Source: a virus
DNA: 44,248 nt
Direction: 5' to 3' (one strand)
IMG/VR virus record: IMGVR_UViG_3300045988_057449
Location: 1 to 44,248 of that record
Shown here: one piece after another, positions 1 through 44,248 of the stretch
Numbering within the stretch: the stretch's first letter is position 1
Layout: each line of letters starts with the position of its first letter
Made by a program: the position numbers and the translations under genes
Notes under the pieces: generated by a model
The model's database searches: none
Seen by the model: the letters and a program-made list of their open reading frames with translations, nothing else
What the model was told of the DNA's origin: nothing

Positions 1-55
1 CATACCTTGCGGTATGGGCGGGTATGTGGGTTGAATAGAAATTTTACCTTTCTCC
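1..55. repeat. Terminal direct repeat identical to 44194-44248 (circular-contig overlap)
   Basis: cataccttgcggtatgggcgggtatgtgggttgaatagaaattttacctttctcc is present at both window ends. A minus-strand ORF reads through the junction in frame. Confidence 0.95.
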
Positions 56-618
56 AGCTTTGAGTAGCACGGTGAGTAAATACGATTTGTTAAGCCGGTG
101 CCTGTGTTTTCTTTTTCCGCTTCGGGGAAATACTTTTTTACAACATAATCAATCGCTTCCTGATTCTCGATTATGTGGTCGTAAATCAGTTTTTCACCCG
201 TAACGATGAAGAAGCGGCTACTGCGATAAATCTCTACTCCCGCACGATTGTTTTTTCCCTTAAAAGGCAGTTCTCCTTTGAGGTATATGTGAATACCTCT
301 GCCGCTTCGGGACTGCTCCGTATAGGAGCGGCAAGCCCTCATAATGTCAACGCTGACCTCCGAGAGAAAGCCGTCCTCGTCATAACCGCAATCCACATCG
401 ATTCCGATAATGCCGTTATTATTAAAGACAAAACCGAGATAATCATACGCACCTTGCTTTACGGCGGCTTTCGCTTCCTCGTATGTAGACCAAGTATCGG
501 GGCTAACGGAGGATGCGCCCTTTTTGACTTTGGCTTGCATAGGTATTTTTGAATTTTTCCAAGCGCAAACCCATTGAGGAAGCTCTGTTAATTCAGTAGG
601 GATAGTATCGTATCGCAT
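1..618 (-). CDS. Primase-polymerase (AEP prim-pol), 5' part (206 codons); continues over the circular junction into 44026-44193 (joined product 261 aa)
   Basis: ATG at 616-618 preceded by AAAGGA. My translation is MRYDTIPTELTELPQWVCAWKNSKIP...GIIGIDVDCGYDEDG...SRSGRGIHIYLKGELPF...RFFIVTG, which are prim-pol catalytic-type motifs. It is missing from the ORF track because there is no stop inside the window start. Confidence 0.75.
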   Translation of the reverse strand, partial: MRYDTIPTELTELPQWVCAWKNSKIPMQAKVKKGASSVSPDTWSTYEEAKAAVKQGAYDYLGFVFNNNGIIGIDVDCGYDEDGFLSEVSVDIMRACRSYTEQSRSGRGIHIYLKGELPFKGKNNRAGVEIYRSSRFFIVTGEKLIYDHIIENQEAIDYVVKKYFPEAEKENTGTGLTNRIYSPCYSKLEKGKISIQPTYPPIPQGM

Positions 619-630
619 AGCCGTTCCTTT

Positions 631-1170
631 CTACCTTTCGATAATGTGCGCCGCAATCATATCAGCGTGGTGTGTCCAGAGTACATTGGGGTATTTGCGA
701 ATTGCTCGTGTGTAGTTGTTCCACTCCTCTTTGTCCGTGAACGCTCCCATGTGATAACGAATACACATAACTTCTTCTTCCGTGAGAGTGGTAAGGGAAG
801 CAAGGATCATTACCGATTTATCTCCGTGACCTTTGAGCAGAGTTTCAGTATTGTATTCGTATATCCCGTGGGCATCTCGCATATAGTTATCGGTCTTACA
901 AATATCGTGAAACATTCCGATTATGTACGGGCTATCGGGGCGTTCCCATTCCAACCCGTTCCTTTGTGTGAGAACGCAAAGAGCTTCTGCCACATTGTAG
1001 GAGTGGTCGAACAAACCTCCGGGGTAGTTACCGTGATATTTGGTGGATGCGGGTTGCGAGAAAAACTCGTTTTCCACACACCATTTGAGCAAAGTGTCAT
1101 AGTCCCTCACGGGGATATTTCCACGCATAATGCTCTCAAAGAGCGCAAGCCTATCCTTAAAGTCTCTCAT
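631..1170 (-). CDS. HD-domain metal-dependent phosphohydrolase
   Basis: Motifs KYHGNYPGGLFDHS, GMFHDICK, GHGDKS and IRYHMG. AAGGA ribosome-binding site. Overlaps the upstream gene end. Confidence 0.7.
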   Translation of the reverse strand: MRDFKDRLALFESIMRGNIPVRDYDTLLKWCVENEFFSQPASTKYHGNYPGGLFDHSYNVAEALCVLTQRNGLEWERPDSPYIIGMFHDICKTDNYMRDAHGIYEYNTETLLKGHGDKSVMILASLTTLTEEEVMCIRYHMGAFTDKEEWNNYTRAIRKYPNVLWTHHADMIAAHIIER

Positions 1171-1462
1171 TGTTTCCGTCCTTTCCGGCTCTCATTAACT
1201 CGCATATAAACGCCATATTGCAAGCGCAATGCTTGTAGTGAGGTATGCCGCTTTCTTCGTCCACGGAGTTGTTGTCCTCCACGAACGATACCCAATGCCG
1301 ATAGAACGCATCAATGTATCGTCTGAGTTCAACCTTTCTCCAATTTTCGGGGTCGTGATATTTTTCACACCCATACTCCCGTACCAACGCAATGTCACGA
1401 ATGACCTGTCCGGGGACGAGGGAAAGTTTGAGTTTACCTTTATCGTCTTTCGCTGTGTCCAT
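1157..1462 (-). CDS. DUF5664-like protein (dATP/dGTP diphosphohydrolase N-terminal-like)
   Basis: KLKLSLVPGQVIRDIALVREYGCEKYHDPENWRKV matches the K..L.L.P......A.V...G..KY....NW pattern of that family from memory. I moved the start to ATG 1462, which has GGAGG 9 nt upstream. Confidence 0.45.
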   Translation of the reverse strand: MDTAKDDKGKLKLSLVPGQVIRDIALVREYGCEKYHDPENWRKVELRRYIDAFYRHWVSFVEDNNSVDEESGIPHYKHCACNMAFICELMRAGKDGNNERL

Positions 1463-1527
1463 TTTTTCTACCTCCATACAGGTAATAGCGAGGGCGGTAC
1501 TGAGACCGCCACTCGCTTACCTTTTAC

Positions 1528-2022
1528 TTATCCGAGCAGTTCATCGAGGTCGATGTCCCCGGACTTTACTTCGGTTTTCTTTGCGGTAGTAGCGGTTGCT
1601 GCTTTCTTAGGAGCGGGGGCAGGAGTGATTACCTCTTCCTCCGTGTACCCATCGGCGGGGCGTTTGTCGGTCAGGCGAACAAAGGTAACATTCTTGTTCG
1701 GATTTTTGTTCGAGGGCTGTATGTCGTGTTCAACATCACACTCGATGAAGAAACCGACAAGCTCTTCGGGGTCAATGTCCTGTGCCGTATAGTCCTGCAA
1801 TGCAGTTCTTGCAAAGTAGGAGAAAGCGTTCAATGCACCTTCATTGGAAGAGCCGTCCTGCTTGATGAGAGAGAAACGCTCAATATGCGTTTGCCCTTTC
1901 GCAGTTTTCATTTTGATTTCGAGTTTGCCGTAGGCTTCCTTGTAGTTGACCTCTACGATCTTGAAAATGTGCGTTCCTTCGGGGATGACCGTATATCCCT
2001 CACTCAATGCGATTTTTCCCAT
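1528..2022 (-). CDS. Putative ssDNA-binding protein (DUF669-like) with acidic C-terminal tail
   Basis: Sits next to the ERF/exonuclease pair. Pro/Ala/Lys linker followed by the acidic tail GDIDLDELLG, as in SSB C-termini. Confidence 0.45.
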   Translation of the reverse strand: MGKIALSEGYTVIPEGTHIFKIVEVNYKEAYGKLEIKMKTAKGQTHIERFSLIKQDGSSNEGALNAFSYFARTALQDYTAQDIDPEELVGFFIECDVEHDIQPSNKNPNKNVTFVRLTDKRPADGYTEEEVITPAPAPKKAATATTAKKTEVKSGDIDLDELLG

Positions 2023-2138
2023 TATCTTTTACCTCCGTTATTCTTTTTGATTGTGTAATAAATTGCCGCTCCGAGGATGATTACGACCTCTGCAAAGAGC
2101 GTGGCGAGAACTCCCGCTACAAATGGATTGATGTACAT
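2022..2138 (-). CDS. Small hydrophobic protein (38 aa), one predicted TM helix
   Basis: Translated by hand as MYINPFVAGVLATLFAEVVIILGAAIYYTIKKNNGGKR. GGAGG lies 7 nt upstream, and the stop overlaps the next ATG. It is below the ORF-track size cut-off. Confidence 0.45.
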   Translation of the reverse strand: MYINPFVAGVLATLFAEVVIILGAAIYYTIKKNNGGKR

Positions 2139-2140
2139 TG

Positions 2141-3184
2141 TCATTCCTCCTCAACGGGCTTGTTTGTAAGCCTATAAGTTACTACGGACTTCGTGTTATA
2201 CTTATCAAGCAGTCCGTCCGCTTTCAGGGCATCTTTGTCAATGTCCTTTCTCTCAGTACGAGAAACTGCCCATACATAACGCTTGCTTTTCAAAGCTACG
2301 CTCTTATCGCCGTCCCGGAACGACTTCATAGCCTGTTCCTTGATAATGTCTTTGAGCGTTTTGAGCCGCTTTTCTTTGTCGGCAACCGTGGCAGATGCCC
2401 GCTCAATTTCCTCCTGCAAGGCTTCGGCTTCTTCCATTACACTCTCAATGTCTGTTTCCGGGTTAAGGGTGTTCGTGCGGAGGACTTTTAGGATGTCGGC
2501 ATCTTTCTTCTCGTCAAAGGCGGGGGAAACACCGCCCTCAACGCAAGACTTCCACCACTTTTCGGCTTTTTTAATGAGTTTACCGAAATCAGGGTATCTC
2601 TCGCTGACCTTAAACGGGATTACGATAGTGTTCTCCGAGGACGGCACAAAGGCTTCGGGGGCTTTATAGTCCTTATCTTCAAGGAACGATGCGACCATCA
2701 TTACAGAGTCAACGCCGAGCAGATAGGCATAAAGCGCCGCCTGTAAAGCGTAGTATTCGGGAATATCGTTCTCCCAATCCTCAGAGCGTTTGGTTGTTTT
2801 CATTTCAAGCACGGTGGTAGGCTTCCCGCTTTCATCGTAGAGCAGATAGTCCCACATACCGCCAAAGATAGGCTCGTCCTTGAAGAAGTCACCAAAGGTG
2901 CGTTTGAAGTAGTTCTCGCCGAAAATGTCCGTCGGGGTTTTCAACCCGGTCATAAAATACGCACGGCGCATATACTCTGCCTGTTTTGGCTCAATGGTTT
3001 TACCCGCTATGGTGTATACAGTGTCCTCAAAAGGCTCTTCGTAGGTACGGGTGATTTCACACCAAGTCTTGAACGGTGTATTCCATGTGTTCTTACCCAT
3101 AATGGCAGCGAAGCGAGTACCTGTGATTTTCTTCGGCTTTTTCGGGGGTACGATTTTTAACTGTTTTGTATCAAGCCATTCCAT
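2141..3184 (-). CDS. YqaJ/lambda-Exo-like PD-(D/E)XK recombination exonuclease
   Basis: GGMWDYLLYD...VLEMKTTK...YYALQAALYAYLLG nuclease core. Sits immediately upstream of an ERF annealase. Confidence 0.7.
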   Translation of the reverse strand: MEWLDTKQLKIVPPKKPKKITGTRFAAIMGKNTWNTPFKTWCEITRTYEEPFEDTVYTIAGKTIEPKQAEYMRRAYFMTGLKTPTDIFGENYFKRTFGDFFKDEPIFGGMWDYLLYDESGKPTTVLEMKTTKRSEDWENDIPEYYALQAALYAYLLGVDSVMMVASFLEDKDYKAPEAFVPSSENTIVIPFKVSERYPDFGKLIKKAEKWWKSCVEGGVSPAFDEKKDADILKVLRTNTLNPETDIESVMEEAEALQEEIERASATVADKEKRLKTLKDIIKEQAMKSFRDGDKSVALKSKRYVWAVSRTERKDIDKDALKADGLLDKYNTKSVVTYRLTNKPVEEE

Positions 3185-3186
3185 GA

Positions 3187-3924
3187 TTATTCCTCCTCAA
3201 TGCCGTAGTTCTCGATCATTTCGTTGACTGTAAGAATCAACTGCTCACAGGCGGCTTTCTTAATCGAGGTGAACTTTTCGGTCTTGATAGCGATTTTCTG
3301 AATGAACTCTTCTTTTGAGGGGTCGATTTCTTTCAGTTTTTTCAATGCCGCTTTCAATGCCGACTTCTGCAAGTCATCTGCTTCGCCGTCAGAGTTCGTA
3401 AGGGTCTTTTTGATTTCCTGTCGCTGCTCAGTTGTAGCGGGTTTCTTCTTAGGTGCGGGAGCGGGGGCATCTTCCGCTTCCGTGGTGTTGCTTTCGCCGT
3501 CAAAACTGTCGGCTTCCACGAGGTCGAGGACGATCATATACAGATAACGGCGATAGTAGGTTACTGCCGCTCCAACACCCTGTACCTCGTTCATACGGAA
3601 TTTTCCCGGCTCTGCGATAAACTGCAACGGGATTGAGAAATTGATACGCTCGTCCGGCTTTTCAGTATTGATTACAACCGCTTCGGCGTTGCCGTTTTCA
3701 AAAGTAGGCATAAGGAGCAGATTGTATTTTGCGAAAATCGGGGCGGCAACAGGAACAATGTCACTCAGCTCGAAATACATAAATTCGGCATGAAGATTTC
3801 TTCCTGTTTTCTTCGCTCCTGCGGCGTAAAATTCGTTACGCACGGCGAGGAGCTTAGACCACACATTCATTCCAGTTGTGTCAATGGCGGTCTGTTCGTT
3901 TGTTGCGGGTTTCTTTGTAGGCAT
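3187..3924 (-). CDS. erf: ERF-family single-strand annealing protein
   Basis: NVWSKLLAVRNEF...YFELSDIVP...GAAVTYYRRYLYM. The acidic/Pro-rich C-terminal half is typical of ERF. Confidence 0.75.
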   Translation of the reverse strand: MPTKKPATNEQTAIDTTGMNVWSKLLAVRNEFYAAGAKKTGRNLHAEFMYFELSDIVPVAAPIFAKYNLLLMPTFENGNAEAVVINTEKPDERINFSIPLQFIAEPGKFRMNEVQGVGAAVTYYRRYLYMIVLDLVEADSFDGESNTTEAEDAPAPAPKKKPATTEQRQEIKKTLTNSDGEADDLQKSALKAALKKLKEIDPSKEEFIQKIAIKTEKFTSIKKAACEQLILTVNEMIENYGIEEE

Positions 3925-3945
3925 GATGAATATCTCCTTTACAAT

Positions 3946-4542
3946 TTAATTAAACCATTTGATAATAGGGGCTTCCGTATTGCCCTTTTCCCATATAAAC
4001 CAAGCGTATGTAACTGCGTTTGACTTTGAGTATTTGTCGAAGTCTCCGTTCATAGCGCAGCACAATCGGCTTGAAGATACATAGACCTTTCGGGGGGGGG
4101 CTTTCTCAAAGAACGCTCTTCTTGCTTTACCTTCGAGAAATTGCAGTTTGAGGAACATTGCGACTTTGTGACCGTCTGTGACAACTTCGAGAGCCTTTTC
4201 AACGAACTCTAAGGCGTATCTGTACGGAGGGTTTGTGATTATATCCCCGTCATACGGGCTGTCCCATTGCAGGAAGTCTATACCTCCTAAGCCATAGCCC
4301 CGGTCTATCAGGTCTGTCGAAAAAACCTTGTGTCCGTGATTTTTTAACACCTTCGATAAGTGTCCCTCTCCGCAAGCACATTCCCAAATGTTTTCGGAGA
4401 ACTCTTCTTCCTTCAAAAGAAGTTCAAGGGCTTTTGGCTCTGTCGCATAATAGTCATTCGTTTCTCGTTCCTCCAATGCGTAGTTTCTTGCACCGAGGGT
4501 GGCATGAGCGGAACGGCTATTGCCTGTCCAATCTTTCATCAA
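3946..4542 (-). CDS. N6-adenine (or N4-C) DNA methyltransferase, NPPY type, orphan
   Basis: Motif I ECACGEGH and motif IV DIITNPPY. No adjacent endonuclease gene. Confidence 0.7.
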   Translation of the reverse strand: MMKDWTGNSRSAHATLGARNYALEERETNDYYATEPKALELLLKEEEFSENIWECACGEGHLSKVLKNHGHKVFSTDLIDRGYGLGGIDFLQWDSPYDGDIITNPPYRYALEFVEKALEVVTDGHKVAMFLKLQFLEGKARRAFFEKAPPRKVYVSSSRLCCAMNGDFDKYSKSNAVTYAWFIWEKGNTEAPIIKWFN

Positions 4543-6386
4543 CTCACCTCCTCCAAGATTTTAAGTGCCTTTTTCGCAAGAGCGTTTATCTTACGAGTGT
4601 TCTTTTTCGGAGGTTTAATGCCAAGAAAGTCGTTGATATATCGGCTTGCGAGTTTGATGTACCATGTTCGATCGAGACAGTCGATGCTTTGCTCATTGTT
4701 ATTGTCGATAATGCAGTGTTCCGGCAATCCTCCGATTTTGACATCGTTACCTTTCTCCGCATGGCGTTTGAGGAGAGTTCCGTACTTTCTGTCTTTTGCC
4801 GCATAAACACGGTTACACTTCTGTACTTGAACTTTCTCACCGTCCACAACATGATAGGCGGCAGTATATTTACTCGATGCTTTCGCCACAAGTTGGAATG
4901 ATAGGAGATCATTGCAGCCGTTAATTGTGTCTTTCACGGGAACGCCCTTTGCGAAATAGTCGAGTAAGGCTTTGGCAACGATAGTCGCATTATTGTTGAT
5001 GTTGAACGCTCCTGCCGGAGCGATACCTCGTACCAACTGACCGCCTTTGATCTTAGTGCTACCGTCAATGGCAATTTCGATGTAGTTATTAACATCCTTT
5101 TGCACGATTTCGGCGATACAATCTTCCTCCAACTCAAACCCCGTTCTGTCCTGCCATTCCTGACAAATGGCGTTGTAGATTTCAAGGTCGCAGTTGTCGA
5201 GAGAGACCATGATGCCGTCTGTGTTCAACTGTACGATTTTCAAAGTCTCACACTCAGCCACAAGATGATTAGCCAATTCCAACAAGCGCAACTGCCCGGT
5301 TATGCACACCGACCGTCCCATAAGCGGGTCGTACAGTTCGTTGTACTGGTTGAGCATCCCGCCGTATGTGGTATTAGCAACGAGTTTCAGAGCGTTTGCC
5401 TTTGCTTTATCTCCCGACCGTTTTGCCTGTATGCGTTGTTCCAACATATCGGCGTAAACCTGTGGATTCGGTATGTTACGGGAACAGTAATGGTCGAGTG
5501 TCATTAAATGAGGGTAATAACTCGCCACATCCCTGTTTCGTATAGAGCGGTTTTCTGTGGCTCTCTCCCGATAAGTCGGGATAGCACCGTGTATGCCGCC
5601 GTAACCAATCGTGCATTGACAATCGCCTATGTTGAAATTGAGTTTGCTTGAAAAGATCTCGTAATCGCTTATGGTTTTGTCATGTAGTCGGTCGAAGAAA
5701 GCGAACACATCGTCAGGGATGTACCTCCGCAATATGTTTGACGGATATACATACTCTCGCTCGTCCGTGTATTCAACCGTCCTGTGTGCATCGAGATATG
5801 CCGCTGTCAGTTTGGCGTTTGTCATATACATTGCCTTGCTGTCAGATATGCCCTTTGCTCTTCCGAGGAATATTTTGTTGTCGAGGTAATTCTTCCGTAG
5901 GTAGTAGAGCTTTTCGGTTGCATCCACATCGTGTTTGCAGTAGAATATTACCTCTTGCAATTCTTCTTCGGTGAGGGGACGGTCAATGTTGAAATCAACG
6001 GTCGTTTCTCGAATATCCATACCGAGGTGGGCTTCGATTGCTTTAAGGGACAAACCCATTTGACAATCGTCCATAAGGTCAAATTGATCGAAGTAAATGT
6101 TTATCTCACGCATTAACGGATACTCCCAACCGTTACGCCCCTCTGCGATTATGAAATCGTTGAGTTTCTTTACTTCCTGTGGGGATGCATCTGCAAGTAC
6201 GGCTTTGTGAATGAACTGGTCGTAGTGCTTATTGTTGAAACCTCCAAGCACAGGCTCGCATTCTTCCATAAACGCCTTTGCCGCATCGTTGTCGTTATGG
6301 ACAATCGTGTAATTATCCGTACCGGCTTCCTTTGCAACGAGTACCCAATCGAAAGCAAAAACCTCGTAGTCGAAAATGTGTATCAT
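4539..6386 (-). CDS. DNA polymerase with N-terminal 3'-5' exonuclease (family-B-like motifs)
   Basis: Exo I FDYEVF, Exo II NNKHYDQF, Exo III YCKHDVDA. Polymerase motifs RDVASYYPHL (A), KLVANTTYGG (B) and LNTDGIMV (C). Confidence 0.7.
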   Translation of the reverse strand: MIHIFDYEVFAFDWVLVAKEAGTDNYTIVHNDNDAAKAFMEECEPVLGGFNNKHYDQFIHKAVLADASPQEVKKLNDFIIAEGRNGWEYPLMREINIYFDQFDLMDDCQMGLSLKAIEAHLGMDIRETTVDFNIDRPLTEEELQEVIFYCKHDVDATEKLYYLRKNYLDNKIFLGRAKGISDSKAMYMTNAKLTAAYLDAHRTVEYTDEREYVYPSNILRRYIPDDVFAFFDRLHDKTISDYEIFSSKLNFNIGDCQCTIGYGGIHGAIPTYRERATENRSIRNRDVASYYPHLMTLDHYCSRNIPNPQVYADMLEQRIQAKRSGDKAKANALKLVANTTYGGMLNQYNELYDPLMGRSVCITGQLRLLELANHLVAECETLKIVQLNTDGIMVSLDNCDLEIYNAICQEWQDRTGFELEEDCIAEIVQKDVNNYIEIAIDGSTKIKGGQLVRGIAPAGAFNINNNATIVAKALLDYFAKGVPVKDTINGCNDLLSFQLVAKASSKYTAAYHVVDGEKVQVQKCNRVYAAKDRKYGTLLKRHAEKGNDVKIGGLPEHCIIDNNNEQSIDCLDRTWYIKLASRYINDFLGIKPPKKNTRKINALAKKALKILEEVS

Positions 6387-7951
6387 TCGCTCACCTCCAA
6401 CAGGGAATCAAGCAATCTTAACGACAAGACGGATACGACATTCTCCATAACATAGAGAACACAGGGAAGAGCCATTCCGTTGCCCCACATTTTGTACTCT
6501 GCGCTATCCGAGTGGGGAACATCCTCGCACCACCAATCCGGCATACCTTGTAGTCTGCCGCACTCGGTTGGAGTCAGGCGGCGCAAGTCAACTTCGACTT
6601 TTCCAAGACAAACTATGGAACAAACCGCACCCGGTCCTTTTGCCACAAGCGTTTGGGCTATACCGCTATCATCAATCCCGATGTCATATTGGGCGTTAAT
6701 ACCCTGATTAAACGAGGAACGGTCGAGCGCATAACAGACAACAGGCTGATTGTTTCCGCTCATTCCTGCCGCTGCCGTAATGGTAGGGCATAGGTCTATT
6801 CCTATTTCTGCACCTCCCTGTTGTGTTGCCATAACGACTATCTCGTTCGCACGGGATTCTCCTATGTCATTGACATTCAGGCAGTTGGCAATAACTGCTT
6901 CCTCCCACTTTTGCGCTTCTTCCTTGCTATGCGGGCGAGTACCCTTACCGTAGATTGCTACGGCTAAACATCCCTGTCCCGTTCGGGGATTTCCTGTTGA
7001 CAAACACGGTGAAATTTTATTGTTCGGAACAGGGTCTTGAAGAATATTAAATACAACTGGAAGGTGGGTATAATCTTTGCCCGAACAGATCGTCATTGCC
7101 TTATCGCCCGTCTCTGTTTGATTAAAGCAATCTATACCTGTGATGAGGAGGTTTGTATAATCTGTTATTCTGTTTTCGTGGTCTCCTGTGATTGTGGAAC
7201 AAGTTCTACCGTCACCATTTCCACGGGCATCCCACACTTTTGCATCAGAGCCGCAAGCAAGAGAATGTGTAATTCCTTTCCACGCCTTTCTGCTCTCCGC
7301 AAAACTCCTCGACAAGCCTTCTCGCTCAAAGAGTATTTTTTCGGCACATTGTCCTCTAAAATCTGCCACAAGGAAGATTCTTCTACGGCGTTGGGGTACG
7401 CCCCAAAACTGTGCATCGAGGACTCGCCAAGCGATTGAAAACCCGTCTCCCACGATAAGTCCTGCATCGTTCCATGCGTTCCTACCCCCCCGTTTCGGAG
7501 GTTTAGGAATAAGGGTGTCACTTCTTTTAATTTTGCAGAGTTCTTCGAGGACTGTTCTGAAATCCTCTCCCTTATTGGAACTAAATGCACCAGGAACATT
7601 TTCCCATATTGCGATTGAGGGGTATCTTCCATTGGTCTTACACCTCATTTCTTTAATGATTCTTACTGCTTCCATGAATAAGCCTGAACGCTCTCCGTCA
7701 AGCCCGGCTCTCTTTCCTGCAACCGAGAGGTCTTGACACGGTGAGCCGAAAGTCACAATATCGACAGGCTCAATCTCGGCACCGTCTACTTTGGTTATGT
7801 CTCCGAGATGTTTCATTTCGGGGAAGCGTTTCTTTGTTACTTCAACGGGGAACGACTCGATTTCACTTGCCCATACTGCTTTAACTCCGCATTGTTGGGC
7901 AGCAAACGGGAATGTTCCTGCTCCGTCAAATAAACTACCGAGGGTCAGCAT
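6383..7951 (-). CDS. DNA (cytosine-5) methyltransferase with an unusually long target-recognition region
   Basis: Motifs FDGAGTF (I), GSPCQDLS (IV), ENVPG (VI), QRRRRIFLV (VIII), TPTECGRLQGMP (IX) and GNGMALP (X). I counted about 260 residues between motifs VIII and IX. Start set at ATG 7951, which has GGAGG upstream. Confidence 0.85.
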   Translation of the reverse strand: MLTLGSLFDGAGTFPFAAQQCGVKAVWASEIESFPVEVTKKRFPEMKHLGDITKVDGAEIEPVDIVTFGSPCQDLSVAGKRAGLDGERSGLFMEAVRIIKEMRCKTNGRYPSIAIWENVPGAFSSNKGEDFRTVLEELCKIKRSDTLIPKPPKRGGRNAWNDAGLIVGDGFSIAWRVLDAQFWGVPQRRRRIFLVADFRGQCAEKILFEREGLSRSFAESRKAWKGITHSLACGSDAKVWDARGNGDGRTCSTITGDHENRITDYTNLLITGIDCFNQTETGDKAMTICSGKDYTHLPVVFNILQDPVPNNKISPCLSTGNPRTGQGCLAVAIYGKGTRPHSKEEAQKWEEAVIANCLNVNDIGESRANEIVVMATQQGGAEIGIDLCPTITAAAGMSGNNQPVVCYALDRSSFNQGINAQYDIGIDDSGIAQTLVAKGPGAVCSIVCLGKVEVDLRRLTPTECGRLQGMPDWWCEDVPHSDSAEYKMWGNGMALPCVLYVMENVVSVLSLRLLDSLLEVSE

Positions 7952-9356
7952 TTTGCACCTCCTCAACGAAGTAGCAACCGTTCTTCCGATAGGTTGCACA
8001 CCTTTTTTTGAACGCTTTGACGAGATACCCTGCATCATCTATGAAGTCATAGCAGATAGGGTCTTTCTTGCCCTCAGAGACACGGGCGATACGCCCAATG
8101 CTTTGTGTGACTACCGCATAGTCTTTCTGCGGGGTAGTCATATACAAGCGTTCCAAACACGGAATGTCCAAACCCTCTTTGCAAAGAGAGTAGGTAGCGA
8201 ACAGGTACTTTTTCTTGCCCTGCCGCATATCCTCAATGGCTTTTTCCCGTTCTGCTTTACCTTTCTTCGAGGTCATCTTTCCGTTAATCATCACCGCTTG
8301 TTCACGCATAGAGCGAGGGAGAGCAACCATAAGCAATTCGAGATGTTTGAGCCTGTCCGATAGGATAAGGGACGGGTGTTCTGCATTGGCTACTATTTCG
8401 GCACTAATGTAATGATTTCGGACAGAGTTCTCACAGAGGTATGTAATGAGTTTGGCGTAATTAAGAGTACCGTCCGTATTCAGACATTCACGAGAGAGTT
8501 TTGTTCCCGTGTGGCACTCTTTAATGCCGACTTTCATTACTCTATCGGCAACGGCTTCTTCCGGCACGGTGTAAACCACCTGACCGAGCAGGGCGTAGGT
8601 TGCCTTAATCGTTCCGTCCGATCTATGCACCGTTGCGGAAAGTCCGTATTTGTACCTTGCGGCAAGATTGTTAAGGACTTTATAAAATTGTGTCATAGCA
8701 GTCGGCGTTCCTGAACATCGGTGGCACTCATCTACAATGACAACATCCCAAACATCACGGTATTTCTCCAAGTCCAAACGACACATTGTTTGCACGGTCG
8801 CAAAGGTGACTCCGCTGCCGATATTAACCTTGCCCTCGGTAATCGTACCAATGAGGTCGGAACTCATGTACAGTTCAGCTCTGCGCTTGCTTTGATTAAG
8901 CAAGTCCAATGTGTGGGTGAGCCAAAGAGTTTTAAGACCAAGTTCAGCCATTAGAGCGATACCCATTTGCGTTTTGCCGCTTCCTGCCGGACTCTGCAAG
9001 ATACCGTAGCGTTGTTCCCTCAGTACCTCAACCGCCGTTTGCTGATAGTCGTAAAGCGGCACGGAACACTCATAATTGACCCCTGTGCGCCCCGTAAAGG
9101 CACGAAAAACCTTTGCCGAGGAAACATACGGCAAGATGTCTCTAAGCACTCCAAACGGCAAAATAAGGCTGTCTCCGTGGCTTTCGTATAGACATAACTC
9201 TTTGGGCGTGTTACCGAGCCAAAAGTGCATACGGAGTTTTTTCGCATAGTCGGGATTGCTGATAACTAAGTTTTTTTCGCACCACTGTACCAACTCTGAG
9301 GATGGTTGTTCGACTGTTATGGTGCTGCCTACTGTTATCTGCATAATTTGATCCAT
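7935..9356 (-). CDS. Superfamily-2 DEAD/DEAH-box DNA helicase
   Basis: Walker A SPAGSGKT, DEAH-like VIVDECHR, and C-terminal helicase motifs TTPQKD...QSIGRIAR. Confidence 0.8.
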   Translation of the reverse strand: MDQIMQITVGSTITVEQPSSELVQWCEKNLVISNPDYAKKLRMHFWLGNTPKELCLYESHGDSLILPFGVLRDILPYVSSAKVFRAFTGRTGVNYECSVPLYDYQQTAVEVLREQRYGILQSPAGSGKTQMGIALMAELGLKTLWLTHTLDLLNQSKRRAELYMSSDLIGTITEGKVNIGSGVTFATVQTMCRLDLEKYRDVWDVVIVDECHRCSGTPTAMTQFYKVLNNLAARYKYGLSATVHRSDGTIKATYALLGQVVYTVPEEAVADRVMKVGIKECHTGTKLSRECLNTDGTLNYAKLITYLCENSVRNHYISAEIVANAEHPSLILSDRLKHLELLMVALPRSMREQAVMINGKMTSKKGKAEREKAIEDMRQGKKKYLFATYSLCKEGLDIPCLERLYMTTPQKDYAVVTQSIGRIARVSEGKKDPICYDFIDDAGYLVKAFKKRCATYRKNGCYFVEEVQNADPR

Positions 9357-9736
9357 TTATCAAGTGGTTTTCCACACTCGAAAATGTCTTTCGGTAACAT
9401 CGCCGATTGTGCATTGCGATAGGCTTTTACCGTAATATGCGGTATCATGTAGATACGGTTTTCGAGTTTTAGAGCAAACCAACCTTCTCCGTTGTAGCAA
9501 TCCCGCCACAACTCCATCGAAAGGTCTTGATTTTCCTCCATACGAGATAGGTCAAAGCCTTTGCGGGTCGAGCATACTTTGCAGTCGATCAAATACGCTC
9601 TCTTGTTTTTAACCGCAATGATGTCGGCGGGTTGACCGTCCTGATTTTGAGCGAAATTGTGGCACCAGTAGCCCTGTTCGGAGAGCATTTCGCACAACTC
9701 CTTTTCAAAATCGTTACCAAGTTTCTTATTCGTCAT
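9335..9736 (-). CDS. Holliday-junction resolvase (Hjc/RecU-like PD-(D/E)XK)
   Basis: GQPADIIAVKNKRAYLIDCK has the D...(D/E)xK arrangement. Small size and replication-module context. Confidence 0.55.
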   Translation of the reverse strand: MTNKKLGNDFEKELCEMLSEQGYWCHNFAQNQDGQPADIIAVKNKRAYLIDCKVCSTRKGFDLSRMEENQDLSMELWRDCYNGEGWFALKLENRIYMIPHITVKAYRNAQSAMLPKDIFECGKPLDKWIKLCR

Positions 9737-10277
9737 CTTCGTCAGCCCCTACGAGATGCGCCTGACGGCGCAATTTCAGATTCTCGGATGAGAAAAGACA
9801 AGCCGGGGCAACCCCGAGACTGTTGTACGCAAGGCTGATGCTGACAACGCCTGTCGTATAGACAAAGCGCACACCGTACGAACTCGAGGGGTTGCAAGTC
9901 CACGGAGTAAGTGTCCACATCCATTCCTCGAAAAGAGGGACAATTTCACGATACTTACGGTACTGATCGCAAGAGAGAATCGTTACATAGTCCTCGCTCG
10001 TGCCATACGCCTTATCTCCGTTATCTGCAATCAGGTCAGAGGTCTGCTTAATAAGGTGTCTCCTGTCGAGAAGGTCAAGGAAGTCATTGTTCAGAACACG
10101 GCGCAATGAGGATTTACGCCAATCGTTCTTTCCGTCAGTATCAAACGGGATTTCTGTATAGGGCTTAGCAGTCATTGCGAGATAGTTGCCGCCGATAATA
10201 TCAAGGCAGATAAATTCGATTCCGTTATAGATAAAGTGTTCACCCGGATTAAGGGCTTCGTTGTTAAATTTAGACAT
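9726..10277 (-). CDS. DGR target protein 2 (DUF6273-like, C-type-lectin-like variable C-terminus) in the early operon
   Basis: NDWRKSSLRRVLNNDF and ILSCDQ...MWTLTPW framework. The C-terminal NPSSSYGVRFVYTTGVVSISLAYNSLGVAPAC is encoded by VR2. GGAGG lies 8 nt upstream of ATG 10277. Confidence 0.8.
   Translation of the reverse strand: MSKFNNEALNPGEHFIYNGIEFICLDIIGGNYLAMTAKPYTEIPFDTDGKNDWRKSSLRRVLNNDFLDLLDRRHLIKQTSDLIADNGDKAYGTSEDYVTILSCDQYRKYREIVPLFEEWMWTLTPWTCNPSSSYGVRFVYTTGVVSISLAYNSLGVAPACLFSSENLKLRRQAHLVGADEDDE
9758..9771 (-). promoter_or_regulatory. GC hairpin with 4-nt loop 3' of VR2 (candidate DGR target-recognition hairpin)
   Basis: gcgcc-tgac-ggcgc lies 26 nt from the VR2/TR homology boundary (31 nt from the GC block). 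It has the same TGAC loop as the hairpin beside VR1. Confidence 0.5.
9798..9894 (-). repeat. DGR variable repeat 2 (VR2)
   Basis: Gap-free alignment to TR 17225-17321. All 17 mismatches in the 92 positions 9803-9894 are at + strand T (coding-sense A) of the TR. Confidence 0.9.
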
Positions 10278-10429
10278 TAAAATTTCCTCCTAATTCTGTG
10301 CATATCGTTATAGATACGCTCTTTTTCTTTAAGCTCGTCCCATTCCTTTTTCCACGACTTGTACCGTTCACATTTTGAGTGGCAGCCGGGGTAACGGTCG
10401 GGACAGTCTTTACATGGATTCTTCATCAT
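10277..10429 (-). CDS. Small Cys-rich protein (50 aa)
   Basis: MMKNPCKDCPDRYPGCHSKCERYKSWKKEW.... I trimmed the start to ATG 10429 because the longer ORF overlaps the upstream gene. Confidence 0.4.
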   Translation of the reverse strand: MMKNPCKDCPDRYPGCHSKCERYKSWKKEWDELKEKERIYNDMHRIRRKF

Positions 10430-10562
10430 AGTTGTAGTCCGGCTTGTCATTGAAACAGGAAGTGTAGCAGTTTTCACACCAAAGTTCTTCTTCCACTTCG
10501 TGTATCGGCTCTGCCGAGAGGATTTCTTTTCCGCAATTCCAACACAGGCATTTCACTTCCAT
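10410..10562 (-). CDS. Small zinc-ribbon-like protein (50 aa)
   Basis: Translated by hand as MEVKCLCWNCGKEILSAEPIHEVEEELWCENCYTSCFNDKPDYNYDEESM, with two CxxC pairs. AAAGGAAG ribosome-binding site. Below the ORF-track cut-off. Confidence 0.4.
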   Translation of the reverse strand: MEVKCLCWNCGKEILSAEPIHEVEEELWCENCYTSCFNDKPDYNYDEESM

Positions 10563-10590
10563 TGACTTTCTTCCTTTCTTTTGCTATAAT
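10562..10590 (+). promoter_or_regulatory. Near-consensus sigma-70-type promoter, antisense to the early operon
   Basis: TTGACT, a 17-nt spacer, then TATAAT (10562-10567 and 10585-10590). Confidence 0.5.
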
Positions 10591-10596
10591 AAAGTT

Positions 10597-10652
10597 GAGG
10601 TTTTACCTTTGCCGCTTTGTGAAGTGCGAGTTCACGGGCGGCTTTATTTTTT
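10597..10652 (+). ncRNA. Candidate ~55-nt antisense small RNA (promoter-to-terminator unit)
   Basis: The predicted start is about 7 nt after the -10 box. The compound hairpin GCCGC...GTGAA-gtgcgag-TTCAC...GCGGC (10611-10642) is followed by tttatttttt. The T-run is on the + strand only. Confidence 0.3.
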
Positions 10653-11309
10653 GTAGTTCTCATAAGCCGTTATTACCTTTTCGGTATATGAGGTCGAATA
10701 GACACCCTGTTCCCACAGCCTTTTTGCTCCCGTTGCCCCACAGTTGTATCGCATAAGAGCCAAAGAGATGTCTCCGTCTGTGGCTTCAAGATGAGAGGAA
10801 ATGATATAAACTCCTGCAAGAATGTTTTGTTTCGGGTCAAGAAGATTGACAATATCAAGTTCCTCACAGAGCCATTCGTGATTACAGATATTGATCTGCA
10901 TCAGTCCGTAATCGTCTGTTGCGCTAATAACATCTGCACGGAAACCGCTTTCGACTTCGATCATTCCATAAACGAGTTCGCAAGGAACATCGTATGTATT
11001 ACACACGGAGAAGATATAGTCTTGCAATTCTTTTGAAAGCGGAACATCGAAGTATCTAACCGTTGGCTCTGAACTTTCTTCGGGTTTACACATTACAGAA
11101 ACAGACGAAGATATACCTTCTGTTGTCGGGCTAACTGTCTGTGGCACAGCGGTCATCCTTGTCCCGTCTGCAATGTCAATCGCCTTTGAGTTGAATGTGA
11201 GTGCGCCGACCAATAGTCCTAAGAGAAAACTGAAAACGATTATTCCTCCTAACACTAAATATCCGGCGTGTTTTCTTATCCACCTCTTTCTTGTTCGTTT
11301 TCGTTGCAA
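10644..11309 (-). CDS. Membrane-anchored lytic transglycosylase (SLT domain)
   Basis: N-terminal TM segment YLVLGGIIVFSFLLGLLVGAL. SLT catalytic block MIEVESGF...YGLMQIN. The start is a TTG with AAGGAAGTG upstream. Confidence 0.75.
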   Translation of the reverse strand: MQRKRTRKRWIRKHAGYLVLGGIIVFSFLLGLLVGALTFNSKAIDIADGTRMTAVPQTVSPTTEGISSSVSVMCKPEESSEPTVRYFDVPLSKELQDYIFSVCNTYDVPCELVYGMIEVESGFRADVISATDDYGLMQINICNHEWLCEELDIVNLLDPKQNILAGVYIISSHLEATDGDISLALMRYNCGATGAKRLWEQGVYSTSYTEKVITAYENYKK

Positions 11310-11446
11310 CGAATTTCACTTCCTTTCTTCCATTGGTAGGGTCTGCCGTACTTTTGGAGATACCATTCCTCAAATTCCTTACGATGCTCCCTGTCAGCGT
11401 AGTATCTTCGGACTCGTCTCCGTAGTTCCCGGCAAAAACTATTCAT
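11276..11446 (-). CDS. Small Arg-rich hypothetical protein (56 aa)
   Basis: ATG 11446 has GGAG 7 nt upstream. It is embedded in the stop region of the Cro-like gene, which suggests translational coupling. Confidence 0.35.
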   Translation of the reverse strand: MNSFCRELRRRVRRYYADREHRKEFEEWYLQKYGRPYQWKKGSEIRCNENEQERGG

Positions 11447-11663
11447 TCTTTTCTCCGTGTCCATTTCGGTACTCGTCAAGGATTTCAACCGAGGTTTGAA
11501 GCATCATGTCAGCCTTGTAACCGTGGCGAGTACCACTAAGCACTGAGGACATCTCAGTTTTGTCGGTGATGATCCCACGATTACGCAGTTCGTTAATAAG
11601 CCAAACCTGTGTTAGACCGCACTCTGCGAGAGCAACACGAATCTTACGACCTTCCTTAAACAT
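11439..11663 (-). CDS. Cro-like HTH regulator (74 aa)
   Basis: IRVALAECGLTQVWLINEL helix-turn-helix. GAGGAGGG ribosome-binding site before ATG 11663. First gene of the leftward operon, divergent from the repressor. Confidence 0.6.
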   Translation of the reverse strand: MFKEGRKIRVALAECGLTQVWLINELRNRGIITDKTEMSSVLSGTRHGYKADMMLQTSVEILDEYRNGHGEKNE

Positions 11664-11700
11664 TTTTTCCCTCCTCTCGATTTGAGTTACTGTAAACAAG

Positions 11701-11729
11701 TTGACAAGAGCGTTCTCTTATGCTATAAT
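11701..11729 (+). promoter_or_regulatory. Consensus promoter directed toward the repressor/integrase genes
   Basis: TTGACA, 17-nt spacer, TATAAT. The spacer contains the palindrome AAGAG-cgtt-CTCTT (11706-11719). Confidence 0.6.
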
Positions 11730-11823
11730 AAGTCCGTCACGATTACATAGCATTAGAGACTCTGAGTGTAAGATTATACTCAGGGAGGTTTCTTGCACCT
11801 TTTTTGAACAACCTGTTGTTTAT

Positions 11824-11852
11824 ATTATATCTAAGCCAACTTAGATTGTCAA
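11824..11852 (-). promoter_or_regulatory. Consensus promoter directed toward the Cro-like/early operon
   Basis: The minus strand reads TTGACA (11852-11847), 17-nt spacer, TATAAT (11829-11824). The spacer contains the palindrome TCTAAG-ccaa-CTTAGA (11830-11845). Confidence 0.6.
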
Positions 11853-11921
11853 GAGGTTTTTCAAAGATTTCTAAGAAAATTTTGTAAAAAATCTAAGTAT
11901 ACTTATTTCGGAGGTATCATC

Positions 11922-12323
11922 ATGACATTCTATGAACGGTTTGAAACGCTTTGCAAGGATAAAGGTTTACGCCCCCAATCTGACGAGATTATCGAAATGA
12001 CGGGCGTTTCGTCTCCCGCAATTTCGGGTTGGAAAAAGGGATCATCACCCAAAGCGGACGCATTAGTTCGTATCGCTACATATTTTGGGGTATCGGTTGA
12101 CTATCTCCTCGGAATTGAAAATCAAAATGAAGTTCTAATTAATAGAGCTGACTTGATCTTAGAAGCAAATAATAACTCTATCTCAGAACAAGAAAAAACC
12201 CTCCTCGCTATGTTCAGATCGACAAGCGAAGAGGGAAGATTGAGAATAATTCAAGCAGTTATGAACATCCATGACGAGATAGAAAAAAAGCCTACAACAT
12301 CAGTTGAGAGTGTTGTTGGCTGA
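11922..12323 (+). CDS. XRE-family HTH repressor (CI-like)
   Basis: IIEMTGVSSPAISGWKKGSSPKADALVRIATYFGVSVDYLLG. GGAGG ribosome-binding site. Sits upstream of the integrase. Confidence 0.8.
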   Translation: MTFYERFETLCKDKGLRPQSDEIIEMTGVSSPAISGWKKGSSPKADALVRIATYFGVSVDYLLGIENQNEVLINRADLILEANNNSISEQEKTLLAMFRSTSEEGRLRIIQAVMNIHDEIEKKPTTSVESVVG

Positions 12324-12386
12324 TTGCGGGAAGATTATCCCGTATGAAGCGGTATGTATTTATAGGCGATTAAAGGAGTTAGAATA

Positions 12387-13943
12387 ATGGATGTAGTGCT
12401 TTATATGAGGTACAGTAGTGACCGTCAAACAGAACAGTCCATAGAGGGGCAGCAGAGGGTTTGTATGGAGTTTTGTAAGCGGTCAGGGTACAATGTAGTG
12501 GGTAAGTATGTTGACCGTGCTACATCGGCTTTCAAGGACACAGAAAAGCGTGCAGAGTTCAATAGGATGATTAAAGACAGCGATAAGCAAATGTGGCAAG
12601 GTGTCGTTGTCTATAAACTCGACCGCTTTGCCCGAAACAGGTATGATTCTGCTACCTATAAGGCTCGACTGAAAAAGAATGGTATAAAGGTCATATCTGC
12701 CACGGAGAACATTTCCGACAACCCGGAGGGCGTTATCCTTGAAGCAGTTCTCGAAGGTATGGCAGAGTTCTATTCTAAGGAATTGTCTCAAAAGATAAGT
12801 CGAGGTATGAGAGAATCCGCTTATAAATGTCATAGTATCGGCGGTCACATTCCGTTGGGGTATAAGATAGTAGAAAAGAAGCTCGTTATAGACGAGCCTA
12901 ATGCACAGATTGTTCGAGAAGCGTTTGACCTTTACGCAAATGGGGCAACCGTAGCCGAGATTTGCGAGAAGTTTAATAACCAAGGTTATCGTACCGCCAA
13001 AGGAGCAAAATTCAACAAAAACTCCTTTAAGTCAATGTTCCGAAATGAAAAATATGTCGGCGTATATACCTACAAGGAAATACGCATAGAGGACGGAGTT
13101 CCCGCCATTGTAGATAAGAACACCTTTGACATTGTGCAGAAACGGCTTAAAAAGAACGGAGAAGCCCCGTCAAGGGGCAAGGCAAAGGTAGATTATATCC
13201 TTGCCCAAAAACTGTTCTGCGGGCATTGTGGTGCTACCATGGTAGGTGATAGCGGCACAAGTCGTACAGGGGAAGTTCACAACTATTATACTTGTAGCAA
13301 CCGAAAGAGATTTCATTCCTGCGATAAGAAGTCTATTCGGAAAGAAGTAATCGAAAGAATAGTCGCAGAGGATGCCTTTGCATTGTTCACCCCCGAAAGA
13401 ATTGAATGGATAGCGGATATGGCTATCAAGGGGAATCAAGAGGACTTAGAAAATGATGAGGTAATTCCTGCACTCCGAGCTGAAATAAAAGAACTTGATA
13501 AGGGTATATCCAATCTGTTGAAGTTGGTTGAACGGGGCGCAGAATCCGATACGCTTGCCACAAGACTTACTGATTTAGAAAAACAGAAGCGAGATGCCGA
13601 GCGTAGGTTAATGGTTGCGGAGGACGATTACATCATATTAGACAGAGACCTCATTATCCGTTGGTTGTCCCAATTCTTAGACGGAGATATTGAGGACGAA
13701 GAGTTCCGTAGACAGATTATAGACCTTCTTGTAAATTCCGTAACTGTGTGGGACGAGCCTGACGGCTATTATAAGGTTACGGCAGTTTATAACCTTACTG
13801 ACGAACGAACAAAGTCTTTTCGGATAAAGGTAGAAGAGCGTTCGGATTTGAGGAGTCAACTTCCACCATTGGAGTATAATCCGAACTACTTATTCTTTCA
13901 CGGAATAGTGTTTGGATGTACAACAAAACACCGAGTAGAGTGA
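12387..13943 (+). CDS. int: Large serine recombinase (phage integrase)
   Basis: Catalytic block LYMRYSSDRQ and YKLDRFARN. Recombinase domain, zinc ribbon CGHCG...YYTCSNRKRFHSC and a C-terminal coiled coil. Confidence 0.9.
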   Translation: MDVVLYMRYSSDRQTEQSIEGQQRVCMEFCKRSGYNVVGKYVDRATSAFKDTEKRAEFNRMIKDSDKQMWQGVVVYKLDRFARNRYDSATYKARLKKNGIKVISATENISDNPEGVILEAVLEGMAEFYSKELSQKISRGMRESAYKCHSIGGHIPLGYKIVEKKLVIDEPNAQIVREAFDLYANGATVAEICEKFNNQGYRTAKGAKFNKNSFKSMFRNEKYVGVYTYKEIRIEDGVPAIVDKNTFDIVQKRLKKNGEAPSRGKAKVDYILAQKLFCGHCGATMVGDSGTSRTGEVHNYYTCSNRKRFHSCDKKSIRKEVIERIVAEDAFALFTPERIEWIADMAIKGNQEDLENDEVIPALRAEIKELDKGISNLLKLVERGAESDTLATRLTDLEKQKRDAERRLMVAEDDYIILDRDLIIRWLSQFLDGDIEDEEFRRQIIDLLVNSVTVWDEPDGYYKVTAVYNLTDERTKSFRIKVEERSDLRSQLPPLEYNPNYLFFHGIVFGCTTKHRVE

Positions 13944-13969
13944 TTGGCTCTACCCGGCGTTTTGTTTTT
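13935..13969 (+). terminator. Hairpin plus T-run between the convergent integrase and holin genes
   Basis: gtagag-tgattgg-ctctac followed by cgttttgttttt. Confidence 0.5.
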
Positions 13970-13983
13970 AGGAGGACTTTATG

Positions 13984-14205
13984 TTACTCAGTCTCGTCCG
14001 TAGTCTCTTTGACTTCGGGGAGACCCGCAACCGAGGTAAGAATGGAGAGCAAACCCGCCAATACGGATGCCGAGCCGACAACTGCCCAATTAACTTCGGT
14101 CAAAAGAGCGGTCGTACCGATAGTAGCGATAGCCGTCTGCGCCATAGTTTTCAGCGCACGGACACCCGCCGCTTTGAGCCATTTCGTGAATTTTTCCTTA
14201 GTCAT
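13984..14205 (-). CDS. Holin (phi LC3/LL-H-like)
   Basis: MTKEKFTKWLKAAGVRALKTMAQTAIATIG...VVGSASVLAGLLSILTSVAG has two hydrophobic segments and an acidic tail. GGAG ribosome-binding site before ATG 14205. Directly downstream of the endolysin. Confidence 0.65.
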   Translation of the reverse strand: MTKEKFTKWLKAAGVRALKTMAQTAIATIGTTALLTEVNWAVVGSASVLAGLLSILTSVAGLPEVKETTDETE

Positions 14206-14224
14206 AATGATTCTCCTTTCAAAT

Positions 14225-15241
14225 TTAACCCTTTGTGAAAGTTCCTGCATCGACCCAACCGTAGACAGTTGCACCACTGCCGGAAACCCTTACGAGGTGA
14301 TAGGGGTGCTTGCTCTTGCCGAGCTGGTAAATCTGCGTGATTTTAGCCTTACCGCCCTTACAATTTTTTGCGGTAGAAGCATTTGCAGAAGTATAATGGG
14401 TAGTGCCGTTATAGATAACGGTGTCCCCCACGGCGGGAGTCCACGGTTTCTCTTCGGTCTGCCCCTCGATGTCGGAAGCATTGACCCAACCATACACGGT
14501 AGAGCCACCGCCGCTGACGGCTACAAGGTGATACGGGTGTGCGCCGGACTTGTTGACAACCGTAACTTTTGCCTTGCCGCCCTTACAGGTAAATCCTGCT
14601 GCTCCTGCGTAAGAAGAGCGATAGTGGGTAGTTCCCTTGAAGTTTACAATGTCTCCGACTTTCAGTTCGCCGCCCGTAGTCGGCTGAGGAGCAGGAGCGG
14701 GCTTGTCCGCTTCAAGTTTAGCATTGACCTTTGCGGCAATATCACCGTGGCGGTCATAAAGGTACTTGCCGGGGCAGGACTTGTTAGCGTAGTCCCTGTG
14801 AACGGTCATATTACAACCGTTAAGGTGATTCATACGCTCGTTTTTGTTGGTAGACCACTTGAGTTTGGCAATACCATTGCGGCGGCAAATGTCCGTCACA
14901 AGCTCAATAAGCGCATTGTACGCCTTATCTGTAACGGCATACGGCTCTTTGTTGTCGGAAGCAACCTCAATGGTGATTGCTCTCTGATCGTTGCTGTTGG
15001 AAGAGGTACACCAAGAGCGGTTTTTCTCCTCCACGCAAAGACCGATACTGCCGTCATAGCCCACAACATAGTTGCAGGATGCTTCTTTGTCTTTCGGCTG
15101 AAAGACCTCACAACCCCGCTTTGCCGTAACCTGTGCGACAAAACAATGGATAGTGATCGTGTCGATAGTGTGCGTTCTCTGCCCGGAATGATTGGGACTG
15201 AGCAGAGTAACATTTGCGAGAGAACTGTTTGTGTAAGCCAT
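14225..15241 (-). CDS. Endolysin: N-acetylmuramoyl-L-alanine amidase (Amidase_2/PGRP) with two C-terminal SH3-like wall-binding repeats
   Basis: ITIHCF...NYVVGYDG...AITIEV...HRDYANKSCPG. There are two ~68-aa repeats (VGDIVNFKGTTHY...HPYHLV.VSG.G.TVYGWV). GGAGG precedes ATG 15241. Confidence 0.85.
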   Translation of the reverse strand: MAYTNSSLANVTLLSPNHSGQRTHTIDTITIHCFVAQVTAKRGCEVFQPKDKEASCNYVVGYDGSIGLCVEEKNRSWCTSSNSNDQRAITIEVASDNKEPYAVTDKAYNALIELVTDICRRNGIAKLKWSTNKNERMNHLNGCNMTVHRDYANKSCPGKYLYDRHGDIAAKVNAKLEADKPAPAPQPTTGGELKVGDIVNFKGTTHYRSSYAGAAGFTCKGGKAKVTVVNKSGAHPYHLVAVSGGGSTVYGWVNASDIEGQTEEKPWTPAVGDTVIYNGTTHYTSANASTAKNCKGGKAKITQIYQLGKSKHPYHLVRVSGSGATVYGWVDAGTFTKG

Positions 15242-15254
15242 AATCTTTTCCTCC

Positions 15255-15536
15255 TTATGTAATGACTTTGAATTTTTTAACTTCTTCATAGACTTTATCT
15301 ATGAAGGAATTACCTTTGAGTTTTTTGTACGCTTCGTAGAGATATACGAAGTTTTCGTACTCATACTGCCTAATTTCCCCTGAGTCTTGATGCCGATAGT
15401 AAATACGCAACATTTCGCTGCGCAACAGGCATTTTGTACCGTTCATAACTTTGCTGATACTCACGATACATCCAACAAGCACTCCGAGGAGGGCGATAAT
15501 TTCGCTTGCGAGGGCAATGACCTCCGAAGCATTCAT
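15255..15536 (-). CDS. Small membrane protein, possible second holin/holin-like
   Basis: N-terminal TM segment VIALASEIIALLGVLVGCIVSI. Sits immediately upstream of the endolysin. Confidence 0.35.
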   Translation of the reverse strand: MNASEVIALASEIIALLGVLVGCIVSISKVMNGTKCLLRSEMLRIYYRHQDSGEIRQYEYENFVYLYEAYKKLKGNSFIDKVYEEVKKFKVIT

Positions 15537-16007
15537 TTACTCCACCTCATCCCATCCGTAAACTCCCGGCTGCCATACATTCGCATCGGTAGTAGACACC
15601 CAATGCTTGTTGTTATAGGAAACCTTATCGCCCTTAGCGTAGGCATCATGCGCACCGACCGGCTGAGACCATTCGGGATATTCCACCGTGGGGTCTCCAA
15701 TTTTCGTCCACAGAGAAGTAGCCGTGTCAGGTGTCCAATCACTCTGCGAAGTGTGTGCTTGTACACAACGGTACAGGTTTTCATTATAGAGACGGATCGC
15801 TCCCACCTCATAGGCAATACTCTCAACCCACGGGGAGAAGAGGGTTGCGTGTTCGGTAGCAGTCGTTTCGTCAATCGTCCCGGTTTCTGCGAGAGTGACA
15901 AAGGCGATAGCCGAAGCGGATTCTACTGAATCTTGCCGAGCGGAGAGGAGTTCAATCTTCCTGCGCTCACGGATAATCTGCTCCTTGTTGGATAAAAACT
16001 TGAACAT
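15537..16007 (-). CDS. Protein with two CBM5/12-like carbohydrate-binding repeats
   Basis: YEVGAIRLYNENLYRCVQAHTSQSDWTP and YAKGDKVSYNNKHWVSTTDANVWQP. ATG 16007 lies 5 nt after the RT stop and uses a GGAGG inside the RT 3' end. Confidence 0.5.
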   Translation of the reverse strand: MFKFLSNKEQIIRERRKIELLSARQDSVESASAIAFVTLAETGTIDETTATEHATLFSPWVESIAYEVGAIRLYNENLYRCVQAHTSQSDWTPDTATSLWTKIGDPTVEYPEWSQPVGAHDAYAKGDKVSYNNKHWVSTTDANVWQPGVYGWDEVE

Positions 16008-16012
16008 TTTTG

Positions 16013-17125
16013 TTACCTCCATAATTCTTGATAGTATTTGTACATTCGGTTTACGAGATTATAGGTATCTCCCTGTTCGGCGTGAGCTTTCCAACTCTTG
16101 AAACACTCATCAACCTGTTCTCTTGTCAGAAGCCCCGCTTTTGCCCGTTCTACCAATTTACGGAGTTTTCTCCGTTCGTGCGAGACCTTTTCCGGGAGGA
16201 CTTTCATTACTACTTTGCCGGTCGCAGTCAACCGAAAACTGAAACCTAAGAAATGGATAGGTTGCGTTATGGGAAATAACTGTGTCTTTTTCGGACTTAG
16301 TTTCAGTCCCAATGCCGTTACCCGTTCTTCTATCAGGGCTTTGCACTTTCGCAAGTAGTCTTTATTTTCGTGAACGAGGATAAAATCATCATTGTAACGA
16401 ATATAATGTTTAATGTGAAGTTGCTCCTTAATATAGTGGTCGAGGTCATCAAGCACCGCCAACTCTACAAGTTGTGTGACCTGTGAGCCAAGCCCCATTC
16501 CTATTTCGGGATTTTCACCCTGATTGAAACTTTCGATTATTCTCACCACTTCGGAAATTGCCCACTCGTCCGCTACACGCTTTCTAACGGCGGCAATGGC
16601 TACTTCGTGGGGAGTGCTACCGAAGAAGTTTGATAAATCACATTTTAGGACATAACCCTCAACACCATGCTTTCGGTAGTAGCGTTGTAAGTGGGCTTTG
16701 AGCCTGTCCCGTGCGAATTTAGTACCTTTACCTTTTTGGCAAGCGCAATTATCGTAAATAAACGACCTTGTGATTTCTTCGGTGAGGTAGTTATCGCAAA
16801 GGCTTCTCTGAAACACTCTATCCTTTATTCGAGTGCTTACTATATCCCTTTCCTTTGGCTCGTAGACTTTGAACATTGTATATTTGCTTAATTCGTATGT
16901 ACCATTCATAAGTTGTTCTTTTAGCGCAAGGCAGTTCACTAAGCCATTTTTCACATATCCTGCAACGCTGTCTTTCCAACCGACATTCCGCTTACATACC
17001 CATAGTGCAGCATACAAGTTTCCAAAGTCACAAACCGATTCTTTTACGCTTGATTTGTTTAACATAATTAAAATTAGTTGCCGTGTATAGCGATACTTGC
17101 TATTGGAAGCAAACCGCATCGGCAC
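16013..17125 (-). CDS. DGR reverse transcriptase
   Basis: RT motifs including GLGSQVTQ ((I/L)GxxxSQ-type) and YIRYNDDFILV (YxDD). GTG start with AAGGTGA upstream. Sits immediately 3' of the TR. Confidence 0.9.
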   Translation of the reverse strand: MPMRFASNSKYRYTRQLILIMLNKSSVKESVCDFGNLYAALWVCKRNVGWKDSVAGYVKNGLVNCLALKEQLMNGTYELSKYTMFKVYEPKERDIVSTRIKDRVFQRSLCDNYLTEEITRSFIYDNCACQKGKGTKFARDRLKAHLQRYYRKHGVEGYVLKCDLSNFFGSTPHEVAIAAVRKRVADEWAISEVVRIIESFNQGENPEIGMGLGSQVTQLVELAVLDDLDHYIKEQLHIKHYIRYNDDFILVHENKDYLRKCKALIEERVTALGLKLSPKKTQLFPITQPIHFLGFSFRLTATGKVVMKVLPEKVSHERRKLRKLVERAKAGLLTREQVDECFKSWKAHAEQGDTYNLVNRMYKYYQELWR

Positions 17126-17224
17126 TCCTGTTTCACCTTACCGGCAGGGATAGCAGTTCCTTGTGTGTGAGTGCATTGATTTCATCTGATAAAAGGACAG
17201 ATTACTTTAATACGAGCGTTACTC

Positions 17225-17329
17225 ACAATCCGGGGCAACCCCGTTACTGTTGTTCGCATTGTTGTTGTTGACATTGCCTGTCGTATTGACATTGCGCACA
17301 TTGTTCGAATTCGAGGGGTTGGGAGAACG
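17225..17329 (-). repeat. DGR template repeat (TR), intergenic
   Basis: In the VR frame it reads RSPNPSNSNNVRNVNTTGNVNNNNANNSNGVAP (AAC/AAT-rich). It aligns gap-free to VR1 and VR2 and differs only at its adenines. Confidence 0.9.
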
Positions 17330-17342
17330 AGCTTAACAACTG

Positions 17343-17756
17343 CTAACCCATATTTTTATAGCGTTCCATATCGGATTTACGCCAATTCCTAAGCATCGTC
17401 TGAACTTCTGCCGTAATCTTGATCCAGTATTCCATACGGCTGTTCTCGATGCCGAACACTCTGTAAGAGATGTCCATCATACTAAGGAGGGAGTATGTCG
17501 AAGCAAGTGCTTTGGTTTGATACTGCTTGCGGATAGCATGATCGGCACTGTCTTTTACATATACCGAATTTGCCATATTTGCATAGTTGCTGATTTCAAT
17601 AGCGGCATCTACGATTTTGCTTGTAATACACCACCGATAATGCTTCGGAAAATTTTTCTCATTGGAGCATATCTTTATTGTGTATGTGGCAAGTTCGTTC
17701 GCTTTCGTGATTACCAACAACTGACCTTCTCCCCGTTTTGACTTAACTACCGACAT
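17343..17756 (-). CDS. avd: Accessory variability determinant (Avd-like four-helix-bundle protein)
   Basis: 137 aa, basic and helical. Sits between the target gene and the TR, as in canonical DGRs. GGAGG ribosome-binding site. Confidence 0.7.
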   Translation of the reverse strand: MSVVKSKRGEGQLLVITKANELATYTIKICSNEKNFPKHYRWCITSKIVDAAIEISNYANMANSVYVKDSADHAIRKQYQTKALASTYSLLSMMDISYRVFGIENSRMEYWIKITAEVQTMLRNWRKSDMERYKNMG

Positions 17757-17769
17757 ATATTCCTCCTTA

Positions 17770-17785
17770 CGCCCCTGACGGGGCG
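17770..17785 (-). promoter_or_regulatory. GC hairpin with 4-nt loop 3' of VR1 (candidate DGR target-recognition hairpin)
   Basis: cgcccc-tgac-ggggcg lies 22 nt from the VR1/TR homology boundary (27 nt from the GC block). No equivalent hairpin exists beside the TR. Confidence 0.5.
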
Positions 17786-17795
17786 ATTTCTGATT

Positions 17796-18704
17796 TTAGA
17801 TGATACAACAAGCCGGGGCAACCCCGTAACTGTAGTACGCATTGGTGTAGTTGACATTGCCTGTCGCATAGACAATGCGCACATGGCCCGAATTCGAGGG
17901 GTAGGGAGAACGCAACCACCAATACTGAGCCGTACCGTTTCTGTATTTAATACGATTGGTGTCTGCTCCTGTTCCCGCCGCCGTCAACGAAGAGTTATCC
18001 GAATAGTACGGGTAGACAACACCTTCGGAAATGTTATTATTCAAGCCTCCGTAAACTTCGGTCATAGACAACAGGAAGAACTTTTCGGTATTTGTGTCAC
18101 TACCGCCGCCGTCCGTTACTGTGTTTTTCGCAGTAATTTTAGAAACCTCACCCACCGTAGCAAGGAAGTCGGCATCAAGCCCTTTCATAAATCCTGCGGT
18201 AGAGGTTGCGTAGGTAGGCTGAACATCATAGTCAGTTTTTGCCGTCCACCAAGTACCGGGATTTCCGGCAGAATTAAGCCACTGTCGAATACCTGATTCA
18301 ACCCAATTATTAGAGCCGTAGGATTTACGGTTACTGTCAGGGTTAGTAGGCTCTTCGGCATCGAACTGGAATGTGCTTGCGGCGATACAATCGTGCAACT
18401 GAATTGTAAGGCTGTGCGTATAGTCCGTATTAACGGGAGTATCGTGGTCGATACCGATAATATCCCAAGTGAGTTTTCCGTAAGTTTCGTGATTGCACAC
18501 GAGCTGATCCCCTACGCTGAAAACCTTAGAAGCAATTCCGAGACGAACGAGTTGCTGAACGACCGACCAAGAGTCGATTTCAACGGGTGTACCCCCACCT
18601 CCACCGCCGCCACTCTGTGTAGCAATGGCTTTCAGTAGTGCGTTCTGCATATCCATCTTCTCAATGTAGGTGGATTCAGAAAGCAAGTTCAAAACATTAG
18701 ACAT
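17796..18704 (-). CDS. DGR target protein 1 (DUF6273-like receptor-binding candidate, C-type-lectin-like variable C-terminus)
   Basis: NNWVESGIRQWLNS, FFLLSMTEVYGG and YWWLRSP framework. The C-terminus YPSNSGHVRIVYATGNVNYTNAYYSYGVAPACCII is encoded by VR1. ATG 18704 has GGAGG 9 nt upstream, just after the stop of the upstream gene. Confidence 0.85.
   Translation of the reverse strand: MSNVLNLLSESTYIEKMDMQNALLKAIATQSGGGGGGGTPVEIDSWSVVQQLVRLGIASKVFSVGDQLVCNHETYGKLTWDIIGIDHDTPVNTDYTHSLTIQLHDCIAASTFQFDAEEPTNPDSNRKSYGSNNWVESGIRQWLNSAGNPGTWWTAKTDYDVQPTYATSTAGFMKGLDADFLATVGEVSKITAKNTVTDGGGSDTNTEKFFLLSMTEVYGGLNNNISEGVVYPYYSDNSSLTAAGTGADTNRIKYRNGTAQYWWLRSPYPSNSGHVRIVYATGNVNYTNAYYSYGVAPACCII
17808..17912 (-). 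repeat. DGR variable repeat 1 (VR1)
   Basis: Gap-free alignment to TR 17225-17329. All 12 mismatches in positions 17813-17912 are at + strand T (coding-sense A) of the TR. Confidence 0.9.
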
Positions 18705-18717
18705 CTTATTATCCTCC

Positions 18718-19695
18718 TTATGTTGTTGTGTTTTCGTTATACTCAATAACGGGCTTGCCGTTTACGAGCCTGAATTTCATAAGATAACTCTTATTGTTAT
18801 CCGTATCGGTAACGATGCAACCGTCTACCGCCGAACTATTGTAAGTGCCACCGTCTGTCCATTTTGTACCGTTGTGATAGTACCAATGTCCTTTCGTATA
18901 GCCCGTTTCCGTTCCCGTGTAGACATATATCCGATTGGTCTTTGTCATTCCTGCGGCGGTAGCCGCCACGAGCGGAGAGCCGTAAAAATCGGATATTTCC
19001 TTCGCTTCTTCTGCTGCCGCAGTTGCTTTTCCTGCCGCCGTATTTGCAGTTGCCGTGGCAGCATTTGCATTAGCAGTAGCAGTATCTGCCGCCGTAGCCG
19101 AGTTTTCAGCACTTTCAGCCGCTTCATTAGCAGCAGTTGCCGCCGTGGTTGCATCGTTAGCGGCGTTGGCAGCGGTAGTAGCGGCATTATTTGCGGAGGT
19201 CGTTGCCGCCTGTGCTAACTCCGTAGCCGAGTTTGCCGCCGTAGTAGCGGTCTCACAGGCTAATTTCGCATCGGAGACATCAGAAATAAGGGTGATAAGA
19301 ATATCGTAATTCTCGTCCTCCGTAATGTCCGAGCCTTCGTCTTCAGCCGCTTCAACATCGATCGAAAATGAGGTAGAGGTCAGTTTCTGTTCGTCCGATC
19401 CGATTACCGAAATACTGCACCGTACTACATCGTCAAGTCCAAGCATCCAGTTCGTAAGTGGGACAGTCACCGTGCCGTCCGCATTGACCGTACCCGCAAA
19501 CGCTTTTGAAGAACTGTCCGCTCTTTCGGCGTTGATGATCGCCGTTGCGCTTGACGGGATTTCGATTTTAACACCCTCGTTGCAGAGTGTGACTTTGAGA
19601 AATCGAGAATTGTTATCGTTCTGTTTTGCAACGATCGCTTGAAACAGGTTTTTCTTTGCGACATCAACAACAATCTCTTTCGTTATTTGAGCCAT
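18718..19695 (-). CDS. BppU-like baseplate/tail-fibre protein with Ala/Thr-rich coiled coil
   Basis: The N-terminus KNLFQAIVAKQNDNNSRFLKVTLCNEG resembles BppU_N. Long ATTAAN... low-complexity stalk. Confidence 0.55.
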   Translation of the reverse strand: MAQITKEIVVDVAKKNLFQAIVAKQNDNNSRFLKVTLCNEGVKIEIPSSATAIINAERADSSSKAFAGTVNADGTVTVPLTNWMLGLDDVVRCSISVIGSDEQKLTSTSFSIDVEAAEDEGSDITEDENYDILITLISDVSDAKLACETATTAANSATELAQAATTSANNAATTAANAANDATTAATAANEAAESAENSATAADTATANANAATATANTAAGKATAAAEEAKEISDFYGSPLVAATAAGMTKTNRIYVYTGTETGYTKGHWYYHNGTKWTDGGTYNSSAVDGCIVTDTDNNKSYLMKFRLVNGKPVIEYNENTTT

Positions 19696-19711
19696 CTTTT
19701 ATTCCTCCAAT

Positions 19712-21973
19712 CTAAGCCCAATTATGCCAAGTCGTATTGTATTTTCCACGACAATATACTGCACCGTCCACACAAGTAAATCTCTGTAACACAAATATAG
19801 AGGTCACTTCAATCACTTCGAGTACGGCAACCGAGTTTGTCACAGGGCGGTTTTGAATATTTCCGTTTATCGGAACATAATAAATTCCCGAAGTAAGAAC
19901 ATCATTCAGGTCTGTTCCCGCTTCCAACTCTCCAATGAAGCCCTGAACATTCCTGTCATTCATTTTCACCGTACCTGTTGCACGAATATCTCCGTTGACA
20001 TCAAGAGCAAACTGCGGGTCGTTTGTATTGATACCGACCTTTTCAGCACGAAATGCCACGAGCGGTTGACCTTTGTTAATGTAAAGAGTAATCGTATTTG
20101 TAGAGAGCTTGTCTGAAACTTCGAGCTGAACATAATAGGCGTTCGCACTCGAAAGAGTAATCCAACTGTCATTGTCAAAAGAAAAACTCGAACTGCCGCT
20201 CTCAACGCCACCGATTGTGGCATAACTGCTCCACGAGGTAGAGGAGACATTCTTCGTGCGATACCGTGCGCTTACGAAAGAGTTTTTTGCTGTTCCGCTT
20301 ATGGTTATAGGTGATAGCGTTCCCGTAAAATCAAACTGTATTGTGTCCTCAACATTGTTCTCACGGCGAATGTGGTAAGAATCAATGGTGATACTCTCAT
20401 AATCAATAACCGTAATATCTTTTGTTACGGAAGTTTCATATCCCCGGCTGTCTATTGCGGTAACAATCAGAGAAAGATTTCCGGCATCCGAAATAGTGCC
20501 GAACGGAATGGAGGTGGAGGAAGAGGAAATGCTTTTTTCTCCCACCGTAGCACGATATGCTACGATACTTGCCCCGTTTTTCGCGGTGGCAGTATTACAG
20601 ACCACCCGGAGTGAGGACTTCGATTGCACGAACAAACTTGCGTTTTGTGTAACATTCACTACGGCATTGTTATTATCCGAGAAAGTAAAGTTTGCAAATG
20701 TCGGTTTAGAAATACTTGCCGTGGTATAAATCGTTCCGCTTGCAGACGAAGTAGTACCTATCTGTGTTGACCCATTGTAAGTAGTCAGAACATAGGTCAC
20801 GGTCAGGGTTTTTACCGCCGACATAGCCGTCAAAATGGTTGTCCTTTGTGCCGAAGTCAGAGATATAGTCTTATTGTTCGTTCCTGCGCTCCCTGTCAGC
20901 CCTGTAATAGTAAGAACAGTCGAAGAGCCGTTTTTGATTGCCAAGGAATGTGTATAATTCTTGTCGTAGACTGTCCAATTTATATTGAACGAAGGAGAGG
21001 TCACATCAACAGTCAAAGGATTTACGGAGTTCAATATGGTTGCGCCAAGAGTTTTAACGCTCGAAGCGGCAGATTCACCATACAACCCATTGGATTGTTT
21101 CCTTGCCCGTACCTTGATTTGATAGGTCGTGTTCGGTGTAAGACCCGTAATAGTCTTAACCGCACTCGTTCCCGCAGCGGTAGAGAACTGTGTCCAAGAT
21201 GAGCCGTTGTTGATACTGTACTGCCATATATTAGCCGTTACAGAAGATTTCGCATTGATATAAACCGAATTTGCGGTAATATTGCTTGAAGAGAAAGAAA
21301 TCTGAGGGGCGGTAATATCGGCACTTGCATTTCCCGAAGTACCCCAAACCTCATTATCTGTTCTCCTTGCTCTGACTTTGATTGCAGTATAATTCTTACT
21401 CGATAACCCCGTAAGTGTCTTGCTTGCCGAAGTACCGTTAGAGGTGGAGAAGTTAGTCCACGAAGAGCCGCCGTCAAGACTGTAATCCCAACGGTTACAA
21501 TTCTTACTCGCAGTACCTTTCACGGTAATGCTCGAAGTCGAAACGACCGAAGCCGACACCGAGACGCTAGGAGCAGAGCGGTCAATCGTATCAAGGTCAA
21601 CGGTTGTAGATGCAGTAATAGTGCCAATCGAAACGCCCGAATAAGTACCGCTGAAACGCCAACTCGCACTAAGCGGAACTCCCGTTTTTGTACCGTTGGA
21701 GTTATGATAGACATTAACCGTTCTATCAAACAGGTGTACAAAATGCCAACTACCGCCGTCATCGTTTATCGCAGGAGTCGAATATGTGCCGGAAGAGCCG
21801 TTAATACTTGCGATACCGTCACTTCTCGCACCGACATAAATGCTCCAAATGCGAAGATAAACTTTAAGAGTTACGGCAGTATAATTCCCGGTTTTACTTT
21901 GACTGCCCGACCATTCGCAGTAAAGCCCGAACTGACTTGTCGGGTAATTATGAAAATTTCCGCTAAGAGCCAT
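19712..21973 (-). CDS. Tail fibre/receptor-binding protein with tandem FN3-like repeats
   Basis: Repeats YSLDGGSSWTNFSTSNGTSASKTLTGLSSKNYTAIKVRAR and YSINNGSSWTQFSTAAGTSAVKTITGLTPNTTYQIKVRAR. Sits after the baseplate genes. Confidence 0.6.
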   Translation of the reverse strand: MALSGNFHNYPTSQFGLYCEWSGSQSKTGNYTAVTLKVYLRIWSIYVGARSDGIASINGSSGTYSTPAINDDGGSWHFVHLFDRTVNVYHNSNGTKTGVPLSASWRFSGTYSGVSIGTITASTTVDLDTIDRSAPSVSVSASVVSTSSITVKGTASKNCNRWDYSLDGGSSWTNFSTSNGTSASKTLTGLSSKNYTAIKVRARRTDNEVWGTSGNASADITAPQISFSSSNITANSVYINAKSSVTANIWQYSINNGSSWTQFSTAAGTSAVKTITGLTPNTTYQIKVRARKQSNGLYGESAASSVKTLGATILNSVNPLTVDVTSPSFNINWTVYDKNYTHSLAIKNGSSTVLTITGLTGSAGTNNKTISLTSAQRTTILTAMSAVKTLTVTYVLTTYNGSTQIGTTSSASGTIYTTASISKPTFANFTFSDNNNAVVNVTQNASLFVQSKSSLRVVCNTATAKNGASIVAYRATVGEKSISSSSTSIPFGTISDAGNLSLIVTAIDSRGYETSVTKDITVIDYESITIDSYHIRRENNVEDTIQFDFTGTLSPITISGTAKNSFVSARYRTKNVSSTSWSSYATIGGVESGSSSFSFDNDSWITLSSANAYYVQLEVSDKLSTNTITLYINKGQPLVAFRAEKVGINTNDPQFALDVNGDIRATGTVKMNDRNVQGFIGELEAGTDLNDVLTSGIYYVPINGNIQNRPVTNSVAVLEVIEVTSIFVLQRFTCVDGAVYCRGKYNTTWHNWA

Positions 21974-21987
21974 TAGACCTTACCTCC

Positions 21988-23589
21988 TTAATCGAGAAAT
22001 ACTAAATTTGTCCCTGTATTGCCATAGGGAATGAGCCGCACTCTACCGCATTGGGCATATGCGGTAAAGAACGCTTTCGGGATATTCATCTCGTCCGCTT
22101 CAATGTTTGTAACGAGCATATCACGATAATAGATTCTGAACGCTTTCGGCGTGATTTCTATATTGTAATCCTCACCGACCTTGCTTACTTCGATGCCCTC
22201 AGCGGACAGCAGACGAAAAAGCGCATCCCCGGCAGCGGTTACACCGTAAGACCATACAGGGCTTCCGTTATTCCACCCCGTGGTTGTCCAAGCAATTCCC
22301 GCCGCAGTCATAGTGAATATTGTTTCGCTTTCTTCAAGATTAGGCTTGTTGTGAAGATAATAAATAACCGAGCCATCATCCTGCGCAACAGGGGTTTCGT
22401 ACAAGCCCATTGCATTACAGATAAGCTCATTGAACGCAAGTACCGTCTGGACTCTATCGTTTAACGCTTCGTTCTGCCCCTGTTGCAGACTTTTGATAAT
22501 TGCCGACTCTTTCTTCGTAAGAGGGTTTGCAGAAGCATATCCGCTCTTTGTTGCCGTCTCACCCTTACCCTCGATAGAGGTGCTTGTGTTAAGCGAGAAA
22601 GTGTAGTCGGTAATAATGGTTGTGTGTTCCCTGCCTGTTTTATCAAGGAATGTAATAACATCAAGCGGGTACAGGTGCGGCATAGGTTTTATCGTTGCCG
22701 AAAACGGGGTATAGGTAAAACCTCCAAGAACATTGTAAAGGGCTTGCGCTACCGCACGGTAATCGTGCTGAATAAGTTCGTTGCCCTCTACATTAAAAGC
22801 GTAGCCGTCATCTCCGACAAGATAGGTTTCCTCCTCCGTTACGACCTGTACACCTGTAATTTCAACGGCGTTCTCCTCCAAGTCGGAGCTGAAACGATTT
22901 TTCAAATCAATAACCGTATCGGTCGAGGAATACCATTTCAAAATGAGGTGTCCGTCCCAATCAATGAAACCACAAGTACCCGTCAACTCTGCAACCCACG
23001 AAAGCAACTGCCGATAGGTCAAATCCTCCGTGGTAGGTGCAGTCTTTATCACATAATCGTTGTTAGGCAATGTCGTAGCATTCGTCCCCAAGGTAACATT
23101 ACATATATCGCAAATGCGGGAAAGCAGATTACTTACTGTCATAGGGAATGACAGTAAGCCCATATCAACAGGCTTGTCGAACAATACCATACGATCGAGA
23201 GCCGCAAGAGTAATGACTTCCAATTTCCGTGGTGCTTCGTCAACCGTGAAATATCCAAAGGGTACATAGTGGTAGACTGCATTTTCCCAACGCTTTGCAT
23301 CCCACTTTTTCGTGCCGACACGCACATACATTTCAGCCCCCTCGAACTGAACATTATTGAATCGTCCGTCCGAGTTGTTGAGCTTCAATTCTATCTCTGC
23401 TGCCACGACCGAGCCTATCTCAATCTTACTGCCGGAAACGCAATAGCGATTTACCGATAAGCCGCCGAGAACAATATCCTTTTCGGTCAATTTTAGATTT
23501 TCACTTAATCCGTAAAAACTAATGTCTACGACTTGTCTGTACGGTGTAGTGAAAAGGTCAAGTGCTTCTTTGGAAATAGGATATGCCAT
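21988..23589 (-). CDS. Tail-associated (Tal-position) minor structural protein
   Basis: Second gene after the tape measure. I trimmed the start to ATG 23589 (MAYPISKEALDLF...), which abuts the upstream stop. The assignment is positional. Confidence 0.5.
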   Translation of the reverse strand: MAYPISKEALDLFTTPYRQVVDISFYGLSENLKLTEKDIVLGGLSVNRYCVSGSKIEIGSVVAAEIELKLNNSDGRFNNVQFEGAEMYVRVGTKKWDAKRWENAVYHYVPFGYFTVDEAPRKLEVITLAALDRMVLFDKPVDMGLLSFPMTVSNLLSRICDICNVTLGTNATTLPNNDYVIKTAPTTEDLTYRQLLSWVAELTGTCGFIDWDGHLILKWYSSTDTVIDLKNRFSSDLEENAVEITGVQVVTEEETYLVGDDGYAFNVEGNELIQHDYRAVAQALYNVLGGFTYTPFSATIKPMPHLYPLDVITFLDKTGREHTTIITDYTFSLNTSTSIEGKGETATKSGYASANPLTKKESAIIKSLQQGQNEALNDRVQTVLAFNELICNAMGLYETPVAQDDGSVIYYLHNKPNLEESETIFTMTAAGIAWTTTGWNNGSPVWSYGVTAAGDALFRLLSAEGIEVSKVGEDYNIEITPKAFRIYYRDMLVTNIEADEMNIPKAFFTAYAQCGRVRLIPYGNTGTNLVFLD

Positions 23590-23590
23590 A

Positions 23591-23971
23591 TTACACACCC
23601 GACCTTTCGATGATATTGAACGAGAGGTTAGACCAAAGCCCTTTCGTTGCGTTATACATAGGAGCAGAGCGATTACCAACATAAAATTCAGAAGTGACAT
23701 ACTTGCCCTGCATTGCATCGAGGTAACATACCGTAATGTACTCAGGGTTGAAGGCTTGAAGCAGTTCGGAAACTTCCCTCGTGGAGATGTTCTGCCACGA
23801 AAGTTCAAGCCCCACGAGCTGACCGACACGCTTCTTGTGCATTACGGTATCTTCCGTGCGCCCTGCGTCCGAAGCAGAGACATCTTCCAATTTCCAAAGG
23901 AAAGAGGAGGGACACTTGATAGCCTTACCGTTGACCGACCTAATCGGATTGAGTTCTGAGTATGTAGCCAT
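23591..23971 (-). CDS. Small distal-tail-position protein
   Basis: First gene after the tape measure. 126 aa. The assignment is positional only. Confidence 0.35.
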   Translation of the reverse strand: MATYSELNPIRSVNGKAIKCPSSFLWKLEDVSASDAGRTEDTVMHKKRVGQLVGLELSWQNISTREVSELLQAFNPEYITVCYLDAMQGKYVTSEFYVGNRSAPMYNATKGLWSNLSFNIIERSGV

Positions 23972-23986
23972 TCAAATATCCCTCCT

Positions 23987-26900
23987 TTACACTCCGACAG
24001 GAACGATCGTCCTGCCGTCCCGTCTGTTTTTTCTTTCCAAACCGCTGATAAGACTACCCGTTCCGACATAAGCCGTAACATTAGTGTCTTTATCAAGCAG
24101 TCTGCGCAAAATGCTGATTTCCTCACGAAGAAGAGCGTTCTGTTCGGCGTTGGCGTCCACGACACCCTGCGCCACGCTCTCTCTCATTTCATCGGTGTTC
24201 ATGACACCAGTTCGATTTCCGATATTTGCTACAACCTCTGCGCCCGCTTCACCCGCTATAAACGCTGTTCCGGCATTTACCATACCGCCGTTTTCCAATC
24301 GAGGAAGAGATACTTCGGATATATTTCGGATATTAAAGCCGAATTTCTTACCGCCGATGACCGGCACCCAATCGGGAACATCGAAACTCAGTTTGTTCAA
24401 TGCGTTTATCATAAAGTTAAGACCCTTTATGACACCGTTTACCATTGACTCAATGCCCCTGAGAATACCGTTGATAACGCCTTTGATTGCTCCCCAAATA
24501 CCATTCCATACGCTCGTCATAACAGACTTGATCGTATTCATACAGTTTGTAAGGAAAGTTTTCACGGCGTTAAAGGCGGTCGTGATGCCGTTCTTGATAC
24601 CGTTTACGACATTCATTACTCCCGTCTTAATGCCATTCCACACGGACACGGCGGCATTTTTGATGCCGTTCCAAATGGTAGAGAGGAAAGACTTAATACC
24701 GTTCCAAATGGACTCAACATTATCCTTGATAGAGTTCCAAATACCCTTTAAGAACTCCCAAATGGCAAGAGCAACGCCCTTTATCAAGTCCCAAATACCC
24801 ACGAAAATGTCTTTGATTCCGTTCCAAGCCCGTTCCCAATCTCCTGTGAACACGCCCGCTACGAAGTCAATAAGCCCTGAGAACAGGTCAATAACAAACC
24901 CTACAACAGAACTGATAATGTCCCCGATAAAGGAGAATACATTTCCTACAAGGTCTTTGAGCAGATTAAAGATAGGCTCTACGACAACCCACACGGCTGA
25001 TATGACATCTCCTATGCCGGACACGATGTTTTGAATTTTCTCGCCTTTCTCCTGAAAGGTAGCGGCAAGTTTCTCAAAAATGGATTTCACTCCGTTAATG
25101 ATTACAATAACAACGCTTTCAACCCATTCAACAACCGGTTGAACTGCTGTCCATAACTCCTGTACTCCTGCAAGGAAAGGCTCAAAGAACGCCTGTAAAA
25201 CTGAGAGTGCAGCCGTTATCGCATCAATAGAAGCGGGGGCGGCTTCCTCTATTGCCCAACTCGCCATCGGCAAAAGAACGGTTTGATAGAGCCATAGTAG
25301 CGTTCCTCCGATCAAATCAACCAACGGCTCTAATGCCGCCGTACAACCCTGAAATGCTGTCATAAGCGGCGTAAAGTCAAGCGTAGCCAACCAATCGGCG
25401 GTTGCACCGTAAATACCCTCAACAAAGGAGAGCAAGTCGTTAAAGATGTTCCAAATATTTTGAAGTATCTTCGTGCCATTGTCGTTCGCTTTCCACGCCT
25501 TTGCAAGCCCTGAGCCGAGATTACCGACACATTTCAGAATGTTTTGGAAGATGCGTAAGATGATCTCTAAGGTCTGCTGCCCCGTTCCGTTTGTCCAAAC
25601 TTCACGGAAACTGTCTCCGACCGCAGTACAAAAGTCCTTGATACCCCCAAACGCAGTTTTAACGGCATTGATTGTATTCTGTCCTTCATTCGCCCAAGCA
25701 TCAGCAAATGGCTTAAAGAAATCAGCGAAAGGATTAGCCACCTCTCCAAGTTGAACTTCTTCAAACATTTGCGAGTAATCCTGACCGCTTGCGCCGCTAC
25801 CGCCACCGCTACCGCTATTACTGTTATCCTGTAATGCGTTAATTTCATCAATTCCGAGAATTGACTTTTTAAGTTCTTTGTTGGCGGCAGTCGCACTATT
25901 AGCGGCTTCCGCATACTGAGTAGGATATTTAACGGCTTTTGTCCAAGTGCTTGCACCCGAAAGTTTTGCGAACACCTGATTGAGGACATTGATGAGTACC
26001 ACGCACTTGTCAATGATATATTCGATTGCCGGAGCAAGCATATTGATTAGTGGGGCAACCGCAGCACCGATACTATTTTTGAAGTATAAGAAACTCGTTG
26101 AAATACTATCGAGGGAAGAAGCAAGACTACCGCCAAGTGCTTTACTGTACTGGTAAGCGTTGTCCATTCCTTCCTTAAATCCTGCGGCAATAGCGTGAAT
26201 AATGGCACTAAACGCTCTGTACATAGCCTGTTTCCTGAACATTGTAAAAAGTCCACGGAACTTTGTGGTTGCTTCCGACAGAGATGTTTTAAGTTTCTGT
26301 AAGGGCGCACCCGCAATTTTCAGAAAACTCTTTGTAACGGCTTTTGCGCCCTGTCCTGCGAGAGAGCCGAGCTTACCAAAAGCCGATTTTGCAATCGTCC
26401 CGATAGGCGTTAGAGCCGCTTTTGCCTTACTGAGAATTTCCCCAAACTTACTACCAACTCGCCCAAGTGTTGAGATAACACCCTGAATGGGTTGTGTTAT
26501 GGTATTCCAAACATACCTTGCGGCATTTCCAACAGGTTGCATTTTCTGTTTTAGTGCTTCAAACGCACTACCAACTTTTGAGGAAACGGCAGAAGCAACA
26601 TCGGAAAGTTTAGATTTGAGGATGTTAAACTGCATAACCCCCGCAAGTGCCACACCCGCAACCTTTGCTTTTAGAGGAACGAGAGCAGTATCTATTTTCT
26701 GAAAAGCTCCTTGCGCAACATTCGCAATATCCGTCCACAAGGAACGGTTTTTGCTCATGTCGGCAGATAGACTATTCAATGCAGATCGGGTTTCCTCCAC
26801 GGTAGAGGGAGGAATGAACACTTGCTCGTCCATTGCCGGAGCGGACGGTGTAGCATTATCGGTAGGAGCAGAAGAGTTGTCAAACCGTGGAACATTGACA

Positions 26901-27283
26901 TTTCCAACCGCACCGAGTGCCTGTAATCCGTCTGCAAGTTCGGTGAGTTTAGAAAAATCGACATCCTTTAAGAGGTCAACCGCTGCACCAAGGTCAACAA
27001 TGCGTTCTGCGGTCTTTCCAGTTCGGATATTTCCGACTTCGTTCAATCCTTTCAACCCGTCCGCAAGGTCACGCAGTTTGGATGCACTACCCGCATCGAT
27101 TTTTGCTACGGCTTCCGAAATCTTTGAAAGGTTTTTCTGAATAGAATTAAGCCCCTTATTGCTACCACTTGTAGCCCCTTTAATTTTTTCCAAAGTGGAG
27201 ATCAGTTTACCTATACTGTCAACGGCTTTTCCTGAATCTCCGACAATTTCAATTTTTAGAGTATCAACAACATTCTCATCCAT
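23987..27283 (-). CDS. Tape measure protein
   Basis: 1098 aa, helical. Periodic ~11-aa W/F-NGIK repeats (IWNGIKSFLSTIWNGIKNAAVSVWNGIKTGVMNVVNGIKNG). Sits after the frameshifted chaperones. Confidence 0.9.
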   Translation of the reverse strand: MDENVVDTLKIEIVGDSGKAVDSIGKLISTLEKIKGATSGSNKGLNSIQKNLSKISEAVAKIDAGSASKLRDLADGLKGLNEVGNIRTGKTAERIVDLGAAVDLLKDVDFSKLTELADGLQALGAVGNVNVPRFDNSSAPTDNATPSAPAMDEQVFIPPSTVEETRSALNSLSADMSKNRSLWTDIANVAQGAFQKIDTALVPLKAKVAGVALAGVMQFNILKSKLSDVASAVSSKVGSAFEALKQKMQPVGNAARYVWNTITQPIQGVISTLGRVGSKFGEILSKAKAALTPIGTIAKSAFGKLGSLAGQGAKAVTKSFLKIAGAPLQKLKTSLSEATTKFRGLFTMFRKQAMYRAFSAIIHAIAAGFKEGMDNAYQYSKALGGSLASSLDSISTSFLYFKNSIGAAVAPLINMLAPAIEYIIDKCVVLINVLNQVFAKLSGASTWTKAVKYPTQYAEAANSATAANKELKKSILGIDEINALQDNSNSGSGGGSGASGQDYSQMFEEVQLGEVANPFADFFKPFADAWANEGQNTINAVKTAFGGIKDFCTAVGDSFREVWTNGTGQQTLEIILRIFQNILKCVGNLGSGLAKAWKANDNGTKILQNIWNIFNDLLSFVEGIYGATADWLATLDFTPLMTAFQGCTAALEPLVDLIGGTLLWLYQTVLLPMASWAIEEAAPASIDAITAALSVLQAFFEPFLAGVQELWTAVQPVVEWVESVVIVIINGVKSIFEKLAATFQEKGEKIQNIVSGIGDVISAVWVVVEPIFNLLKDLVGNVFSFIGDIISSVVGFVIDLFSGLIDFVAGVFTGDWERAWNGIKDIFVGIWDLIKGVALAIWEFLKGIWNSIKDNVESIWNGIKSFLSTIWNGIKNAAVSVWNGIKTGVMNVVNGIKNGITTAFNAVKTFLTNCMNTIKSVMTSVWNGIWGAIKGVINGILRGIESMVNGVIKGLNFMINALNKLSFDVPDWVPVIGGKKFGFNIRNISEVSLPRLENGGMVNAGTAFIAGEAGAEVVANIGNRTGVMNTDEMRESVAQGVVDANAEQNALLREEISILRRLLDKDTNVTAYVGTGSLISGLERKNRRDGRTIVPVGV

Positions 27284-28054
27284 CCTGCTTCACCTCCCGT
27301 CCTACCATTTGCATATTTGTTTTTGCAGCCCACGCTGCAATTTTCGCTTTTTGTTTATCGTACCGTAGCCGTTCCTCCCGCTTTCTACGCTCTCTTACTT
27401 CTTTATCAGTAAGGGCAAAAGGCTCTGAAACATAAGGGGTAGCCTTAGTACCTTTCTTTGCAAAGGCGTGAAGAACGGGGGCAACATCGGTAAGGGCTTC
27501 ATAAAAATAAGCCCCCTGTAACCACAGTTCCTGATTTCGCCTTTGCTGTTTCATTTGATGAGCTTTTCGGTAATACCTTGCCAACAGGCAATCTCCGTCC
27601 CAATACTGTTCGTAGGACATCCCTATCGAAAGGTAAAACGGTAAGTGTTCATAGAATTGCTCAGTCAAAGAAGAGGGGGCAGAGCCGTTAGCCGACTTGC
27701 CCCCGTTAAGGGGTGGCGAGTCACTTACCAACTCGCTCCCCAAGTCAAGTTTCCCTCAGACTCTTCCGGCTCGTCCATCAGGGCTTCAAGCGGCTCACTG
27801 TACATTTCAGCAAGTTTCTGAATGAACTCCTGCTTATTGGTAAGTTTCGCAAAGATGGAATCAATGACTTCCTTCTTCACAAACCTGTGATGAGCCAAAA
27901 ACGCTCCCGCAAAAAGAGTGGGAAGAGTGGACATCGGCTTATCGCCAATATCGCTAACGACAAAGCCCTGCCGCTCCATTGCTTCAATAGACCTTCTCGT
28001 AAACTCCAAGGTATATTCAGTACCCTCGTACTTGATAGTGATAGTCTTTGCCAT
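27276..28054 (-). CDS. Tail assembly chaperone G-T fusion made by a -1 programmed frameshift
   Basis: The -1 frame is open from the slippery site into the 155-aa ORF (…LGSELVSDSPPLNGG…), which has no ATG of its own (the ORF track starts it at TTG). Confidence 0.6.
27725..28054 (-). CDS. Tail assembly chaperone (gpG-like, zero-frame product)
   Basis: 109 aa, acidic C-terminus. Sits between the major tail protein and the tape measure. Confidence 0.65.
   Translation of the reverse strand: MAKTITIKYEGTEYTLEFTRRSIEAMERQGFVVSDIGDKPMSTLPTLFAGAFLAHHRFVKKEVIDSIFAKLTNKQEFIQKLAEMYSEPLEALMDEPEESEGNLTWGASW
27749..27755 (-). other. -1 ribosomal slippery heptamer G GGA AAC
   Basis: The minus strand reads GAG GGA AAC TTG in the G frame, giving an X XXY YYZ pattern 9 codons before the G stop. 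Confidence 0.6.
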
Positions 28055-28075
28055 AATAAAGCCCTCCTATATCTC

Positions 28076-28510
28076 TTAATCGCCGCTTGCGACCGTAATT
28101 ACGGTAGACGGGGCAATGGAAATTGTCATATCCACGACCTCATTCACACCGCCGCCGACAACGAATACCGACAATCTGCCCGTAAACTCGAACTTACCGT
28201 CAGAGCCGGTCGGAGTAACAGTACCGCCTGACACCGTGCCGCCGAGCCATACCGCAAGACTAAGGTCTTTATCTTCGAGTGCTTTGAGCGTATCAAAGTC
28301 GGTTTTGGTATAGTTTGCCGTAAATTCAAGTGCATCCTGCGACTGAATACCGGGGATGTATGTCTGCGCACCGTCAGAAAGGGTGGTGGTTTCGAGCATT
28401 TCGGGCGCACCGCCGAGATCGGGGAAGTCCTTAATGTCAACGAGCTTCGACCAAGTATCTGCGTTGTCTGCTTTCTTCATAAGAAAGACTTTATAAGTGG
28501 AAATAGCCAT
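28076..28510 (-). CDS. Major tail protein
   Basis: 144 aa. Position upstream of the chaperones. Sequence MAISTYKVFLMKK...LVDIKDFPDLGG is typical of phi13/TP901-type tail tube proteins. Confidence 0.7.
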   Translation of the reverse strand: MAISTYKVFLMKKADNADTWSKLVDIKDFPDLGGAPEMLETTTLSDGAQTYIPGIQSQDALEFTANYTKTDFDTLKALEDKDLSLAVWLGGTVSGGTVTPTGSDGKFEFTGRLSVFVVGGGVNEVVDMTISIAPSTVITVASGD

Positions 28511-28513
28511 AAC

Positions 28514-28918
28514 TTATTGCCTCCTGTAAATTGTATTGGTTTTGGACACAATCGCCGTATATCTTGCGAAAATACGATATTTGGTTGCTTCGTCCAAGTT
28601 GATAGGGGTTTTTGTGTTTCGGGTAAACCCTAACCCGTTCATTACTTCGTCAACGGCAGCGATAATAGCCTTGCACTCTGATTTCTTCTTGCTCGTTTTG
28701 TTTGAATAAGCATTAACTTCATAGACCACAGTTGCGTGATTTTCATTACTACTCGTATCTCTTGTGGGTAAATATGAGTAGTTGTCTGCTTCCTCAATGC
28801 AAACGAACGGAAACTTTGAGGGACTATAAGTCGTTACACTCTCGACCGTAATATTGGGAAACTGCTTCGTCAAAGCAGTCTTAACCTTTGTGAACACGGC
28901 GTTCTCAATGTCAACCAT
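28514..28918 (-). CDS. Tail terminator/tail completion protein (positional)
   Basis: I trimmed the start to ATG 28918 (ATGGTTGA overlap with the upstream stop). Sits directly before the major tail protein. Confidence 0.45.
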   Translation of the reverse strand: MVDIENAVFTKVKTALTKQFPNITVESVTTYSPSKFPFVCIEEADNYSYLPTRDTSSNENHATVVYEVNAYSNKTSKKKSECKAIIAAVDEVMNGLGFTRNTKTPINLDEATKYRIFARYTAIVSKTNTIYRRQ

Positions 28919-29429
28919 TTTTGAACACCTCCCTTGCGATATTTGCGACTTGACTACGCATTTCCTTTGCAGAATCGTACATTGCACGAGCGGGAGGATT
29001 ACCGTGGGTAAGAACCACCGTACCCTTGTCGTTTTCTTTAACGACTTTTCCGTTCGTACCCGGATTTCCGTAATATCCCCAACTGTCACGAGAGCCTTTT
29101 CCTTGTCCGTACGCCCCACGGATAGCACCGAGGGCGGCGGCTTTGGGATGCTGCTCCGCATAATGTACGCCGGTGCCAAACTCGATAAAGGTAATCGAAC
29201 TGCCCGTTGCCGTAAGAAACAGTTTGTTATCGCCAACCCATTCAGGCTGTTTGTTGACAATTACATCATTATCACCGTCATACTGTGCCGTTTGAAATTT
29301 CGCACTTGCAACATCTATGCCGATTTTAACGAGTTCCTCCAACAATCGGTGCTGTTTCTCTTCGAGGGATTTTTGATAGGTTTTCAGTTTGTTTATCAGA
29401 CTGTCCAAACCCTTTACTCTTATCTCCAT
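28911..29429 (-). CDS. HK97 gp10-like neck/tail-completion protein
   Basis: ITFIEFGTGVHY...HGNPPARAMY resembles the HK97 gp10 family. Neck-module position. Confidence 0.5.
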   Translation of the reverse strand: MEIRVKGLDSLINKLKTYQKSLEEKQHRLLEELVKIGIDVASAKFQTAQYDGDNDVIVNKQPEWVGDNKLFLTATGSSITFIEFGTGVHYAEQHPKAAALGAIRGAYGQGKGSRDSWGYYGNPGTNGKVVKENDKGTVVLTHGNPPARAMYDSAKEMRSQVANIAREVFKNG

Positions 29430-29803
29430 TACGACACCTCAACCTTGCTGATAGCGATAGACACGCTATTGAGAGAACGAGCCACTTTCTTCACGATATA
29501 GTCGAAAAGCGGAACTCCCTCACCGTCAAAAGCCGGGGTTTTATCCACAAATAAAACGGTATGTTCATCTATCGGACAAGTCACATCGCCAAGGACAATA
29601 ACCTTATCATACTGCAAAGAGTTTCCAAACTGTTCTACGGAGGAATTGCCCGTTGCCGGAGAAATATTGGCTTTGAGGAACACGGGGTCAGAATAAACTA
29701 CCTGTGTTTCTCCCGTCTCGTCCCCGGCTTCATCAATAACAGGTTTCTCGCCCTCGTACAAACAATAATGGAATGAAGTTTTATTTCGCTCCATACACCG
29801 CAT
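29429..29803 (-). CDS. Head-closure/head-tail joining protein (positional)
   Basis: Sits between the connector and the gp10-like gene. Start chosen at ATG 29803, which has AGGTG upstream. Confidence 0.4.
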   Translation of the reverse strand: MRCMERNKTSFHYCLYEGEKPVIDEAGDETGETQVVYSDPVFLKANISPATGNSSVEQFGNSLQYDKVIVLGDVTCPIDEHTVLFVDKTPAFDGEGVPLFDYIVKKVARSLNSVSIAISKVEVS

Positions 29804-29811
29804 AACGACAC

Positions 29812-30138
29812 CTAACTTTCTTCCCAAGGAAAGATGGAAGCAAACGGTACAATACCTTTCAGCATAGAATCGGGAACACTCGCACTTTCATAAGAACGGT
29901 TAACGCCGTTTTCGTTATGCGCAGTTTCTCCTTCCGCACCACGCTTATTGAGCAAATATACCGCAATCTCCAACTGCGTGTTATGATACCGAGCGGGAAC
30001 GCTTCTCTTATCATGTCGGTACGGGTAGCATCTCGCTAAGACCTTTTCTGCCGCAATATCGAGAAAGGTGAGCAGAATGTTGTCATCGGTCTCACCCGTT
30101 AAAGCAGAAAGTCTCGCTTTCATTACTTCGTCTGTCAT
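29812..30138 (-). CDS. Head-tail connector (gp6/gp15-like DNA-packaging protein)
   Basis: 108 aa directly after the major capsid gene. LLTFLDIAAEKVLARCYPY is typical of Phage_connect_1-like proteins. Confidence 0.5.
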   Translation of the reverse strand: MTDEVMKARLSALTGETDDNILLTFLDIAAEKVLARCYPYRHDKRSVPARYHNTQLEIAVYLLNKRGAEGETAHNENGVNRSYESASVPDSMLKGIVPFASIFPWEES

Positions 30139-30162
30139 TGCTGCTCACCTCTCTTTCGATTA

Positions 30163-31185
30163 TTAACCACTCGTTGACTCGGAAGTGGTATTGATAGTAC
30201 CACCCGCAACATAAACACTGCGGCTATACTCAGGCTTCGCAAAGGTCTTGGCAATACTCGTGAACTTGCCGTGATACCATTCCGGTCCGTAATCGAGACC
30301 GAGCTGACCGAAAATCTGATATTTCGTACCCGCACCGACCTTAGCAAGCTCTTCGAGGAAGAAGTTGCCCTTGCCGGGAGTCGGCTGATTAACGGGAGCG
30401 ATAACATCGAGATTGAGAAGCAGAGCCGTACCTTCGGGCAGACACTCGCCGAGATAAAGGTACACAACCCCGATAGGCGTTACAACGCTCGAAAGCGCAA
30501 TGCCGTTAATCTCACGAGCAGCGGGAATTACGGTAAGACCGTTCTGTACCGCATCGGCGTTGATCTGAAACAGAGTGATTGCATCACACCACAGGCACAG
30601 ACCAGTGGTAGGAGCGTTGCTCTCGTAGACCTTTTTCACCATATCTGCAATGTCCCACAGACCGAGGGGCTTGTTACCCATAGCCTTGACATTGGTAGTA
30701 ATGGCGGGTACGAGACCCTTAGTCTTGTTGATTGTCGCATCGGTGGTTGCCTTGTTGTAGACACCGTTGATAAAGGTGTACTCAATATCACGAGCGATCT
30801 TCTGCATCTTAGCCGCAACCTGAAAATCAAGTTCATTGATGGGGTTAGCGGTCTGATTTGCGATATTCACGCCGGAGAGAGTACCCATGTTGGACTGCTT
30901 TGCATAAGAAACGCCGACAGACTCCTGAAAAATCTGAGTAACATTCGTTTCCTGCGAACGAGTTACTACGCTTGCATCAGGAGCAGTAAGAGAAGCGGTC
31001 TCACTGATGGCGGGCTGAGAGCCGCCGCCCGTGGTATAGTTCTGACCTACCACGAACTCCACATGATTTGTATTCTTTGCTCTGCCACCGATTACGGAAG
31101 AGAGCGGGGCACGGGTGTTACCCTTGTTGAAAAGCATCCCGGAGTAATTCAGCACTCCGAAACTGGTTGCAAAAGTATCAGCCAT
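30163..31185 (-). CDS. Major capsid protein (HK97 fold)
   Basis: 340 aa after the scaffold gene. Strong GGAG ribosome-binding site. MADTFATSFGVLNYSGMLFNKG... resembles SU10-type capsids. Confidence 0.8.
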   Translation of the reverse strand: MADTFATSFGVLNYSGMLFNKGNTRAPLSSVIGGRAKNTNHVEFVVGQNYTTGGGSQPAISETASLTAPDASVVTRSQETNVTQIFQESVGVSYAKQSNMGTLSGVNIANQTANPINELDFQVAAKMQKIARDIEYTFINGVYNKATTDATINKTKGLVPAITTNVKAMGNKPLGLWDIADMVKKVYESNAPTTGLCLWCDAITLFQINADAVQNGLTVIPAAREINGIALSSVVTPIGVVYLYLGECLPEGTALLLNLDVIAPVNQPTPGKGNFFLEELAKVGAGTKYQIFGQLGLDYGPEWYHGKFTSIAKTFAKPEYSRSVYVAGGTINTTSESTSG

Positions 31186-31199
31186 TGTAAAAATCTCCT

Positions 31200-31781
31200 T
31201 TACTTGTTATTTTGATTTTCTTGTTCGGACAAGCGAGTATAATATGCGACTGCCGCAAAATCTCCTCTGCCCTGTGCATCTTCAATCATTTTTGCGTAGT
31301 CAGTTTTACCGCTTCCGGCAGAACTGCCCGCAGGGGGAGTAGAAGTCTGCCCCATAAGTTGAGCCTTGTAAGCCTTATCGTGGCTTTCGAGGAACTTCTT
31401 TTGATTGGCAAAAACCTTATCGGTTTCACCGTTCGCCATAGCCCGTGCGGTTTCATCGGCAAGTGTTTCGTCATACCCAAGGGCGAGAAAACGAGCCTTA
31501 TGCCCGGAAATGAGTTTTTCTTTTTCCATTTCCTCAACTCTCTTTCTGAGAGTAGTAAGCTCTTCTTCGCTTTCCTGCTTCTTTTTGTCCTCTTCGGACA
31601 AGAGAGCATTATGCTTCCTCTTCCATTCGGCGGCTTCGCTGTTTGCCTTAGATGCCGCATTTTTATAGCGTTCGAGCTCGGTAGCGTTATCCTCGTACTC
31701 GATCGCTTCAAGGGCGGCGATTTTCTGTTCGGGGGTCATTTCAGCGTAACCCTCAATCTTGCTCGTATCAATTTTTGCCAT
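31200..31781 (-). CDS. Scaffolding protein
   Basis: Highly charged coiled coil (EEDKKKQESEEELTTLRKRVEEMEKEK). Sits immediately upstream of the capsid gene. Confidence 0.7.
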   Translation of the reverse strand: MAKIDTSKIEGYAEMTPEQKIAALEAIEYEDNATELERYKNAASKANSEAAEWKRKHNALLSEEDKKKQESEEELTTLRKRVEEMEKEKLISGHKARFLALGYDETLADETARAMANGETDKVFANQKKFLESHDKAYKAQLMGQTSTPPAGSSAGSGKTDYAKMIEDAQGRGDFAAVAYYTRLSEQENQNNK

Positions 31782-31900
31782 AAGAATTACCTCCTGCGTT
31801 TAACAAGGCTGTTCACTCAGCACTATATTTCTGTTTGTAGAGTTGTCTCTCTTTGCGTTTTAAGGTTTTCACTAACCTATATAAAGCCTTTCGGCTAATA

Positions 31901-31943
31901 TATAAAGAAAAGGGACTACGAGCATAATTTACTCATAGTCCCT
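31901..31943 (-). terminator. Intrinsic terminator-like hairpin, copy 1 of a conserved element
   Basis: The minus strand reads AGGGACTA-17 nt-TAGTCCCT followed by TTTTCTTTATA. It shares the 15-mer atagtccctgttgac with 35979-35993. Confidence 0.5.
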
Positions 31944-31958
31944 GTTGACTGTTTCCCT

Positions 31959-32144
31959 CTACCCGATTATAGAGGTCTTGTTTCTAACTCGCCGTTCAAT
32001 TTCTACAATGACGAGTTTATTATTCTCTTTTTTTATCTCGGCGGCGTTTCCTTTCCGCACGATTTTCATTATGAGGTCGATAACCTCCGGGGTGAACATT
32101 TTCTCGTATTCCACATTTACACCCTTTCTCTCTGACAACGACAA
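31959..32144 (-). CDS. Small hypothetical protein
   Basis: ORF only. The true start is uncertain (alternative ATG at 32099). Confidence 0.3.
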   Translation of the reverse strand: MSLSERKGVNVEYEKMFTPEVIDLIMKIVRKGNAAEIKKENNKLVIVEIERRVRNKTSIIG

Positions 32145-32707
32145 TTAGGATGTGGGTCAGGGGGTACAAGGTGGATGCTATAAATACGACCGTCCCGTTT
32201 TTTACAAATCGAGCAAGTCTTTTCGTCCCTTTCTGCAACCCACTTTACAAGTTGTACACCGTCATCGTTGTACGCTTGCATTGTGGCTTCATCAGTAACC
32301 CTGTCCGCATATATCCTGCACATGAAAGACATTGAGCGCAAAGCAGCATCAATTTCTTGTGCTTTGGTATCGCTCGAAATAATGGCTTCTATCAGTCGAG
32401 CGCACTTCCTGTCCATCTCGTGGGCAAACACATATTTGCTCACGGGGTCGTACCCCGTTAGAAGATAGTCGATCCATTCTTCATCAAGGTCACGATAGGA
32501 CTTCCGTTGTGCGGTATGAGAATAAACTTGATTAGCCAAAAGGAGAAACGACTTTTTAACAATTCCGTACAATTCACGATACAAAGTGTTGACCTCGTTC
32601 AGAACATTCAATTCATCAAAAGAGACCAAACTTTTCAGTCGGGAATATCTTTCAATCAACTGCTTGTCGATATAGGCAATTATCTTGTCCGTGTATTCAT
32701 AGGTCAT
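32117..32707 (-). CDS. Head morphogenesis/minor capsid protein (SPP1 gp7 / Mu F-like)
   Basis: C-terminal signature EKTCSICKKRDGRIYSI...PPDPHPNCRC. Follows the portal gene. Confidence 0.8.
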   Translation of the reverse strand: MTYEYTDKIIAYIDKQLIERYSRLKSLVSFDELNVLNEVNTLYRELYGIVKKSFLLLANQVYSHTAQRKSYRDLDEEWIDYLLTGYDPVSKYVFAHEMDRKCARLIEAIISSDTKAQEIDAALRSMSFMCRIYADRVTDEATMQAYNDDGVQLVKWVAERDEKTCSICKKRDGRIYSIHLVPPDPHPNCRCQRERV

Positions 32708-34176
32708 TGCTTATCGTCCTCCGAATCAGGAGTATTGTCGCTTTCTCCATTTGCATCTTTCTTCGACTTCTGCGTTTCCGTCTGAGCAAACATTTCAAGT
32801 TCTTTCTGCGCTTCTTCCTTACGCTCATCTGAGTATTCTTTACTCTGAGTATATGCAAGGTCAGGATCGACAAACAAGCCGCAGTGTTCAAACGCCAATC
32901 GAGGATGAATTTTATCATTAGCGAGAAGTGTAGTGAGTACCTGCGCTTTCGCCTGAATATTCTCATAATTCCGGCGAGTGAAGCGAATCTCAATAGCGGA
33001 AAGTTTCAGCTCCATATCCCGCAAGGTATTCGCAATGCGAATAGCCAAACGGAGAAATCTCTTTTCCGACATTTTGAACATCAACTCGGTATCTTTCGCC
33101 CGTGCTTCTGCATCCGACCAACCGTCACGCATAATTACCGCAGACCCGGTATCACTTGTGGAACTGCCGCCATTCCTGTTCGGCATACCGCAGATTACGA
33201 GGATAGTTTGATACATATAATCCACGAGGGTTTGCGTTTGCGTTTGATTAAGCTCCTGAGTAACATAATAAGCATCGCCCTCCAACGGAACTTTCAGACC
33301 GCCATTTTCTCTCAATGCCTTATATTCTTCGGAATCAATATCCACGCCCTTCAAAATTAAGAGGGACTGAATAAACTGTTCAATTCCGTCAAGTCTGTTA
33401 GAGGTGACATTGTTGAGCGCATCAAGCAGAGGAAGGACAATTTCAAAAGCACCTAACCGAGCAGAATTTGCGGGATATTCGATAATCGGAATATCACCGT
33501 AAATATGCCCCTCATTTTTGGTAATCGACTTCGGGGTGTAATTGCTTTGGTTAATCGTTCCAGGCTGCAATACCTCAAAGTAATTCTTGTCGGTGTAAAT
33601 AGAGAAAATAACAGAGCCGTCCTCGTGGGTTACATACTTAACACCCATCATAGGCTTATTTCCGAGACCGCTGTGATACACCACAAATGCGTTGCGAGGA
33701 TCGAGCGTATATATCTCGAAAGGAGACTCGTCCTCTTCGCCCTTTGGGTCGGGTAAAATCATTCGATAGGCAGTACCGCAAATGGTAAACCAGTCGGCGA
33801 GTTCTTTGTCCTTTGCCGCCTTATCTTCTGCAAACACAAAATCGTTAAGGAGATTGATTGCATCGGTTGCACCGCTGTCATCGGTCAAACGGCTGACATA
33901 CTGCACAGGCTCTCCCATAAGATAACCGACCTTAAAGGAGACAATCTCGTTTGCTCTGTTCTCGACAATCCGATTACAAATTTCGGGACGAAATTCTTTT
34001 GAACGATCAAGAACAGGTTGCTTGCCTTTATAATACTCATACAGGTACTGAATGTCGGCACGGTTACGAGCATGAACAGTCATTGCCCTGTCGAGAACTT
34101 TCAAAACATTCTCCGGCGTAATCTCATCAAAATCGGTATAGATTACTTCCCGACCGTATAGTGTACGCTTATCCAT
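32704..34176 (-). CDS. Portal protein (SPP1 gp6-like)
   Basis: 490 aa. Sits after terL. NRADIQYLYEYYKGKQPVL...RIVENRANEIVSFKVGY. Confidence 0.85.
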   Translation of the reverse strand: MDKRTLYGREVIYTDFDEITPENVLKVLDRAMTVHARNRADIQYLYEYYKGKQPVLDRSKEFRPEICNRIVENRANEIVSFKVGYLMGEPVQYVSRLTDDSGATDAINLLNDFVFAEDKAAKDKELADWFTICGTAYRMILPDPKGEEDESPFEIYTLDPRNAFVVYHSGLGNKPMMGVKYVTHEDGSVIFSIYTDKNYFEVLQPGTINQSNYTPKSITKNEGHIYGDIPIIEYPANSARLGAFEIVLPLLDALNNVTSNRLDGIEQFIQSLLILKGVDIDSEEYKALRENGGLKVPLEGDAYYVTQELNQTQTQTLVDYMYQTILVICGMPNRNGGSSTSDTGSAVIMRDGWSDAEARAKDTELMFKMSEKRFLRLAIRIANTLRDMELKLSAIEIRFTRRNYENIQAKAQVLTTLLANDKIHPRLAFEHCGLFVDPDLAYTQSKEYSDERKEEAQKELEMFAQTETQKSKKDANGESDNTPDSEDDKQ

Positions 34177-34213
34177 TTCAGCACCTCCTTATAGACCCAC
34201 TTATTCATATCTT

Positions 34214-34242
34214 ATTATACACAATTCTCTAATGCTTGTCAA
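34214..34242 (-). promoter_or_regulatory. Consensus sigma-70-type promoter between terL and the portal gene
   Basis: The minus strand reads TTGACA (34242-34237), 17-nt spacer, TATAAT (34219-34214). Confidence 0.5.
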
Positions 34243-34281
34243 GCGATTTTGACGAATAATAGCATTGGAGAGTAAAAGTTT

Positions 34282-35940
34282 TCAAAAAATTCGCTTAAAT
34301 ACTTCCACCCGTCCCGAAGTATTACGCACCATAGCGATTGCCATAGCAAGACTATCCGGGGCATCATCGTTTTTATTTTTTGCGAACATTTTGTAGGAAA
34401 ACACATTTTGCATAAACAGACTGTAAGCCTTACTGCGCTTACCCGATTCACGGAAAATCATCATCTCCCGAATATCGGGAGCTTTATCGAAAATCCGTTG
34501 GAACTTCGCTTTATCAGAGGGAGCGGCTTTGGTAGTCAAGTTTATCCTGCGACCTTGTTTTTTAAGTTCCTCCTGTACACCTTCTTTATATGCTTCGGTC
34601 GATTTGTTTGCTTCTATTTGCATAGCGGCAACATTGTTCCTGATAACTGCCTGTGCAAGGAGCGGTTGTGTTACCTTTTTGTCCCCACTGTCGTATACAA
34701 CATCGTGAACATAAATATCGTCCCCATACTGAAAACAAACGGGTGCGGCAACAAAGTCACCGCCGCCGAATGCAGGATCAACCGCCATAAAAATCCTGTC
34801 CGGCTCTCCGTCCGGTAGCACTCCGTTATAATAGCGGAACTCTCCCGGAGAGAACAATGCGCCGTCACGCTCTATCGGCTCTCCCATATATTGTGCGTTC
34901 CAAGAAGCCATATCATTGTTTCTCTCGAATGAAGCACGGCGCATACGGTAATAGTCCGTAGAAAAGCCCACTGCGTAATCATAGTCGAATTGGCTTTCAT
35001 CGTTTTCGTCAAGAGCGGACAGATTGATTATTTCATAACGGCGATTCTTAAATCTTTCGTCATTCTCCAAAAGTTCCATCCTCAGTCCGGCAGGATCAAT
35101 CATAGACCACCGAGTACCACACCAAAGGATTTTGGCTTTCTCTTTCGCACGGGGCAGGAGATTATTATCAACCTTGCTCCACGCCGAAACAAGTCTGTCC
35201 TTGTTGAGAGCTTCTTCAATACCTCCGATAAGGTCATCAGAGATTTCAAATCCGTTACAGTCACAAGCACCGTTCAATGTTCCGTATAGCGACCGGCAAG
35301 TTAGAGAGGGATAGCGTTTCTTTCGGTCAATGTTAATAGTTTCGTCCTGCGAATTGGTTTGAACGAGTTTAGCATTTGGGAACACATCGTGCCAAAGGTA
35401 TGTCATAGGGTCGTTGATAATTTCCAAGACACCGTTATAGAACGCTTTGGTGATAGTATCGGAGTAAGCGGAATACAGGTTAGATGCTTCACTCTTTTTA
35501 CCAATGAGCCAAGTAACAAAGAACATAAGAATTGTGGTCTTACCGACACGGGGCGGCATAGAAATAAACAGCTCGTCCAACTCATCGTCCGTGAGTTTTT
35601 GTAAGGCATCCACCACTCTTTTTAACACCTTACGGCGGGGCTGATAAAATCGCTCACTCGGCTTACGGTTAATTTCGATATAGAGCAGATAGGAATCAAA
35701 GAAATGTGGGGCATCGAACAGAAGCGTTTTCTTGTAAAGCTCAAAAAATCCCTCTACATTCTTTCGATTCTTTATCGCTGCCGTAATCTTCTTACGCAAT
35801 TCTTCGTTGGTAGAGTGGGAGAGGGTAAAGTCCTCCTGCTCGATATTACGGCAGAGGGCAAACAAATCCTCATAGGCGGTGATGTCCGTAGGTGTCTTTT
35901 TTATTTTCTGAAAAATTTTTGAAATTAGGTTTTTATTCAT
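34282..35940 (-). CDS. terL: Terminase large subunit
   Basis: Walker A MPPRVGKTT, nuclease-half acidic motifs, 552 aa, followed by the portal gene. Confidence 0.85.
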   Translation of the reverse strand: MNKNLISKIFQKIKKTPTDITAYEDLFALCRNIEQEDFTLSHSTNEELRKKITAAIKNRKNVEGFFELYKKTLLFDAPHFFDSYLLYIEINRKPSERFYQPRRKVLKRVVDALQKLTDDELDELFISMPPRVGKTTILMFFVTWLIGKKSEASNLYSAYSDTITKAFYNGVLEIINDPMTYLWHDVFPNAKLVQTNSQDETINIDRKKRYPSLTCRSLYGTLNGACDCNGFEISDDLIGGIEEALNKDRLVSAWSKVDNNLLPRAKEKAKILWCGTRWSMIDPAGLRMELLENDERFKNRRYEIINLSALDENDESQFDYDYAVGFSTDYYRMRRASFERNNDMASWNAQYMGEPIERDGALFSPGEFRYYNGVLPDGEPDRIFMAVDPAFGGGDFVAAPVCFQYGDDIYVHDVVYDSGDKKVTQPLLAQAVIRNNVAAMQIEANKSTEAYKEGVQEELKKQGRRINLTTKAAPSDKAKFQRIFDKAPDIREMMIFRESGKRSKAYSLFMQNVFSYKMFAKNKNDDAPDSLAMAIAMVRNTSGRVEVFKRIF

Positions 35941-35951
35941 TGCGTACCTCC

Positions 35952-35986
35952 GAAAAGAAAAGGACTACCCCTAACGAGATAGTCCC
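35952..35986 (-). terminator. Intrinsic terminator-like hairpin, copy 2 of the conserved element
   Basis: The minus strand reads GGACTA-12 nt-TAGTCC followed by TTTTCTTTTC. It lies between the small TM gene and terL. Confidence 0.5.
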
Positions 35987-36023
35987 TGTTGACCGTTTTC
36001 GCACACCCTGTTGTATGCGCCAA

Positions 36024-36215
36024 TTAAAGCCCACCGCCGTTGAGCCAATCCCAATACTCGACCGCTCTCTTATGGCGTTTCGCTTTTTTCTTCTTTACTT
36101 CCTTTTTGCTCTCATAACAAGCACTTGCAACAAGTGCAGCGGGAGCGCATAGTACCCACAGCCATGCTCCTTTCTTCGTAAACATCGGATTCTCTTCGGC
36201 TTTCTTTTTCTTCAT
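36024..36215 (-). CDS. Small Lys-rich membrane protein
   Basis: TM segment AWLWVLCAPAALVASACY flanked by KKKK tracts. ATGA overlap with the upstream gene. Confidence 0.4.
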   Translation of the reverse strand: MKKKKAEENPMFTKKGAWLWVLCAPAALVASACYESKKEVKKKKAKRHKRAVEYWDWLNGGGL

Positions 36216-36937
36216 TTTCTACCCTTCTTTCCGCATTGGTTTACCCACCATTGTATTCGCCCAGTCATTTGCTCGTCATCAATATTCGGAATAACGAGCC
36301 TTTCGCATCTCACGGTATCACTTTTATAAATAATCTCGTTAATTGGTGGAGCGACATTTGCGATTCCCGTGATCCTACAAATCTTTGAGCTCGTTGTTCC
36401 ATTAAGACACCCATACGCAGGAAATATCTCGTCAATACCTCCATACGGCTTACAGTATGCCGCAAGCAAGAACAAATGAACTCTCGCCATTCGACCTTTC
36501 GATAAAATCGAAAAGATTAAAGATTCAATCTGTTTTCCATATCGGAGTGATAATACATCGTACCCGTCTACAATTACCCACATTGAGGGAAAAATTGTCT
36601 TGCTTTTCTGATATTCGGCTAATCTTCCGTCTATTATATCAACGATATTTCTCATTGTTAATACGGCTTTTTCAAGGTCGGACACATAAGACATCGTATG
36701 CGGCATTGCCGCATAATCGACCAAATACAAACCCGCCAAATCAAACAGAACAAACCTAATATCCACAGGAGACTTATACAGGGAAGTATAGACAAACCCA
36801 TTTCTGATGGAATCCCGGTCTTTTGTTTGGCTGCCTGAGATAAAGACATGACATTGTTCAAGCATATCAAGATACAGTCGGTTAGCATTCCCGCCCGGGG
36901 TAAACCATTGTTTCGGTGATTGCTTTTTACCAAACAT
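36212..36937 (-). CDS. Degenerate FtsK/SpoIIIE-like P-loop paralogue (motifs lost)
   Basis: Aligns along its length with the 38947-39699 product (KQWFTPGGNANRLYLDMLEQCH versus KEWNTPGGTAAAICLDMLKQSH; RIQWWVNQ versus RVQWWTDQ). Walker A is GSQTKDRDS, Walker B is VIVDGYD, and ATQRP has become AAYCKP. Confidence 0.65.
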   Translation of the reverse strand: MFGKKQSPKQWFTPGGNANRLYLDMLEQCHVFISGSQTKDRDSIRNGFVYTSLYKSPVDIRFVLFDLAGLYLVDYAAMPHTMSYVSDLEKAVLTMRNIVDIIDGRLAEYQKSKTIFPSMWVIVDGYDVLSLRYGKQIESLIFSILSKGRMARVHLFLLAAYCKPYGGIDEIFPAYGCLNGTTSSKICRITGIANVAPPINEIIYKSDTVRCERLVIPNIDDEQMTGRIQWWVNQCGKKGRK

Positions 36938-36939
36938 AT

Positions 36940-37707
36940 TCAATCCACCTCTAATATAGGCTCGTGAACACCTTTAACCCAGTTCATTTCCTTACCGTAC
37001 TTGTACATTCCTTCGTACAGGGGACGATTGTTGACAATACTACGAACACTCGTGTTTTGAAACTTCGTCCCTTTGCGGGTGCGATACCCAAGGTCGTTAA
37101 GTTCATCGGCAATAGTGAGCATCGGAGTATGCTCGTCAATCCTCTTGAACACATACTCAACAATCGGGCGTTCCGCATCATTGATAATCAGTCTGCCATT
37201 CTCAACCTTATAACCATAAGGGCAACGACCGCCCGAATAGCCACCGCACTGTGCTTTGATACTCCTGCCCTTACTCGTTCTGATGGCAATATTCTTCCGC
37301 TCCTGCTCTGCAACGAATTGAAGAAGCGCACGATAGATATTTGCAAACTCGCTACCTTCTGCAAATTCCTCTTTGGTACTAAGAAGCCGAATGTTCTTCT
37401 TTTCGAGAGTGTATAGGTAGTAAAAGTACAATTTCGTATCACGGGCAAGACGGTCGTTCTTGAAAACAATCACCGCTTCAAACGGGGGGTTGGTAACATT
37501 GTCCCCATAGAGGATTTCGTTCAGAGCGGGGCGGTCATCCTTTGCGCCGCTGATTTCGTCAATCTTCCAATCGACAATGTTATATCCGTTGGTATTAGCA
37601 TAGAGAAGAATTGCTTGCTTCTGAACATCAATACCGAACTTATCGTCTTTTGCCTGTTGTTCTGTTGATACACGAACATAGCCAATAGCGTTTTTGAATG
37701 TCTGCAT
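36940..37707 (-). CDS. Small serine recombinase (resolvase catalytic domain plus recombinase domain, no zinc ribbon or coiled coil)
   Basis: AIGYVRVSTEQQ, KNDRLARD, VAEQERKNIAIRTSKG, GGRCPYGYK. ATG 37707 has GGAGG upstream. Confidence 0.85.
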   Translation of the reverse strand: MQTFKNAIGYVRVSTEQQAKDDKFGIDVQKQAILLYANTNGYNIVDWKIDEISGAKDDRPALNEILYGDNVTNPPFEAVIVFKNDRLARDTKLYFYYLYTLEKKNIRLLSTKEEFAEGSEFANIYRALLQFVAEQERKNIAIRTSKGRSIKAQCGGYSGGRCPYGYKVENGRLIINDAERPIVEYVFKRIDEHTPMLTIADELNDLGYRTRKGTKFQNTSVRSIVNNRPLYEGMYKYGKEMNWVKGVHEPILEVD

Positions 37708-37735
37708 AGGTGAGACCTCCTTGCTTGTTGCATTT

Positions 37736-37764
37736 AGTATAGCATAGGTAAATGCAAATGTCAA
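37736..37764 (-). promoter_or_regulatory. Promoter of the recombinase operon, overlapped by an 8-bp inverted repeat
   Basis: The minus strand reads TTGACA, 17-nt spacer, TATACT. TGCATTTA (37729-37736) and TAAATGCA (37749-37756) bracket the -10 box. Confidence 0.55.
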
Positions 37765-37954
37765 GGGGTTTATATAAAAAATTCCTTTTTATTTTTCGAG
37801 TGTGTTTACGGCACTCACCCCCGCCCGCAATGCCCGCCGCAATCCCCCACGGGTACACCGTAGCCCCGGCAGGATCAGAGCCGGACGGAGCGCACGAAAA
37901 CGCACAGCAGCCGGACGAGTTGCAAAAAATCTTGAAAAAGTTTTGAAAAAACTC

Positions 37955-37983
37955 TTGACAAGTAAATACAAGCGTGATATAAT
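37955..37983 (+). promoter_or_regulatory. Consensus promoter of the plus-strand cassette
   Basis: TTGACA, 17-nt spacer, TATAAT. Two TTGAAAAA repeats lie upstream (37932 and 37943). Confidence 0.6.
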
Positions 37984-38118
37984 GATACCATAATAGAAAG
38001 AGGGCGCACCGCACAGCCGACCAAAGCAGAAGCGGAACGCCCACACAAACCAACCCACGCCGGGCGGCTGCTCCTCTATTATAGCATATACCCGGCACAA
38101 TTACAAGGAGGATTTACA

Positions 38119-38511
38119 ATGTTAAAAACAAACAGCAAGAAAGCCGCCGAAAATATCCGGGCTTACATTATGGACGGTTTCACGCCTGAGGGCTACACGG
38201 ACAACCCGCCGCAGGAATGGCACGAAATAGCCGCATTTATTCTCGACACTTTCAGAAGCGAAAAATACCACTTGCCGCAAGATTTCCGTTATTACAGAAA
38301 TAACGAGTCCGCCGCCTTCGCTGACTGGTGCGCAGGGCTTGCCGGAGTGCTTAGCACTTGCTATTATTACAACCGTTCAGCGGTTGACGATCTCGGCGCA
38401 ATCCTTGAAGAGACGGACGAAGAAAAAGCACGATACACCGAAGAGCAAGCCGAAAAAATGCTTACAACCCTGATTTATAGAGAGTTAAAGAAAGGAGCGG
38501 CGCAGAAATGA
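38119..38511 (+). CDS. Hypothetical protein (130 aa), first gene of the cassette
   Basis: AAGGAGG ribosome-binding site. No motif I can name. Confidence 0.5.
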   Translation: MLKTNSKKAAENIRAYIMDGFTPEGYTDNPPQEWHEIAAFILDTFRSEKYHLPQDFRYYRNNESAAFADWCAGLAGVLSTCYYYNRSAVDDLGAILEETDEEKARYTEEQAEKMLTTLIYRELKKGAAQK

Positions 38512-38735
38512 GAAAATACAAACTTTTAGAGCTGAAAAACCTTGTGCGCTGCGGAATGGCGCACGATCTGACTAACGCAACCGCCGCCGAAGTTATGGAA
38601 CAATGGGAACACGGCGAAAAAGTCGGGTATAGTTTGGGCGTGTACGGCATTAACGGCGGGCTAATTCAGAACACCGAAACGGGCGAATATTACGCCATTA
38701 CCGCCCGCAATTCAAATTTATTTCGTATATTCTAG
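38508..38735 (+). CDS. Hypothetical protein (75 aa)
   Basis: ATGA overlap with the upstream gene. No recognisable motif. Confidence 0.45.
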   Translation: MRKYKLLELKNLVRCGMAHDLTNATAAEVMEQWEHGEKVGYSLGVYGINGGLIQNTETGEYYAITARNSNLFRIF

Positions 38736-38782
38736 CACAGAGCCGCCCGCCGTGGCGGCTCAACTTTTAGGAGGTGCAACAA

Positions 38783-38959
38783 ATGACATTATACTATACA
38801 TATGACGAGCAAGAAGCGCAGGAATTAAAACAGCATTTCGAAAAACAGGGATATAACGTGCTAATAATCCCAATAGCGGACGAATTCCGAAAGTTTGGAG
38901 ACCCTCGCCCCGTAAAAGTAAAATACTTCATCCGTAGGGAGGGGAAATGCAAACAATGA
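38783..38959 (+). CDS. Hypothetical protein (58 aa)
   Basis: ATG 38783 has GGAGG 8 nt upstream (the ORF track starts at an upstream GTG). Overlaps the FtsK-like start. Confidence 0.4.
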   Translation: MTLYYTYDEQEAQELKQHFEKQGYNVLIIPIADEFRKFGDPRPVKVKYFIRREGKCKQ

Positions 38960-39699
38960 AAGAATGGAACACGCCCGGCGGGACTGCGGCGGCGATCTGT
39001 CTCGATATGCTCAAACAGTCGCATATACTCATAGCAGGAAGCACGGGAAGCGGCAAAAGCGTACTAATAAACAGCCTAATATATACCGCTCTTTACAAGC
39101 CGCCGACCGTCTGCGGGTTTATCCTGATAGACCCGAAGCGGGTGGAATTAAACCAATATAGACCGCTCCCGCATTGCTTGCGGTACGCATCAGAGCCGGA
39201 CGAGATCGCCGCCACGCTTGCCGCCGCCGTTGCCCTTATGGATGACCGATACAAGGCATTACAGGCGCAAGGGCTGAAAGAATGGGACGGCGGGCATATT
39301 TATATTATTATAGACGAGTTCGCCGACCTTATGACAACGCAGAAGCGGGACACGCTGCCGCAGTTGCAACGCCTTGCACAACTCGGACGGGCGGCGCATC
39401 TCCACTTGATAGCAGCCACACAGAGACCCACGAAAGATATTATAAACGGACAAATTAAAGTAAATATGGATTCCCGGCTTGCTCTGCGCTGCCCCACGGC
39501 GCAGGACTCCCGAAACATCATAAACACCAAAGGAGCGGAAACGCTGCCCCGCTTCGGCTTCGGGTACTACCTCACGCCGGAGACAATGCGCCCCGAATTA
39601 GTCAAGATACCATACACAGACCCCGCCGACCTTGCCGCCCGTGTGCAATGGTGGACAGATCAGAAAGACAAACCCCGCCGCCATTGGTGGAGCAGATAA
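38947..39699 (+). CDS. FtsK/SpoIIIE-family DNA-translocase-like ATPase (motor domain only, motifs intact)
   Basis: Walker A AGSTGSGKS, Walker B YIIIDEFADL, IAATQRPT. 250 aa. Confidence 0.8.
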   Translation: MQTMKEWNTPGGTAAAICLDMLKQSHILIAGSTGSGKSVLINSLIYTALYKPPTVCGFILIDPKRVELNQYRPLPHCLRYASEPDEIAATLAAAVALMDDRYKALQAQGLKEWDGGHIYIIIDEFADLMTTQKRDTLPQLQRLAQLGRAAHLHLIAATQRPTKDIINGQIKVNMDSRLALRCPTAQDSRNIINTKGAETLPRFGFGYYLTPETMRPELVKIPYTDPADLAARVQWWTDQKDKPRRHWWSR

Positions 39700-39705
39700 G
39701 ACACA

Positions 39706-39736
39706 AGCCCCGACACGCTGCCGGGGCTTTTCTTTT
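39706..39736 (+). terminator. Rho-independent terminator of the plus-strand cassette
   Basis: a-gccccg-acacgctgc-cggggc-t followed by ttttctttt. Confidence 0.7.
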
Positions 39737-39824
39737 ACCCTATCGCAGTAAAGCCCCCTAAAACGCTTTACAAGGCGTTTTTACTCTTACCCATATAAAA
39801 CACACTACCAACACCACAAACGCC

Positions 39825-39854
39825 GCACAGAGAGCCACAGAGAGACGCAGAGAG
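39825..39854. repeat. Three tandem 10-bp repeats, N-CACAGAGAG type
   Basis: gcacagagag / ccacagagag / acgcagagag, read directly. Noncoding. Confidence 0.8.
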
Positions 39855-39988
39855 GGCAGCCACGAGAACAAGCAAAACCCCGCAACGAGCAGCACAGCCG
39901 CCCGGCGGGGTTTCGTTGTATCTATTTCGGCGTGGGGTTTCAGGCGAGGACGGCGGCAGGGCTTGCCGCTTTCCGTCCTCCCGCAAGT

Positions 39989-40018
39989 GCCTTTGTGCGC
40001 CTTTGTGCGCCTTTGTGC
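39989..40018. repeat. Three exact tandem copies of GCCTTTGTGC abutting the terS stop codon
   Basis: Read directly. Two more exact copies are at 40864-40873 and 40885-40894. Two CCTTTGTGT copies are at 40067-40084. Confidence 0.9.
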
Positions 40019-40022
40019 GTTT

Positions 40023-40565
40023 CTATTCGTCCTCGACAACGCTTTCAATATACCGCTCTTCAAGCTCCTTTGTGTCCTTTGTGTCTCCGAGCGGGCTATT
40101 GGGAGTGAGTACAACTTCCTGTTTGTCGGCATAGCCGAAATTATTCTTCATGAGGAAGATGCCGGACACAGGGTTGATCTTGCCATTCTGCATATAATCG
40201 ACCATTTGAAGATCGAGTAATTTCATCGCTTTTTTTAGAGTGTTGGCTACCTCAGGATTTTTACCTTTTCGCCCTGCTCGTATTTCCCACAGATATGTTC
40301 TATCAATATCCATAGCAAGAGCCAATCCCGCAACAGAGGGTTTCATATCGTCATCAGCACAAATCGAGAAGTAATCTCTAATTCTTTGTGTCACTTCTTC
40401 AACACTCTTCAAATCACATTTCGGTAAATCAGCCAAGCGAAGCGAGTGCAAGATGTACTTCCGATTGTCTCCCGGCTCAGTATGAACACTTTGTGCTTCG
40501 GTCAAATCAGGGCGTTTCCGCTTTGTGATTTGCTTGCCGACTTCTCTCGCTGTCTTATTATCCAT
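40023..40565 (-). CDS. terS: Terminase small subunit (gp3/GP3_package-like)
   Basis: KPSVAGLALAMDIDRTYLWEI... and GIFLMKNNFGYADKQE signature. AAAGGAG ribosome-binding site. Confidence 0.65.
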   Translation of the reverse strand: MDNKTAREVGKQITKRKRPDLTEAQSVHTEPGDNRKYILHSLRLADLPKCDLKSVEEVTQRIRDYFSICADDDMKPSVAGLALAMDIDRTYLWEIRAGRKGKNPEVANTLKKAMKLLDLQMVDYMQNGKINPVSGIFLMKNNFGYADKQEVVLTPNSPLGDTKDTKELEERYIESVVEDE

Positions 40566-40694
40566 TAAAATTTCTCCTTTCGATTAAGTGAAAAAGTGAG
40601 CTATTTTAGTTTTTTGCAGTATTTTAGTTCTTATATGCGTGTATATAGAGAGAAAATAGTACATTTTATTAAAATAACTCACTTTTTAATACGA

Positions 40695-42191
40695 TTACTC
40701 ACTTTTCAATCTCAAATTCCTGTAAAACGGGTAGCCATCTCTCTTAACGCAACCATCAGACCATTCGGGGTGCATATTAAGACCAGCATAAAACTTCTTT
40801 GCGCTCAAAACAAAGTACCCGTTACTCCGGCACCATATTTTATAGTTATCGTAAAGAGCCTTTGCCTTTGTGCCGCCGTCCTCTGCCTTTGTGCATTTTT
40901 CTTCAAGGAATTGTAATACAATGTCGTTGTCTTTCTCGTACTGCTTAATTACTCTTTTCATATTTTCACACATTTTCAGTCCGAAACGCTTATAGCGAAA
41001 GTAGCCAATGAGCAACCAAGTAAAAATGCCTACCATTGCTTCGGGCGTACGGAAAGTTTCTTTTAGACTTTCGTCTCGTTCTTCCTCCGAAAAATGCCGA
41101 TTGAACTCAATCACCCTGACACGATCAGAAGCAAACAGGGACTTATCCTGTACAGACGGGAGGTCATTACAGGAAAGCCATAAAGTAAACTGGGGAAGAA
41201 AAGTCATAGGAGCTTCGTGAAGATTACGAGCTTTAACTTCTTCGCCGCCTGTCAACTGCTTTATAGTTTCCTCGTCCAACTTTCCATATTGATTGCTCTC
41301 TGCCATTGTAACAAAGCGTTTACCTTTGAGGGAAGCCAACATAGGACTCGCTGCTTCTGCATTTTTGGCACGATCTCCTTTGCAGATAATTGATACTGGA
41401 CTAACAGTAGCATAATCGCCGAGCAAATGATGAATTGTGCCGAGCAAGGTTGATTTTCCGTTACGGGTAGTTTTGCCGTGCAGAATAAACATACACTCTT
41501 CTTTGGAAGTACCGAGCATAGAATAACCCAACGCTCTTTGTAGGTAGTCTGCTTTGTCTTTGTCGTTGTTCGTTACCTCGTCAATAAAATGCTCCCAACG
41601 CTTATAACGAACATCCTCTTGCATTGTGTACTCAAAGTTTGTTTGCATAGTAAGGAAGTCCCGCCAATCGTGTTCACGGAAGCACATATTTTCAAGGTCA
41701 TAAGTACCGTTAAGACAGTTGATAAGATTAGGGTTTGCATCAAATTCCGCTGCTTTTATGGGGTATACGCTTGCGGCATCTTTCATAAGACGGTCACGGA
41801 AACGCCGATCACCCATTTTATTGATAAACTTAAAATAGGATTTGCGCTTTTCTTCGTCTGTGATTTCTCCGCAATATAAGACCATGAGCCGGGCGAACTC
41901 TTTGATTTTCTCCGCAACGAGCAGAGAGCCAACATCTTTCTTCCATACGCCGCTGTCATAGGTATACCAACTTTTTGCTTCGGGGCAATACCGGGTATCG
42001 TTCTTATAACATTCCGAAAAGAGCTCTGCCATACCGCTTTCGTCCCAAGAGTAGCCCGTATTGTCTGATTGGCAGGACTCCGGCTGAACACGCTTTATGT
42101 AGAACATTTTGTCGGAAAGCTCTTCGGACATAATATACCGTCCGTTGCTTAGTTGGAATAACTCTTTGTCATCTCCGATTACTTCGCTCAT
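40695..42191 (-). CDS. D5/P4-family primase-helicase (SF3 NTPase)
   Basis: D5_N-like N-terminus (NCLNGTYDL...). Walker A HGKTTRNGKST. P4-type C-terminal domain. Confidence 0.8.
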   Translation of the reverse strand: MSEVIGDDKELFQLSNGRYIMSEELSDKMFYIKRVQPESCQSDNTGYSWDESGMAELFSECYKNDTRYCPEAKSWYTYDSGVWKKDVGSLLVAEKIKEFARLMVLYCGEITDEEKRKSYFKFINKMGDRRFRDRLMKDAASVYPIKAAEFDANPNLINCLNGTYDLENMCFREHDWRDFLTMQTNFEYTMQEDVRYKRWEHFIDEVTNNDKDKADYLQRALGYSMLGTSKEECMFILHGKTTRNGKSTLLGTIHHLLGDYATVSPVSIICKGDRAKNAEAASPMLASLKGKRFVTMAESNQYGKLDEETIKQLTGGEEVKARNLHEAPMTFLPQFTLWLSCNDLPSVQDKSLFASDRVRVIEFNRHFSEEERDESLKETFRTPEAMVGIFTWLLIGYFRYKRFGLKMCENMKRVIKQYEKDNDIVLQFLEEKCTKAEDGGTKAKALYDNYKIWCRSNGYFVLSAKKFYAGLNMHPEWSDGCVKRDGYPFYRNLRLKSE

Positions 42192-42826
42192 TTGTTATCA
42201 CCTCTAATCTCTTTAATATAAGGCAGCCCCCTCAAAATCTCACAAAACTCCCGCCACTCGTCAAGTTTGTGGTTTTCCCTGTAATCAAGCATATTCATAA
42301 CATTTTCGTAGGTCATGCTAACCGTGCGCCGCTGATTATAACTTGACGGCAGGAGCTGAATCAACTGCCACCAATAATCTTTGTTTTTGGATTGCAAGTA
42401 ATCTTCTCTCCAAGAGTTTAAGTCGGTAACAATATCAGCCAACAAACCGTGAGGGTCAAGTAGGTGTTCGTGGCTGAAATCGTCAAGCGTAAACTCTTTT
42501 GCGGTGATTTTGTGCATAGTGGAGCAGGAGTTAGCGGTCGTGCCGACCTTGTGTGTATCAAACTCTTTCCACCAATAGAGAGGAGCGGTAATGTCCATAA
42601 CTGCGAAAATCTGTCTGAGGTATTTTCTGTGCGGCTGACCGCCTACATAAAGACGGTGCATGAGATCGAGGTCGTTTTCGCCGATTTTCACATCAGGAAC
42701 AAACTCCCCCGAATATGCTTCGTACCCAAAGGAGCTATCTGACCGCTCCCAACTGTTTAACGGGTTTCTCATGCCACGGATAGCGTGTTCAAAGCCCCAA
42801 GTGTCAACATATTCAACCTTAATCAT
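42188..42826 (-). CDS. ThyX-like (FAD-dependent thymidylate synthase fold) protein with substituted catalytic motif
   Basis: PHRKYLRQIFAVMDITAPLYWWKEFDTHKVGTTANSCSTMHKI parallels the ThyX H...E......SR......RHR....(S)QRY block, but reads THK and STMH. I trimmed the start to ATG 42826 (GGAG upstream, ATGATTAA overlap). Confidence 0.35.
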   Translation of the reverse strand: MIKVEYVDTWGFEHAIRGMRNPLNSWERSDSSFGYEAYSGEFVPDVKIGENDLDLMHRLYVGGQPHRKYLRQIFAVMDITAPLYWWKEFDTHKVGTTANSCSTMHKITAKEFTLDDFSHEHLLDPHGLLADIVTDLNSWREDYLQSKNKDYWWQLIQLLPSSYNQRRTVSMTYENVMNMLDYRENHKLDEWREFCEILRGLPYIKEIRGDNK

Positions 42827-43112
42827 TGGCTTCTTTCTCCTTTTCGTTGTATTTGAGTTGGAAGTAACGCATCCAACAATCGGCGGCGGTTGCTTTGCCA
42901 CAAAACTTTTCACACCATTCGTCTTTTTCTTCGGTGTCGTGAAGTTCTTCCTCAAATGGAGACATATTGCACGGCTCCTCGAAACACTCTGCCAACTGTT
43001 CACAGATAAACTCAGGTGTGACGAGGTTTTCGTTGGACTTTGAGCAAATCGAGCATACCATAGTTCCTTCAGGAATGATCTCTCCGCAGCACACACATCT
43101 GTTTTCAGCCAT
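42819..43112 (-). CDS. Small zinc-ribbon, acidic protein
   Basis: MAENRCVCCGEIIPEGTMVCSIC.... GAGGAAGGTG precedes ATG 43112. Confidence 0.4.
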   Translation of the reverse strand: MAENRCVCCGEIIPEGTMVCSICSKSNENLVTPEFICEQLAECFEEPCNMSPFEEELHDTEEKDEWCEKFCGKATAADCWMRYFQLKYNEKEKEAND

Positions 43113-43113
43113 T

Positions 43114-43290
43114 TCAAGCACCTTCCTCTTTCAAAATTTCCTTTACGCAGTCGAAACAGTAACAACCCTCACGCCCCTCAATTTCGTAGAGGAAACACAT
43201 CCAATTCAAACCCCAACCTTTGGTTTGCTTGCATCGTCTACACTCGCCGTGTCCTTCACCCTTATAACGGGTTACTTTTATTTGATTCAT
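43114..43290 (-). CDS. Small zinc-ribbon-like protein (58 aa)
   Basis: Translated by hand as MNQIKVTRYKGEGHGECRRCKQTKGWGLNWMCFLYEIEGREGCYCFDCVKEILKEEGA. ATGA overlap with the HNH gene stop. Confidence 0.4.
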   Translation of the reverse strand: MNQIKVTRYKGEGHGECRRCKQTKGWGLNWMCFLYEIEGREGCYCFDCVKEILKEEGA

Positions 43291-43826
43291 ATACTGTCAC
43301 TCCTATTGCCATAGAATTGGTTTTCGTTGTGTCGGAGATCAGGAAAGTATTCGAGCAGTTTTGCAGTAAGAATAGCCGTTTTTGTTAGTTCAGGGTTTGT
43401 GAACAACCACTTTCTCCAACACAAAGAGGAATATATCGCTTTTGATACAAACTCGATATTGTCCTCCGAAAAGTCCGCTAAGTCACCGTTGAGGTGAACA
43501 ATCATCTCGTCTTTACTTCGACAATATTTCTTTCGGAAATAGGCGTTTGCCGCAACATAGCCGTTTTCCGTCTTGACCCTCGCACCGTTATTCTTCCCCC
43601 TGATTACCGTTCCGATGGGGTTTCTATGGTGTATCTTTTCTTTGCGGATGTTGTGCGTACCCTTCTTCAAGCCCAACTTAGACAACCGTTTCAGTAAGTT
43701 ACCGTAGGTCGTAGTGTGGTGGGGAAATTCGGCGTTGAATATGTCCGTAAGATCGTATATGGTATGGCACTTGTCAAGGTTTTCTCGGAGAAAGTTGTCT
43801 TCGGCGGGGGTGAAATATATTCTCAT
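43287..43826 (-). CDS. HNH-like (HNH_3-type) endonuclease, degenerate
   Basis: EMIVHLNGDLADFSEDNIEFVSKA resembles the H-N-H core of homing-type HNH_3 proteins. Basic central region. Confidence 0.4.
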   Translation of the reverse strand: MRIYFTPAEDNFLRENLDKCHTIYDLTDIFNAEFPHHTTTYGNLLKRLSKLGLKKGTHNIRKEKIHHRNPIGTVIRGKNNGARVKTENGYVAANAYFRKKYCRSKDEMIVHLNGDLADFSEDNIEFVSKAIYSSLCWRKWLFTNPELTKTAILTAKLLEYFPDLRHNENQFYGNRSDSI

Positions 43827-44020
43827 TCCTTGCCGACCGCCTTGTCGATACGCTTGCCCCTGTTGTTGACAAACTTATCTGTTCTGAGGATAACATCGGC
43901 ATTGTTAATCATCTGTTTGGCGAGACTTGCGATAGCCTTAGCCTTGTCGATGTTTCCTGTACCGTCCTCAATAGAAACGATTGCCTTACCCAAGACATCT
44001 TGTAATTCCAATAAAGTCAT
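43823..44020 (-). CDS. Hypothetical protein (65 aa)
   Basis: GGAGG ribosome-binding site. ATGA overlap with the downstream gene. Confidence 0.4.
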   Translation of the reverse strand: MTLLELQDVLGKAIVSIEDGTGNIDKAKAIASLAKQMINNADVILRTDKFVNNRGKRIDKAVGKE

Positions 44021-44025
44021 CGTTG

Positions 44026-44248
44026 TTACCTCCTATATTTCGTAACTGAGTTTACTATTGTTTGTATTTCCCCGACCGCCAGCGGGGGTTTACAAGCCGC
44101 TTGATTGGCTTTGAGGAGTTCTTTATAAATCTCCTGCTTTTTGTAACCTTGATTGTGTAACTGCCCTGCGAGAGAGGTTAGGCTAAGGTTTCTCATACCT
44201 TGCGGTATGGGCGGGTATGTGGGTTGAATAGAAATTTTACCTTTCTCC
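44026..44248 (-). CDS. Primase-polymerase, 3' part (PriCT-1-like C-terminal domain); same gene as 1-618
   Basis: Reading through the junction gives ...PIPQGMRNLSLTSLAGQLHNQGYKKQEIYKELLKANQAACKPPLAVGEIQTIVNSVTKYRR, ending at the stop at 44026-44028. Confidence 0.7.
   Translation of the reverse strand, partial: EKGKISIQPTYPPIPQGMRNLSLTSLAGQLHNQGYKKQEIYKELLKANQAACKPPLAVGEIQTIVNSVTKYRR
44194..44248. repeat. Second copy of the 55-bp terminal overlap
   Basis: Identical to bases 1-55. Confidence 0.95.

Follow-up and report, generated by a model that had tools for sequence, protein, structure and literature searches.

A single DGR, made up of Avd, a TR and a reverse transcriptase (RT), appears to diversify two genes in trans in the phage genome described here: the final gene of the tail module and a remote small gene that lies among early and replication genes. 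The remote repeat (VR2) is a true second variable repeat, neither a chance match nor a dead copy, and its sequence and that of its relatives indicate that the host gene is very probably a real second target on which the DGR acts, and one of the known tgt2 kind. The window, by which we mean the whole 44,248-nt stretch of IMGVR_UViG_3300045988_057449, has a 55-bp direct repeat at its termini and is the complete genome, assembled as a circle, of a temperate phage of gut Clostridia. The whole genome except int and cI is read in one direction. In the phage collection there was no close whole-genome relative; the best match to the small target had 60.6% identity and the best match to the RT 69.6%. 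The DGR and its two targets comprise the following features.

17225–17329, minus strand: TR, between RT and Avd, with 14 AAY codons in the VR frame
16013–17125, minus strand: DGR reverse transcriptase (Pfam RVT_1, E 5e-16; phrog_1423, E 5e-93)
17343–17756, minus strand: Avd accessory protein (phrog_3206, 'Avd protein of DGR', E 3e-20)
17808–17912, minus strand: VR1, the proximal variable repeat, a 105-nt TR match with 13 of 13 mismatches at A
17796–18746, minus strand: large target (target 1), with a C-terminal DUF6273 (Pfam E 3e-25)
9798–9894, minus strand: VR2, the remote variable repeat, a 97-nt gap-free TR match
9726–10277, minus strand: small DGR target gene ('tgt2-type'), encoding 183 aa (20.9 kDa, pI 4.9)
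10286–10290, minus strand: ribosome-binding site (RBS) GGAGG, read from the sequence, 8 nt before the ATG (10277–10275)

The RT gave tblastn matches to the DGR RTs of BPP-1, Toutatis, Shimadzu and others, and is homologous to that of BPP-1 at 29.5% identity. Target 1 is the final gene of the tail module on the ORF map. Its DUF6273 domain covers residues 128–315 of 316, VR1 lies at the 3′ end of the gene, and Pfam returned no Ig-domain match.

The remote repeat differs from the TR only at adenines

Scanned without gaps for TR 17225–17321, the whole window gave only three copies, namely the TR itself, one at 17808 (VR1) and one at 9798 (VR2). This bore out the gap-free alignment of VR2 to the TR described in an earlier note on this DNA, and its proposal that one TR feeds two repeats is likewise supported. 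VR2 is identical to the TR at 79 of 97 positions, and all 18 of its mismatches fall at TR adenines on the minus strand; the note had placed them correctly and counted 17. It had also given 12 changes for VR1, where we find 13 in the same 97 nt, again all at A, with homology reaching 105 nt. The difference in divergence that was read into these numbers, 18 and 13 changes among 33 mutable adenines, has no particular meaning. With 33 A in the 97 nt of the TR, the hypergeometric probability that every VR2 mismatch falls at A is 6e-11. A chance repeat as the origin of VR2 is ruled out by this value and by the presence of three copies only.

VR2 is read in the same frame as VR1 and corresponds to aa 128–160 of the 183-aa protein; the 14 AAY codons of the TR, in that frame, encode variable residues. 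One mismatch common to VR1 and VR2 changes TR GAT to GCT at aa 159 and is nearly fixed in orthologues. This is probably a TR/VR boundary difference of the IMH/IMH* type and not a product of mutagenesis.

The orthologues of the small target were used to examine variation within VR2. In 81 orthologues of the same length (79–94% identity), the 18 codons whose first or second position corresponds to a TR adenine had a mean entropy of 2.49 bits and the remaining 16 codons one of 0.40 bits; no two of the 81 VR peptides were the same. The 59 loci of a second lineage show the AAY signature, with variation at the first two positions of the VR codons and none at the third. As judged from these alignments, diversification of VR2 is seen at the population level, in orthologues from metagenomes.

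These comparisons bear on the idea that the DGR has ceased to rewrite VR2, which would then be a relic in decay, either a former target or a paralogous copy. Both target genes persist in two close relatives (L015 and L016) from which the TR and most of the RT have been deleted, leaving no TR/VR pair, as would suit a relic; so would the lack of read-level variation in cultured Lelie and CP11 (PMC11792537). A relic, however, would be expected to carry mismatches at non-A positions, the finding that the earlier note had named as telling against its own interpretation, and VR2 has none in 97 nt. Furthermore, its recognition elements are intact, the variation among orthologues is confined to adenine-templated codon positions, and the ORF is intact and conserved outside the VR in the orthologue alignment. 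We therefore regard decay as highly improbable.

Recognition elements lie 3′ of both repeats

Three candidate recognition elements are associated with the repeats.

9803–9817, minus strand: GC-rich inverted repeat at the VR2 3′ end, TCGGGGTTGCCCCGG, identical in TR, VR1 and VR2
9757–9772, minus strand: hairpin or cruciform TGCGCC-GTCA-GGCGCA, 25 nt 3′ of VR2, within the coding tail of the small target (codons LRRQAH)
17770–17785, minus strand: hairpin CGCCCC-GTCA-GGGGCG, 22 nt 3′ of VR1

The GC-rich element was flagged in the TR, VR1 and VR2 by a scan for terminator-like structures, and is presumed to be a cDNA-integration or IMH-like element. At the GC-rich 3′ end, GGGGTTGCCCCGG is shared, and the A-to-C difference from the TR is present in both VRs. 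The 44-kb genome contains only two hairpins whose stem is 5 bp or longer and whose loop is GTCA, one 3′ of VR1 and one 3′ of VR2; the two targets of this phage, and nothing else, are marked by a matched pair of putative recognition hairpins. The published DGR element downstream of the VR is a GC hairpin with a stem of 7–10 bp and a GRNA loop (PMC3240598). The putative recognition pair fits this type of element, although its 6-bp stems and GTCA loop deviate from the consensus; the BPP-1 hairpin, for comparison, has 8 bp and a GAAA loop (PMC3240598). The hairpin is not family-wide, as the VRs of nd12, Toutatis, Lelie and nd4 have no GC hairpin of the GTCA type downstream. Those relatives show only about 35 nt of similarity downstream of VR1 and VR2, and the same stretch encodes the last beta-strand.

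In the mechanism that we envisage, an RT/Avd complex would reverse-transcribe the TR RNA with adenine-specific errors, and the 3′ GC element and the hairpin would direct the cDNA to VR1 or VR2, each of which would be replaced independently of the other. The BPP-1 DGR belongs to the same mechanism class, with adenine-specific transfer from TR to VR, a VR at the 3′ end of the gene for a lectin-fold protein and a GC-rich 3′ element.

One DUF6273 domain and a short tail make up the small target

The small target consists of a single DUF6273 domain, predicted to be C-type-lectin-like, followed by a C-terminal helix and an acidic tail. It matches Pfam DUF6273 at E 1.3e-6 (28.8 bits, cut-off 23.5), as its DUF6273-like framework had led the earlier note to expect, and phrog_9958 (PHROG 9958) at E 1.4e-47 over residues 7–165. 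Homologues form 2380 clusters; Toutatis gp24, Lelie orf58, nd12 tgt2 and nd4 tgt2 are 31–34% identical to it over the full length. The 183-aa ORF and its GGAGG site are as first described, and a wrong strand or frame is ruled out by the RBS, the Pfam and PHROG matches and the number of homologue clusters. The extension beyond the GVAPAC motif, previously given as 25 aa, is 23 aa long. A hydropathy check found no signal-peptide-like or transmembrane segment, again in line with the earlier description; the lack of a signal peptide is compatible with a place in the virion or release by lysis as well as with a cytoplasmic protein. Nor does the protein contain a beta-prism or beta-sandwich, a tail-fibre N-terminal domain or an Ig domain. 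C-terminal fusions in three homologues, to an esterase (P0129), a cell-wall hydrolase (P0147) and a low-complexity stretch (P0160), are singletons with abrupt junctions and were treated as chimeric or frame-shifted calls.

An AlphaFold2 model of the small target, built from a 105-sequence alignment, reached a pLDDT of 60, with the VR below 50 and disordered. A Foldseek search with this model returned nothing in the PDB and only weak DUF6273 matches in BFVD. The predicted lectin fold is thus drawn from Pfam and PDB sequence matches and from published models of orthologues, and not from our own model. The VR encodes a variable patch rich in Tyr, Asn, Ser and Gly, which presumably forms a ligand-binding surface.

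The small target gene belongs to the early operon

Two promoters of opposite direction lie upstream of the small target.

11852–11824, minus strand: early rightward promoter, TTGACA-17-TATAAT (12/12, sigma-70), upstream of the cro-like gene
11701–11729, plus strand: divergent promoter (12/12, with TG) for the cI-like repressor and the serine recombinase

The operon from the early promoter runs through a cro-like gene, SLT, Cys-rich ORFs, the small target, Hjc, a helicase and onward, and the small target is about its sixth gene. No strong minus-strand terminator lies between the early promoter and the small target, whose start and stop overlap the flanking ORFs. Two small Cys-rich ORFs precede the gene and one for an Hjc-like resolvase follows it, as had been reported. 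Integrated prophages keep the order integrase, cI, cro, SLT, Cys, Cys, target, Hjc, helicase, MTase and, further on, ERF, YqaJ and primase. Promoter, missing terminator, ORF overlaps and prophage gene order all uphold the early-operon membership proposed earlier, and the small target is predicted to share its transcription from the early promoter, beside the lysogeny switch, with genes for recombination, a helicase and a methylase. The distance of 7.4 kb between VR2 and the TR, also given in the note, holds on the circular map; in integrated relatives it would be about 36.8 kb, because the integrase junction separates the two.

A search of related phages for the same early-gene target, which the note had suggested, shows that placement among early, replication and DNA-modification genes recurs across many unrelated backbones. 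In at least seven further backbone sets, the genes next to the homologues serve replication, regulation and DNA modification, and none belongs to a capsid, portal, terminase or tail family. In some cases the small target lies next to small zinc-ribbon ORFs and early cell-wall hydrolases. The nd12-type orthologue carries a fused DUF3310 at its N-terminus, a domain shared with T7 gp1.7, with early mycobacteriophage proteins that are cytotoxic and with the early lactococcal protein SaV; SaV-like DUF3310 has been linked to abortive-infection sensitivity and toxic early proteins.

Two-target DGRs of this design have been described

A two-target DGR with a remote, small DUF6273 target is an already published arrangement, and the novelty implied by the earlier note does not stand. 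In Roseburia phage Shimadzu (LR596903.1), both VRs were found mutated at the read level, in virion reads, and in evolved isolates (Cornuault et al., 2019, bioRxiv 10.1101/575076). As in the window, one TR serves two VRs in Shimadzu, and the proximal one lies in a tail-module protein with a C-terminal DUF6273 VR; target 1 of the window resembles this tail-fibre target. Shimadzu orf43, like the small target, is a small (209 aa) DUF6273 protein from the early/replication region with its VR at the 3′ end. It lies directly upstream of Erf, with methylases and Erf as neighbours, whereas the window gene has Cys-rich ORFs and Hjc beside it; it also ends at the VR, unlike the window protein with its 23-aa tail, and is too diverged to be detected by tblastn at E 1e-5 with the window protein.

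The nd4 and nd12 tgt2 proteins are likewise single-domain DUF6273/C-type-lectin proteins with a C-terminal VR, encoded in the early/replication region 10–13 kb from the DGR cassette (Baykov et al., 2023, PMC10743442). Their partner target is a 'tentaclin', with an N-terminal lectin domain, Ig-like domains after it and a VR near the 5′ end, which target 1 of the window does not match, and the N-terminal DUF3310 of nd12 tgt2 has no counterpart in the window protein. VR2 of nd4 contains one non-A mismatch (G-to-T) and was missed by a strict A-only scan and recovered by BLAST.

A remote second VR in a small DUF6273 protein has also been described for FP_Toutatis gp24, Lelie orf58 and the CP11 'small DGR target protein' in 2024 (bioRxiv 10.1101/2024.10.15.618418; PMC11792537). 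The Toutatis and Lelie small targets are early-region genes on Faecalibacterium myovirus backbones, with about 31% identity to the window protein; in our own scan, their remote VRs differ from their own TRs by 13–14 mismatches, at A only. Each of the small targets of Toutatis, Lelie, nd4 and nd12 has a remote VR that matches its own TR, and in nd12, Toutatis, Lelie and Shimadzu, as here, one TR serves both a remote target and a large proximal one. In CP11, population alignments vary at both VRs (PMC11792537). With the window, the class in which one DGR serves both a small DUF6273 protein encoded at a distance and a protein on the tail or capsid side gains a further complete phage genome. Earlier descriptions seem not to have emphasised either the hairpin pair or the conserved placement in the early module.

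Possible functions of the small target

Because of gene position and missing domains only, we consider the small target to be, on balance, probably a soluble protein that is not built into the virion. That it would act as a free lectin after lysis seems unlikely to us.

Published opinion leans towards a different role, that of a receptor-binding protein or adhesin, which has been proposed for nd4 and nd12 tgt2 (Baykov et al., 2023, PMC10743442), for Toutatis gp24 (Egorov, 2024, bioRxiv 10.1101/2024.10.15.618418) and in PMC11792537. The small target would then be associated with the virion in the manner of Mtd, using its C-terminal helix and acidic tail to dock on the phage tail or the capsid; the early position of its gene would be incidental. 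Phage DGR targets of the C-type-lectin fold whose function is known are receptor binders (BPP-1 Mtd), a VR of this residue composition is typical of binding sites, and with a single direction of transcription the products of the early region may persist to assembly. Mtd, however, is the single target of the BPP-1 DGR, a 381-aa trimeric tail-fibre tip with a beta-prism and a beta-sandwich whose gene adjoins the DGR, whereas the small target is a 183-aa single domain from an early operon without any of the tail-fibre attachment domains looked for. The phage already has a tail-module target in target 1, the gene lies among replication, regulation and DNA-modification genes and never structural ones in every backbone examined, and the nd12-type orthologue is fused to a domain of early proteins. 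A place on the virion thus strikes us as plausible but short of probable.

If the small target is a soluble, non-virion protein, it may act early and inside the infected cell, where it would bind a factor of the host or of a competitor that varies between strains, for instance a defence protein, and could be reprogrammed by the DGR to do so. We offer this only tentatively. Several observations point in its direction: the consensus promoter and overlapping ORFs of the early operon, the conserved early-module placement, the hydropathy result and the fusion of the nd12-type orthologue to a SaV-like DUF3310. Intracellular DGR targets also reportedly have a precedent in cyanobacteria (PMC7517822). 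On the other hand, there was no match to a known anti-defence family in searches that left out PADLOC and the anti-defence libraries, and the characterised lectin-fold DGR targets bind surface ligands. The small target gene is, moreover, core in Toutatisvirus even where the DGR is absent (bioRxiv 10.1101/2024.10.15.618418), which implies that hypervariation is not essential to its role. The generalisation that tgt2-type small proteins are early, cytoplasmic, non-virion binders, reprogrammed by DGRs against a strain-variable intracellular factor (a defence system or a competing element), is one that we judge rather doubtful. If intracellular action were true, this would be the first phage DGR engaged in an intracellular arms race instead of adsorption, and would widen the view of what phage DGRs are for.

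The early placement is hard to square with the default assumption of receptor binding, and the function of this gut-virome family is worth testing. The family is very abundant there, with thousands of 90% clusters, some of which hold tens of thousands of variants.

A single template repeat and two variable repeats

An ungapped scan of the whole window with the template repeat (TR, 17225–17321) of the diversity-generating retroelement (DGR), accepting up to 35 mismatches, returned exactly three copies: the TR itself, a proximal variable repeat starting at 17808 (VR1) and a remote one starting at 9798 (VR2). VR1 and VR2 being its sole other copies, a single TR serves two targets, as the earlier note had proposed. 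Compared on the coding (−) strand, VR2 and the TR disagree at 18 of their 97 positions, and each of the 18 is an adenine in the TR (hypergeometric probability 6e-11, the TR having 33 A). The note was right that every VR2 mismatch lies at a TR adenine, and a search for a non-A mismatch found none in the 97 nt, but its count of 17 falls one short of the gap-free comparison. Its count of 12 for VR1 was also one too low: VR1 carries 13 differences, all at adenines, and its homology to the TR extends 8 nt further 5′, for a total of 105 nt. Read in the VR frame, the TR contains 14 AAY codons, a classic DGR design. The change from GAT in the TR to GCT at residue 159 is identical in VR1 and VR2 and almost invariant among orthologues; it probably reflects the TR/VR boundary (IMH versus IMH*) and not mutagenesis. 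The GC-rich 3′ end common to the three repeats forms an inverted repeat, CGGGG-TTG-CCCCG (9803–9817, 17231–17243 and 17814–17826), which a terminator scan rates as terminator-like in VR2 and VR1 when the coding strand is read.

Components of the DGR cassette
16013–17125, − strand, DGR reverse transcriptase (RVT_1; phrog_1423, E 5e-93)
17343–17756, − strand, Avd (phrog_3206)
17796–18746, − strand, target 1, the large VR1-bearing protein (DUF6273, E 3e-25)

Target 1, Avd, TR and reverse transcriptase (RT) all lie on the − strand. Homologues of the RT occur in BPP-1, Faecalibacterium phages and Roseburia phage Shimadzu. As its counterpart does in Shimadzu, target 1 closes the tail module; the genes before it encode a 325-aa protein rich in Ala and Thr, and a 753-aa tail protein. 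By its predicted domain layout it is not a tentaclin: the DUF6273 domain and VR are C-terminal and no Ig domain was detected. A Gly7 run lies near its N-terminus. Translation probably begins 14 codons after the listed TTG, at an ATG that gives MSNVLN. The gene at 15537–16022 (−) overlaps the RT stop and separates the DGR from the lysis genes; its 161-aa product carries two carbohydrate-binding modules (CBM_5_12) and might serve the virion or the lysis system as an additional glycan or chitin-type binder.

Putative recognition elements and variation at VR2

VR1 and VR2 both terminate in GGGGTTGCCCCGG-C-TTGT and are followed, 22 and 25 nt downstream respectively, by a hairpin with a 6-bp GC stem and a GTCA loop. 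The stems differ (CGCCCC/GGGGCG after VR1, TGCGCC/GGCGCA after VR2), and no other hairpin in the 44 kb combines a GTCA loop with a stem of 5 bp or longer. No such hairpin is found at the TR. A hairpin/cruciform with a GC-rich stem and 4-nt loop, 4–34 bp past the VR, is required for BPP-1 retrohoming (Guo et al., PMC3240598). The hairpins described here resemble that element in GC content, loop length and distance, but depart from its published consensus of a 7–10 bp stem and GRNA loop (PMC3240598). Apart from this pair, the genome has a single GC-rich hairpin with a 6-bp stem and 4-nt loop, CGCTCC-TGCC-GGAGCG (5007–5022), within a 615-aa early ORF and with no VR-like sequence beside it.

A protein search with the small target, the VR2-bearing DUF6273 protein, yielded 2380 homologue clusters. 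Among 81 same-length orthologues (79–94% identical), Shannon entropy averaged 2.49 bits at the 18 VR codons whose first or second position is a TR adenine, as against 0.40 bits at the remaining 16 VR codons, and was low elsewhere; all 81 VR peptides are distinct. Relative to random A-to-N expectation, Tyr (4x), Asn (3x) and Gly (1.8x) are enriched and Pro, Ala, Val, Arg, Leu, Phe and Cys depleted, a bias that indicates selection on a putative binding surface rather than decay. In a second lineage (59 IMG/VR loci, 56–62% identical, on a different backbone), VR codon positions 1 and 2 vary while position 3 is invariant, the opposite of ordinary codon drift. Judged by the putative recognition elements, the population variation and this codon pattern, VR2 is a genuine second DGR target and is predicted to be live.

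Small targets of the nd4 and Toutatis types show how far DGR variation inflates protein catalogues of gut metagenomes: individual clusters at 90% identity (P0123, P0133, P0220, P0145, P0180) hold 4,000–34,000 distinct members. Two close relatives with small targets 80–82% identical (L015 3731–5327, L016 654–1918) have lost the TR, most of the RT and the 3′ portion of avd to a deletion yet retain both target genes, ‘frozen’ without a DGR; Egorov et al. note such targets in Toutatisvirus as well.

The small target lies in the early operon

An exact 55-bp direct terminal repeat (1–55 and 44194–44248) marks the window as a circular assembly, and the 44,193-bp phage genome is apparently complete. 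The early operon wraps round the window ends, and all genes except a cI-like repressor and a serine recombinase are on the − strand.

Features of the early operon
9726–10277, − strand, small target (183 aa)
10644–11309, − strand, membrane-anchored SLT lytic transglycosylase, two to three genes upstream of the small target
11701–11729, + strand, divergent promoter between the cI-like and cro-like genes, perfect 12/12 sigma-70 consensus
11852–11824, − strand, divergent promoter between the same genes, perfect 12/12 sigma-70 consensus

These predicted promoters face apart and are a textbook lysogeny switch. The rightward operon runs from the cro-like gene through a 70-aa ORF, the SLT transglycosylase and two Cys-rich ORFs to the small target, then to an Hjc-like resolvase, a helicase, a C5 methylase, the 615-aa protein, ERF, YqaJ and primase-like genes. 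The small target therefore does lie between the Holliday-junction resolvase and small Cys-rich ORFs, as first described. Its start and stop overlap adjoining ORFs, the terminator scan found no strong − strand terminator intervening around it, and integrated relatives on 143–231 kb contigs keep the same gene order directly beside the host junction; together with the consensus promoter, this supports the early placement claimed in the note. Among lysogens, the closest are MAGs of gut Clostridia (Ruminococcus sp., Roseburia sp., Oscillospiraceae, Lachnospiraceae).

The reading frame, a GGAGG ribosome-binding site 8 nt before the ATG and the DUF6273-like character (Pfam DUF6273, 28.8 bits against a threshold of 23.5; phrog_9958, E 1e-47) were all borne out. 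The tail past GVAPAC is 23 aa, not 25. The VR2 hairpin lies inside this coding tail (LRRQAH), which may be why the protein runs past the VR.

The Cys-rich (CxxC...CxxC) ORFs (10277–10477 and 10410–10562, −) lie directly upstream, the nearer one overlapping the small-target start. A zinc-ribbon ORF occupies the matching position in nd4, and in some gene calls (P0122, P0128) it is joined to the target, a sign that the two may be functionally linked.

Precedents and placement in related phages

The small target gave tblastn matches in FP_Toutatis (gp24), Lelie (orf58), nd12 and nd4, all of which also carry a DGR RT. In an A-only scan, nd12, Toutatis and Lelie share the design of one TR, a proximal VR and a remote VR in a small protein, with 13–14 A-only mismatches; nd4 has the same design but one non-A mismatch, and in Shimadzu the small protein is orf43, a 209-aa DUF6273 protein directly upstream of Erf. 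The two-target arrangement with a remote small DUF6273 protein is already published. Cornuault et al. describe two VRs in Shimadzu, with 10–15 DGR-type mismatches at both in ~2% of virion reads and both mutated in 5/5 evolved isolates (bioRxiv 10.1101/575076). In Toutatis, Egorov et al. place the second VR at a distance of 17,480 nt from the TR, in a core gene that 98.8% of 173 Toutatisvirus genomes carry and whose protein has a lectin-like AlphaFold3 model. For Lelie and CP11, a 2024 Faecalibacterium prophage study distinguishes a ‘large’ from a ‘small’ DUF6273 target and reports population variation at both VRs (PMC11792537).

We found no comment on small-target gene position in the accessible portions of the Shimadzu, nd4/nd12, Toutatis and Lelie/CP11 papers, and the early-region placement may be an addition to published descriptions. 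This placement, which the note had suggested seeking in related phages, is kept well beyond this one. Synteny is window-like in L011–L031 (contigs of relatives). In the second lineage, the small target follows helicase-methylase, DUF3850 and DUF4317 genes and precedes PAPS-reductase, YopX and a D5-type primase, with TerL 9.7 kb further on. It lies between repressor and replication initiator in Toutatis and Lelie, and adjoins an RNase_T-type exonuclease in nd4 and Erf in Shimadzu. In 11 further prophage backbones (39–58% identical), same-strand neighbours within 3 kb comprise HTH proteins, replication initiators, SLT, DNA methylases, PAPS-reductase, Mom, ParB and sigma-70 region 4, with no capsid, portal, terminase or tail families.

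Possible roles of the small target

That the small target is a receptor binder or adhesin is the reading favoured in the literature, and Baykov et al. propose an Mtd-like role for the nd4/nd12 ‘tgt2’ single-domain C-type-lectin proteins (PMC10743442). We regard this as quite possible, if the less probable reading. Hydropathy shows neither a transmembrane segment nor, in keeping with the note, a signal-like one; no virion-docking domain is recognisable, and the AlphaFold2 model was too poor to use. In nd12, the first 67 residues of tgt2 (L003 31285–32178) form a DUF3310 domain (E 2.5e-16), with the lectin-like domain fused behind it; DUF3310 is also found in SaV, an early toxic protein of lactococcal phage, T7 gp1.7 and cytotoxic early mycobacteriophage proteins. 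Gene position, the missing domains and this fusion incline us, by a modest preference, towards a soluble protein outside the virion. An intracellular binder, a hypothesis that we consider rather doubtful, would be of high interest if true.

Cell-wall hydrolases lie near tgt2-type genes elsewhere too: SLT in 4/11 other backbones, Hydrolase_2 in Shimadzu (orf40) and a 3D domain in Toutatis (gp16). Besides the SLT gene of the window, the loci noted for this feature are L120 30548–31264 and L001 7828–8358.

Follow-up and report, generated by a model that had tools for sequence, protein, structure and literature searches.

Diversity-generating retroelements (DGRs), of which gut phages hold the richest reservoir, use a reverse transcriptase (RT) to drive targeted protein hypervariation, and no other natural system is known to do so. 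The DGR of phage BPP-1 (mtd-avd-TR-brt) and the element described here share the identical gene order of target, avd, template repeat (TR) and RT, a variable repeat (VR) in the 3' end of a gene for a C-type-lectin-fold tail protein (the place of our target 1 in the virion being a probable one), a TR with AAY codons, mutagenesis specific to adenines, and a GC-rich IMH-like segment carrying a marker difference between TR and VR. Both also have a common Avd fold, a hairpin downstream of the VR, of which a functional analogue was described in BPP-1 (PMC3240598), and a seven-bp TR:Sp duplex together with a structured spacer RNA (bioRxiv 10.1101/2023.10.23.563531). Unlike BPP-1, however, the present phage has a gut Firmicute and not Bordetella as its host, its Avd is 13-14% identical to that of BPP-1, its target shows no recognisable similarity to Mtd in sequence and carries a DUF6273 domain without the beta-prism and beta-sandwich of Mtd, its RT motif has TQ in place of the SQ of the BPP-1 enzyme (bRT), and it serves a second, remote target.

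DGRs with two DUF6273 targets have been published for the Faecalibacterium phages Lelie and CP11 (PMC11792537) and for nd4 and nd12 (PMC10743442), and therefore the present element is a further case of a known system. In all of them a single TR serves two VRs, one in a larger and one in a smaller protein with a DUF6273 (C-lec-like) domain, each VR lying at the C-terminal end of that domain, and all of them belong to temperate phages of human-gut Clostridia. They are nevertheless distant in sequence, with RTs 35-40% identical to ours, and thus at most 40%, and small targets 31-33% identical, and they show the tentaclin architecture, in which the VR lies in an N-terminal domain followed by Ig-like domains, whereas the N-terminus of the present target 1 is a short helix with a poly-Gly linker. 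The DGR of the Roseburia phage Shimadzu is a distant relative as well (RT 33% identical). Our element thus brings no new principle, yet as an example from nature it is unusually clean. All the known cis elements (IMH marker, target hairpin, TR:Sp duplex, stem-loops of the spacer) can be recognised in it and covary in relatives, and it therefore offers a good comparative model for the RNA elements of Firmicutes-phage DGRs.

Layout of the element

We read this locus, with a probability of about 0.92, as a functional two-target DGR in a temperate siphovirus of gut Clostridia (Ruminococcus/Acutalibacteraceae-type hosts), on the grounds of its observed anatomy, an adenine-only mismatch pattern, cis elements that are conserved, and diversification seen in nature from sample to sample. 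The original prediction of a complete DGR, with target, avd, TR and RT in this order on the minus strand, held well, since all four were found at the claimed coordinates when the open reading frames and repeats were checked again, and every refutation test named there that was run favoured a DGR. The element is fuller than was then proposed, because it also serves the second target. Its features in the window, meaning the whole 44,248-nt stretch of viral DNA analysed, are the following:

16013-17065, minus strand: DGR reverse transcriptase, 350 aa from ATG 17065 (RVT_1, bRT match)
17066-17224, minus strand: spacer (Sp), predicted non-coding RNA between TR and RT (covariation, RNAalifold)
17225-17329, minus strand: TR, intergenic (alignment with VR1)
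17343-17756, minus strand: probable avd (accessory variability determinant), 137-aa open reading frame with a four-helix-bundle model
17770-17785, minus strand: GC-rich hairpin on the VR1 side, 6-bp stem and GTCA loop
17796-18704, minus strand: target gene 1, open reading frame of 302 aa from ATG
17808-17912, minus strand: VR1, 105-nt gapless alignment to TR
17808-17825, minus strand: IMH-like segment at the VR1 3' end, identity to TR and then the fixed C at 17812
9726-10277, minus strand: target gene 2, 183 aa, DUF6273 domain alone
9798-9894, minus strand: VR2, mismatches to TR at adenine sites
9757-9772, minus strand: hairpin on the VR2 side, stem TGCGCC/GGCGCA and GTCA loop

The same VR-avd-TR-RT layout, with mismatches nearly all at adenines, was found in 33 of 34 related IMG/VR loci, counting those whose sequence includes the upstream flank of the RT. 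A DNA search with region 15500-19700 gave solely three fragments, unannotated, from human faeces and 66-77% identical, and therefore this genome has no close named relative. No tRNA was found by the tRNA scan, and the promoter/terminator scan gave 10 promoter-like sites against the 7.0 +/- 2.9 expected from shuffles, that is, no enrichment.

The two target proteins and their possible roles

Target 1 is built of an N-terminal helix, a poly-Gly linker and a DUF6273 C-type-lectin-like domain (Pfam E = 3e-25) with VR1 at the C-terminus of the latter, and it is therewith a variable protein with a C-type-lectin fold that displays its VR. By its AF2 model, made with alignments built from database proteins (pLDDT 86.7), and also by profile, it is homologous to the solved N-terminal C-type-lectin-like domain of the T. 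ramosa IgA protease 9qa6 (Foldseek E = 1e-11, hmmsearch E = 1.9e-12). This protease was the only hit of the profile search against the PDB, where the single-sequence search gave no match, and Foldseek retrieved neither Mtd nor TvpA and found classical C-type lectins as weak matches.

Receptor-binding proteins in lactococcal-type siphoviruses occupy the slot right after the BppU_N gene, and it is precisely there that target 1 is located, with the BppU_N baseplate gene (18718-19695) directly upstream. In relatives, the DUF6273 domain is joined to BppU_N or Mtd_N, and a role in host range is plausible because of this gene neighbourhood and these fusions; in addition, among the BFVD matches are proteins with the annotations tail-collar fibre and receptor-binding protein. 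We hold with moderate confidence that diversification of VR1 alters receptor binding and host range.

The small target 2 (Pfam DUF6273 E = 1.3e-6; phrog_9958 E = 1.4e-47) has tblastn homologues in the phages Lelie, FP_Toutatis and nd12, and is located in the early/replication operon, outside the structural module, where its start and stop overlap the neighbour genes. VR2 ends 72 nt ahead of its stop codon and lies 7.4 kb from the TR. This position, together with the fact that the function of paired large and small targets was called unclear by the authors who described them (PMC11792537), favours another possibility, namely, that the DGR is real but the diversified proteins are not binders of host receptors: they might recognise environmental or mammalian ligands, for instance mucus glycans or IgA, and the early-operon protein might recognise an intracellular or cell-envelope factor in defence or superinfection exclusion. 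It also counts for this possibility that one PHROG family matching target 1 is annotated as a Hoc-like head decoration, and that the sole solved DUF6273 homologue is the N-terminal domain of a protease of gut bacteria that cleaves IgA. Nonetheless, IgA cleavage proceeds without that domain, which therefore gives no evidence for IgA binding, and the place of target 1 after the BppU_N gene, the BppU_N and Mtd_N fusions and the receptor-binding annotations in BFVD all speak against it, so we regard it as rather unlikely.

Decidedly unlikely, in our estimation, is the narrower proposal that target 2, translationally coupled as it is within the early operon, may be a non-virion early protein acting in or on the infected cell, where it could, for example, bind variable factors of host defence or of the host surface, or work in superinfection exclusion. 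If this were true, one TR would drive two arms races, one at adsorption and the other intracellular or at the cell envelope. The present element is a good case for asking the role of the recurrent small DUF6273 second target.

Adenine-directed variation in VR1 and VR2

Returning to the DGR as such, TR and VR1 align over 105 nt without gaps and with 13 mismatches, all 13 at TR adenines, and given that the TR holds 33 A, the hypergeometric probability of this is p = 4.1e-8. The original prediction was thus right that mismatches are confined to adenines, with zero VR1 mismatches at non-adenine TR positions on re-alignment, and its translations of TR and VR1 were both exact, but its count of 12 falls short by one, because it was limited to 33 translated codons and the 13th mismatch (TR 17229 = A, VR1 17812 = C) falls in the next codon. 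The latter is a fixed TR/VR marker and not a variable site, because every VR2 allele and, among the VR1 alleles read across position 17812, every VR1 allele has C. In the VR frame, the TR contains 14 AAY codons, changes at its adenines can create no stop codon, and it encodes a diversity of ~1.9e18 possible peptides; the TR itself is non-coding, intergenic and 160 nt before the ATG of the RT, while VR1 ends 12 nt ahead of the stop codon of target 1.

VR2 differs from the TR by 18 mismatches at TR adenines in the homologous 97 nt, and its 5 non-A mismatches all lie at the 5' edge, beyond the homology. Relatives 96-97% identical to this genome show 19-23 differences per 105 nt of VR2, with 16-21 of them at TR-A positions. 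A possible third IMH-like copy at 34351-34383 was rejected as chance (33 nt, 73% identity, without an extending repeat).

Decisive for this reading is that near-identical genomes from different samples carry different VRs and throughout an identical TR. Two contigs (L039 and L040), aligned with this genome over 10.1 kb, have 2-3 differences outside VR1 and 17-18 inside it, and four shorter ones (L041-L044) have 0-1 outside and 18-22 inside. Altogether, seven near-identical genomes have six distinct VR1 alleles, with 89 substitutions at A vs. 5 at non-A (four of these in L039 and one in L040), which means 43% of the A positions and 1.2% of the others. These frequencies match the in vitro behaviour of the BPP-1 bRT, which substitutes 52% at A and 0.4-1.7% at non-A (PMC7826257). 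VR heterogeneity is therefore confined almost wholly to TR-adenine positions in these genomes, as was originally expected, and on this between-sample evidence mutagenic homing is ongoing.

It could still be argued that the DGR is here a decayed relic, whose VRs were diversified formerly and whose homing has ceased, and indeed the two-VR Faecalibacterium phages Lelie, Lagaffe_CP and CP11 had no read-level variation when sequenced (PMC11792537). We consider this highly improbable in the present phage, which has kept RT, avd, TR, IMH and hairpins intact, and where VR1 alleles stand 17-23 nt apart between genomes that differ by just 2-3 SNPs in 10 kb, so that homing must have occurred within the time those SNPs took to arise. 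Public contigs of this phage stop at or within VR1 and VR2, which also runs against a relic, because heterogeneous populations would give such breaks.

Reverse transcriptase, Avd and RNA elements

The RT matches RVT_1 (E = 5e-16), and its best PDB match, by a wide margin, is the BPP-1 bRT (8ub7_A, E = 4.8e-27), followed at a distance by a group II intron maturase (4e-11) and a retron-type RT (2.7e-5). Its LGSQVTQ and YNDD motifs align to IGSLTSQ and YMDD of bRT, and the residues equivalent to R74 (an aligned Arg) and I181, which promote A-mutagenesis in bRT (PMC7826257), are both conserved. In DGR RTs, the motif [I/V/L]GxxxSQ replaces QGxxxSP (PMC7826257), and the present LGxxxTQ departs from it by the conservative change of Ser to Thr. 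The PDB match and these signature motifs together point to an RT of the DGR type. The stop at 16013 and the GLGSQVTQ and YNDD motifs, as first described, stand, and the reading frame is intact, with no frameshift; the proposed GTG start at 17125, with which the longest reading frame begins, in contrast gives way to the ATG at 17065, which is likelier because most homologues have ~350 aa and the 60 nt upstream form an RNA hairpin that compensatory changes have conserved.

Nor does the RT look like that of a group II intron or retron, given that bRT is its best PDB match and that its named phage relatives all carry DGRs. A group II intron would have intron RNA domains on either side of the RT frame, a maturase (X) domain and often an endonuclease domain, and a retron would have an msr/msd RNA beside its RT and usually an effector gene; Rfam, NCBIfam, the RT motif and the PDB place the present RT in neither class. 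That the repeats are no more than paralogous or recombining sequence of an ordinary kind and the RT belongs to an unrelated group II intron or retron is next to impossible, for although the highest NCBIfam score, in a library that contains no DGR RT model, was that of the group II intron RT/maturase (TIGR04416), its 98.8 bits are far under the cut-off of 300 (retron St85 RT: 38 bits vs. 235), no family, and with it no RNA of a group II intron or a retron, reached its gathering score in an Rfam scan of the whole window, bRT remains much the closest PDB structure, and the mismatches are adenine-only (p = 4e-8) with an invariant TR beside varying VRs.

The 137-aa protein is probably an Avd-family accessory protein, to judge from its AF2 model, a four-helix bundle (pLDDT 87.6) whose Foldseek matches include the Avd chains 8ub7_B/C and 4dwl_D (TMt 0.74-0.85) and also the 23S-rRNA-IVS family 2gsc/2rld (all matches TMt 0.74-0.89, prob 1.0). 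The claim of an Avd-like gene thus gained by the fold, whereas curated sequence models are weak and below their cut-offs: NF033474 gave E = 8e-5 and 22.8 bits vs. 80, and PF05635 gave E = 1.4e-3 and 19.2 bits vs. 33.8. Relatives of this protein match PF22296 (bAvd), and while phmmer and profile searches of PDB sequences recovered no Avd, fold comparison alone succeeded.

After the model of BPP-1, we infer that a transcript of the TR and the downstream spacer would fold into a structured RNA and assemble with the RT and the four-helix-bundle Avd protein. A 7-bp duplex between the TR 3' end and the spacer would then position the priming nucleotide (predicted near 17158), with cDNA beginning within the GC-rich GCCCC segment (near 17234), and the RT would copy the TR faithfully save for adenines, misincorporating at ~43% of them. 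The mutagenised cDNA would replace the homologous VR, which may be recognised through the shared GC-rich 3' segment and a downstream GC hairpin lacking at the TR, and two genes would so be rewritten, those of the 302-aa tail/baseplate-associated and the 183-aa early-operon lectin-like proteins.

The segment GGGGTTGCCCCGG is identical in TR, VR1 and VR2. The base after it (position index 100) tells the repeats apart: every TR copy has A there, and every VR1 or VR2 allele examined has C. This segment with its fixed base has the IMH/IMH* arrangement and would presumably have IMH function, and the A/C marker at 17229/17812 would never be transferred because it is 3' of the predicted initiation site. 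Hairpins lie 22 nt past VR1 and 25 nt past VR2, with the same GTCA loop and different stem sequences, and none follows the TR of this element. Among 21 VRs of related loci, 20 are followed by an exact-stem hairpin of 5 bp or more, and in 17 of these the stem is GC-rich and no shorter than 6 bp, again with varying stem sequences; among 21 TRs, such a hairpin follows 2. By analogy with BPP-1, the VR hairpins are candidates for the target-recognition hairpin/cruciform.

In the predicted TR:Sp duplex, 17233-17232 and 17228-17224 pair with 17165-17159, and the spacer further contains a small stem-loop at ~17203-17180, while a long hairpin spans 17124-17079. These helices may well correspond to the TR:Sp duplex and stem-loops of BPP-1. 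RNAalifold on an alignment of 14 relatives gave 22 pairs with 93% of the cells paired, 15 of the pairs having compensatory changes; 0/500 shuffles did as well, and slid controls reached 30-47%.

Cassette organization and adenine-specific variation

On the minus strand, the order is the 302-aa ORF, the 137-aa ORF, an intergenic repeat and the reverse transcriptase (RT) ORF. The four parts of the diversity-generating retroelement (DGR) were all seen where the original prediction had placed them:

17796-18704, minus strand: target 1 ORF, 302 aa, its ATG preceded by AAGGAGG
17343-17756, minus strand: avd ORF, 137 aa
17225-17329, minus strand: template repeat (TR), intergenic, 105 nt
end at 16013, minus strand: RT ORF

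Re-alignment of the TR with the variable repeat VR1 (17808-17912, at the 3' end of the 302-aa ORF) covered 105 nt without gaps, with homology stopping sharply at either end, and the tabulated mismatches fell solely on TR adenines, as claimed (13/13, with 33 A in the 105 nt; hypergeometric p = 4.1e-8). The earlier count of 12 is right for the 33 codons translated, and both peptide translations were exact, but across the full coordinates there are 13 mismatches, the additional one (17229 A vs 17812 C) lying in the next codon. Read in the VR frame, the TR has 14 AAY codons, substitution of A creates no stop codon anywhere in it, and its theoretical repertoire is ~1.9e18 peptides.

Natural diversification was found in near-identical phage contigs from other sequencing runs, retrieved by exact-protein look-ups. 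Two of these (L039 and L040) differ from the window over 13900-24000 (10.1 kb) at 2-3 positions outside VR1 and 17-18 inside, and four shorter ones (L041-L044) at 0-1 outside and 18-22 inside, the TR being identical in all six. When six distinct VR1 alleles were compared, 31 of the 33 TR-adenine positions were changed at least once vs 5 of the 72 others, with 89 substitutions at A vs 5 at non-A; leaving out the fixed marker, the frequencies are 43% at A and 1.2% at non-A positions. In vitro, bRT, the RT of the prototype DGR phage BPP-1 of Bordetella, substitutes 52% of A and 0.4-1.7% of the other bases (PMC7826257). Public contigs also stop at or inside VR1 (L043-L046, at window positions 17927, 17826 and 17803) and the second variable repeat, VR2 (L053-L054, at 9816 and 9822), which suggests assembly breaks caused by VR heterogeneity within samples. 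Every defining DGR feature that can be tested here was found, the reading of a complete DGR is supported, and we consider the mechanism to be that of a canonical DGR with a probability of roughly nine in ten.

Reverse transcriptase, Avd and the RNA elements

The RT matches RVT_1, and its best solved relative is 8ub7 chain A, from the Bordetella phage DGR ribonucleoprotein (E = 4.8e-27). An affiliation with group II intron or retron enzymes is rejected, with E = 4e-11 against a group II maturase and 3e-5 against a retron-type RT, and both membership tests were negative; the top NCBIfam match is a group II RT/maturase model, far under its cut-off, in a collection that holds no DGR RT model. In the alignment with bRT, LGSQVTQ of the predicted GLGSQVTQ lies opposite the DGR signature IGSLTSQ, YNDD opposite YMDD, and an Arg is aligned with R74, which together with I181 is said to promote adenine mutagenesis in bRT (PMC7826257), the enzyme being, as anticipated, a DGR RT. 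Its named phage relatives by tblastn, all DGR-bearing, are nd12, nd4, FP_Brigit, FP_Toutatis, Lelie, Shimadzu and VP585.

The 137-aa protein resembles Avd weakly by sequence (NF033474, E = 8e-5, full-length but under cut-off). Its AlphaFold model is a four-helix bundle (pLDDT 87.6) that superposes on the Avd chains in 8ub7, 8ub8 and 4dwl as well as on two related proteins, 2gsc and 2rld (TMt 0.74-0.89), in agreement with its proposed Avd-like nature.

The spacer downstream of the TR, aligned for 14 relatives with RT identity of about 40-90%, has invariant motifs and a covarying structure:

17233-17232 and 17228-17224 (TR 3' end) with CACAAGG 17165-17159, minus strand: TR:Sp (spacer RNA) duplex of 7 bp, from covariation
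about 17203-17180, minus strand: small stem-loop after AAGTA, shared by almost all relatives and frequently closed by a GNRA loop
17124-17079, minus strand: long spacer hairpin, from covariation

Overall, 93% of cells are paired, with compensatory changes in 15 of 22 pairs, a level reached by none of 500 shuffles, while slid controls gave 30-47%. In the longest RT ORF, the first 60 nt, or 20 codons (17066-17125), are taken up by the long hairpin, and most RT homologues have about 350 aa; for these reasons the RT probably starts at the conserved ATG 17065 rather than at 17125 as originally placed, and gene callers choosing 17125 or 17119 probably over-extend it.

In the BPP-1 ribonucleoprotein, the adenosine used for priming is set in place by a TR:Sp duplex of 7 bp (bioRxiv 10.1101/2023.10.23.563531), and by analogy we infer that cDNA synthesis would begin inside GCCCC near 17234, which would explain why 17229 A is not transferred to any VR and why variation ends at TR index 85, the last variable position. 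The GC-rich GGGGTTGCCCCGG is common to TR, VR1 and VR2 without change and is followed by a marker base of the IMH/IMH* type, which is A in all TRs and C in all the VR alleles examined. GC stems of 6 bp stand 22 nt after VR1 and 25 nt after VR2, sharing a GTCA loop but differing in stem sequence, and no VR-type hairpin was present on the downstream side of the TR. Across related loci, exact-stem hairpins of at least 5 bp, variable in stem sequence, follow 20/21 VRs vs 2/21 TRs, 17 of those 20 being GC-rich with stems of at least 6 bp. Their counterpart in BPP-1 is the hairpin/cruciform needed together with IMH for efficient retrohoming (PMC3240598).

A second target served by the same template

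When the whole window was searched for repeats, a third copy came up at 9798-9902, whose homology with the TR begins at TR position 8, so that VR2 is 9798-9894; its 18 mismatches all fall on TR adenines (18/18), and the five non-A mismatches of the third copy are all in the first eight positions, ahead of the homology start. VR2 lies near the 3' end of target 2:

9726-10277, minus strand: target 2 ORF, 183 aa, with DUF6273 and phrog_9958 matches

In relatives 96-97% identical, VR2 shows 19-23 differences per 105 nt, 16-21 of them at TR-A positions. Target 2 lies 7.4 kb from the TR in the early/replication operon, its start and stop overlapping the adjoining genes, between a membrane-anchored SLT transglycosylase on one side and a Holliday-junction resolvase, a helicase and a C5-methylase on the other. 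Its homologues occur in phages Lelie, FP_Toutatis and nd12, and it corresponds to the "small target" of Lelie and nd12; that this early-operon protein may be no virion component seems improbable.

The element is not of a new kind, because one TR serving two DUF6273 proteins, one large and one small, as here, has been published for the Faecalibacterium phages Lelie and CP11 (PMC11792537), and the same arrangement for the gut phages nd4/nd12 (PMC10743442); it is a further, well-preserved example. Multi-target use recurs within the RT clade: in a more distant relative (L012, RT 55% identical), one TR accompanies two VRs (3934-4042 and 4990-5093), both upstream of the cassette.

Target 1, host range and genome context

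In the model of target 1 (pLDDT 86.7), a helix at the N-terminus is followed by a poly-Gly linker, which is disordered, and by a DUF6273 domain, which is globular. This variable domain (protein 17799-18704) is clearly homologous to residues 36-250 of PDB 9qa6, the Thomasclavelia ramosa IgA protease's N-terminal domain, which its depositors call C-type-lectin-like (PMC12237041) and which is dispensable for IgA cleavage; DUF6273 had earlier been termed C-lec-like in DGR targets (PMC10743442).

Because target 1 occupies the position of the receptor-binding protein gene in lactococcal-type phages, its DUF6273 domain is joined to BppU_N or Mtd_N in relatives, and its BFVD matches include proteins with tail-collar fibre and receptor-binding protein annotations, the proposal that its diversification would act on host range is moderately likely.

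Window positions 1-55 and 44194-44248 are identical over 55 nt, so the genome is circularly closed at 44,193 bp. The phage is a temperate siphovirus, with genes for a serine integrase, a tape-measure protein, a DUF859 tail protein, a BppU_N protein, an r1t-type holin and an amidase endolysin, and RT relatives were found in MAGs of Clostridia, Ruminococcus sp. and Acutalibacteraceae. The cassette sits, as predicted, before the lysis genes, with the BppU_N gene on one side and a CBM5/12 protein on the other; the latter (15537-16022, 161 aa, two CBM5/12 modules) keeps its position between RT and lysis genes in the near-identical phages. Elsewhere, the tape-measure gene carries three direct repeats at 24626-24742, with a 33-nt period and a repeated encoded peptide motif. 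Two AT-rich inverted repeat pairs 26 kb apart (11693-11731 / 37734-37772 and 11846-11887 / 37920-37961), with TTGACA-like motifs inside, are possibly shared operators or promoters; the cI/cro-like switch region contains one set.

Follow-up and report, generated by a model that had tools for sequence, protein, structure and literature searches.

An inter-terminase locus with exchangeable cargo in a group of temperate siphophage-like Oscillospirales prophages

Gene Content of the Inter-terminase Interval

The window, the whole 44,248-nt stretch of DNA analyzed here, from a phage of gut bacteria (IMG/VR record IMGVR_UViG_3300045988_057449), encodes a large and a small terminase subunit whose genes are separated by 4082 bp (Table 1). 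TerL matches the Terminase RNaseH-like Pfam families as well as phrog_38 (7e-61), while terS is the last gene of a primase-terS early/middle operon, and the primase-terS adjacency is kept among relatives. Between them lie a short serine recombinase (SR), a degenerate FtsK-like paralogue, and a 63-aa membrane protein (TM63) on the strand of terL, and three small genes (o130, o75, and o61) and an intact FtsK-like ATPase on the opposite strand. The terminator of the terS transcript overlaps inverted repeat I3. The CCTTTGTG box occurs 12 times in the window (1.4 expected), with seven copies around terS, all on one strand; these are candidate pac/TerS-binding repeats.

An earlier note on this DNA had reported terS, terL, SR, both FtsK-like proteins, and the promoters and terminators, and all of these features are confirmed at the coordinates it gave. 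Its description of one FtsK-like protein as motif-dead and the other as intact also holds, the Walker A/B motifs being lost in the former and kept in the latter. A sigma-70 promoter scan of 35500–40800 found 17 sites versus 7.6±2.9 in shuffles, and the two best matches are the near-consensus divergent promoters: 37955–37983 on the plus strand (12/12, TG-extended) and 37764–37736 on the minus strand (11/12). The GC rise that it had seen by eye at 37800–40020 is borne out by calculation (0.521 versus 0.457±0.016 in same-size windows elsewhere, maximum 0.489; z = 4.0). Other credible plus-strand genes are, as claimed, only those for an HTH protein and an integrase at 11922–13943. Likewise, the architecture is moron-like, with a self-contained promoter-genes-terminator unit that is antisense to the main direction, deviant in composition, and variable in content.

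Table 1. Positions of the genes and regulatory features of the interval in the window
Feature	Position	Strand	Basis or details
terL (large terminase)	34282–35940	-	Pfam and PHROG matches; first gene of the structural operon
Twin-hairpin attenuator	35951–36019	-	Hairpin 1 36019–36000; terminator hairpin 35987–35960; U-tract 35959–35951
TM63, 63-aa single-pass membrane protein	36024–36215	-	ORF, hydrophobic segment
Degenerate FtsK-like paralogue	36212–36943	-	Pfam FtsK_SpoIIIE 1e-6
Short serine recombinase (SR)	36940–37707	-	Resolvase and Recombinase Pfam domains
SR/sense-operon promoter	37736–37764	-	TTGACA-17-TATACT, TG-extended, 11/12
Conserved intergenic block A	37777–37857	.	T-run, small hairpin, C-rich 12–13-bp repeats, ATCCCCCACGGGTAC
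Cassette promoter	37924–37983	+	Three phased A-tracts 37924–37958; TTGACA-17-TATAAT with TG 37955–37983
Putative countertranscript unit	37986–38106	-	Promoter 38106–38078, TTGTAA-17-TGcTATAAT
Structured leader of cassette mRNA	37998–38121	+	Covariance model R1, 146.8 bits
o130	38119–38511	+	phrog_11100; 1661 database clusters
o75	38508–38735	+
o61	38774–38959	+
Intact FtsK-like ATPase	38947–39699	+	FtsK_SpoIIIE 2e-34
Cassette terminator	39705–39738	+	Hairpin 39705–39729, then TTCTTTT
terS transcript terminator	39874–39913	-	CCCCGC...GCGGGG, then UUUU; read from sequence
Seven CCTTTGTG boxes around terS	39989–40893	+	Three tandem at 39990–40017; TRF
terS (P22 gp3-like small terminase)	40023–40565	-	GP3_package 9e-15; phrog_606

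Separation of the Terminase Genes among Relatives

We recovered 80 IMG/VR relatives with terL; these were recruited by terL and FtsK similarity and therefore sample one lineage. A terS-terL gap of 3.1–7.9 kb (median 4.2 kb), laid out as in this phage, is present in 47 of the 49 relatives holding both genes, which span terL identities of 38–98%, and the exceptions, with terS close to terL, are the distant relatives L070 and L071. A common map is found in 48 loci, running from terS through antisense genes, a divergent region, SR, and zero to three sense genes to terL. The two genes are also split in prophages of Oscillospirales genomes whose terL is only 34–36% identical, as well as in Clostridium phage Maintenon, by 2.65 kb. 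No empty sites were found among the relatives' loci compared, and no target-site duplications, flanking direct repeats, or element ends were found at the 4.1-kb interval. The temperate siphophage-like prophages of Oscillospirales form a large group, for which this inter-terminase locus is probably typical.

Serine Recombinase and Divergent Promoters

SR (~255 aa, with its true start at the ATG at 37707) corresponds to one half of a large serine recombinase (LSR); it stops at a HEPIL motif and therefore lacks the LSR-defining Zn-ribbon/coiled-coil domain. The catalytic residues are intact (Ser nucleophile motif YVRVST, DRLARD), and NCBIfam matches, which are CcrB/XisF-like, cover N-terminal halves only. 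Among the best 120 of 1241 homologues, almost all are 252–274 aa long with 79–99% identity, and two calls are longer (342 and 366 aa). An SR-family gene occurs in 39/48 gap maps, and the protein is 95–100% identical across loci in which terL is ~91% and terS 83–89% identical; some slots are filled by unrelated small SR types, yet the leader described below is unchanged in them. A separate full-length LSR integrase is encoded by the phage at 12387–13943. No res-like or att-like recombination site for SR was found. We infer that SR serves as a resolvase-type enzyme and/or as an autoregulator at the divergent promoter region. Intergenic block A, which includes a tandem repeat at 37819–37847, is conserved in 21 loci whatever the SR type, and the great majority of the 27 relatives aligned retain the hexamers of the cassette promoter.

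A Structured Leader and a Putative Countertranscript

The leader of the cassette mRNA consists of helix 1 (38002–38042) and helices 2/3, which pair 38059–38070 with 38082–38096; its apical loop holds an anti-SD-like CUCCUC, and the SD lies at 38103–38110. Covariance model R1 detects a single copy in the window. In total the leader was located 47 times in the window and the 98 loci searched, always inside the slot, and it lies at a near-constant distance from a divergent SR in 60/66 loci with enough flank; in L042, where a Bro-N gene has been inserted between terL and portal, a weaker copy lies ahead of that gene. Compensatory changes occur at 16/20 pairs, with 73 compensatory cells versus 14±3 in shuffles (0/500 reach it) and 8–18 in slid controls, about 5-fold below the observed value, but the alignment used for the pair counts had been fitted to the model, so that this support is inflated, and helices 2/3 show few changes only. 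Single-sequence folds gave an identical hairpin in 32 independently folded variants. No Rfam family matches the leader.

The opposite strand of the leader appears to encode a countertranscript of ~80 nt, predicted to run from ~38071 to ~37990 and to end in helix 1 followed by UCUUUCUAUUAU. When 43 distinct leaders are compared, the -10 element of its putative promoter reads TATAAT, TACAAT, or TACTAT. TGn and the -35 TTG are each retained in 42 of them, the TTG also in the eight leaders with a displaced SD. All 43 have a U-rich tail (at least 6/10 U) behind helix 1 on the minus strand. Judged from sequence, these elements vary as expected of a promoter.

A Twin-Hairpin Element Upstream of terL

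The terL RBS (35950–35946) comes right after the U-tract of the twin-hairpin attenuator, whose terminator hairpin has a fold z of -3.3. An equivalent hairpin and U-run is present in 52/79 distinct terL-upstream regions, with 39 different stems, and the hairpins carry a repeated CAACAGGG motif. The Rfam search with the attenuator returned no match, and the promoter scan gave none that would fit into the space separating the hairpin from the terL start codon. Late transcription would have to pass the attenuator, which is therefore probably an antitermination target.

Cargo Genes and Their Exchange

The intact FtsK-like ATPase is a soluble protein comprising only the beta (RecA-like) motor domain and can be aligned with the corresponding domain of E. 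coli FtsK (2IUS). In 16 IMG/VR loci its gene invariably comes last among the antisense genes and converges with terS, as it does in most of 14 genomic loci with terS, terL, or SR. Fourteen of the 18 closest genomic homologues adjoin one of these three genes, mostly in the same order and even where terL is 34–36% identical, and homologues of at least 39% identity are almost always found in the inter-terminase slot. The o130-o75-o61 segment (38119–38959, plus strand) has an internal hairpin at 38740–38761; its three products had no matches in Pfam, PADLOC, or PDB sequences, and the AF2 model of o130 (pLDDT 77) had no PDB fold match.

In the sense cargo, the Walker A motif of the degenerate paralogue reads GSQTKDRDS, Walker B reads DGY, and the ATQRP region is lost. 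This gene is the only segment missing from all 80 IMG/VR relatives. Its family comprises only five database clusters, with identity down to 44%, in all of which the ORF is preserved and the motifs are degenerate in the same way, and it sits at the same position in L161–L164; the pseudo-ATPase is apparently under selection. The TM63 ORF overlaps the stop of the paralogue, and TM63 homologues are found immediately upstream of terL in L001, L009, L014, L059, and L161, while L081 pairs a TM-fused degenerate FtsK-like protein with an active one. We conjecture that the active and dead FtsK-like proteins and TM63 form a membrane-tethered DNA-translocase-like complex.

Close relatives differ in cargo gene by gene. 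Breakpoints in blastn comparisons fall at gene borders (36216/36946, ~38130, 38506/38731, and 38949), and o130, o75, and o61 are replaced as gene-size modules. The nearest relative, L001, is 98% identical in terL, 96% in FtsK, and only 55% in terS, and its promoter-proximal genes differ from those of this phage. The left module has a GC content of 0.435, which is not elevated, and GC3 of the intact FtsK gene is 0.62. Across relatives, FtsK GC follows terL GC (r = 0.87, mean offset +3.5 points); the excess is a general, host-tracking property of the gene. The offset of +9–10 points in this lineage is the largest of the 31 loci compared and suggests an allele exchanged among related phages, the probable donor being a relative whose host is richer in GC.

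A Proposed Conserved Hub with Exchangeable Cargo

We consider it reasonably probable that the interval is no insertion and represents a lineage-typical inter-terminase locus with a conserved hub, leader/countertranscript control, and exchangeable cargo. The hub would comprise the ~255-aa SR, transcribed towards terL; the back-to-back sigma-70 promoters; an element of ~125 nt combining the 5' leader of the antisense cassette with an opposite-strand countertranscript that has its own extended -10 promoter; and the twin-hairpin intrinsic terminator, 15–40 nt before terL. The leader element would place the cassette under cis-antisense and/or anti-SD control. Antisense cargo, here o130-o75-o61 and the FtsK-like ATPase, would occupy the space from the leader up to the terS terminator, which is convergent with it, and optional sense cargo that between SR and the terL attenuator, here the pseudo-ATPase, which would be translationally coupled to TM63. 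Recombination between related phages would replace cargo genes singly, with the hub and the gene borders as joints. We infer that host RNA polymerase expresses the cassette, in the lysogen or else as soon as the phage enters the cell.

Possibly, though improbably, the minus promoter at 38106–38078 and its ~80-nt RNA instead form a late promoter like lambda PR'/6S RNA, with an antiterminator carrying RNA polymerase past helix 1, across the SR genes, and past the terL hairpin, in which case the leader would be conserved for late transcription and not for cassette regulation. Two serial sense-strand intrinsic terminators, both clade-wide, are consistent with this, as are the initial transcribed region CACGCCGGGCGGCTG, which is invariant and not covarying, and the lack of a fitting promoter downstream of the hairpin and ahead of terL. 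However, no late operon follows the related element in L042 on its opposite strand, the G-U pairs of helices 2/3 favor a plus-strand RNA, SR owns a near-consensus promoter, and a Q-like antiterminator was not identified.

The earlier note took the interval for a recently acquired foreign bipartite moron or hitchhiker that had split formerly adjacent terS and terL. Its autonomous promoter and terminator, its GC deviation (z = 4), the largest FtsK-terL offset of 31 loci, and a degenerate FtsK gene missing from all 80 IMG/VR relatives would suit such an origin, which is nonetheless largely refuted and very improbable. The terminase genes are not normally adjacent in this lineage, given the gap in 47/49 relatives and in distant prophages; nothing else in the region is as conserved as SR, the promoters, and the leader, which are not foreign DNA; FtsK homologues of at least 39% identity almost always occupy the same slot; and empty sites, flanking direct repeats, and element ends were not found. 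As a slot the block is near-universal among relatives, and its content varies. The GC excess of FtsK is a general property that tracks the host, although its size here fits allele exchange from a higher-GC relative. The hairpin and U-run read as the terminator of the left operon do exist, but belong to the clade-wide regulatory hairpin before terL.

We give very little weight to an integron-like arrangement, in which SR would capture and swap cassettes site-specifically at a site in the leader and the 12-mer CGSCGGGCGGCT at 38058, 38741, and 39896 would mark border sites. A recombinase gene does diverge from a strong promoter driving a variable cassette array, and the three copies in 44 kb (0.2 expected) all lie at cassette borders, the middle one within a segment of 45 bp that is also conserved ahead of FtsK in L059 and L065. 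However, most loci with multi-gene variable cassettes have no extra copy, such extra copies as occur are the two arms of FtsK-module terminator hairpins, the copies are inverted and not direct, and the same leader occurs in slots with unrelated small SR types. Phase variation, with the neighboring SR inverting the 1.8-kb cassette between repeats at 38048–38070 and 39895–39917, deserves next to no credence: a 23-nt, 87% inverted repeat does bracket the cassette (score 14 versus a shuffle maximum of 12, in the window and L001), but a search of 20 other loci with FtsK gave no comparable repeat, FtsK orientation relative to terS is constant in the 16 IMG/VR loci and the genomic loci with terS, and the right arm belongs to the terS terminator.

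Comparison with Known Systems

Read as a conserved hub with exchangeable cargo, the locus resembles lambdoid and HK97-like morons: it has a sigma-70 promoter and a terminator of its own, runs in the opposite orientation, deviates in composition, and varies in presence among relatives. Unlike them, it occupies a fixed clade-wide slot and is not between genes adjacent in relatives, and it combines several genes with a conserved structured leader and a recombinase gene that is likewise conserved. With the hotspots for accessory and defence genes in P2-like phages and P4-like satellites it shares a fixed position, gene-by-gene cargo replacement, and conserved flanks, but it lies between terminase subunits and has its own recombinase and RNA elements. 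PADLOC found no complete known defence system in the cargo, only domain-level matches of the FtsK-like proteins to SspH and mad8.

As in P22 immI (Pant-ant mRNA, sar) and plasmid ctRNAs, a strong promoter faces a convergent one ~80 bp downstream, and the latter is predicted to yield a short RNA that ends in a hairpin and is complementary to the accessory mRNA's 5' leader; no sequence or Rfam relationship to these systems was found, with ctRNA models scoring <19 bits, far under thresholds. Lambda late control (PR', 6S RNA, tR', Q) likewise has intrinsic terminators before packaging/structural genes, so that late expression would need read-through. In contrast to lambda, the terminator here lies directly ahead of terL and has a twin CAACAGGG motif, and terS is outside the late operon; neither a Q homologue nor a qut site was recognized.

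SR shares its catalytic domain and an LSR-type Recombinase domain with phiC31 Int, CcrB, and XisF. Its gene borders a divergent promoter region, as is the case for small resolvases (Tn3/gamma-delta, beta recombinase), with tnpR next to res, but SR is without their small HTH. The intact ATPase has the beta-domain RecA-like fold of FtsK/SpoIIIE and EssC/EccC with Walker A/B and ATQRP intact, and its pairing with a paralogue of degenerate nucleotide-binding motifs is reminiscent of EccC D2/D3. Unlike those proteins, the system here lacks alpha and gamma domains, and its parts are encoded separately, by small genes that lie on opposite strands; membrane anchoring would come from the separate TM63 or, in L081, by fusion.

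The terS–terL Interval Is an Ancestral Locus

The large and small terminase genes, on which Pfam and PHROGs agree, lie 4082 bp apart. An earlier note read the interval as two modules recently inserted between normally adjacent genes, and its inventory is confirmed: a leftward module (a serine recombinase [SR] gene, a motif-degenerate FtsK-like gene, and a small transmembrane ORF, TM63), transcribed from a divergent promoter region, and a rightward cassette of four ORFs (o130, o75, o61, and a 250-aa FtsK-like ATPase with intact motifs). The two promoters that it named are the best two sigma-70 matches in 5.3 kb, each with a TG-extended -10, and both of its terminators, at the cassette end and upstream of terL, were found.

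The history proposed for these genes fared differently. A terL-based scan of IMG/VR yielded 80 related loci (38–98% terL identity), and in 47 of the 49 holding both genes terS and terL are 3.1–7.9 kb apart (median 4.2 kb), so they are not normally adjacent in this lineage. One architecture is seen in 48 gene maps: terS, one to several antisense genes, a divergent intergenic region, an SR-family gene oriented like terL (in 39 maps), zero to three sense genes, and terL. Genomic homologues of the intact FtsK-like protein at 39% identity or more belong to Oscillospirales (Acutalibacteraceae, Anaerotruncus, Oscillospiraceae, and others); 14 of 18 adjoin terS, terL, or SR, most with the same gene order, which is kept even at a terL identity of only 34–36%. 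The nearest annotated deposited record, Clostridium phage Maintenon (terL 44% identical), has a terS–terL distance of 2.65 kb, while a megablast of positions 32000–44248 against INPHARED returned no near-identical deposited phage.

Universal presence in relatives had been named beforehand by the earlier note as a refuting outcome, and for the slot the comparison gives it. Recent foreign insertion is thus largely refuted by the 47 loci, the distant prophages, and Maintenon; no empty site occurs among the relatives mapped, and no direct repeats bracket the interval. We conclude that the lineage has had this regulated accessory locus ancestrally and that no insertion split a pair of adjacent genes here. 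Its description as a moron is fair for the rightward cassette, a self-contained unit whose promoter matches at 12 of 12 positions with TG and whose end carries a hairpin followed by a T-run, but not for the interval as a whole, since the flanking genes are not adjacent in relatives. The GC rise seen by eye is real (0.521 versus 0.457±0.016 in equal-size windows elsewhere, z = 4.0); the offset of the FtsK-like gene is, however, general across relatives.

Features of the terS–terL interval and of other regions of the window discussed in the text
Feature	Position	Strand	Remark
HTH-integrase switch	11250–11960
HTH gene	11922–12323
Phage integrase	12387–13943		full-length large serine recombinase
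448-aa ORF	13916–15262	+	probably spurious
Amidase gene	14225–15289	-	Amidase_2, 3e-19
370-aa ORF	16013–17125	-	RVT_1, 5e-16
terL	34282–35940	-
terL attenuator	35951–36019	-
TM63	36024–36215	-	63 aa
Degenerate FtsK-like gene	36212–36943	-	36216–36946 without blastn alignment in relatives
SR gene	36940–37707	-	start ATG at 37707
3' end of SR gene	36940–36975
Block A	37777–37857		intergenic
GC-rich region	37800–40020
Structured leader	37998–38121	+
Helix 1 of leader	38002–38042	+
Helices 2/3 of leader	38059–38070 with 38082–38096	+
Putative antisense RNA	38071–37986	-
Promoter-like site in leader	38106–38078	-	TTGTAA-17-TGcTATAAT
Cassette	38119–39699	+
o130-o75 module	~38130–38731	+
o75 module	38506–38731	+
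Intact FtsK-like gene	38947–39699	+	module from 38949
Cassette-end hairpin	39705–39729	+
Low-complexity repeat	39820–39860		CACAGAGAGA x2.9
Conserved segment near terS	39990–40199
CCTTTGTG box cluster	39990–40893	+
terS	40023–40565	-

A Structured Leader and a Putative Countertranscript

A conserved hub, consisting of the SR gene, back-to-back promoters, a structured leader, and the terL attenuator, is well supported. Conservation within the interval is highest in the ~125 nt from the cassette promoter to the first ATG. An exact 17-mer taken from this DNA gave 88 IMG/VR stretches, reduced to 43 distinct leaders after removal of chance matches to GC-rich contigs. The 5' half forms the same two-step hairpin in all 32 distinct versions folded singly, and stem changes are compensatory (e.g., GGGCG/CGCCC to GAGCG/CGCUC, GGGCU/AGCCC, or GGGUUG/CAACCC). 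Thirteen sequences and a structure drawn by hand gave a covariance model, R1, which has 47 matches in the window and 98 loci combined, one of them in the window. In the R1-derived alignment, which is fitted to the model, both sides change in 16 of 20 pairs, and the same fitted alignment holds 73 compensatory cells compared with 14±3 in shuffles (0 of 500) and 8–18 with slid partners. This signal emerged only with per-sequence folds and the covariance model: single-sequence folding of the leader and of block A gave weak z-scores (-0.9 to -1.8), and with a MAFFT alignment as input RNAalifold did not recover helix 1, owing to misalignment of the loop. Rfam 15 contains no family for the leader (best 19.4 bits against a gathering threshold of 91).

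The leader always occurs in the slot, at a near-constant distance from the divergent SR gene in 60 of the 66 loci with enough flank. A weaker copy is found additionally in the related locus L042, where it lies upstream of a Bro-N gene inserted in the terL–portal interval. The 2.7-kb block concerned (L042/L044, positions 9640–12330) contains small ORFs and Bro-N/antirepressor-like genes, with the divergent leader copy (43.9 bits) ahead of it, and is a second accessory slot with the same expression module. In two other IMG/VR contigs (L190, 9746–9930, and L229, 4154–4338) the 17-mer CACGCCGGGCGGCTGCT occurs as two inverted copies separated by 168 bp, and the surroundings do not resemble the leader.

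Within the leader, the minus strand carries a promoter-like site. Among the 43 leaders its -10 is TATAAT, TACAAT, or TACTAT; the TGn is retained in 42, as is the TTG of the -35, including eight leaders in which the Shine-Dalgarno (SD) sequence no longer overlaps it. Judged from sequence, this variation is that expected of a promoter. On the same strand, a U-rich tract (at least six of ten positions) follows helix 1 in all 43 variants, and the RNA running between the two is predicted to fold into a 5' hairpin and a terminator hairpin. We infer a ~80-nt cis-antisense RNA that would overlap the 5' end of the cassette mRNA; on the mRNA, the apical loop of helices 2/3 has a CUCCUC stretch with the potential to pair with the SD. 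The minus-strand site could also be read as a late promoter, and this reading may coexist with the countertranscript; the leader copy in L042 argues against late control as the sole reason for conservation.

A Clade-Wide Attenuator before terL and Boxes around terS

The 85 nt upstream of terL contain a small hairpin and a strong hairpin with a U-tract (fold z = -3.3). The hairpin that the earlier note assigned to the end of the left operon exists, but it is a clade-wide element placed ahead of terL: a terminator-like hairpin lies 15–40 nt before the terL start codon in 52 of 79 distinct upstream regions (terL identity 34–100%), with 39 different stem sequences. Most of these regions hold two copies of a CAACAGGG-like motif, one within the first hairpin's loop and the other at the terminator's 5' foot. 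Where relatives have additional sense genes (C4, C5), the homologous 77 bp precede these genes. No Rfam family corresponds to the attenuator (best 14.8 bits against a gathering threshold of 50). As no promoter fits between hairpin and terL, late expression probably needs read-through, which would be antitermination of transcripts from the hub promoters.

Seven of the twelve CCTTTGTG boxes in the window (1.4 expected) cluster around terS on one strand, three of them as perfect 10-bp tandem copies directly after the terS stop codon. This cluster is a candidate pac/TerS recognition array, and a segment of it is conserved in three related loci (L024, L050, L053). The spacer between the convergent cassette and terS terminators contains a low-complexity repeat.

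A Conserved Half of a Large Serine Recombinase

From its true start the SR has 255 aa, with Resolvase and Recombinase domains. It has the catalytic domain of large serine recombinases (LSRs) with its serine nucleophile (PF00239, 3e-26; YVRVST and DRLARD conserved) and the Recombinase domain (PF07508, 1.4e-9, residues 198–271 of the 274-aa ORF), but no match to the Zn-ribbon with embedded coiled coil (PF13408), the protein ending in GVHEPILEVD. All long-form SRs end at a WVKGVHEPIL motif, which in full-length LSRs lies just before the Zn-ribbon domain. The best 120 of 1241 homologues are 79–99% identical and almost all 252–274 aa long, and the SR is 95–100% identical in loci whose terL is ~91% and terS 83–89% identical. 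The SR is thus a conserved "half-LSR", not a pseudogene; the phage integrase is a separate LSR that has the Zn-ribbon/coiled-coil domain. Small serine resolvases and invertases, in contrast, have a short C-terminal helix-turn-helix (HTH) in place of the LSR-type C-terminal part found here.

The slot is occupied in some relatives by a small SR that is genuinely of the resolvase type. The two types are unrelated, yet both end in VKGVHEPILTKEV (L003, L005, L008, L012, L021, L058, L064), the last 11 codons being identical, and this common peptide marks a recombination (mosaic) joint within the gene, ~33 nt from its 3' end. A search for paired res or inversion sites gave no conserved site pairs in either inverted or direct orientation. 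Just upstream of the SR promoter lies block A, ~80 bp of conserved DNA present in 21 loci independent of SR type. It consists of CTTTTTATTTTT, a small hairpin with a lineage-variable stem that seems to shift register between lineages, C-rich 12–13-bp tandem repeats, and an invariant ATCCCCCAC.

Between the HTH-integrase switch and the promoters of the interval, promoter hexamers are the sole commonality; no common operator motif was found, and shared repressor operators were rejected. The 448-aa ORF next to the integrase has no Pfam match and overlaps an amidase gene on the opposite strand; as it is probably spurious, the lysogeny module comprises only the HTH gene and the integrase. Between the tail/structural and lysis genes, an ORF with a reverse-transcriptase domain may be part of a diversity-generating retroelement.

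Cargo Is Exchanged Gene by Gene

In blastn comparisons with relatives, breakpoints recur at gene borders, and o130-o75, o75 alone, and the intact FtsK-like gene occur as separate modules, while the degenerate FtsK-like gene aligned to none of the 80 IMG/VR loci. The closest relative, L001, is 98% identical in terL and 96% in FtsK yet just 55% in terS, with two unrelated genes in place of o130-o75-o61 and a different ORF in place of the degenerate gene. These observations indicate that cargo is replaced gene by gene.

The GC excess resides mainly in the intact FtsK-like gene (GC3 0.62) and intergenic DNA and is not shared by the left module. Across 31 distinct loci, FtsK GC tracks terL GC (r = 0.87) and is above it in 28 (mean excess 3.5 points), so that the excess is partly a property of the gene, which has ameliorated with its phages. 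The same FtsK allele (96% identity) is found in the window, L001, and the related locus L161, where the offset is largest (+9 to +10 points); this fits exchange of the allele from a related phage whose host has a higher GC, not de novo insertion.

The intact protein contains the GSTGSGKS, IIIDEF, and ATQRP motifs of a translocase motor and aligns to the E. coli FtsK beta domain (2IUS), the alignment being confined to residues 160–418 of that motor construct. FtsK/SpoIIIE translocases additionally have alpha, KOPS-reading gamma, and membrane domains; here, Pfam gives no Ftsk_gamma match, a transmembrane segment is lacking, and the protein is a beta-domain-only motor. In the paralogue, the Walker A (GSQTKDRDS), Walker B (DGY), and ATQRP regions are all degenerate. 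No relative of it was found in IMG/VR; its family comprises five clusters, down to 44% identity, in which the ORF is intact with the same degenerate motifs, and it keeps the terminal signatures of the active protein (WxTPGG...LDMLxQ and RxQWWxNQ). A 44%-identical member occurs in loci L161–L164 in the order SR, dead FtsK, TM63, and terL, opposite an FtsK-o75-o130 cassette. A small integrated element in Clostridiales bacterium UBA7568 (L081; DLLG01000004.1, positions 600–8760), with no terL, terS, or portal match within 16.7 kb, has the same leader, a 283-aa gene, an active FtsK-like gene, a gene for a 579-aa P-loop protein, and a divergent gene for a 475-aa protein with membrane helices, a Walker-A-degenerate FtsK-like domain, and, by eye, an Mrr-type nuclease-like C-terminus. 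Because the active/dead pair recurs in these loci and the dead copy is translationally coupled here to the overlapping TM63, which has one hydrophobic helix, we propose that the two FtsK-like proteins and TM63 may form a membrane-tethered, hetero-oligomeric translocase-like complex.

Matches for the remaining cargo are few. In Pfam, PHROG, NCBIfam, and PADLOC, o75, o61, and TM63 have none, and o130 matches only phrog_11100, a family without functional annotation. Neither o130 nor o75 matches any PDB sequence; AF2 models o130 as all-alpha (pLDDT 77), with E = 0.9 for the top match among PDB folds. Twenty cargo proteins of relatives matched GP88, Bro-N, or otherwise only weakly. Among the known defence systems in PADLOC there was no full-length signature match, and six of seven proteins had no match at all; the only matches, to mad8 and to SspH (C-terminal ~190 of 1766 positions), lie in the FtsK-like domain. 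The sole link between FtsK and a small terminase found in the literature, a gamma-domain fusion in Bacillus phages Sam46 and Sam112 (PMC8190038), is unrelated to the beta-domain protein described here.

One could take the short SR, the divergent strong promoter, and the invariant leader segment together as a phage-borne cassette-acquisition platform, a serine-recombinase analogue of integrons that would take up accessory genes and express them at the genome's packaging end, with the active/dead FtsK-like pair as one circulating cargo. We consider this very improbable: none of the integron hallmarks (an IntI tyrosine recombinase, attI, attC cassettes) is found, the recombinase being serine-type, and most loci lack a repeated site at cassette junctions. 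The 12-mer CGSCGGGCGGCT has only three copies in the window, all at cassette borders; its extra copies in relatives are arms of the FtsK-module terminator and most loci have none, which dismisses attC-like sites. An invertible cassette was rejected, as the flanking inverted repeat is confined to the window and L001 and cassette orientation is constant.

Significance and Relation to Known Systems

To automated annotation the terS–terL gap looks like an anomaly or insertion, while in these gut prophages of Oscillospirales, a large and abundant group, it is a designed-in locus. Gut-phage genes for lysogenic conversion, anti-defence, or exclusion may naturally be sought here, and its conserved flanks could be used for mining cargo diversity from metagenomes. 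Its two RNA elements and two protein families appear to be undescribed: a well-supported structured RNA that accompanies accessory cassettes, probably with countertranscript control; the twin-hairpin terminator, which makes late-gene control in uncultured phages testable; the strongly conserved half-LSR; and the pair of active and pseudo-ATPase FtsK-like proteins.

The layout of the leader and its putative antisense RNA, known here from sequence, is comparable to that of P22 sar/ant and of plasmid countertranscript RNAs. Accessory hotspots, cis-antisense control, and terminator-controlled late operons are already known, and the locus is a variant of these kinds.

Follow-up and report, generated by a model that had tools for sequence, protein, structure and literature searches.

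An intact mini-FtsK and a degenerate FtsK-like paralogue in a temperate gut phage: a possible motor mimic in a swappable cargo slot

A temperate phage of gut Clostridia encodes two FtsK-like proteins between its terminase genes: one with an intact ATPase core (mini-FtsK) and one in which the ATPase motifs are degenerate (pseudo-FtsK). By alignment and motif content, the two are true paralogues. We tentatively favour the reading that pseudo-FtsK is an accessory conflict gene acting in superinfection exclusion or defence by mimicry, which we hold to be plausible but somewhat short of probable. The window, meaning the whole stretch of 44,248 nucleotides that was analysed (IMG/VR record IMGVR_UViG_3300045988_057449), is a complete temperate siphophage genome with an Oscillospirales-type host. 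To judge from the sequence, the region between terS and terL consists of two self-contained divergent transcription units (Table 1). Mini-FtsK is the last gene of the plus-strand unit, and the minus-strand unit runs from a serine recombinase through pseudo-FtsK to a 63-aa gene.

Table 1. Features of the region between the terminase genes (positions in the window)
Feature	Position	Strand	Details
Large terminase subunit (flank)	34282..35940	-	Pfam terminase RNaseH-like domains
Terminator-like hairpin between 63-aa gene and terL	35960..35987	-	12 pairs; ends minus-strand unit (pattern match)
63-aa lysine-rich protein	36024..36215	-	One hydrophobic helix (AWLWVLCAPAALVASACY); ORF list
Pseudo-FtsK	36212..36937	-	241 aa; putative dead derivative of the mini-FtsK family; start ATG 36937
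Short serine recombinase	36940..37707	-	255 aa; catalytic motif YVRVSTEQQ with the active-site serine; Pfam Resolvase 2.8e-26, Recombinase 1.4e-9
Promoter-like site of the recombinase/pseudo-FtsK/63-aa unit	37736..37764	-	TTGACA, 17-nt spacer, TATACT; 11/12 hexamer (pattern match)
Candidate sigma-70-type promoter of the plus-strand unit	37955..37983	+	TTGACA, 17-nt spacer, TATAAT, TG extension; 12/12 hexamer (pattern match)
Variable small genes 5' of mini-FtsK	38119..38959	+	130 aa 38119-38511 (PHROG 11100); 75 aa 38508-38735; 61 aa 38774-38959
Intact mini-FtsK	38947..39699	+	250 aa; beta (RecA-like) motor domain only
Terminator-like GC-rich hairpin	39705..39729	.	Followed by TTCTTTT, just 3' of mini-FtsK stop (sequence pattern)
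Small terminase subunit (flank)	40023..40565	-	Pfam GP3_package 9.3e-15; PHROG 606

BLASTP aligns the two FtsK-like products with 29% identity (73/248, E 3e-28), spanning residues 6-240 of one protein and 2-245 of the other, so that they are colinear from end to end. Instead of falling into unrelated families, both match Pfam FtsK_SpoIIIE (PF01580) above its gathering score of 24 bits, mini-FtsK with 119.6 and pseudo-FtsK with 28.4 bits. Mini-FtsK carries the Walker A motif GSTGSGKS, the Walker B motif IIIDEFADL and ATQRP; the corresponding positions of pseudo-FtsK read GSQTKDRDS, VIVDGYD and AAYCKP, all three motifs being lost. GC content is 40.9% (GC3 40.5%) in the pseudo-FtsK gene versus 54.4% (GC3 62.2%) in the mini-FtsK gene, the genome averaging 45.8%. 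The original prediction of an oppositely oriented, colinear pair with these motifs and a difference in composition is borne out, and the identity of 29% agrees with its view that the pair is not a recent duplication. It overlooked the serine recombinase gene, which together with a 354-bp promoter region separates the divergent genes, as well as the defence-type cargo and the Mrr fusions of relatives described below.

Mini-FtsK matches Pfam FtsK_SpoIIIE with an E-value of 1.7e-34 and PHROG 1358 with 1.9e-62, and it aligns with residues 160-418 of the E. coli FtsK motor chain 2IUS (E 1.2e-37). Its sequence has Walker A (GxxxxGK[ST]), Walker B (hhhhDE), an arginine finger in LGRAAH and the sensor Q in ATQRP, and all of these elements align with the E. 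coli motor. No transmembrane, alpha or gamma (KOPS-binding winged helix) domain is present within its 250 residues. Because of this length, the alignment to the motor only and a score of 132.6 bits against a cellular FtsK equivalog cut-off of 1566 (NCBIfam), mini-FtsK is not an orthologue of cellular FtsK. It has more than 3781 homologues, mostly of 240-260 aa, and in PADLOC it matches the SspH C-terminus (4.7e-32) and mad8 (3.1e-25). In a large group of temperate phages associated with Oscillospirales, the gene has a fixed position, usually lying between terS and terL and diverging from a short serine recombinase. Its GC content averages 3.9 points above that of the flanking DNA (56 loci), and since this excess is group-wide, the high GC of mini-FtsK does not point to a recent arrival from a foreign source. 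The proposal that the two genes represent equivalent acquisitions at one hotspot therefore fails: the position of mini-FtsK is fixed, and only pseudo-FtsK occupies a swappable slot.

The ATG of pseudo-FtsK is preceded by GAGGTGGA. In place of Walker A it reads GSQTKDRD (Lys to Arg, Ser to Asp), in place of Walker B VDGYD (Glu to Gly) and in place of QRP YCKP. Retained are the ends typical of the mini-FtsK family, W.TPGG and R.QWW..Q, and the arginine-finger position (R149). A score of 95 bits to phage mini-FtsK versus 35 bits to E. coli FtsK, the common W.TPGG / R..WW..Q ends and the equal length indicate that it is derived from the phage mini-FtsK family. Pseudo-FtsK is rare, with three clusters in 5.8 billion sequences and, by profile search, five matches below 1e-30 among 1.8 billion representatives; PADLOC returns no match. 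Its AlphaFold2 model has a pLDDT of 79 and a pTM of 0.82, residues 162-195, which in FtsK hold QRP and the DNA-contact loops, being poorly predicted (pLDDT <50). In Foldseek, FtsK motor structures match this model best (TM 0.64-0.67, E 3.4e-10), followed by TcpA and EccC/EssC D2/D3, and NCBIfam gives weak matches to EccC/EssC-type domains. Pseudo-FtsK is a member of FtsK/SpoIIIE by descent and a non-ATPase by motif, and it is predicted to be cytoplasmic. Since the nucleotide pocket is rebuilt into a conserved charged motif, it should neither bind nor hydrolyse ATP.

The loss of all catalytic motifs, an adjacent recombinase without its C-terminal half and a gene AT-richer than its neighbours could be the marks of a non-functional relic, that is, a decaying duplicate or an old mobile-element remnant beside a truncated recombinase. 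Such a relic is very improbable, and the data on selection and conservation largely refute it. The reading frame is unbroken in all alleles, and the comparison with locus L007 gives 17 synonymous and 5 non-synonymous differences (dN/dS 0.076; 0.008 for the recombinase). Down to 39% identity, the replacement motif QTxDRDxxRxGF and VDGY is invariant or nearly so (alleles 39-54% identical). The model is confidently folded, and the module recurs in fusion proteins. These substitution patterns indicate a gene under purifying selection, not one in decay.

The recombinase covers positions 3-87 of 102 of the Pfam Recombinase profile and 79-344 of 651 of PHROG 95, and it has neither a zinc ribbon, Pfam giving no Zn_ribbon_recom match, nor a coiled coil. 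Large serine recombinases need a zinc-ribbon domain and a coiled coil for att-site synapsis; the 518-aa phage integrase at 12387-13943 does have a zinc-ribbon domain. The short form of the recombinase occurs in relatives too, and junction analysis places the start of every cargo variant right where the recombinase ends (...VKGVHEPIL). At the other end, the start of the 63-aa gene overlaps the pseudo-FtsK stop (ATGA). The 63-aa protein shows 100% identity throughout L001-L008 and still 90% in L016, which has other cargo upstream of it, and searches of Pfam, PHROG and PADLOC give no family match. Recombinase, pseudo-FtsK and the 63-aa gene form a candidate autonomous unit, bracketed by promoter-like and terminator-like sites; an 18-nt palindrome (37719-37736 / 37749-37766, inverted repeat I11) overlaps the promoter-like site. 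On the plus strand, the stretch 38783-38951 is an insertion missing in close relatives, and L011, L014 and L016 carry other genes at the position of the small genes 5' of mini-FtsK.

Pseudo-FtsK sits just downstream of the recombinase in a hypervariable slot, which is as short as 13 bp and as long as 2.6 kb (38 loci). In L001-L006, the flanking DNA is 94-97% identical, window positions 36260-36853 cannot be aligned and the pseudo-FtsK protein is 43-44% identical; against L016, homology breaks at the end of the recombinase (36951) and the start of the 63-aa gene (36210). Near-identical phage backbones carry different pseudo-FtsK alleles, a pattern that indicates allele swapping. Other contents of the slot in relatives are a transmembrane plus Mrr_cat nuclease family (10 loci; Pfam on one member, 8.4e-26), Lipoprotein_Ltp in L048/L049 (three times; 2.4e-71), DUF4352 (weak precomputed match), PBECR2 and Bro-N. 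Pseudo-FtsK has this feature in common with morons: it is variably present at a fixed position, where close relatives hold other accessory genes.

Nine protein clusters fuse Mrr_cat with degenerate mini-FtsK modules, in either order and usually with transmembrane segments, and none of the nine has both Walker motifs intact. One of these proteins, P0126 (transmembrane, Mrr_cat and pseudo-FtsK), occupies the same slot as the pseudo-FtsK of the window and directly follows a recombinase, the last 80 residues of which are 98.75% identical to those of the window recombinase. The minus-strand unit of the window contains no nuclease, and no Mrr_cat gene is found elsewhere in the genome. The repeated fusions, the translational coupling of pseudo-FtsK with the 63-aa membrane protein through the ATGA overlap and the defence-type genes in the slot would all suit an adaptor independent of mini-FtsK, which binds or senses nucleic acid or a phage protein and activates an effector (the fused Mrr in relatives, here perhaps the 63-aa protein) in an abortive-infection or restriction-type response. 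We regard such an adaptor as unlikely. The DNA-contact/QRP region of FtsK is replaced in pseudo-FtsK and poorly ordered in the model, and the kept mini-FtsK-specific termini suggest a retained family-specific contact. Moreover, the 63-aa gene is retained beside unrelated cargo in L016 and absent from L010, and is therefore not a dedicated partner of pseudo-FtsK.

A contact with mini-FtsK could also serve the phage itself, with the dead subunit joining or capping its own mini-FtsK ring and tuning DNA translocation in replication, segregation or packaging. The genes lie 2 kb apart and divergent in every pseudo-FtsK locus long enough for both; fold, family termini and arginine-finger position are retained in the window; and the degenerate ATPase domains that regulate EccC/EssC may offer an analogy. 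Nonetheless, none of the 78 IMG/VR relatives with mini-FtsK has pseudo-FtsK near it, so that the motor works without it, and alleles of only 43-44% identity stand beside mini-FtsKs 96-98% identical to that of the window, so that the two do not co-vary. Elsewhere, the slot is occupied by unrelated genes of exclusion or defence. Several family members have lost the arginine finger: the position is kept in the closest alleles and is K in P0124, T in P0126 and E in P0128, and owing to this variation a conserved ring interface is not established. Regulation of the phage's own motor is, hence, quite unlikely. The original prediction of a pseudo-enzyme partner or decoy named a reasonable role, but an obligatory partnership does not fit these counts.

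In the favoured mimicry reading, a protein that has kept the fold and the family N- and C-termini, with its nucleotide pocket remade and held by selection, would dock onto, cap or poison the assemblies that mini-FtsK forms in related phages entering the cell, or the DNA substrates of these. Where relatives have the module joined to an Mrr nuclease anchored in the membrane, it would guide the nuclease there. As the unit and genome of the window lack such a nuclease, the stand-alone pseudo-FtsK would need another effector or act by poisoning alone. Expression of pseudo-FtsK in the lysogen, its physical contact with mini-FtsK and any exclusion phenotype are steps that we infer. Against mimicry, a poison subunit would endanger the mini-FtsK of the resident phage as well, with no known mechanism to spare it; the variable arginine-finger position, the poorly predicted residues 162-195 and the absence of a PADLOC match for pseudo-FtsK count against it too. 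An anti-defence role, in which the mimic poisons the FtsK-based system of a resident prophage, would fit as well.

More speculative, and doubtful as a whole, is the idea of "Trojan subunits": mini-FtsK would be the core DNA-handling motor of the group, and prophages of the same group would weaponise dead copies of it, either free-standing or attached to an Mrr nuclease anchored in the membrane. Such copies would enter the motor assembly of a related phage on its arrival and block or cut its DNA. If this were true, the alleles in the slot would be turning over rapidly because of an arms race, immunity would rest on imitating a subunit of a viral motor, and there would be a first functional handle on FtsK-like motors in tailed phages.

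Compared with the cellular FtsK/SpoIIIE motors (E. coli 2IUS, P. aeruginosa 2IUU / 6T8B), mini-FtsK can be aligned with the RecA-like beta domain and conserves all motifs, and the pseudo-FtsK model is predicted to have the same fold. Neither phage protein has a membrane anchor, linker, alpha domain or KOPS-reading gamma domain, and pseudo-FtsK additionally lacks the catalytic residues. EccC/EssC D2/D3 of type VII secretion, among the structural matches of pseudo-FtsK, are FtsK-fold domains with altered catalytic motifs and regulatory or binding roles. They lie in tandem within a single large membrane protein and still bind nucleotide, whereas pseudo-FtsK stands alone as one domain, and other residues have taken the place of its P-loop lysine and serine. 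The Ltp moron of S. thermophilus phage TP-J34 confers superinfection exclusion. It is an accessory gene in a self-contained prophage unit, as pseudo-FtsK would be too, and its family occupies the same slot in L048/L049; however, Ltp is a surface lipoprotein of an unrelated family.

Among tailed phages that also encode TerL, soluble FtsK-like motors have been described in mycobacteriophage Cluster J (e.g. Omega gp203) and B. cereus-group temperate phages (e.g. phIS3501 p50), and records of these phages match mini-FtsK at 36-42% identity. In agreement with the original prediction that such proteins have no assigned role, their function is called unclear, and no degenerate paralogue is described for those phages (PMC3706429, PMC3335513). 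The Cluster J proteins retain a gamma-like C-terminal domain, which mini-FtsK and pseudo-FtsK lack. In the "HerA/FtsK capture" systems (DndH, SspH and related), FtsK domains that were captured are combined with restriction endonucleases, an arrangement proposed to focus defence on invader DNA (PMC10853773); this published concept speaks for the mimicry reading. With these systems, pseudo-FtsK has in common an FtsK-type domain of mobile-element lineage, its closest intact relatives being the phage mini-FtsKs with common terminal motifs; the link to a restriction endonuclease domain exists only in its relatives, in the nine Mrr_cat fusions including P0126, and not in the window. In contrast to the captured domains, the pseudo-FtsK module is small and catalytically dead, and the prophage that carries it also encodes an active version.

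The interval between terS and terL holds two divergent units: a plus-strand unit that ends with an intact FtsK-like gene (mini-FtsK) and a minus-strand unit in which a degenerate homolog (pseudo-FtsK) follows a short serine recombinase. Promoters and terminators of both units are assigned from sequence patterns. The oppositely oriented pair of the original prediction is confirmed here in full, as two colinear proteins that align end to end in BLASTP (29% identity, E 3e-28). They belong to one family, scoring 28.4 bits (degenerate copy) and 119.6 bits (intact copy) against Pfam FtsK_SpoIIIE with a gathering score of 24. The intact copy shows the motifs GSTGSGKS, IIIDEFADL, and ATQRP; the aligned positions of the degenerate copy read GSQTKDRD, VIVDGYD, and AAYCKP. 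The composition differs as had been described, with a GC content of 40.9% in the degenerate gene, 54.4% in the intact gene, and 45.8% in the genome. A recent duplication, already dismissed in that prediction, and gene conversion between the copies are both ruled out by the 29% identity and the absence of DNA similarity.

Features of the terS–terL interval, in order of position
Feature	Position	Strand or unit	Remark
terL	34282-35940	-	flank
12-pair hairpin	35960-35987	minus unit	just before terL, closes the unit; pattern match
63-aa single-helix membrane protein		-	after pseudo-FtsK; start overlaps pseudo-FtsK stop
pseudo-FtsK, 241 aa	36212-36937	-	ATG start, GAGGTGGA just before
short serine recombinase, 255 aa	36940-37707	-	
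promoter match, 11/12	37736-37764	minus unit	pattern match
promoter match TTGACA-17-TATAAT, perfect	37955-37983	plus unit	pattern match
leader, ~130 nt	37990-38118	+	consensus promoter to first plus-unit gene; no Rfam match
small genes, 130, 75, and 61 aa		+	upstream of mini-FtsK
mini-FtsK, 250 aa	38947-39699	+	last gene of plus unit
GC-rich hairpin and T-run	39705-39729	plus unit	end of the unit; pattern match
terS	40023-40565	-	flank

Several further elements are found in this interval. An 18-nt palindrome within 37719-37766 overlaps the candidate promoter of the recombinase unit and may be an operator or recombinase-binding site, by analogy with Tn3 res autoregulation. The GC-rich core AGCCGCCCGNCG occurs three times (38048-38070, 38741-38755, and 39893-39917). 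Two of the copies form a 23-nt inverted repeat (38048-38070/39895-39917, 87%) around the plus-strand block, and the third borders a 61-aa ORF insertion (38783-38951) that is missing from relatives. A recombinase-driven invertible segment bounded by this repeat was not adopted, as the orientation is identical in every locus examined. Where mini-FtsK and terS converge, the GC-rich, non-coding sequence that separates them (39740-40022) contains 10-nt tandem repeats—GCCTTTGTGC three times at 39989-40019 and CACAGAGAGA three times at 39826-39854—and could be a packaging or binding site. In two close relatives, a further gene of 118 aa separates the 63-aa gene from terL (L007, 4309-4665; L008, 3418-3774), which marks a second small indel site in the minus-strand unit.

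The window ends overlap by 55 bp (1-55 and 44194-44248), which indicates a circular assembly and hence a complete genome of ~44.2 kb. Its gene complement includes portal, TerL, TerS, and tail genes together with a D5-type primase/helicase, the recombination pair Erf/YqaJ, and a C5 methylase; an HTH repressor adjoins a full 518-aa large serine integrase with zinc ribbon. By this gene content, the phage is a temperate siphophage. The nearest genome-resident relatives of its mini-FtsK, with 63-70% identity, lie in Clostridiales, Anaerotruncus, and Acutalibacteraceae MAGs, followed by Oscillospiraceae with ~47-54%. Megablast returned no DNA-level relatives of the region among GenBank phages, and Rfam gave no match over the whole window. 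Elsewhere, a reverse transcriptase (16013-17125, minus strand; RVT_1, 5.3e-16) adjoins a CBM_5_12 protein (15537-16022, minus strand) near the tail genes, and the two may constitute a diversity-generating retroelement. Manipulation of the nucleotide pool or modification of DNA is hinted at by products encoded at 631-1477 and 6383-8038 (both minus strand): a protein with a MazZ-like dATP/dGTP diphosphohydrolase N-domain (8.2e-23), one with a weak HD domain, and the C5 cytosine methylase. A PurZ-like gene was not seen.

The intact mini-FtsK consists of the motor domain only. It aligns solely to the RecA-like beta domain of Escherichia coli FtsK (2IUS chain 160-418, E 1.2e-37), an alignment in which QRP, the arginine-finger position, and both Walker motifs are conserved; membrane, alpha, and gamma domains are absent. 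Its family comprises >3781 matches, nearly all of 240-260 aa. FtsK-like genes are annotated in tailed phages by the hundreds, with 366 phage records matching the intact protein. On contigs with 52-100% identical copies, the gene order is nearly always portal, TerL, a variable slot, and the short serine recombinase, continuing on the opposite strand with variable small genes and mini-FtsK, followed by TerS and the D5 primase. Phages whose copies are 43-48% identical have terS next to terL and the FtsK block ~2 kb upstream, still inverted relative to its neighbors; no recombinase related to the window's was found next to this block. Mini-FtsK is thus a fixed gene of this phage group. Insertion of the whole module as a recent mobile element is ruled out, since its position between terS and terL is fixed down to ~52% FtsK identity. 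The mini-FtsK gene exceeds its flanks in GC content in most relatives (mean +3.9 points, 56 loci); hence, its composition is no mark of recent foreign acquisition. That such motors lack an assigned role in phages, as originally noted, agrees with the literature, which states the function of other phage FtsK-like proteins as unclear (PMC3706429; PMC3335513).

Pseudo-FtsK is rare by comparison. A word-indexed search of 5.8 billion sequences gave three clusters only, an exhaustive profile search of 1.8 billion representatives gave five matches below 1e-30, and the protein was not found in 185,579 species-representative genomes. In all clusters and matches, a rebuilt pocket G-x-Q-T-x-D-R-D-x-x-R-x-G-F replaces the P-loop, Arg standing in for the Walker Lys and Asp for the Ser, and VDG[YF] replaces the DE of Walker B. 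Between the window and L007 alleles, 17 synonymous differences face five nonsynonymous ones (dN/dS 0.076). A dead relic, as which a motor stripped of all three motifs might be taken, is contradicted by this selection and conservation: pseudo-FtsK is a functional gene. Its AlphaFold2 model (pLDDT 79, pTM 0.82) matches FtsK motors best (TM 0.64-0.67), followed by TcpA, the coupling protein of pCW3, and by D2/D3, the degenerate domains of EccC/EssC; residues 162-195, corresponding to QRP and the following loops of FtsK, are poorly predicted. The protein scores 95 bits against the mini-FtsK of its own phage compared with 35 bits against E. coli FtsK, and it shares with the mini-FtsK family its length, the W.TPGG N terminus, and the R..WW..Q C terminus. 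It is therefore derived from the phage mini-FtsK lineage and not from cellular FtsK.

A diversity-generating retroelement is an unlikely source of pseudo-FtsK variation, as the alleles differ along their entire length (43-54% identity); such elements vary a short adenine-targeted stretch. One degenerate mini-FtsK of the pseudo-FtsK subgroup (P0127) is encoded directly downstream of addB/addA in the bacterial genome GCA_016648615.1, a placement that may be fortuitous or may reflect a functional link to DNA-end processing.

The degenerate copy occupies a swappable cargo slot. In six relatives (L001-L006), both flanks of pseudo-FtsK are 94-97% identical to the window, the gene core (36260-36853) has no DNA match, and the protein in its position is 43-44% identical. 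In another relative (L016) with the same recombinase (99% identity), homology ends at 36951 and returns at 36210—where the recombinase ends and the 63-aa gene starts—and a zinc-ribbon membrane protein fills the gap. Across 38 loci, the slot measures 13 bp to 2.6 kb. Its contents in relatives include a membrane-anchored Mrr_cat nuclease family (10 loci; Pfam 8.4e-26 for one member), a protein with three Lipoprotein_Ltp repeats (2.4e-71), a DUF4352 membrane protein (weak precomputed Pfam match), a PBECR2 nuclease-type protein, and Bro-N. Ltp is a characterized superinfection-exclusion protein, and the remaining types we take to be typical of defense or conflict genes. These data bear on the proposal that pseudo-FtsK is a pseudoenzyme partner dedicated to regulating the phage's own motor. 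Such a role is disfavored, because none of 78 IMG/VR relatives carries pseudo-FtsK and very different alleles stand beside a nearly unchanged mini-FtsK.

The recombinase stops inside its Recombinase domain after ...VKGVHEPIL, and directly after these codons all cargo variants begin to diverge, leaving a C-terminal tail of 2-16 aa that differs with each variant. It is under very strong purifying selection (29 synonymous versus one nonsynonymous difference between window and L007, dN/dS 0.008). The exact junctions would fit site-specific cassette capture by the recombinase; homologous exchange with the conserved recombinase gene as one arm would explain them equally well.

Degenerate mini-FtsK modules also occur fused to nucleases. 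Among the best 150 representative matches, nine join Mrr_cat to a mini-FtsK module, with the nuclease at the N terminus in three and at the C terminus in six; several contain hydrophobic stretches that would fit membrane segments. Both Walker motifs are intact in most unfused matches but in no fusion, in a list that was drawn with a pseudo-FtsK profile and is biased toward degenerate members. One fusion (P0126) belongs to the subgroup of the window's pseudo-FtsK and directly follows a recombinase that matches the window's with 98.75% identity over its C-terminal 80 residues, meaning the same slot in the same phage lineage. Other fusions group beside different intact proteins in a rough identity clustering, which is not a phylogeny; this pattern suggests independent, repeated events of inactivation and fusion.

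Taken together, pseudo-FtsK may be a copy of this phage group's motor that was captured and inactivated, is carried as exclusion or defense cargo, and would act through mimicry of mini-FtsK and in some relatives would deliver a fused nuclease. We hold this reading as plausible but short of probable. Observed in its support are the homology of the two proteins, the inactivation of one, its selection, fold, and place in the slot, the exchange of alleles, and the fusions; that it interacts with mini-FtsK, is expressed in the lysogen, or confers any phenotype is inferred. Against it stand the lack of a nuclease in the window's own unit and of an Mrr_cat gene elsewhere in its genome, as well as the arginine-finger position, which the window protein and its closest alleles retain but at which three related proteins (P0124, P0126, and P0128) have another residue, weakening its retention as proof of ring co-assembly. 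Mimicry would also need to spare the resident phage's own motor. An anti-defense role, in which the mimic poisons an FtsK-based system of a resident prophage, fits the same data, and a DNA- or protein-sensing adaptor that does not involve the motor is possible.

The locus pairs an active mini-motor with a natural dead version that is selected, lies among exclusion and defense genes, and is recurrently nuclease-fused. If mimicry holds, pseudo-FtsK would be a natural dominant-negative and a genetic tool for probing motor function. The order recombinase, cargo, terL is a well-delimited hotspot in gut Clostridia phages that could be mined for new defense and counter-defense genes. Full-text literature searches returned no paper describing a phage-encoded degenerate FtsK that stands alone, or Mrr fused to a dead mini-FtsK. 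The principle of FtsK capture has already been proposed, and type VII secretion ATPases are known to contain degenerate FtsK domains. The closest published idea is "HerA/FtsK capture," in which a defense system takes up an FtsK-type domain of mobile-element or cellular origin and links it to a restriction endonuclease, reaching invader DNA in segregation, transfer, or packaging (PMC10853773). In PADLOC, pseudo-FtsK, the recombinase, and the small proteins have no match, and the intact mini-FtsK matches the FtsK-like parts of SspH and mad8. We therefore read pseudo-FtsK as a captured, inactivated mimic, which, if correct, would be a compact, phage-borne addition to the proposed class of FtsK-domain-capturing defense systems.
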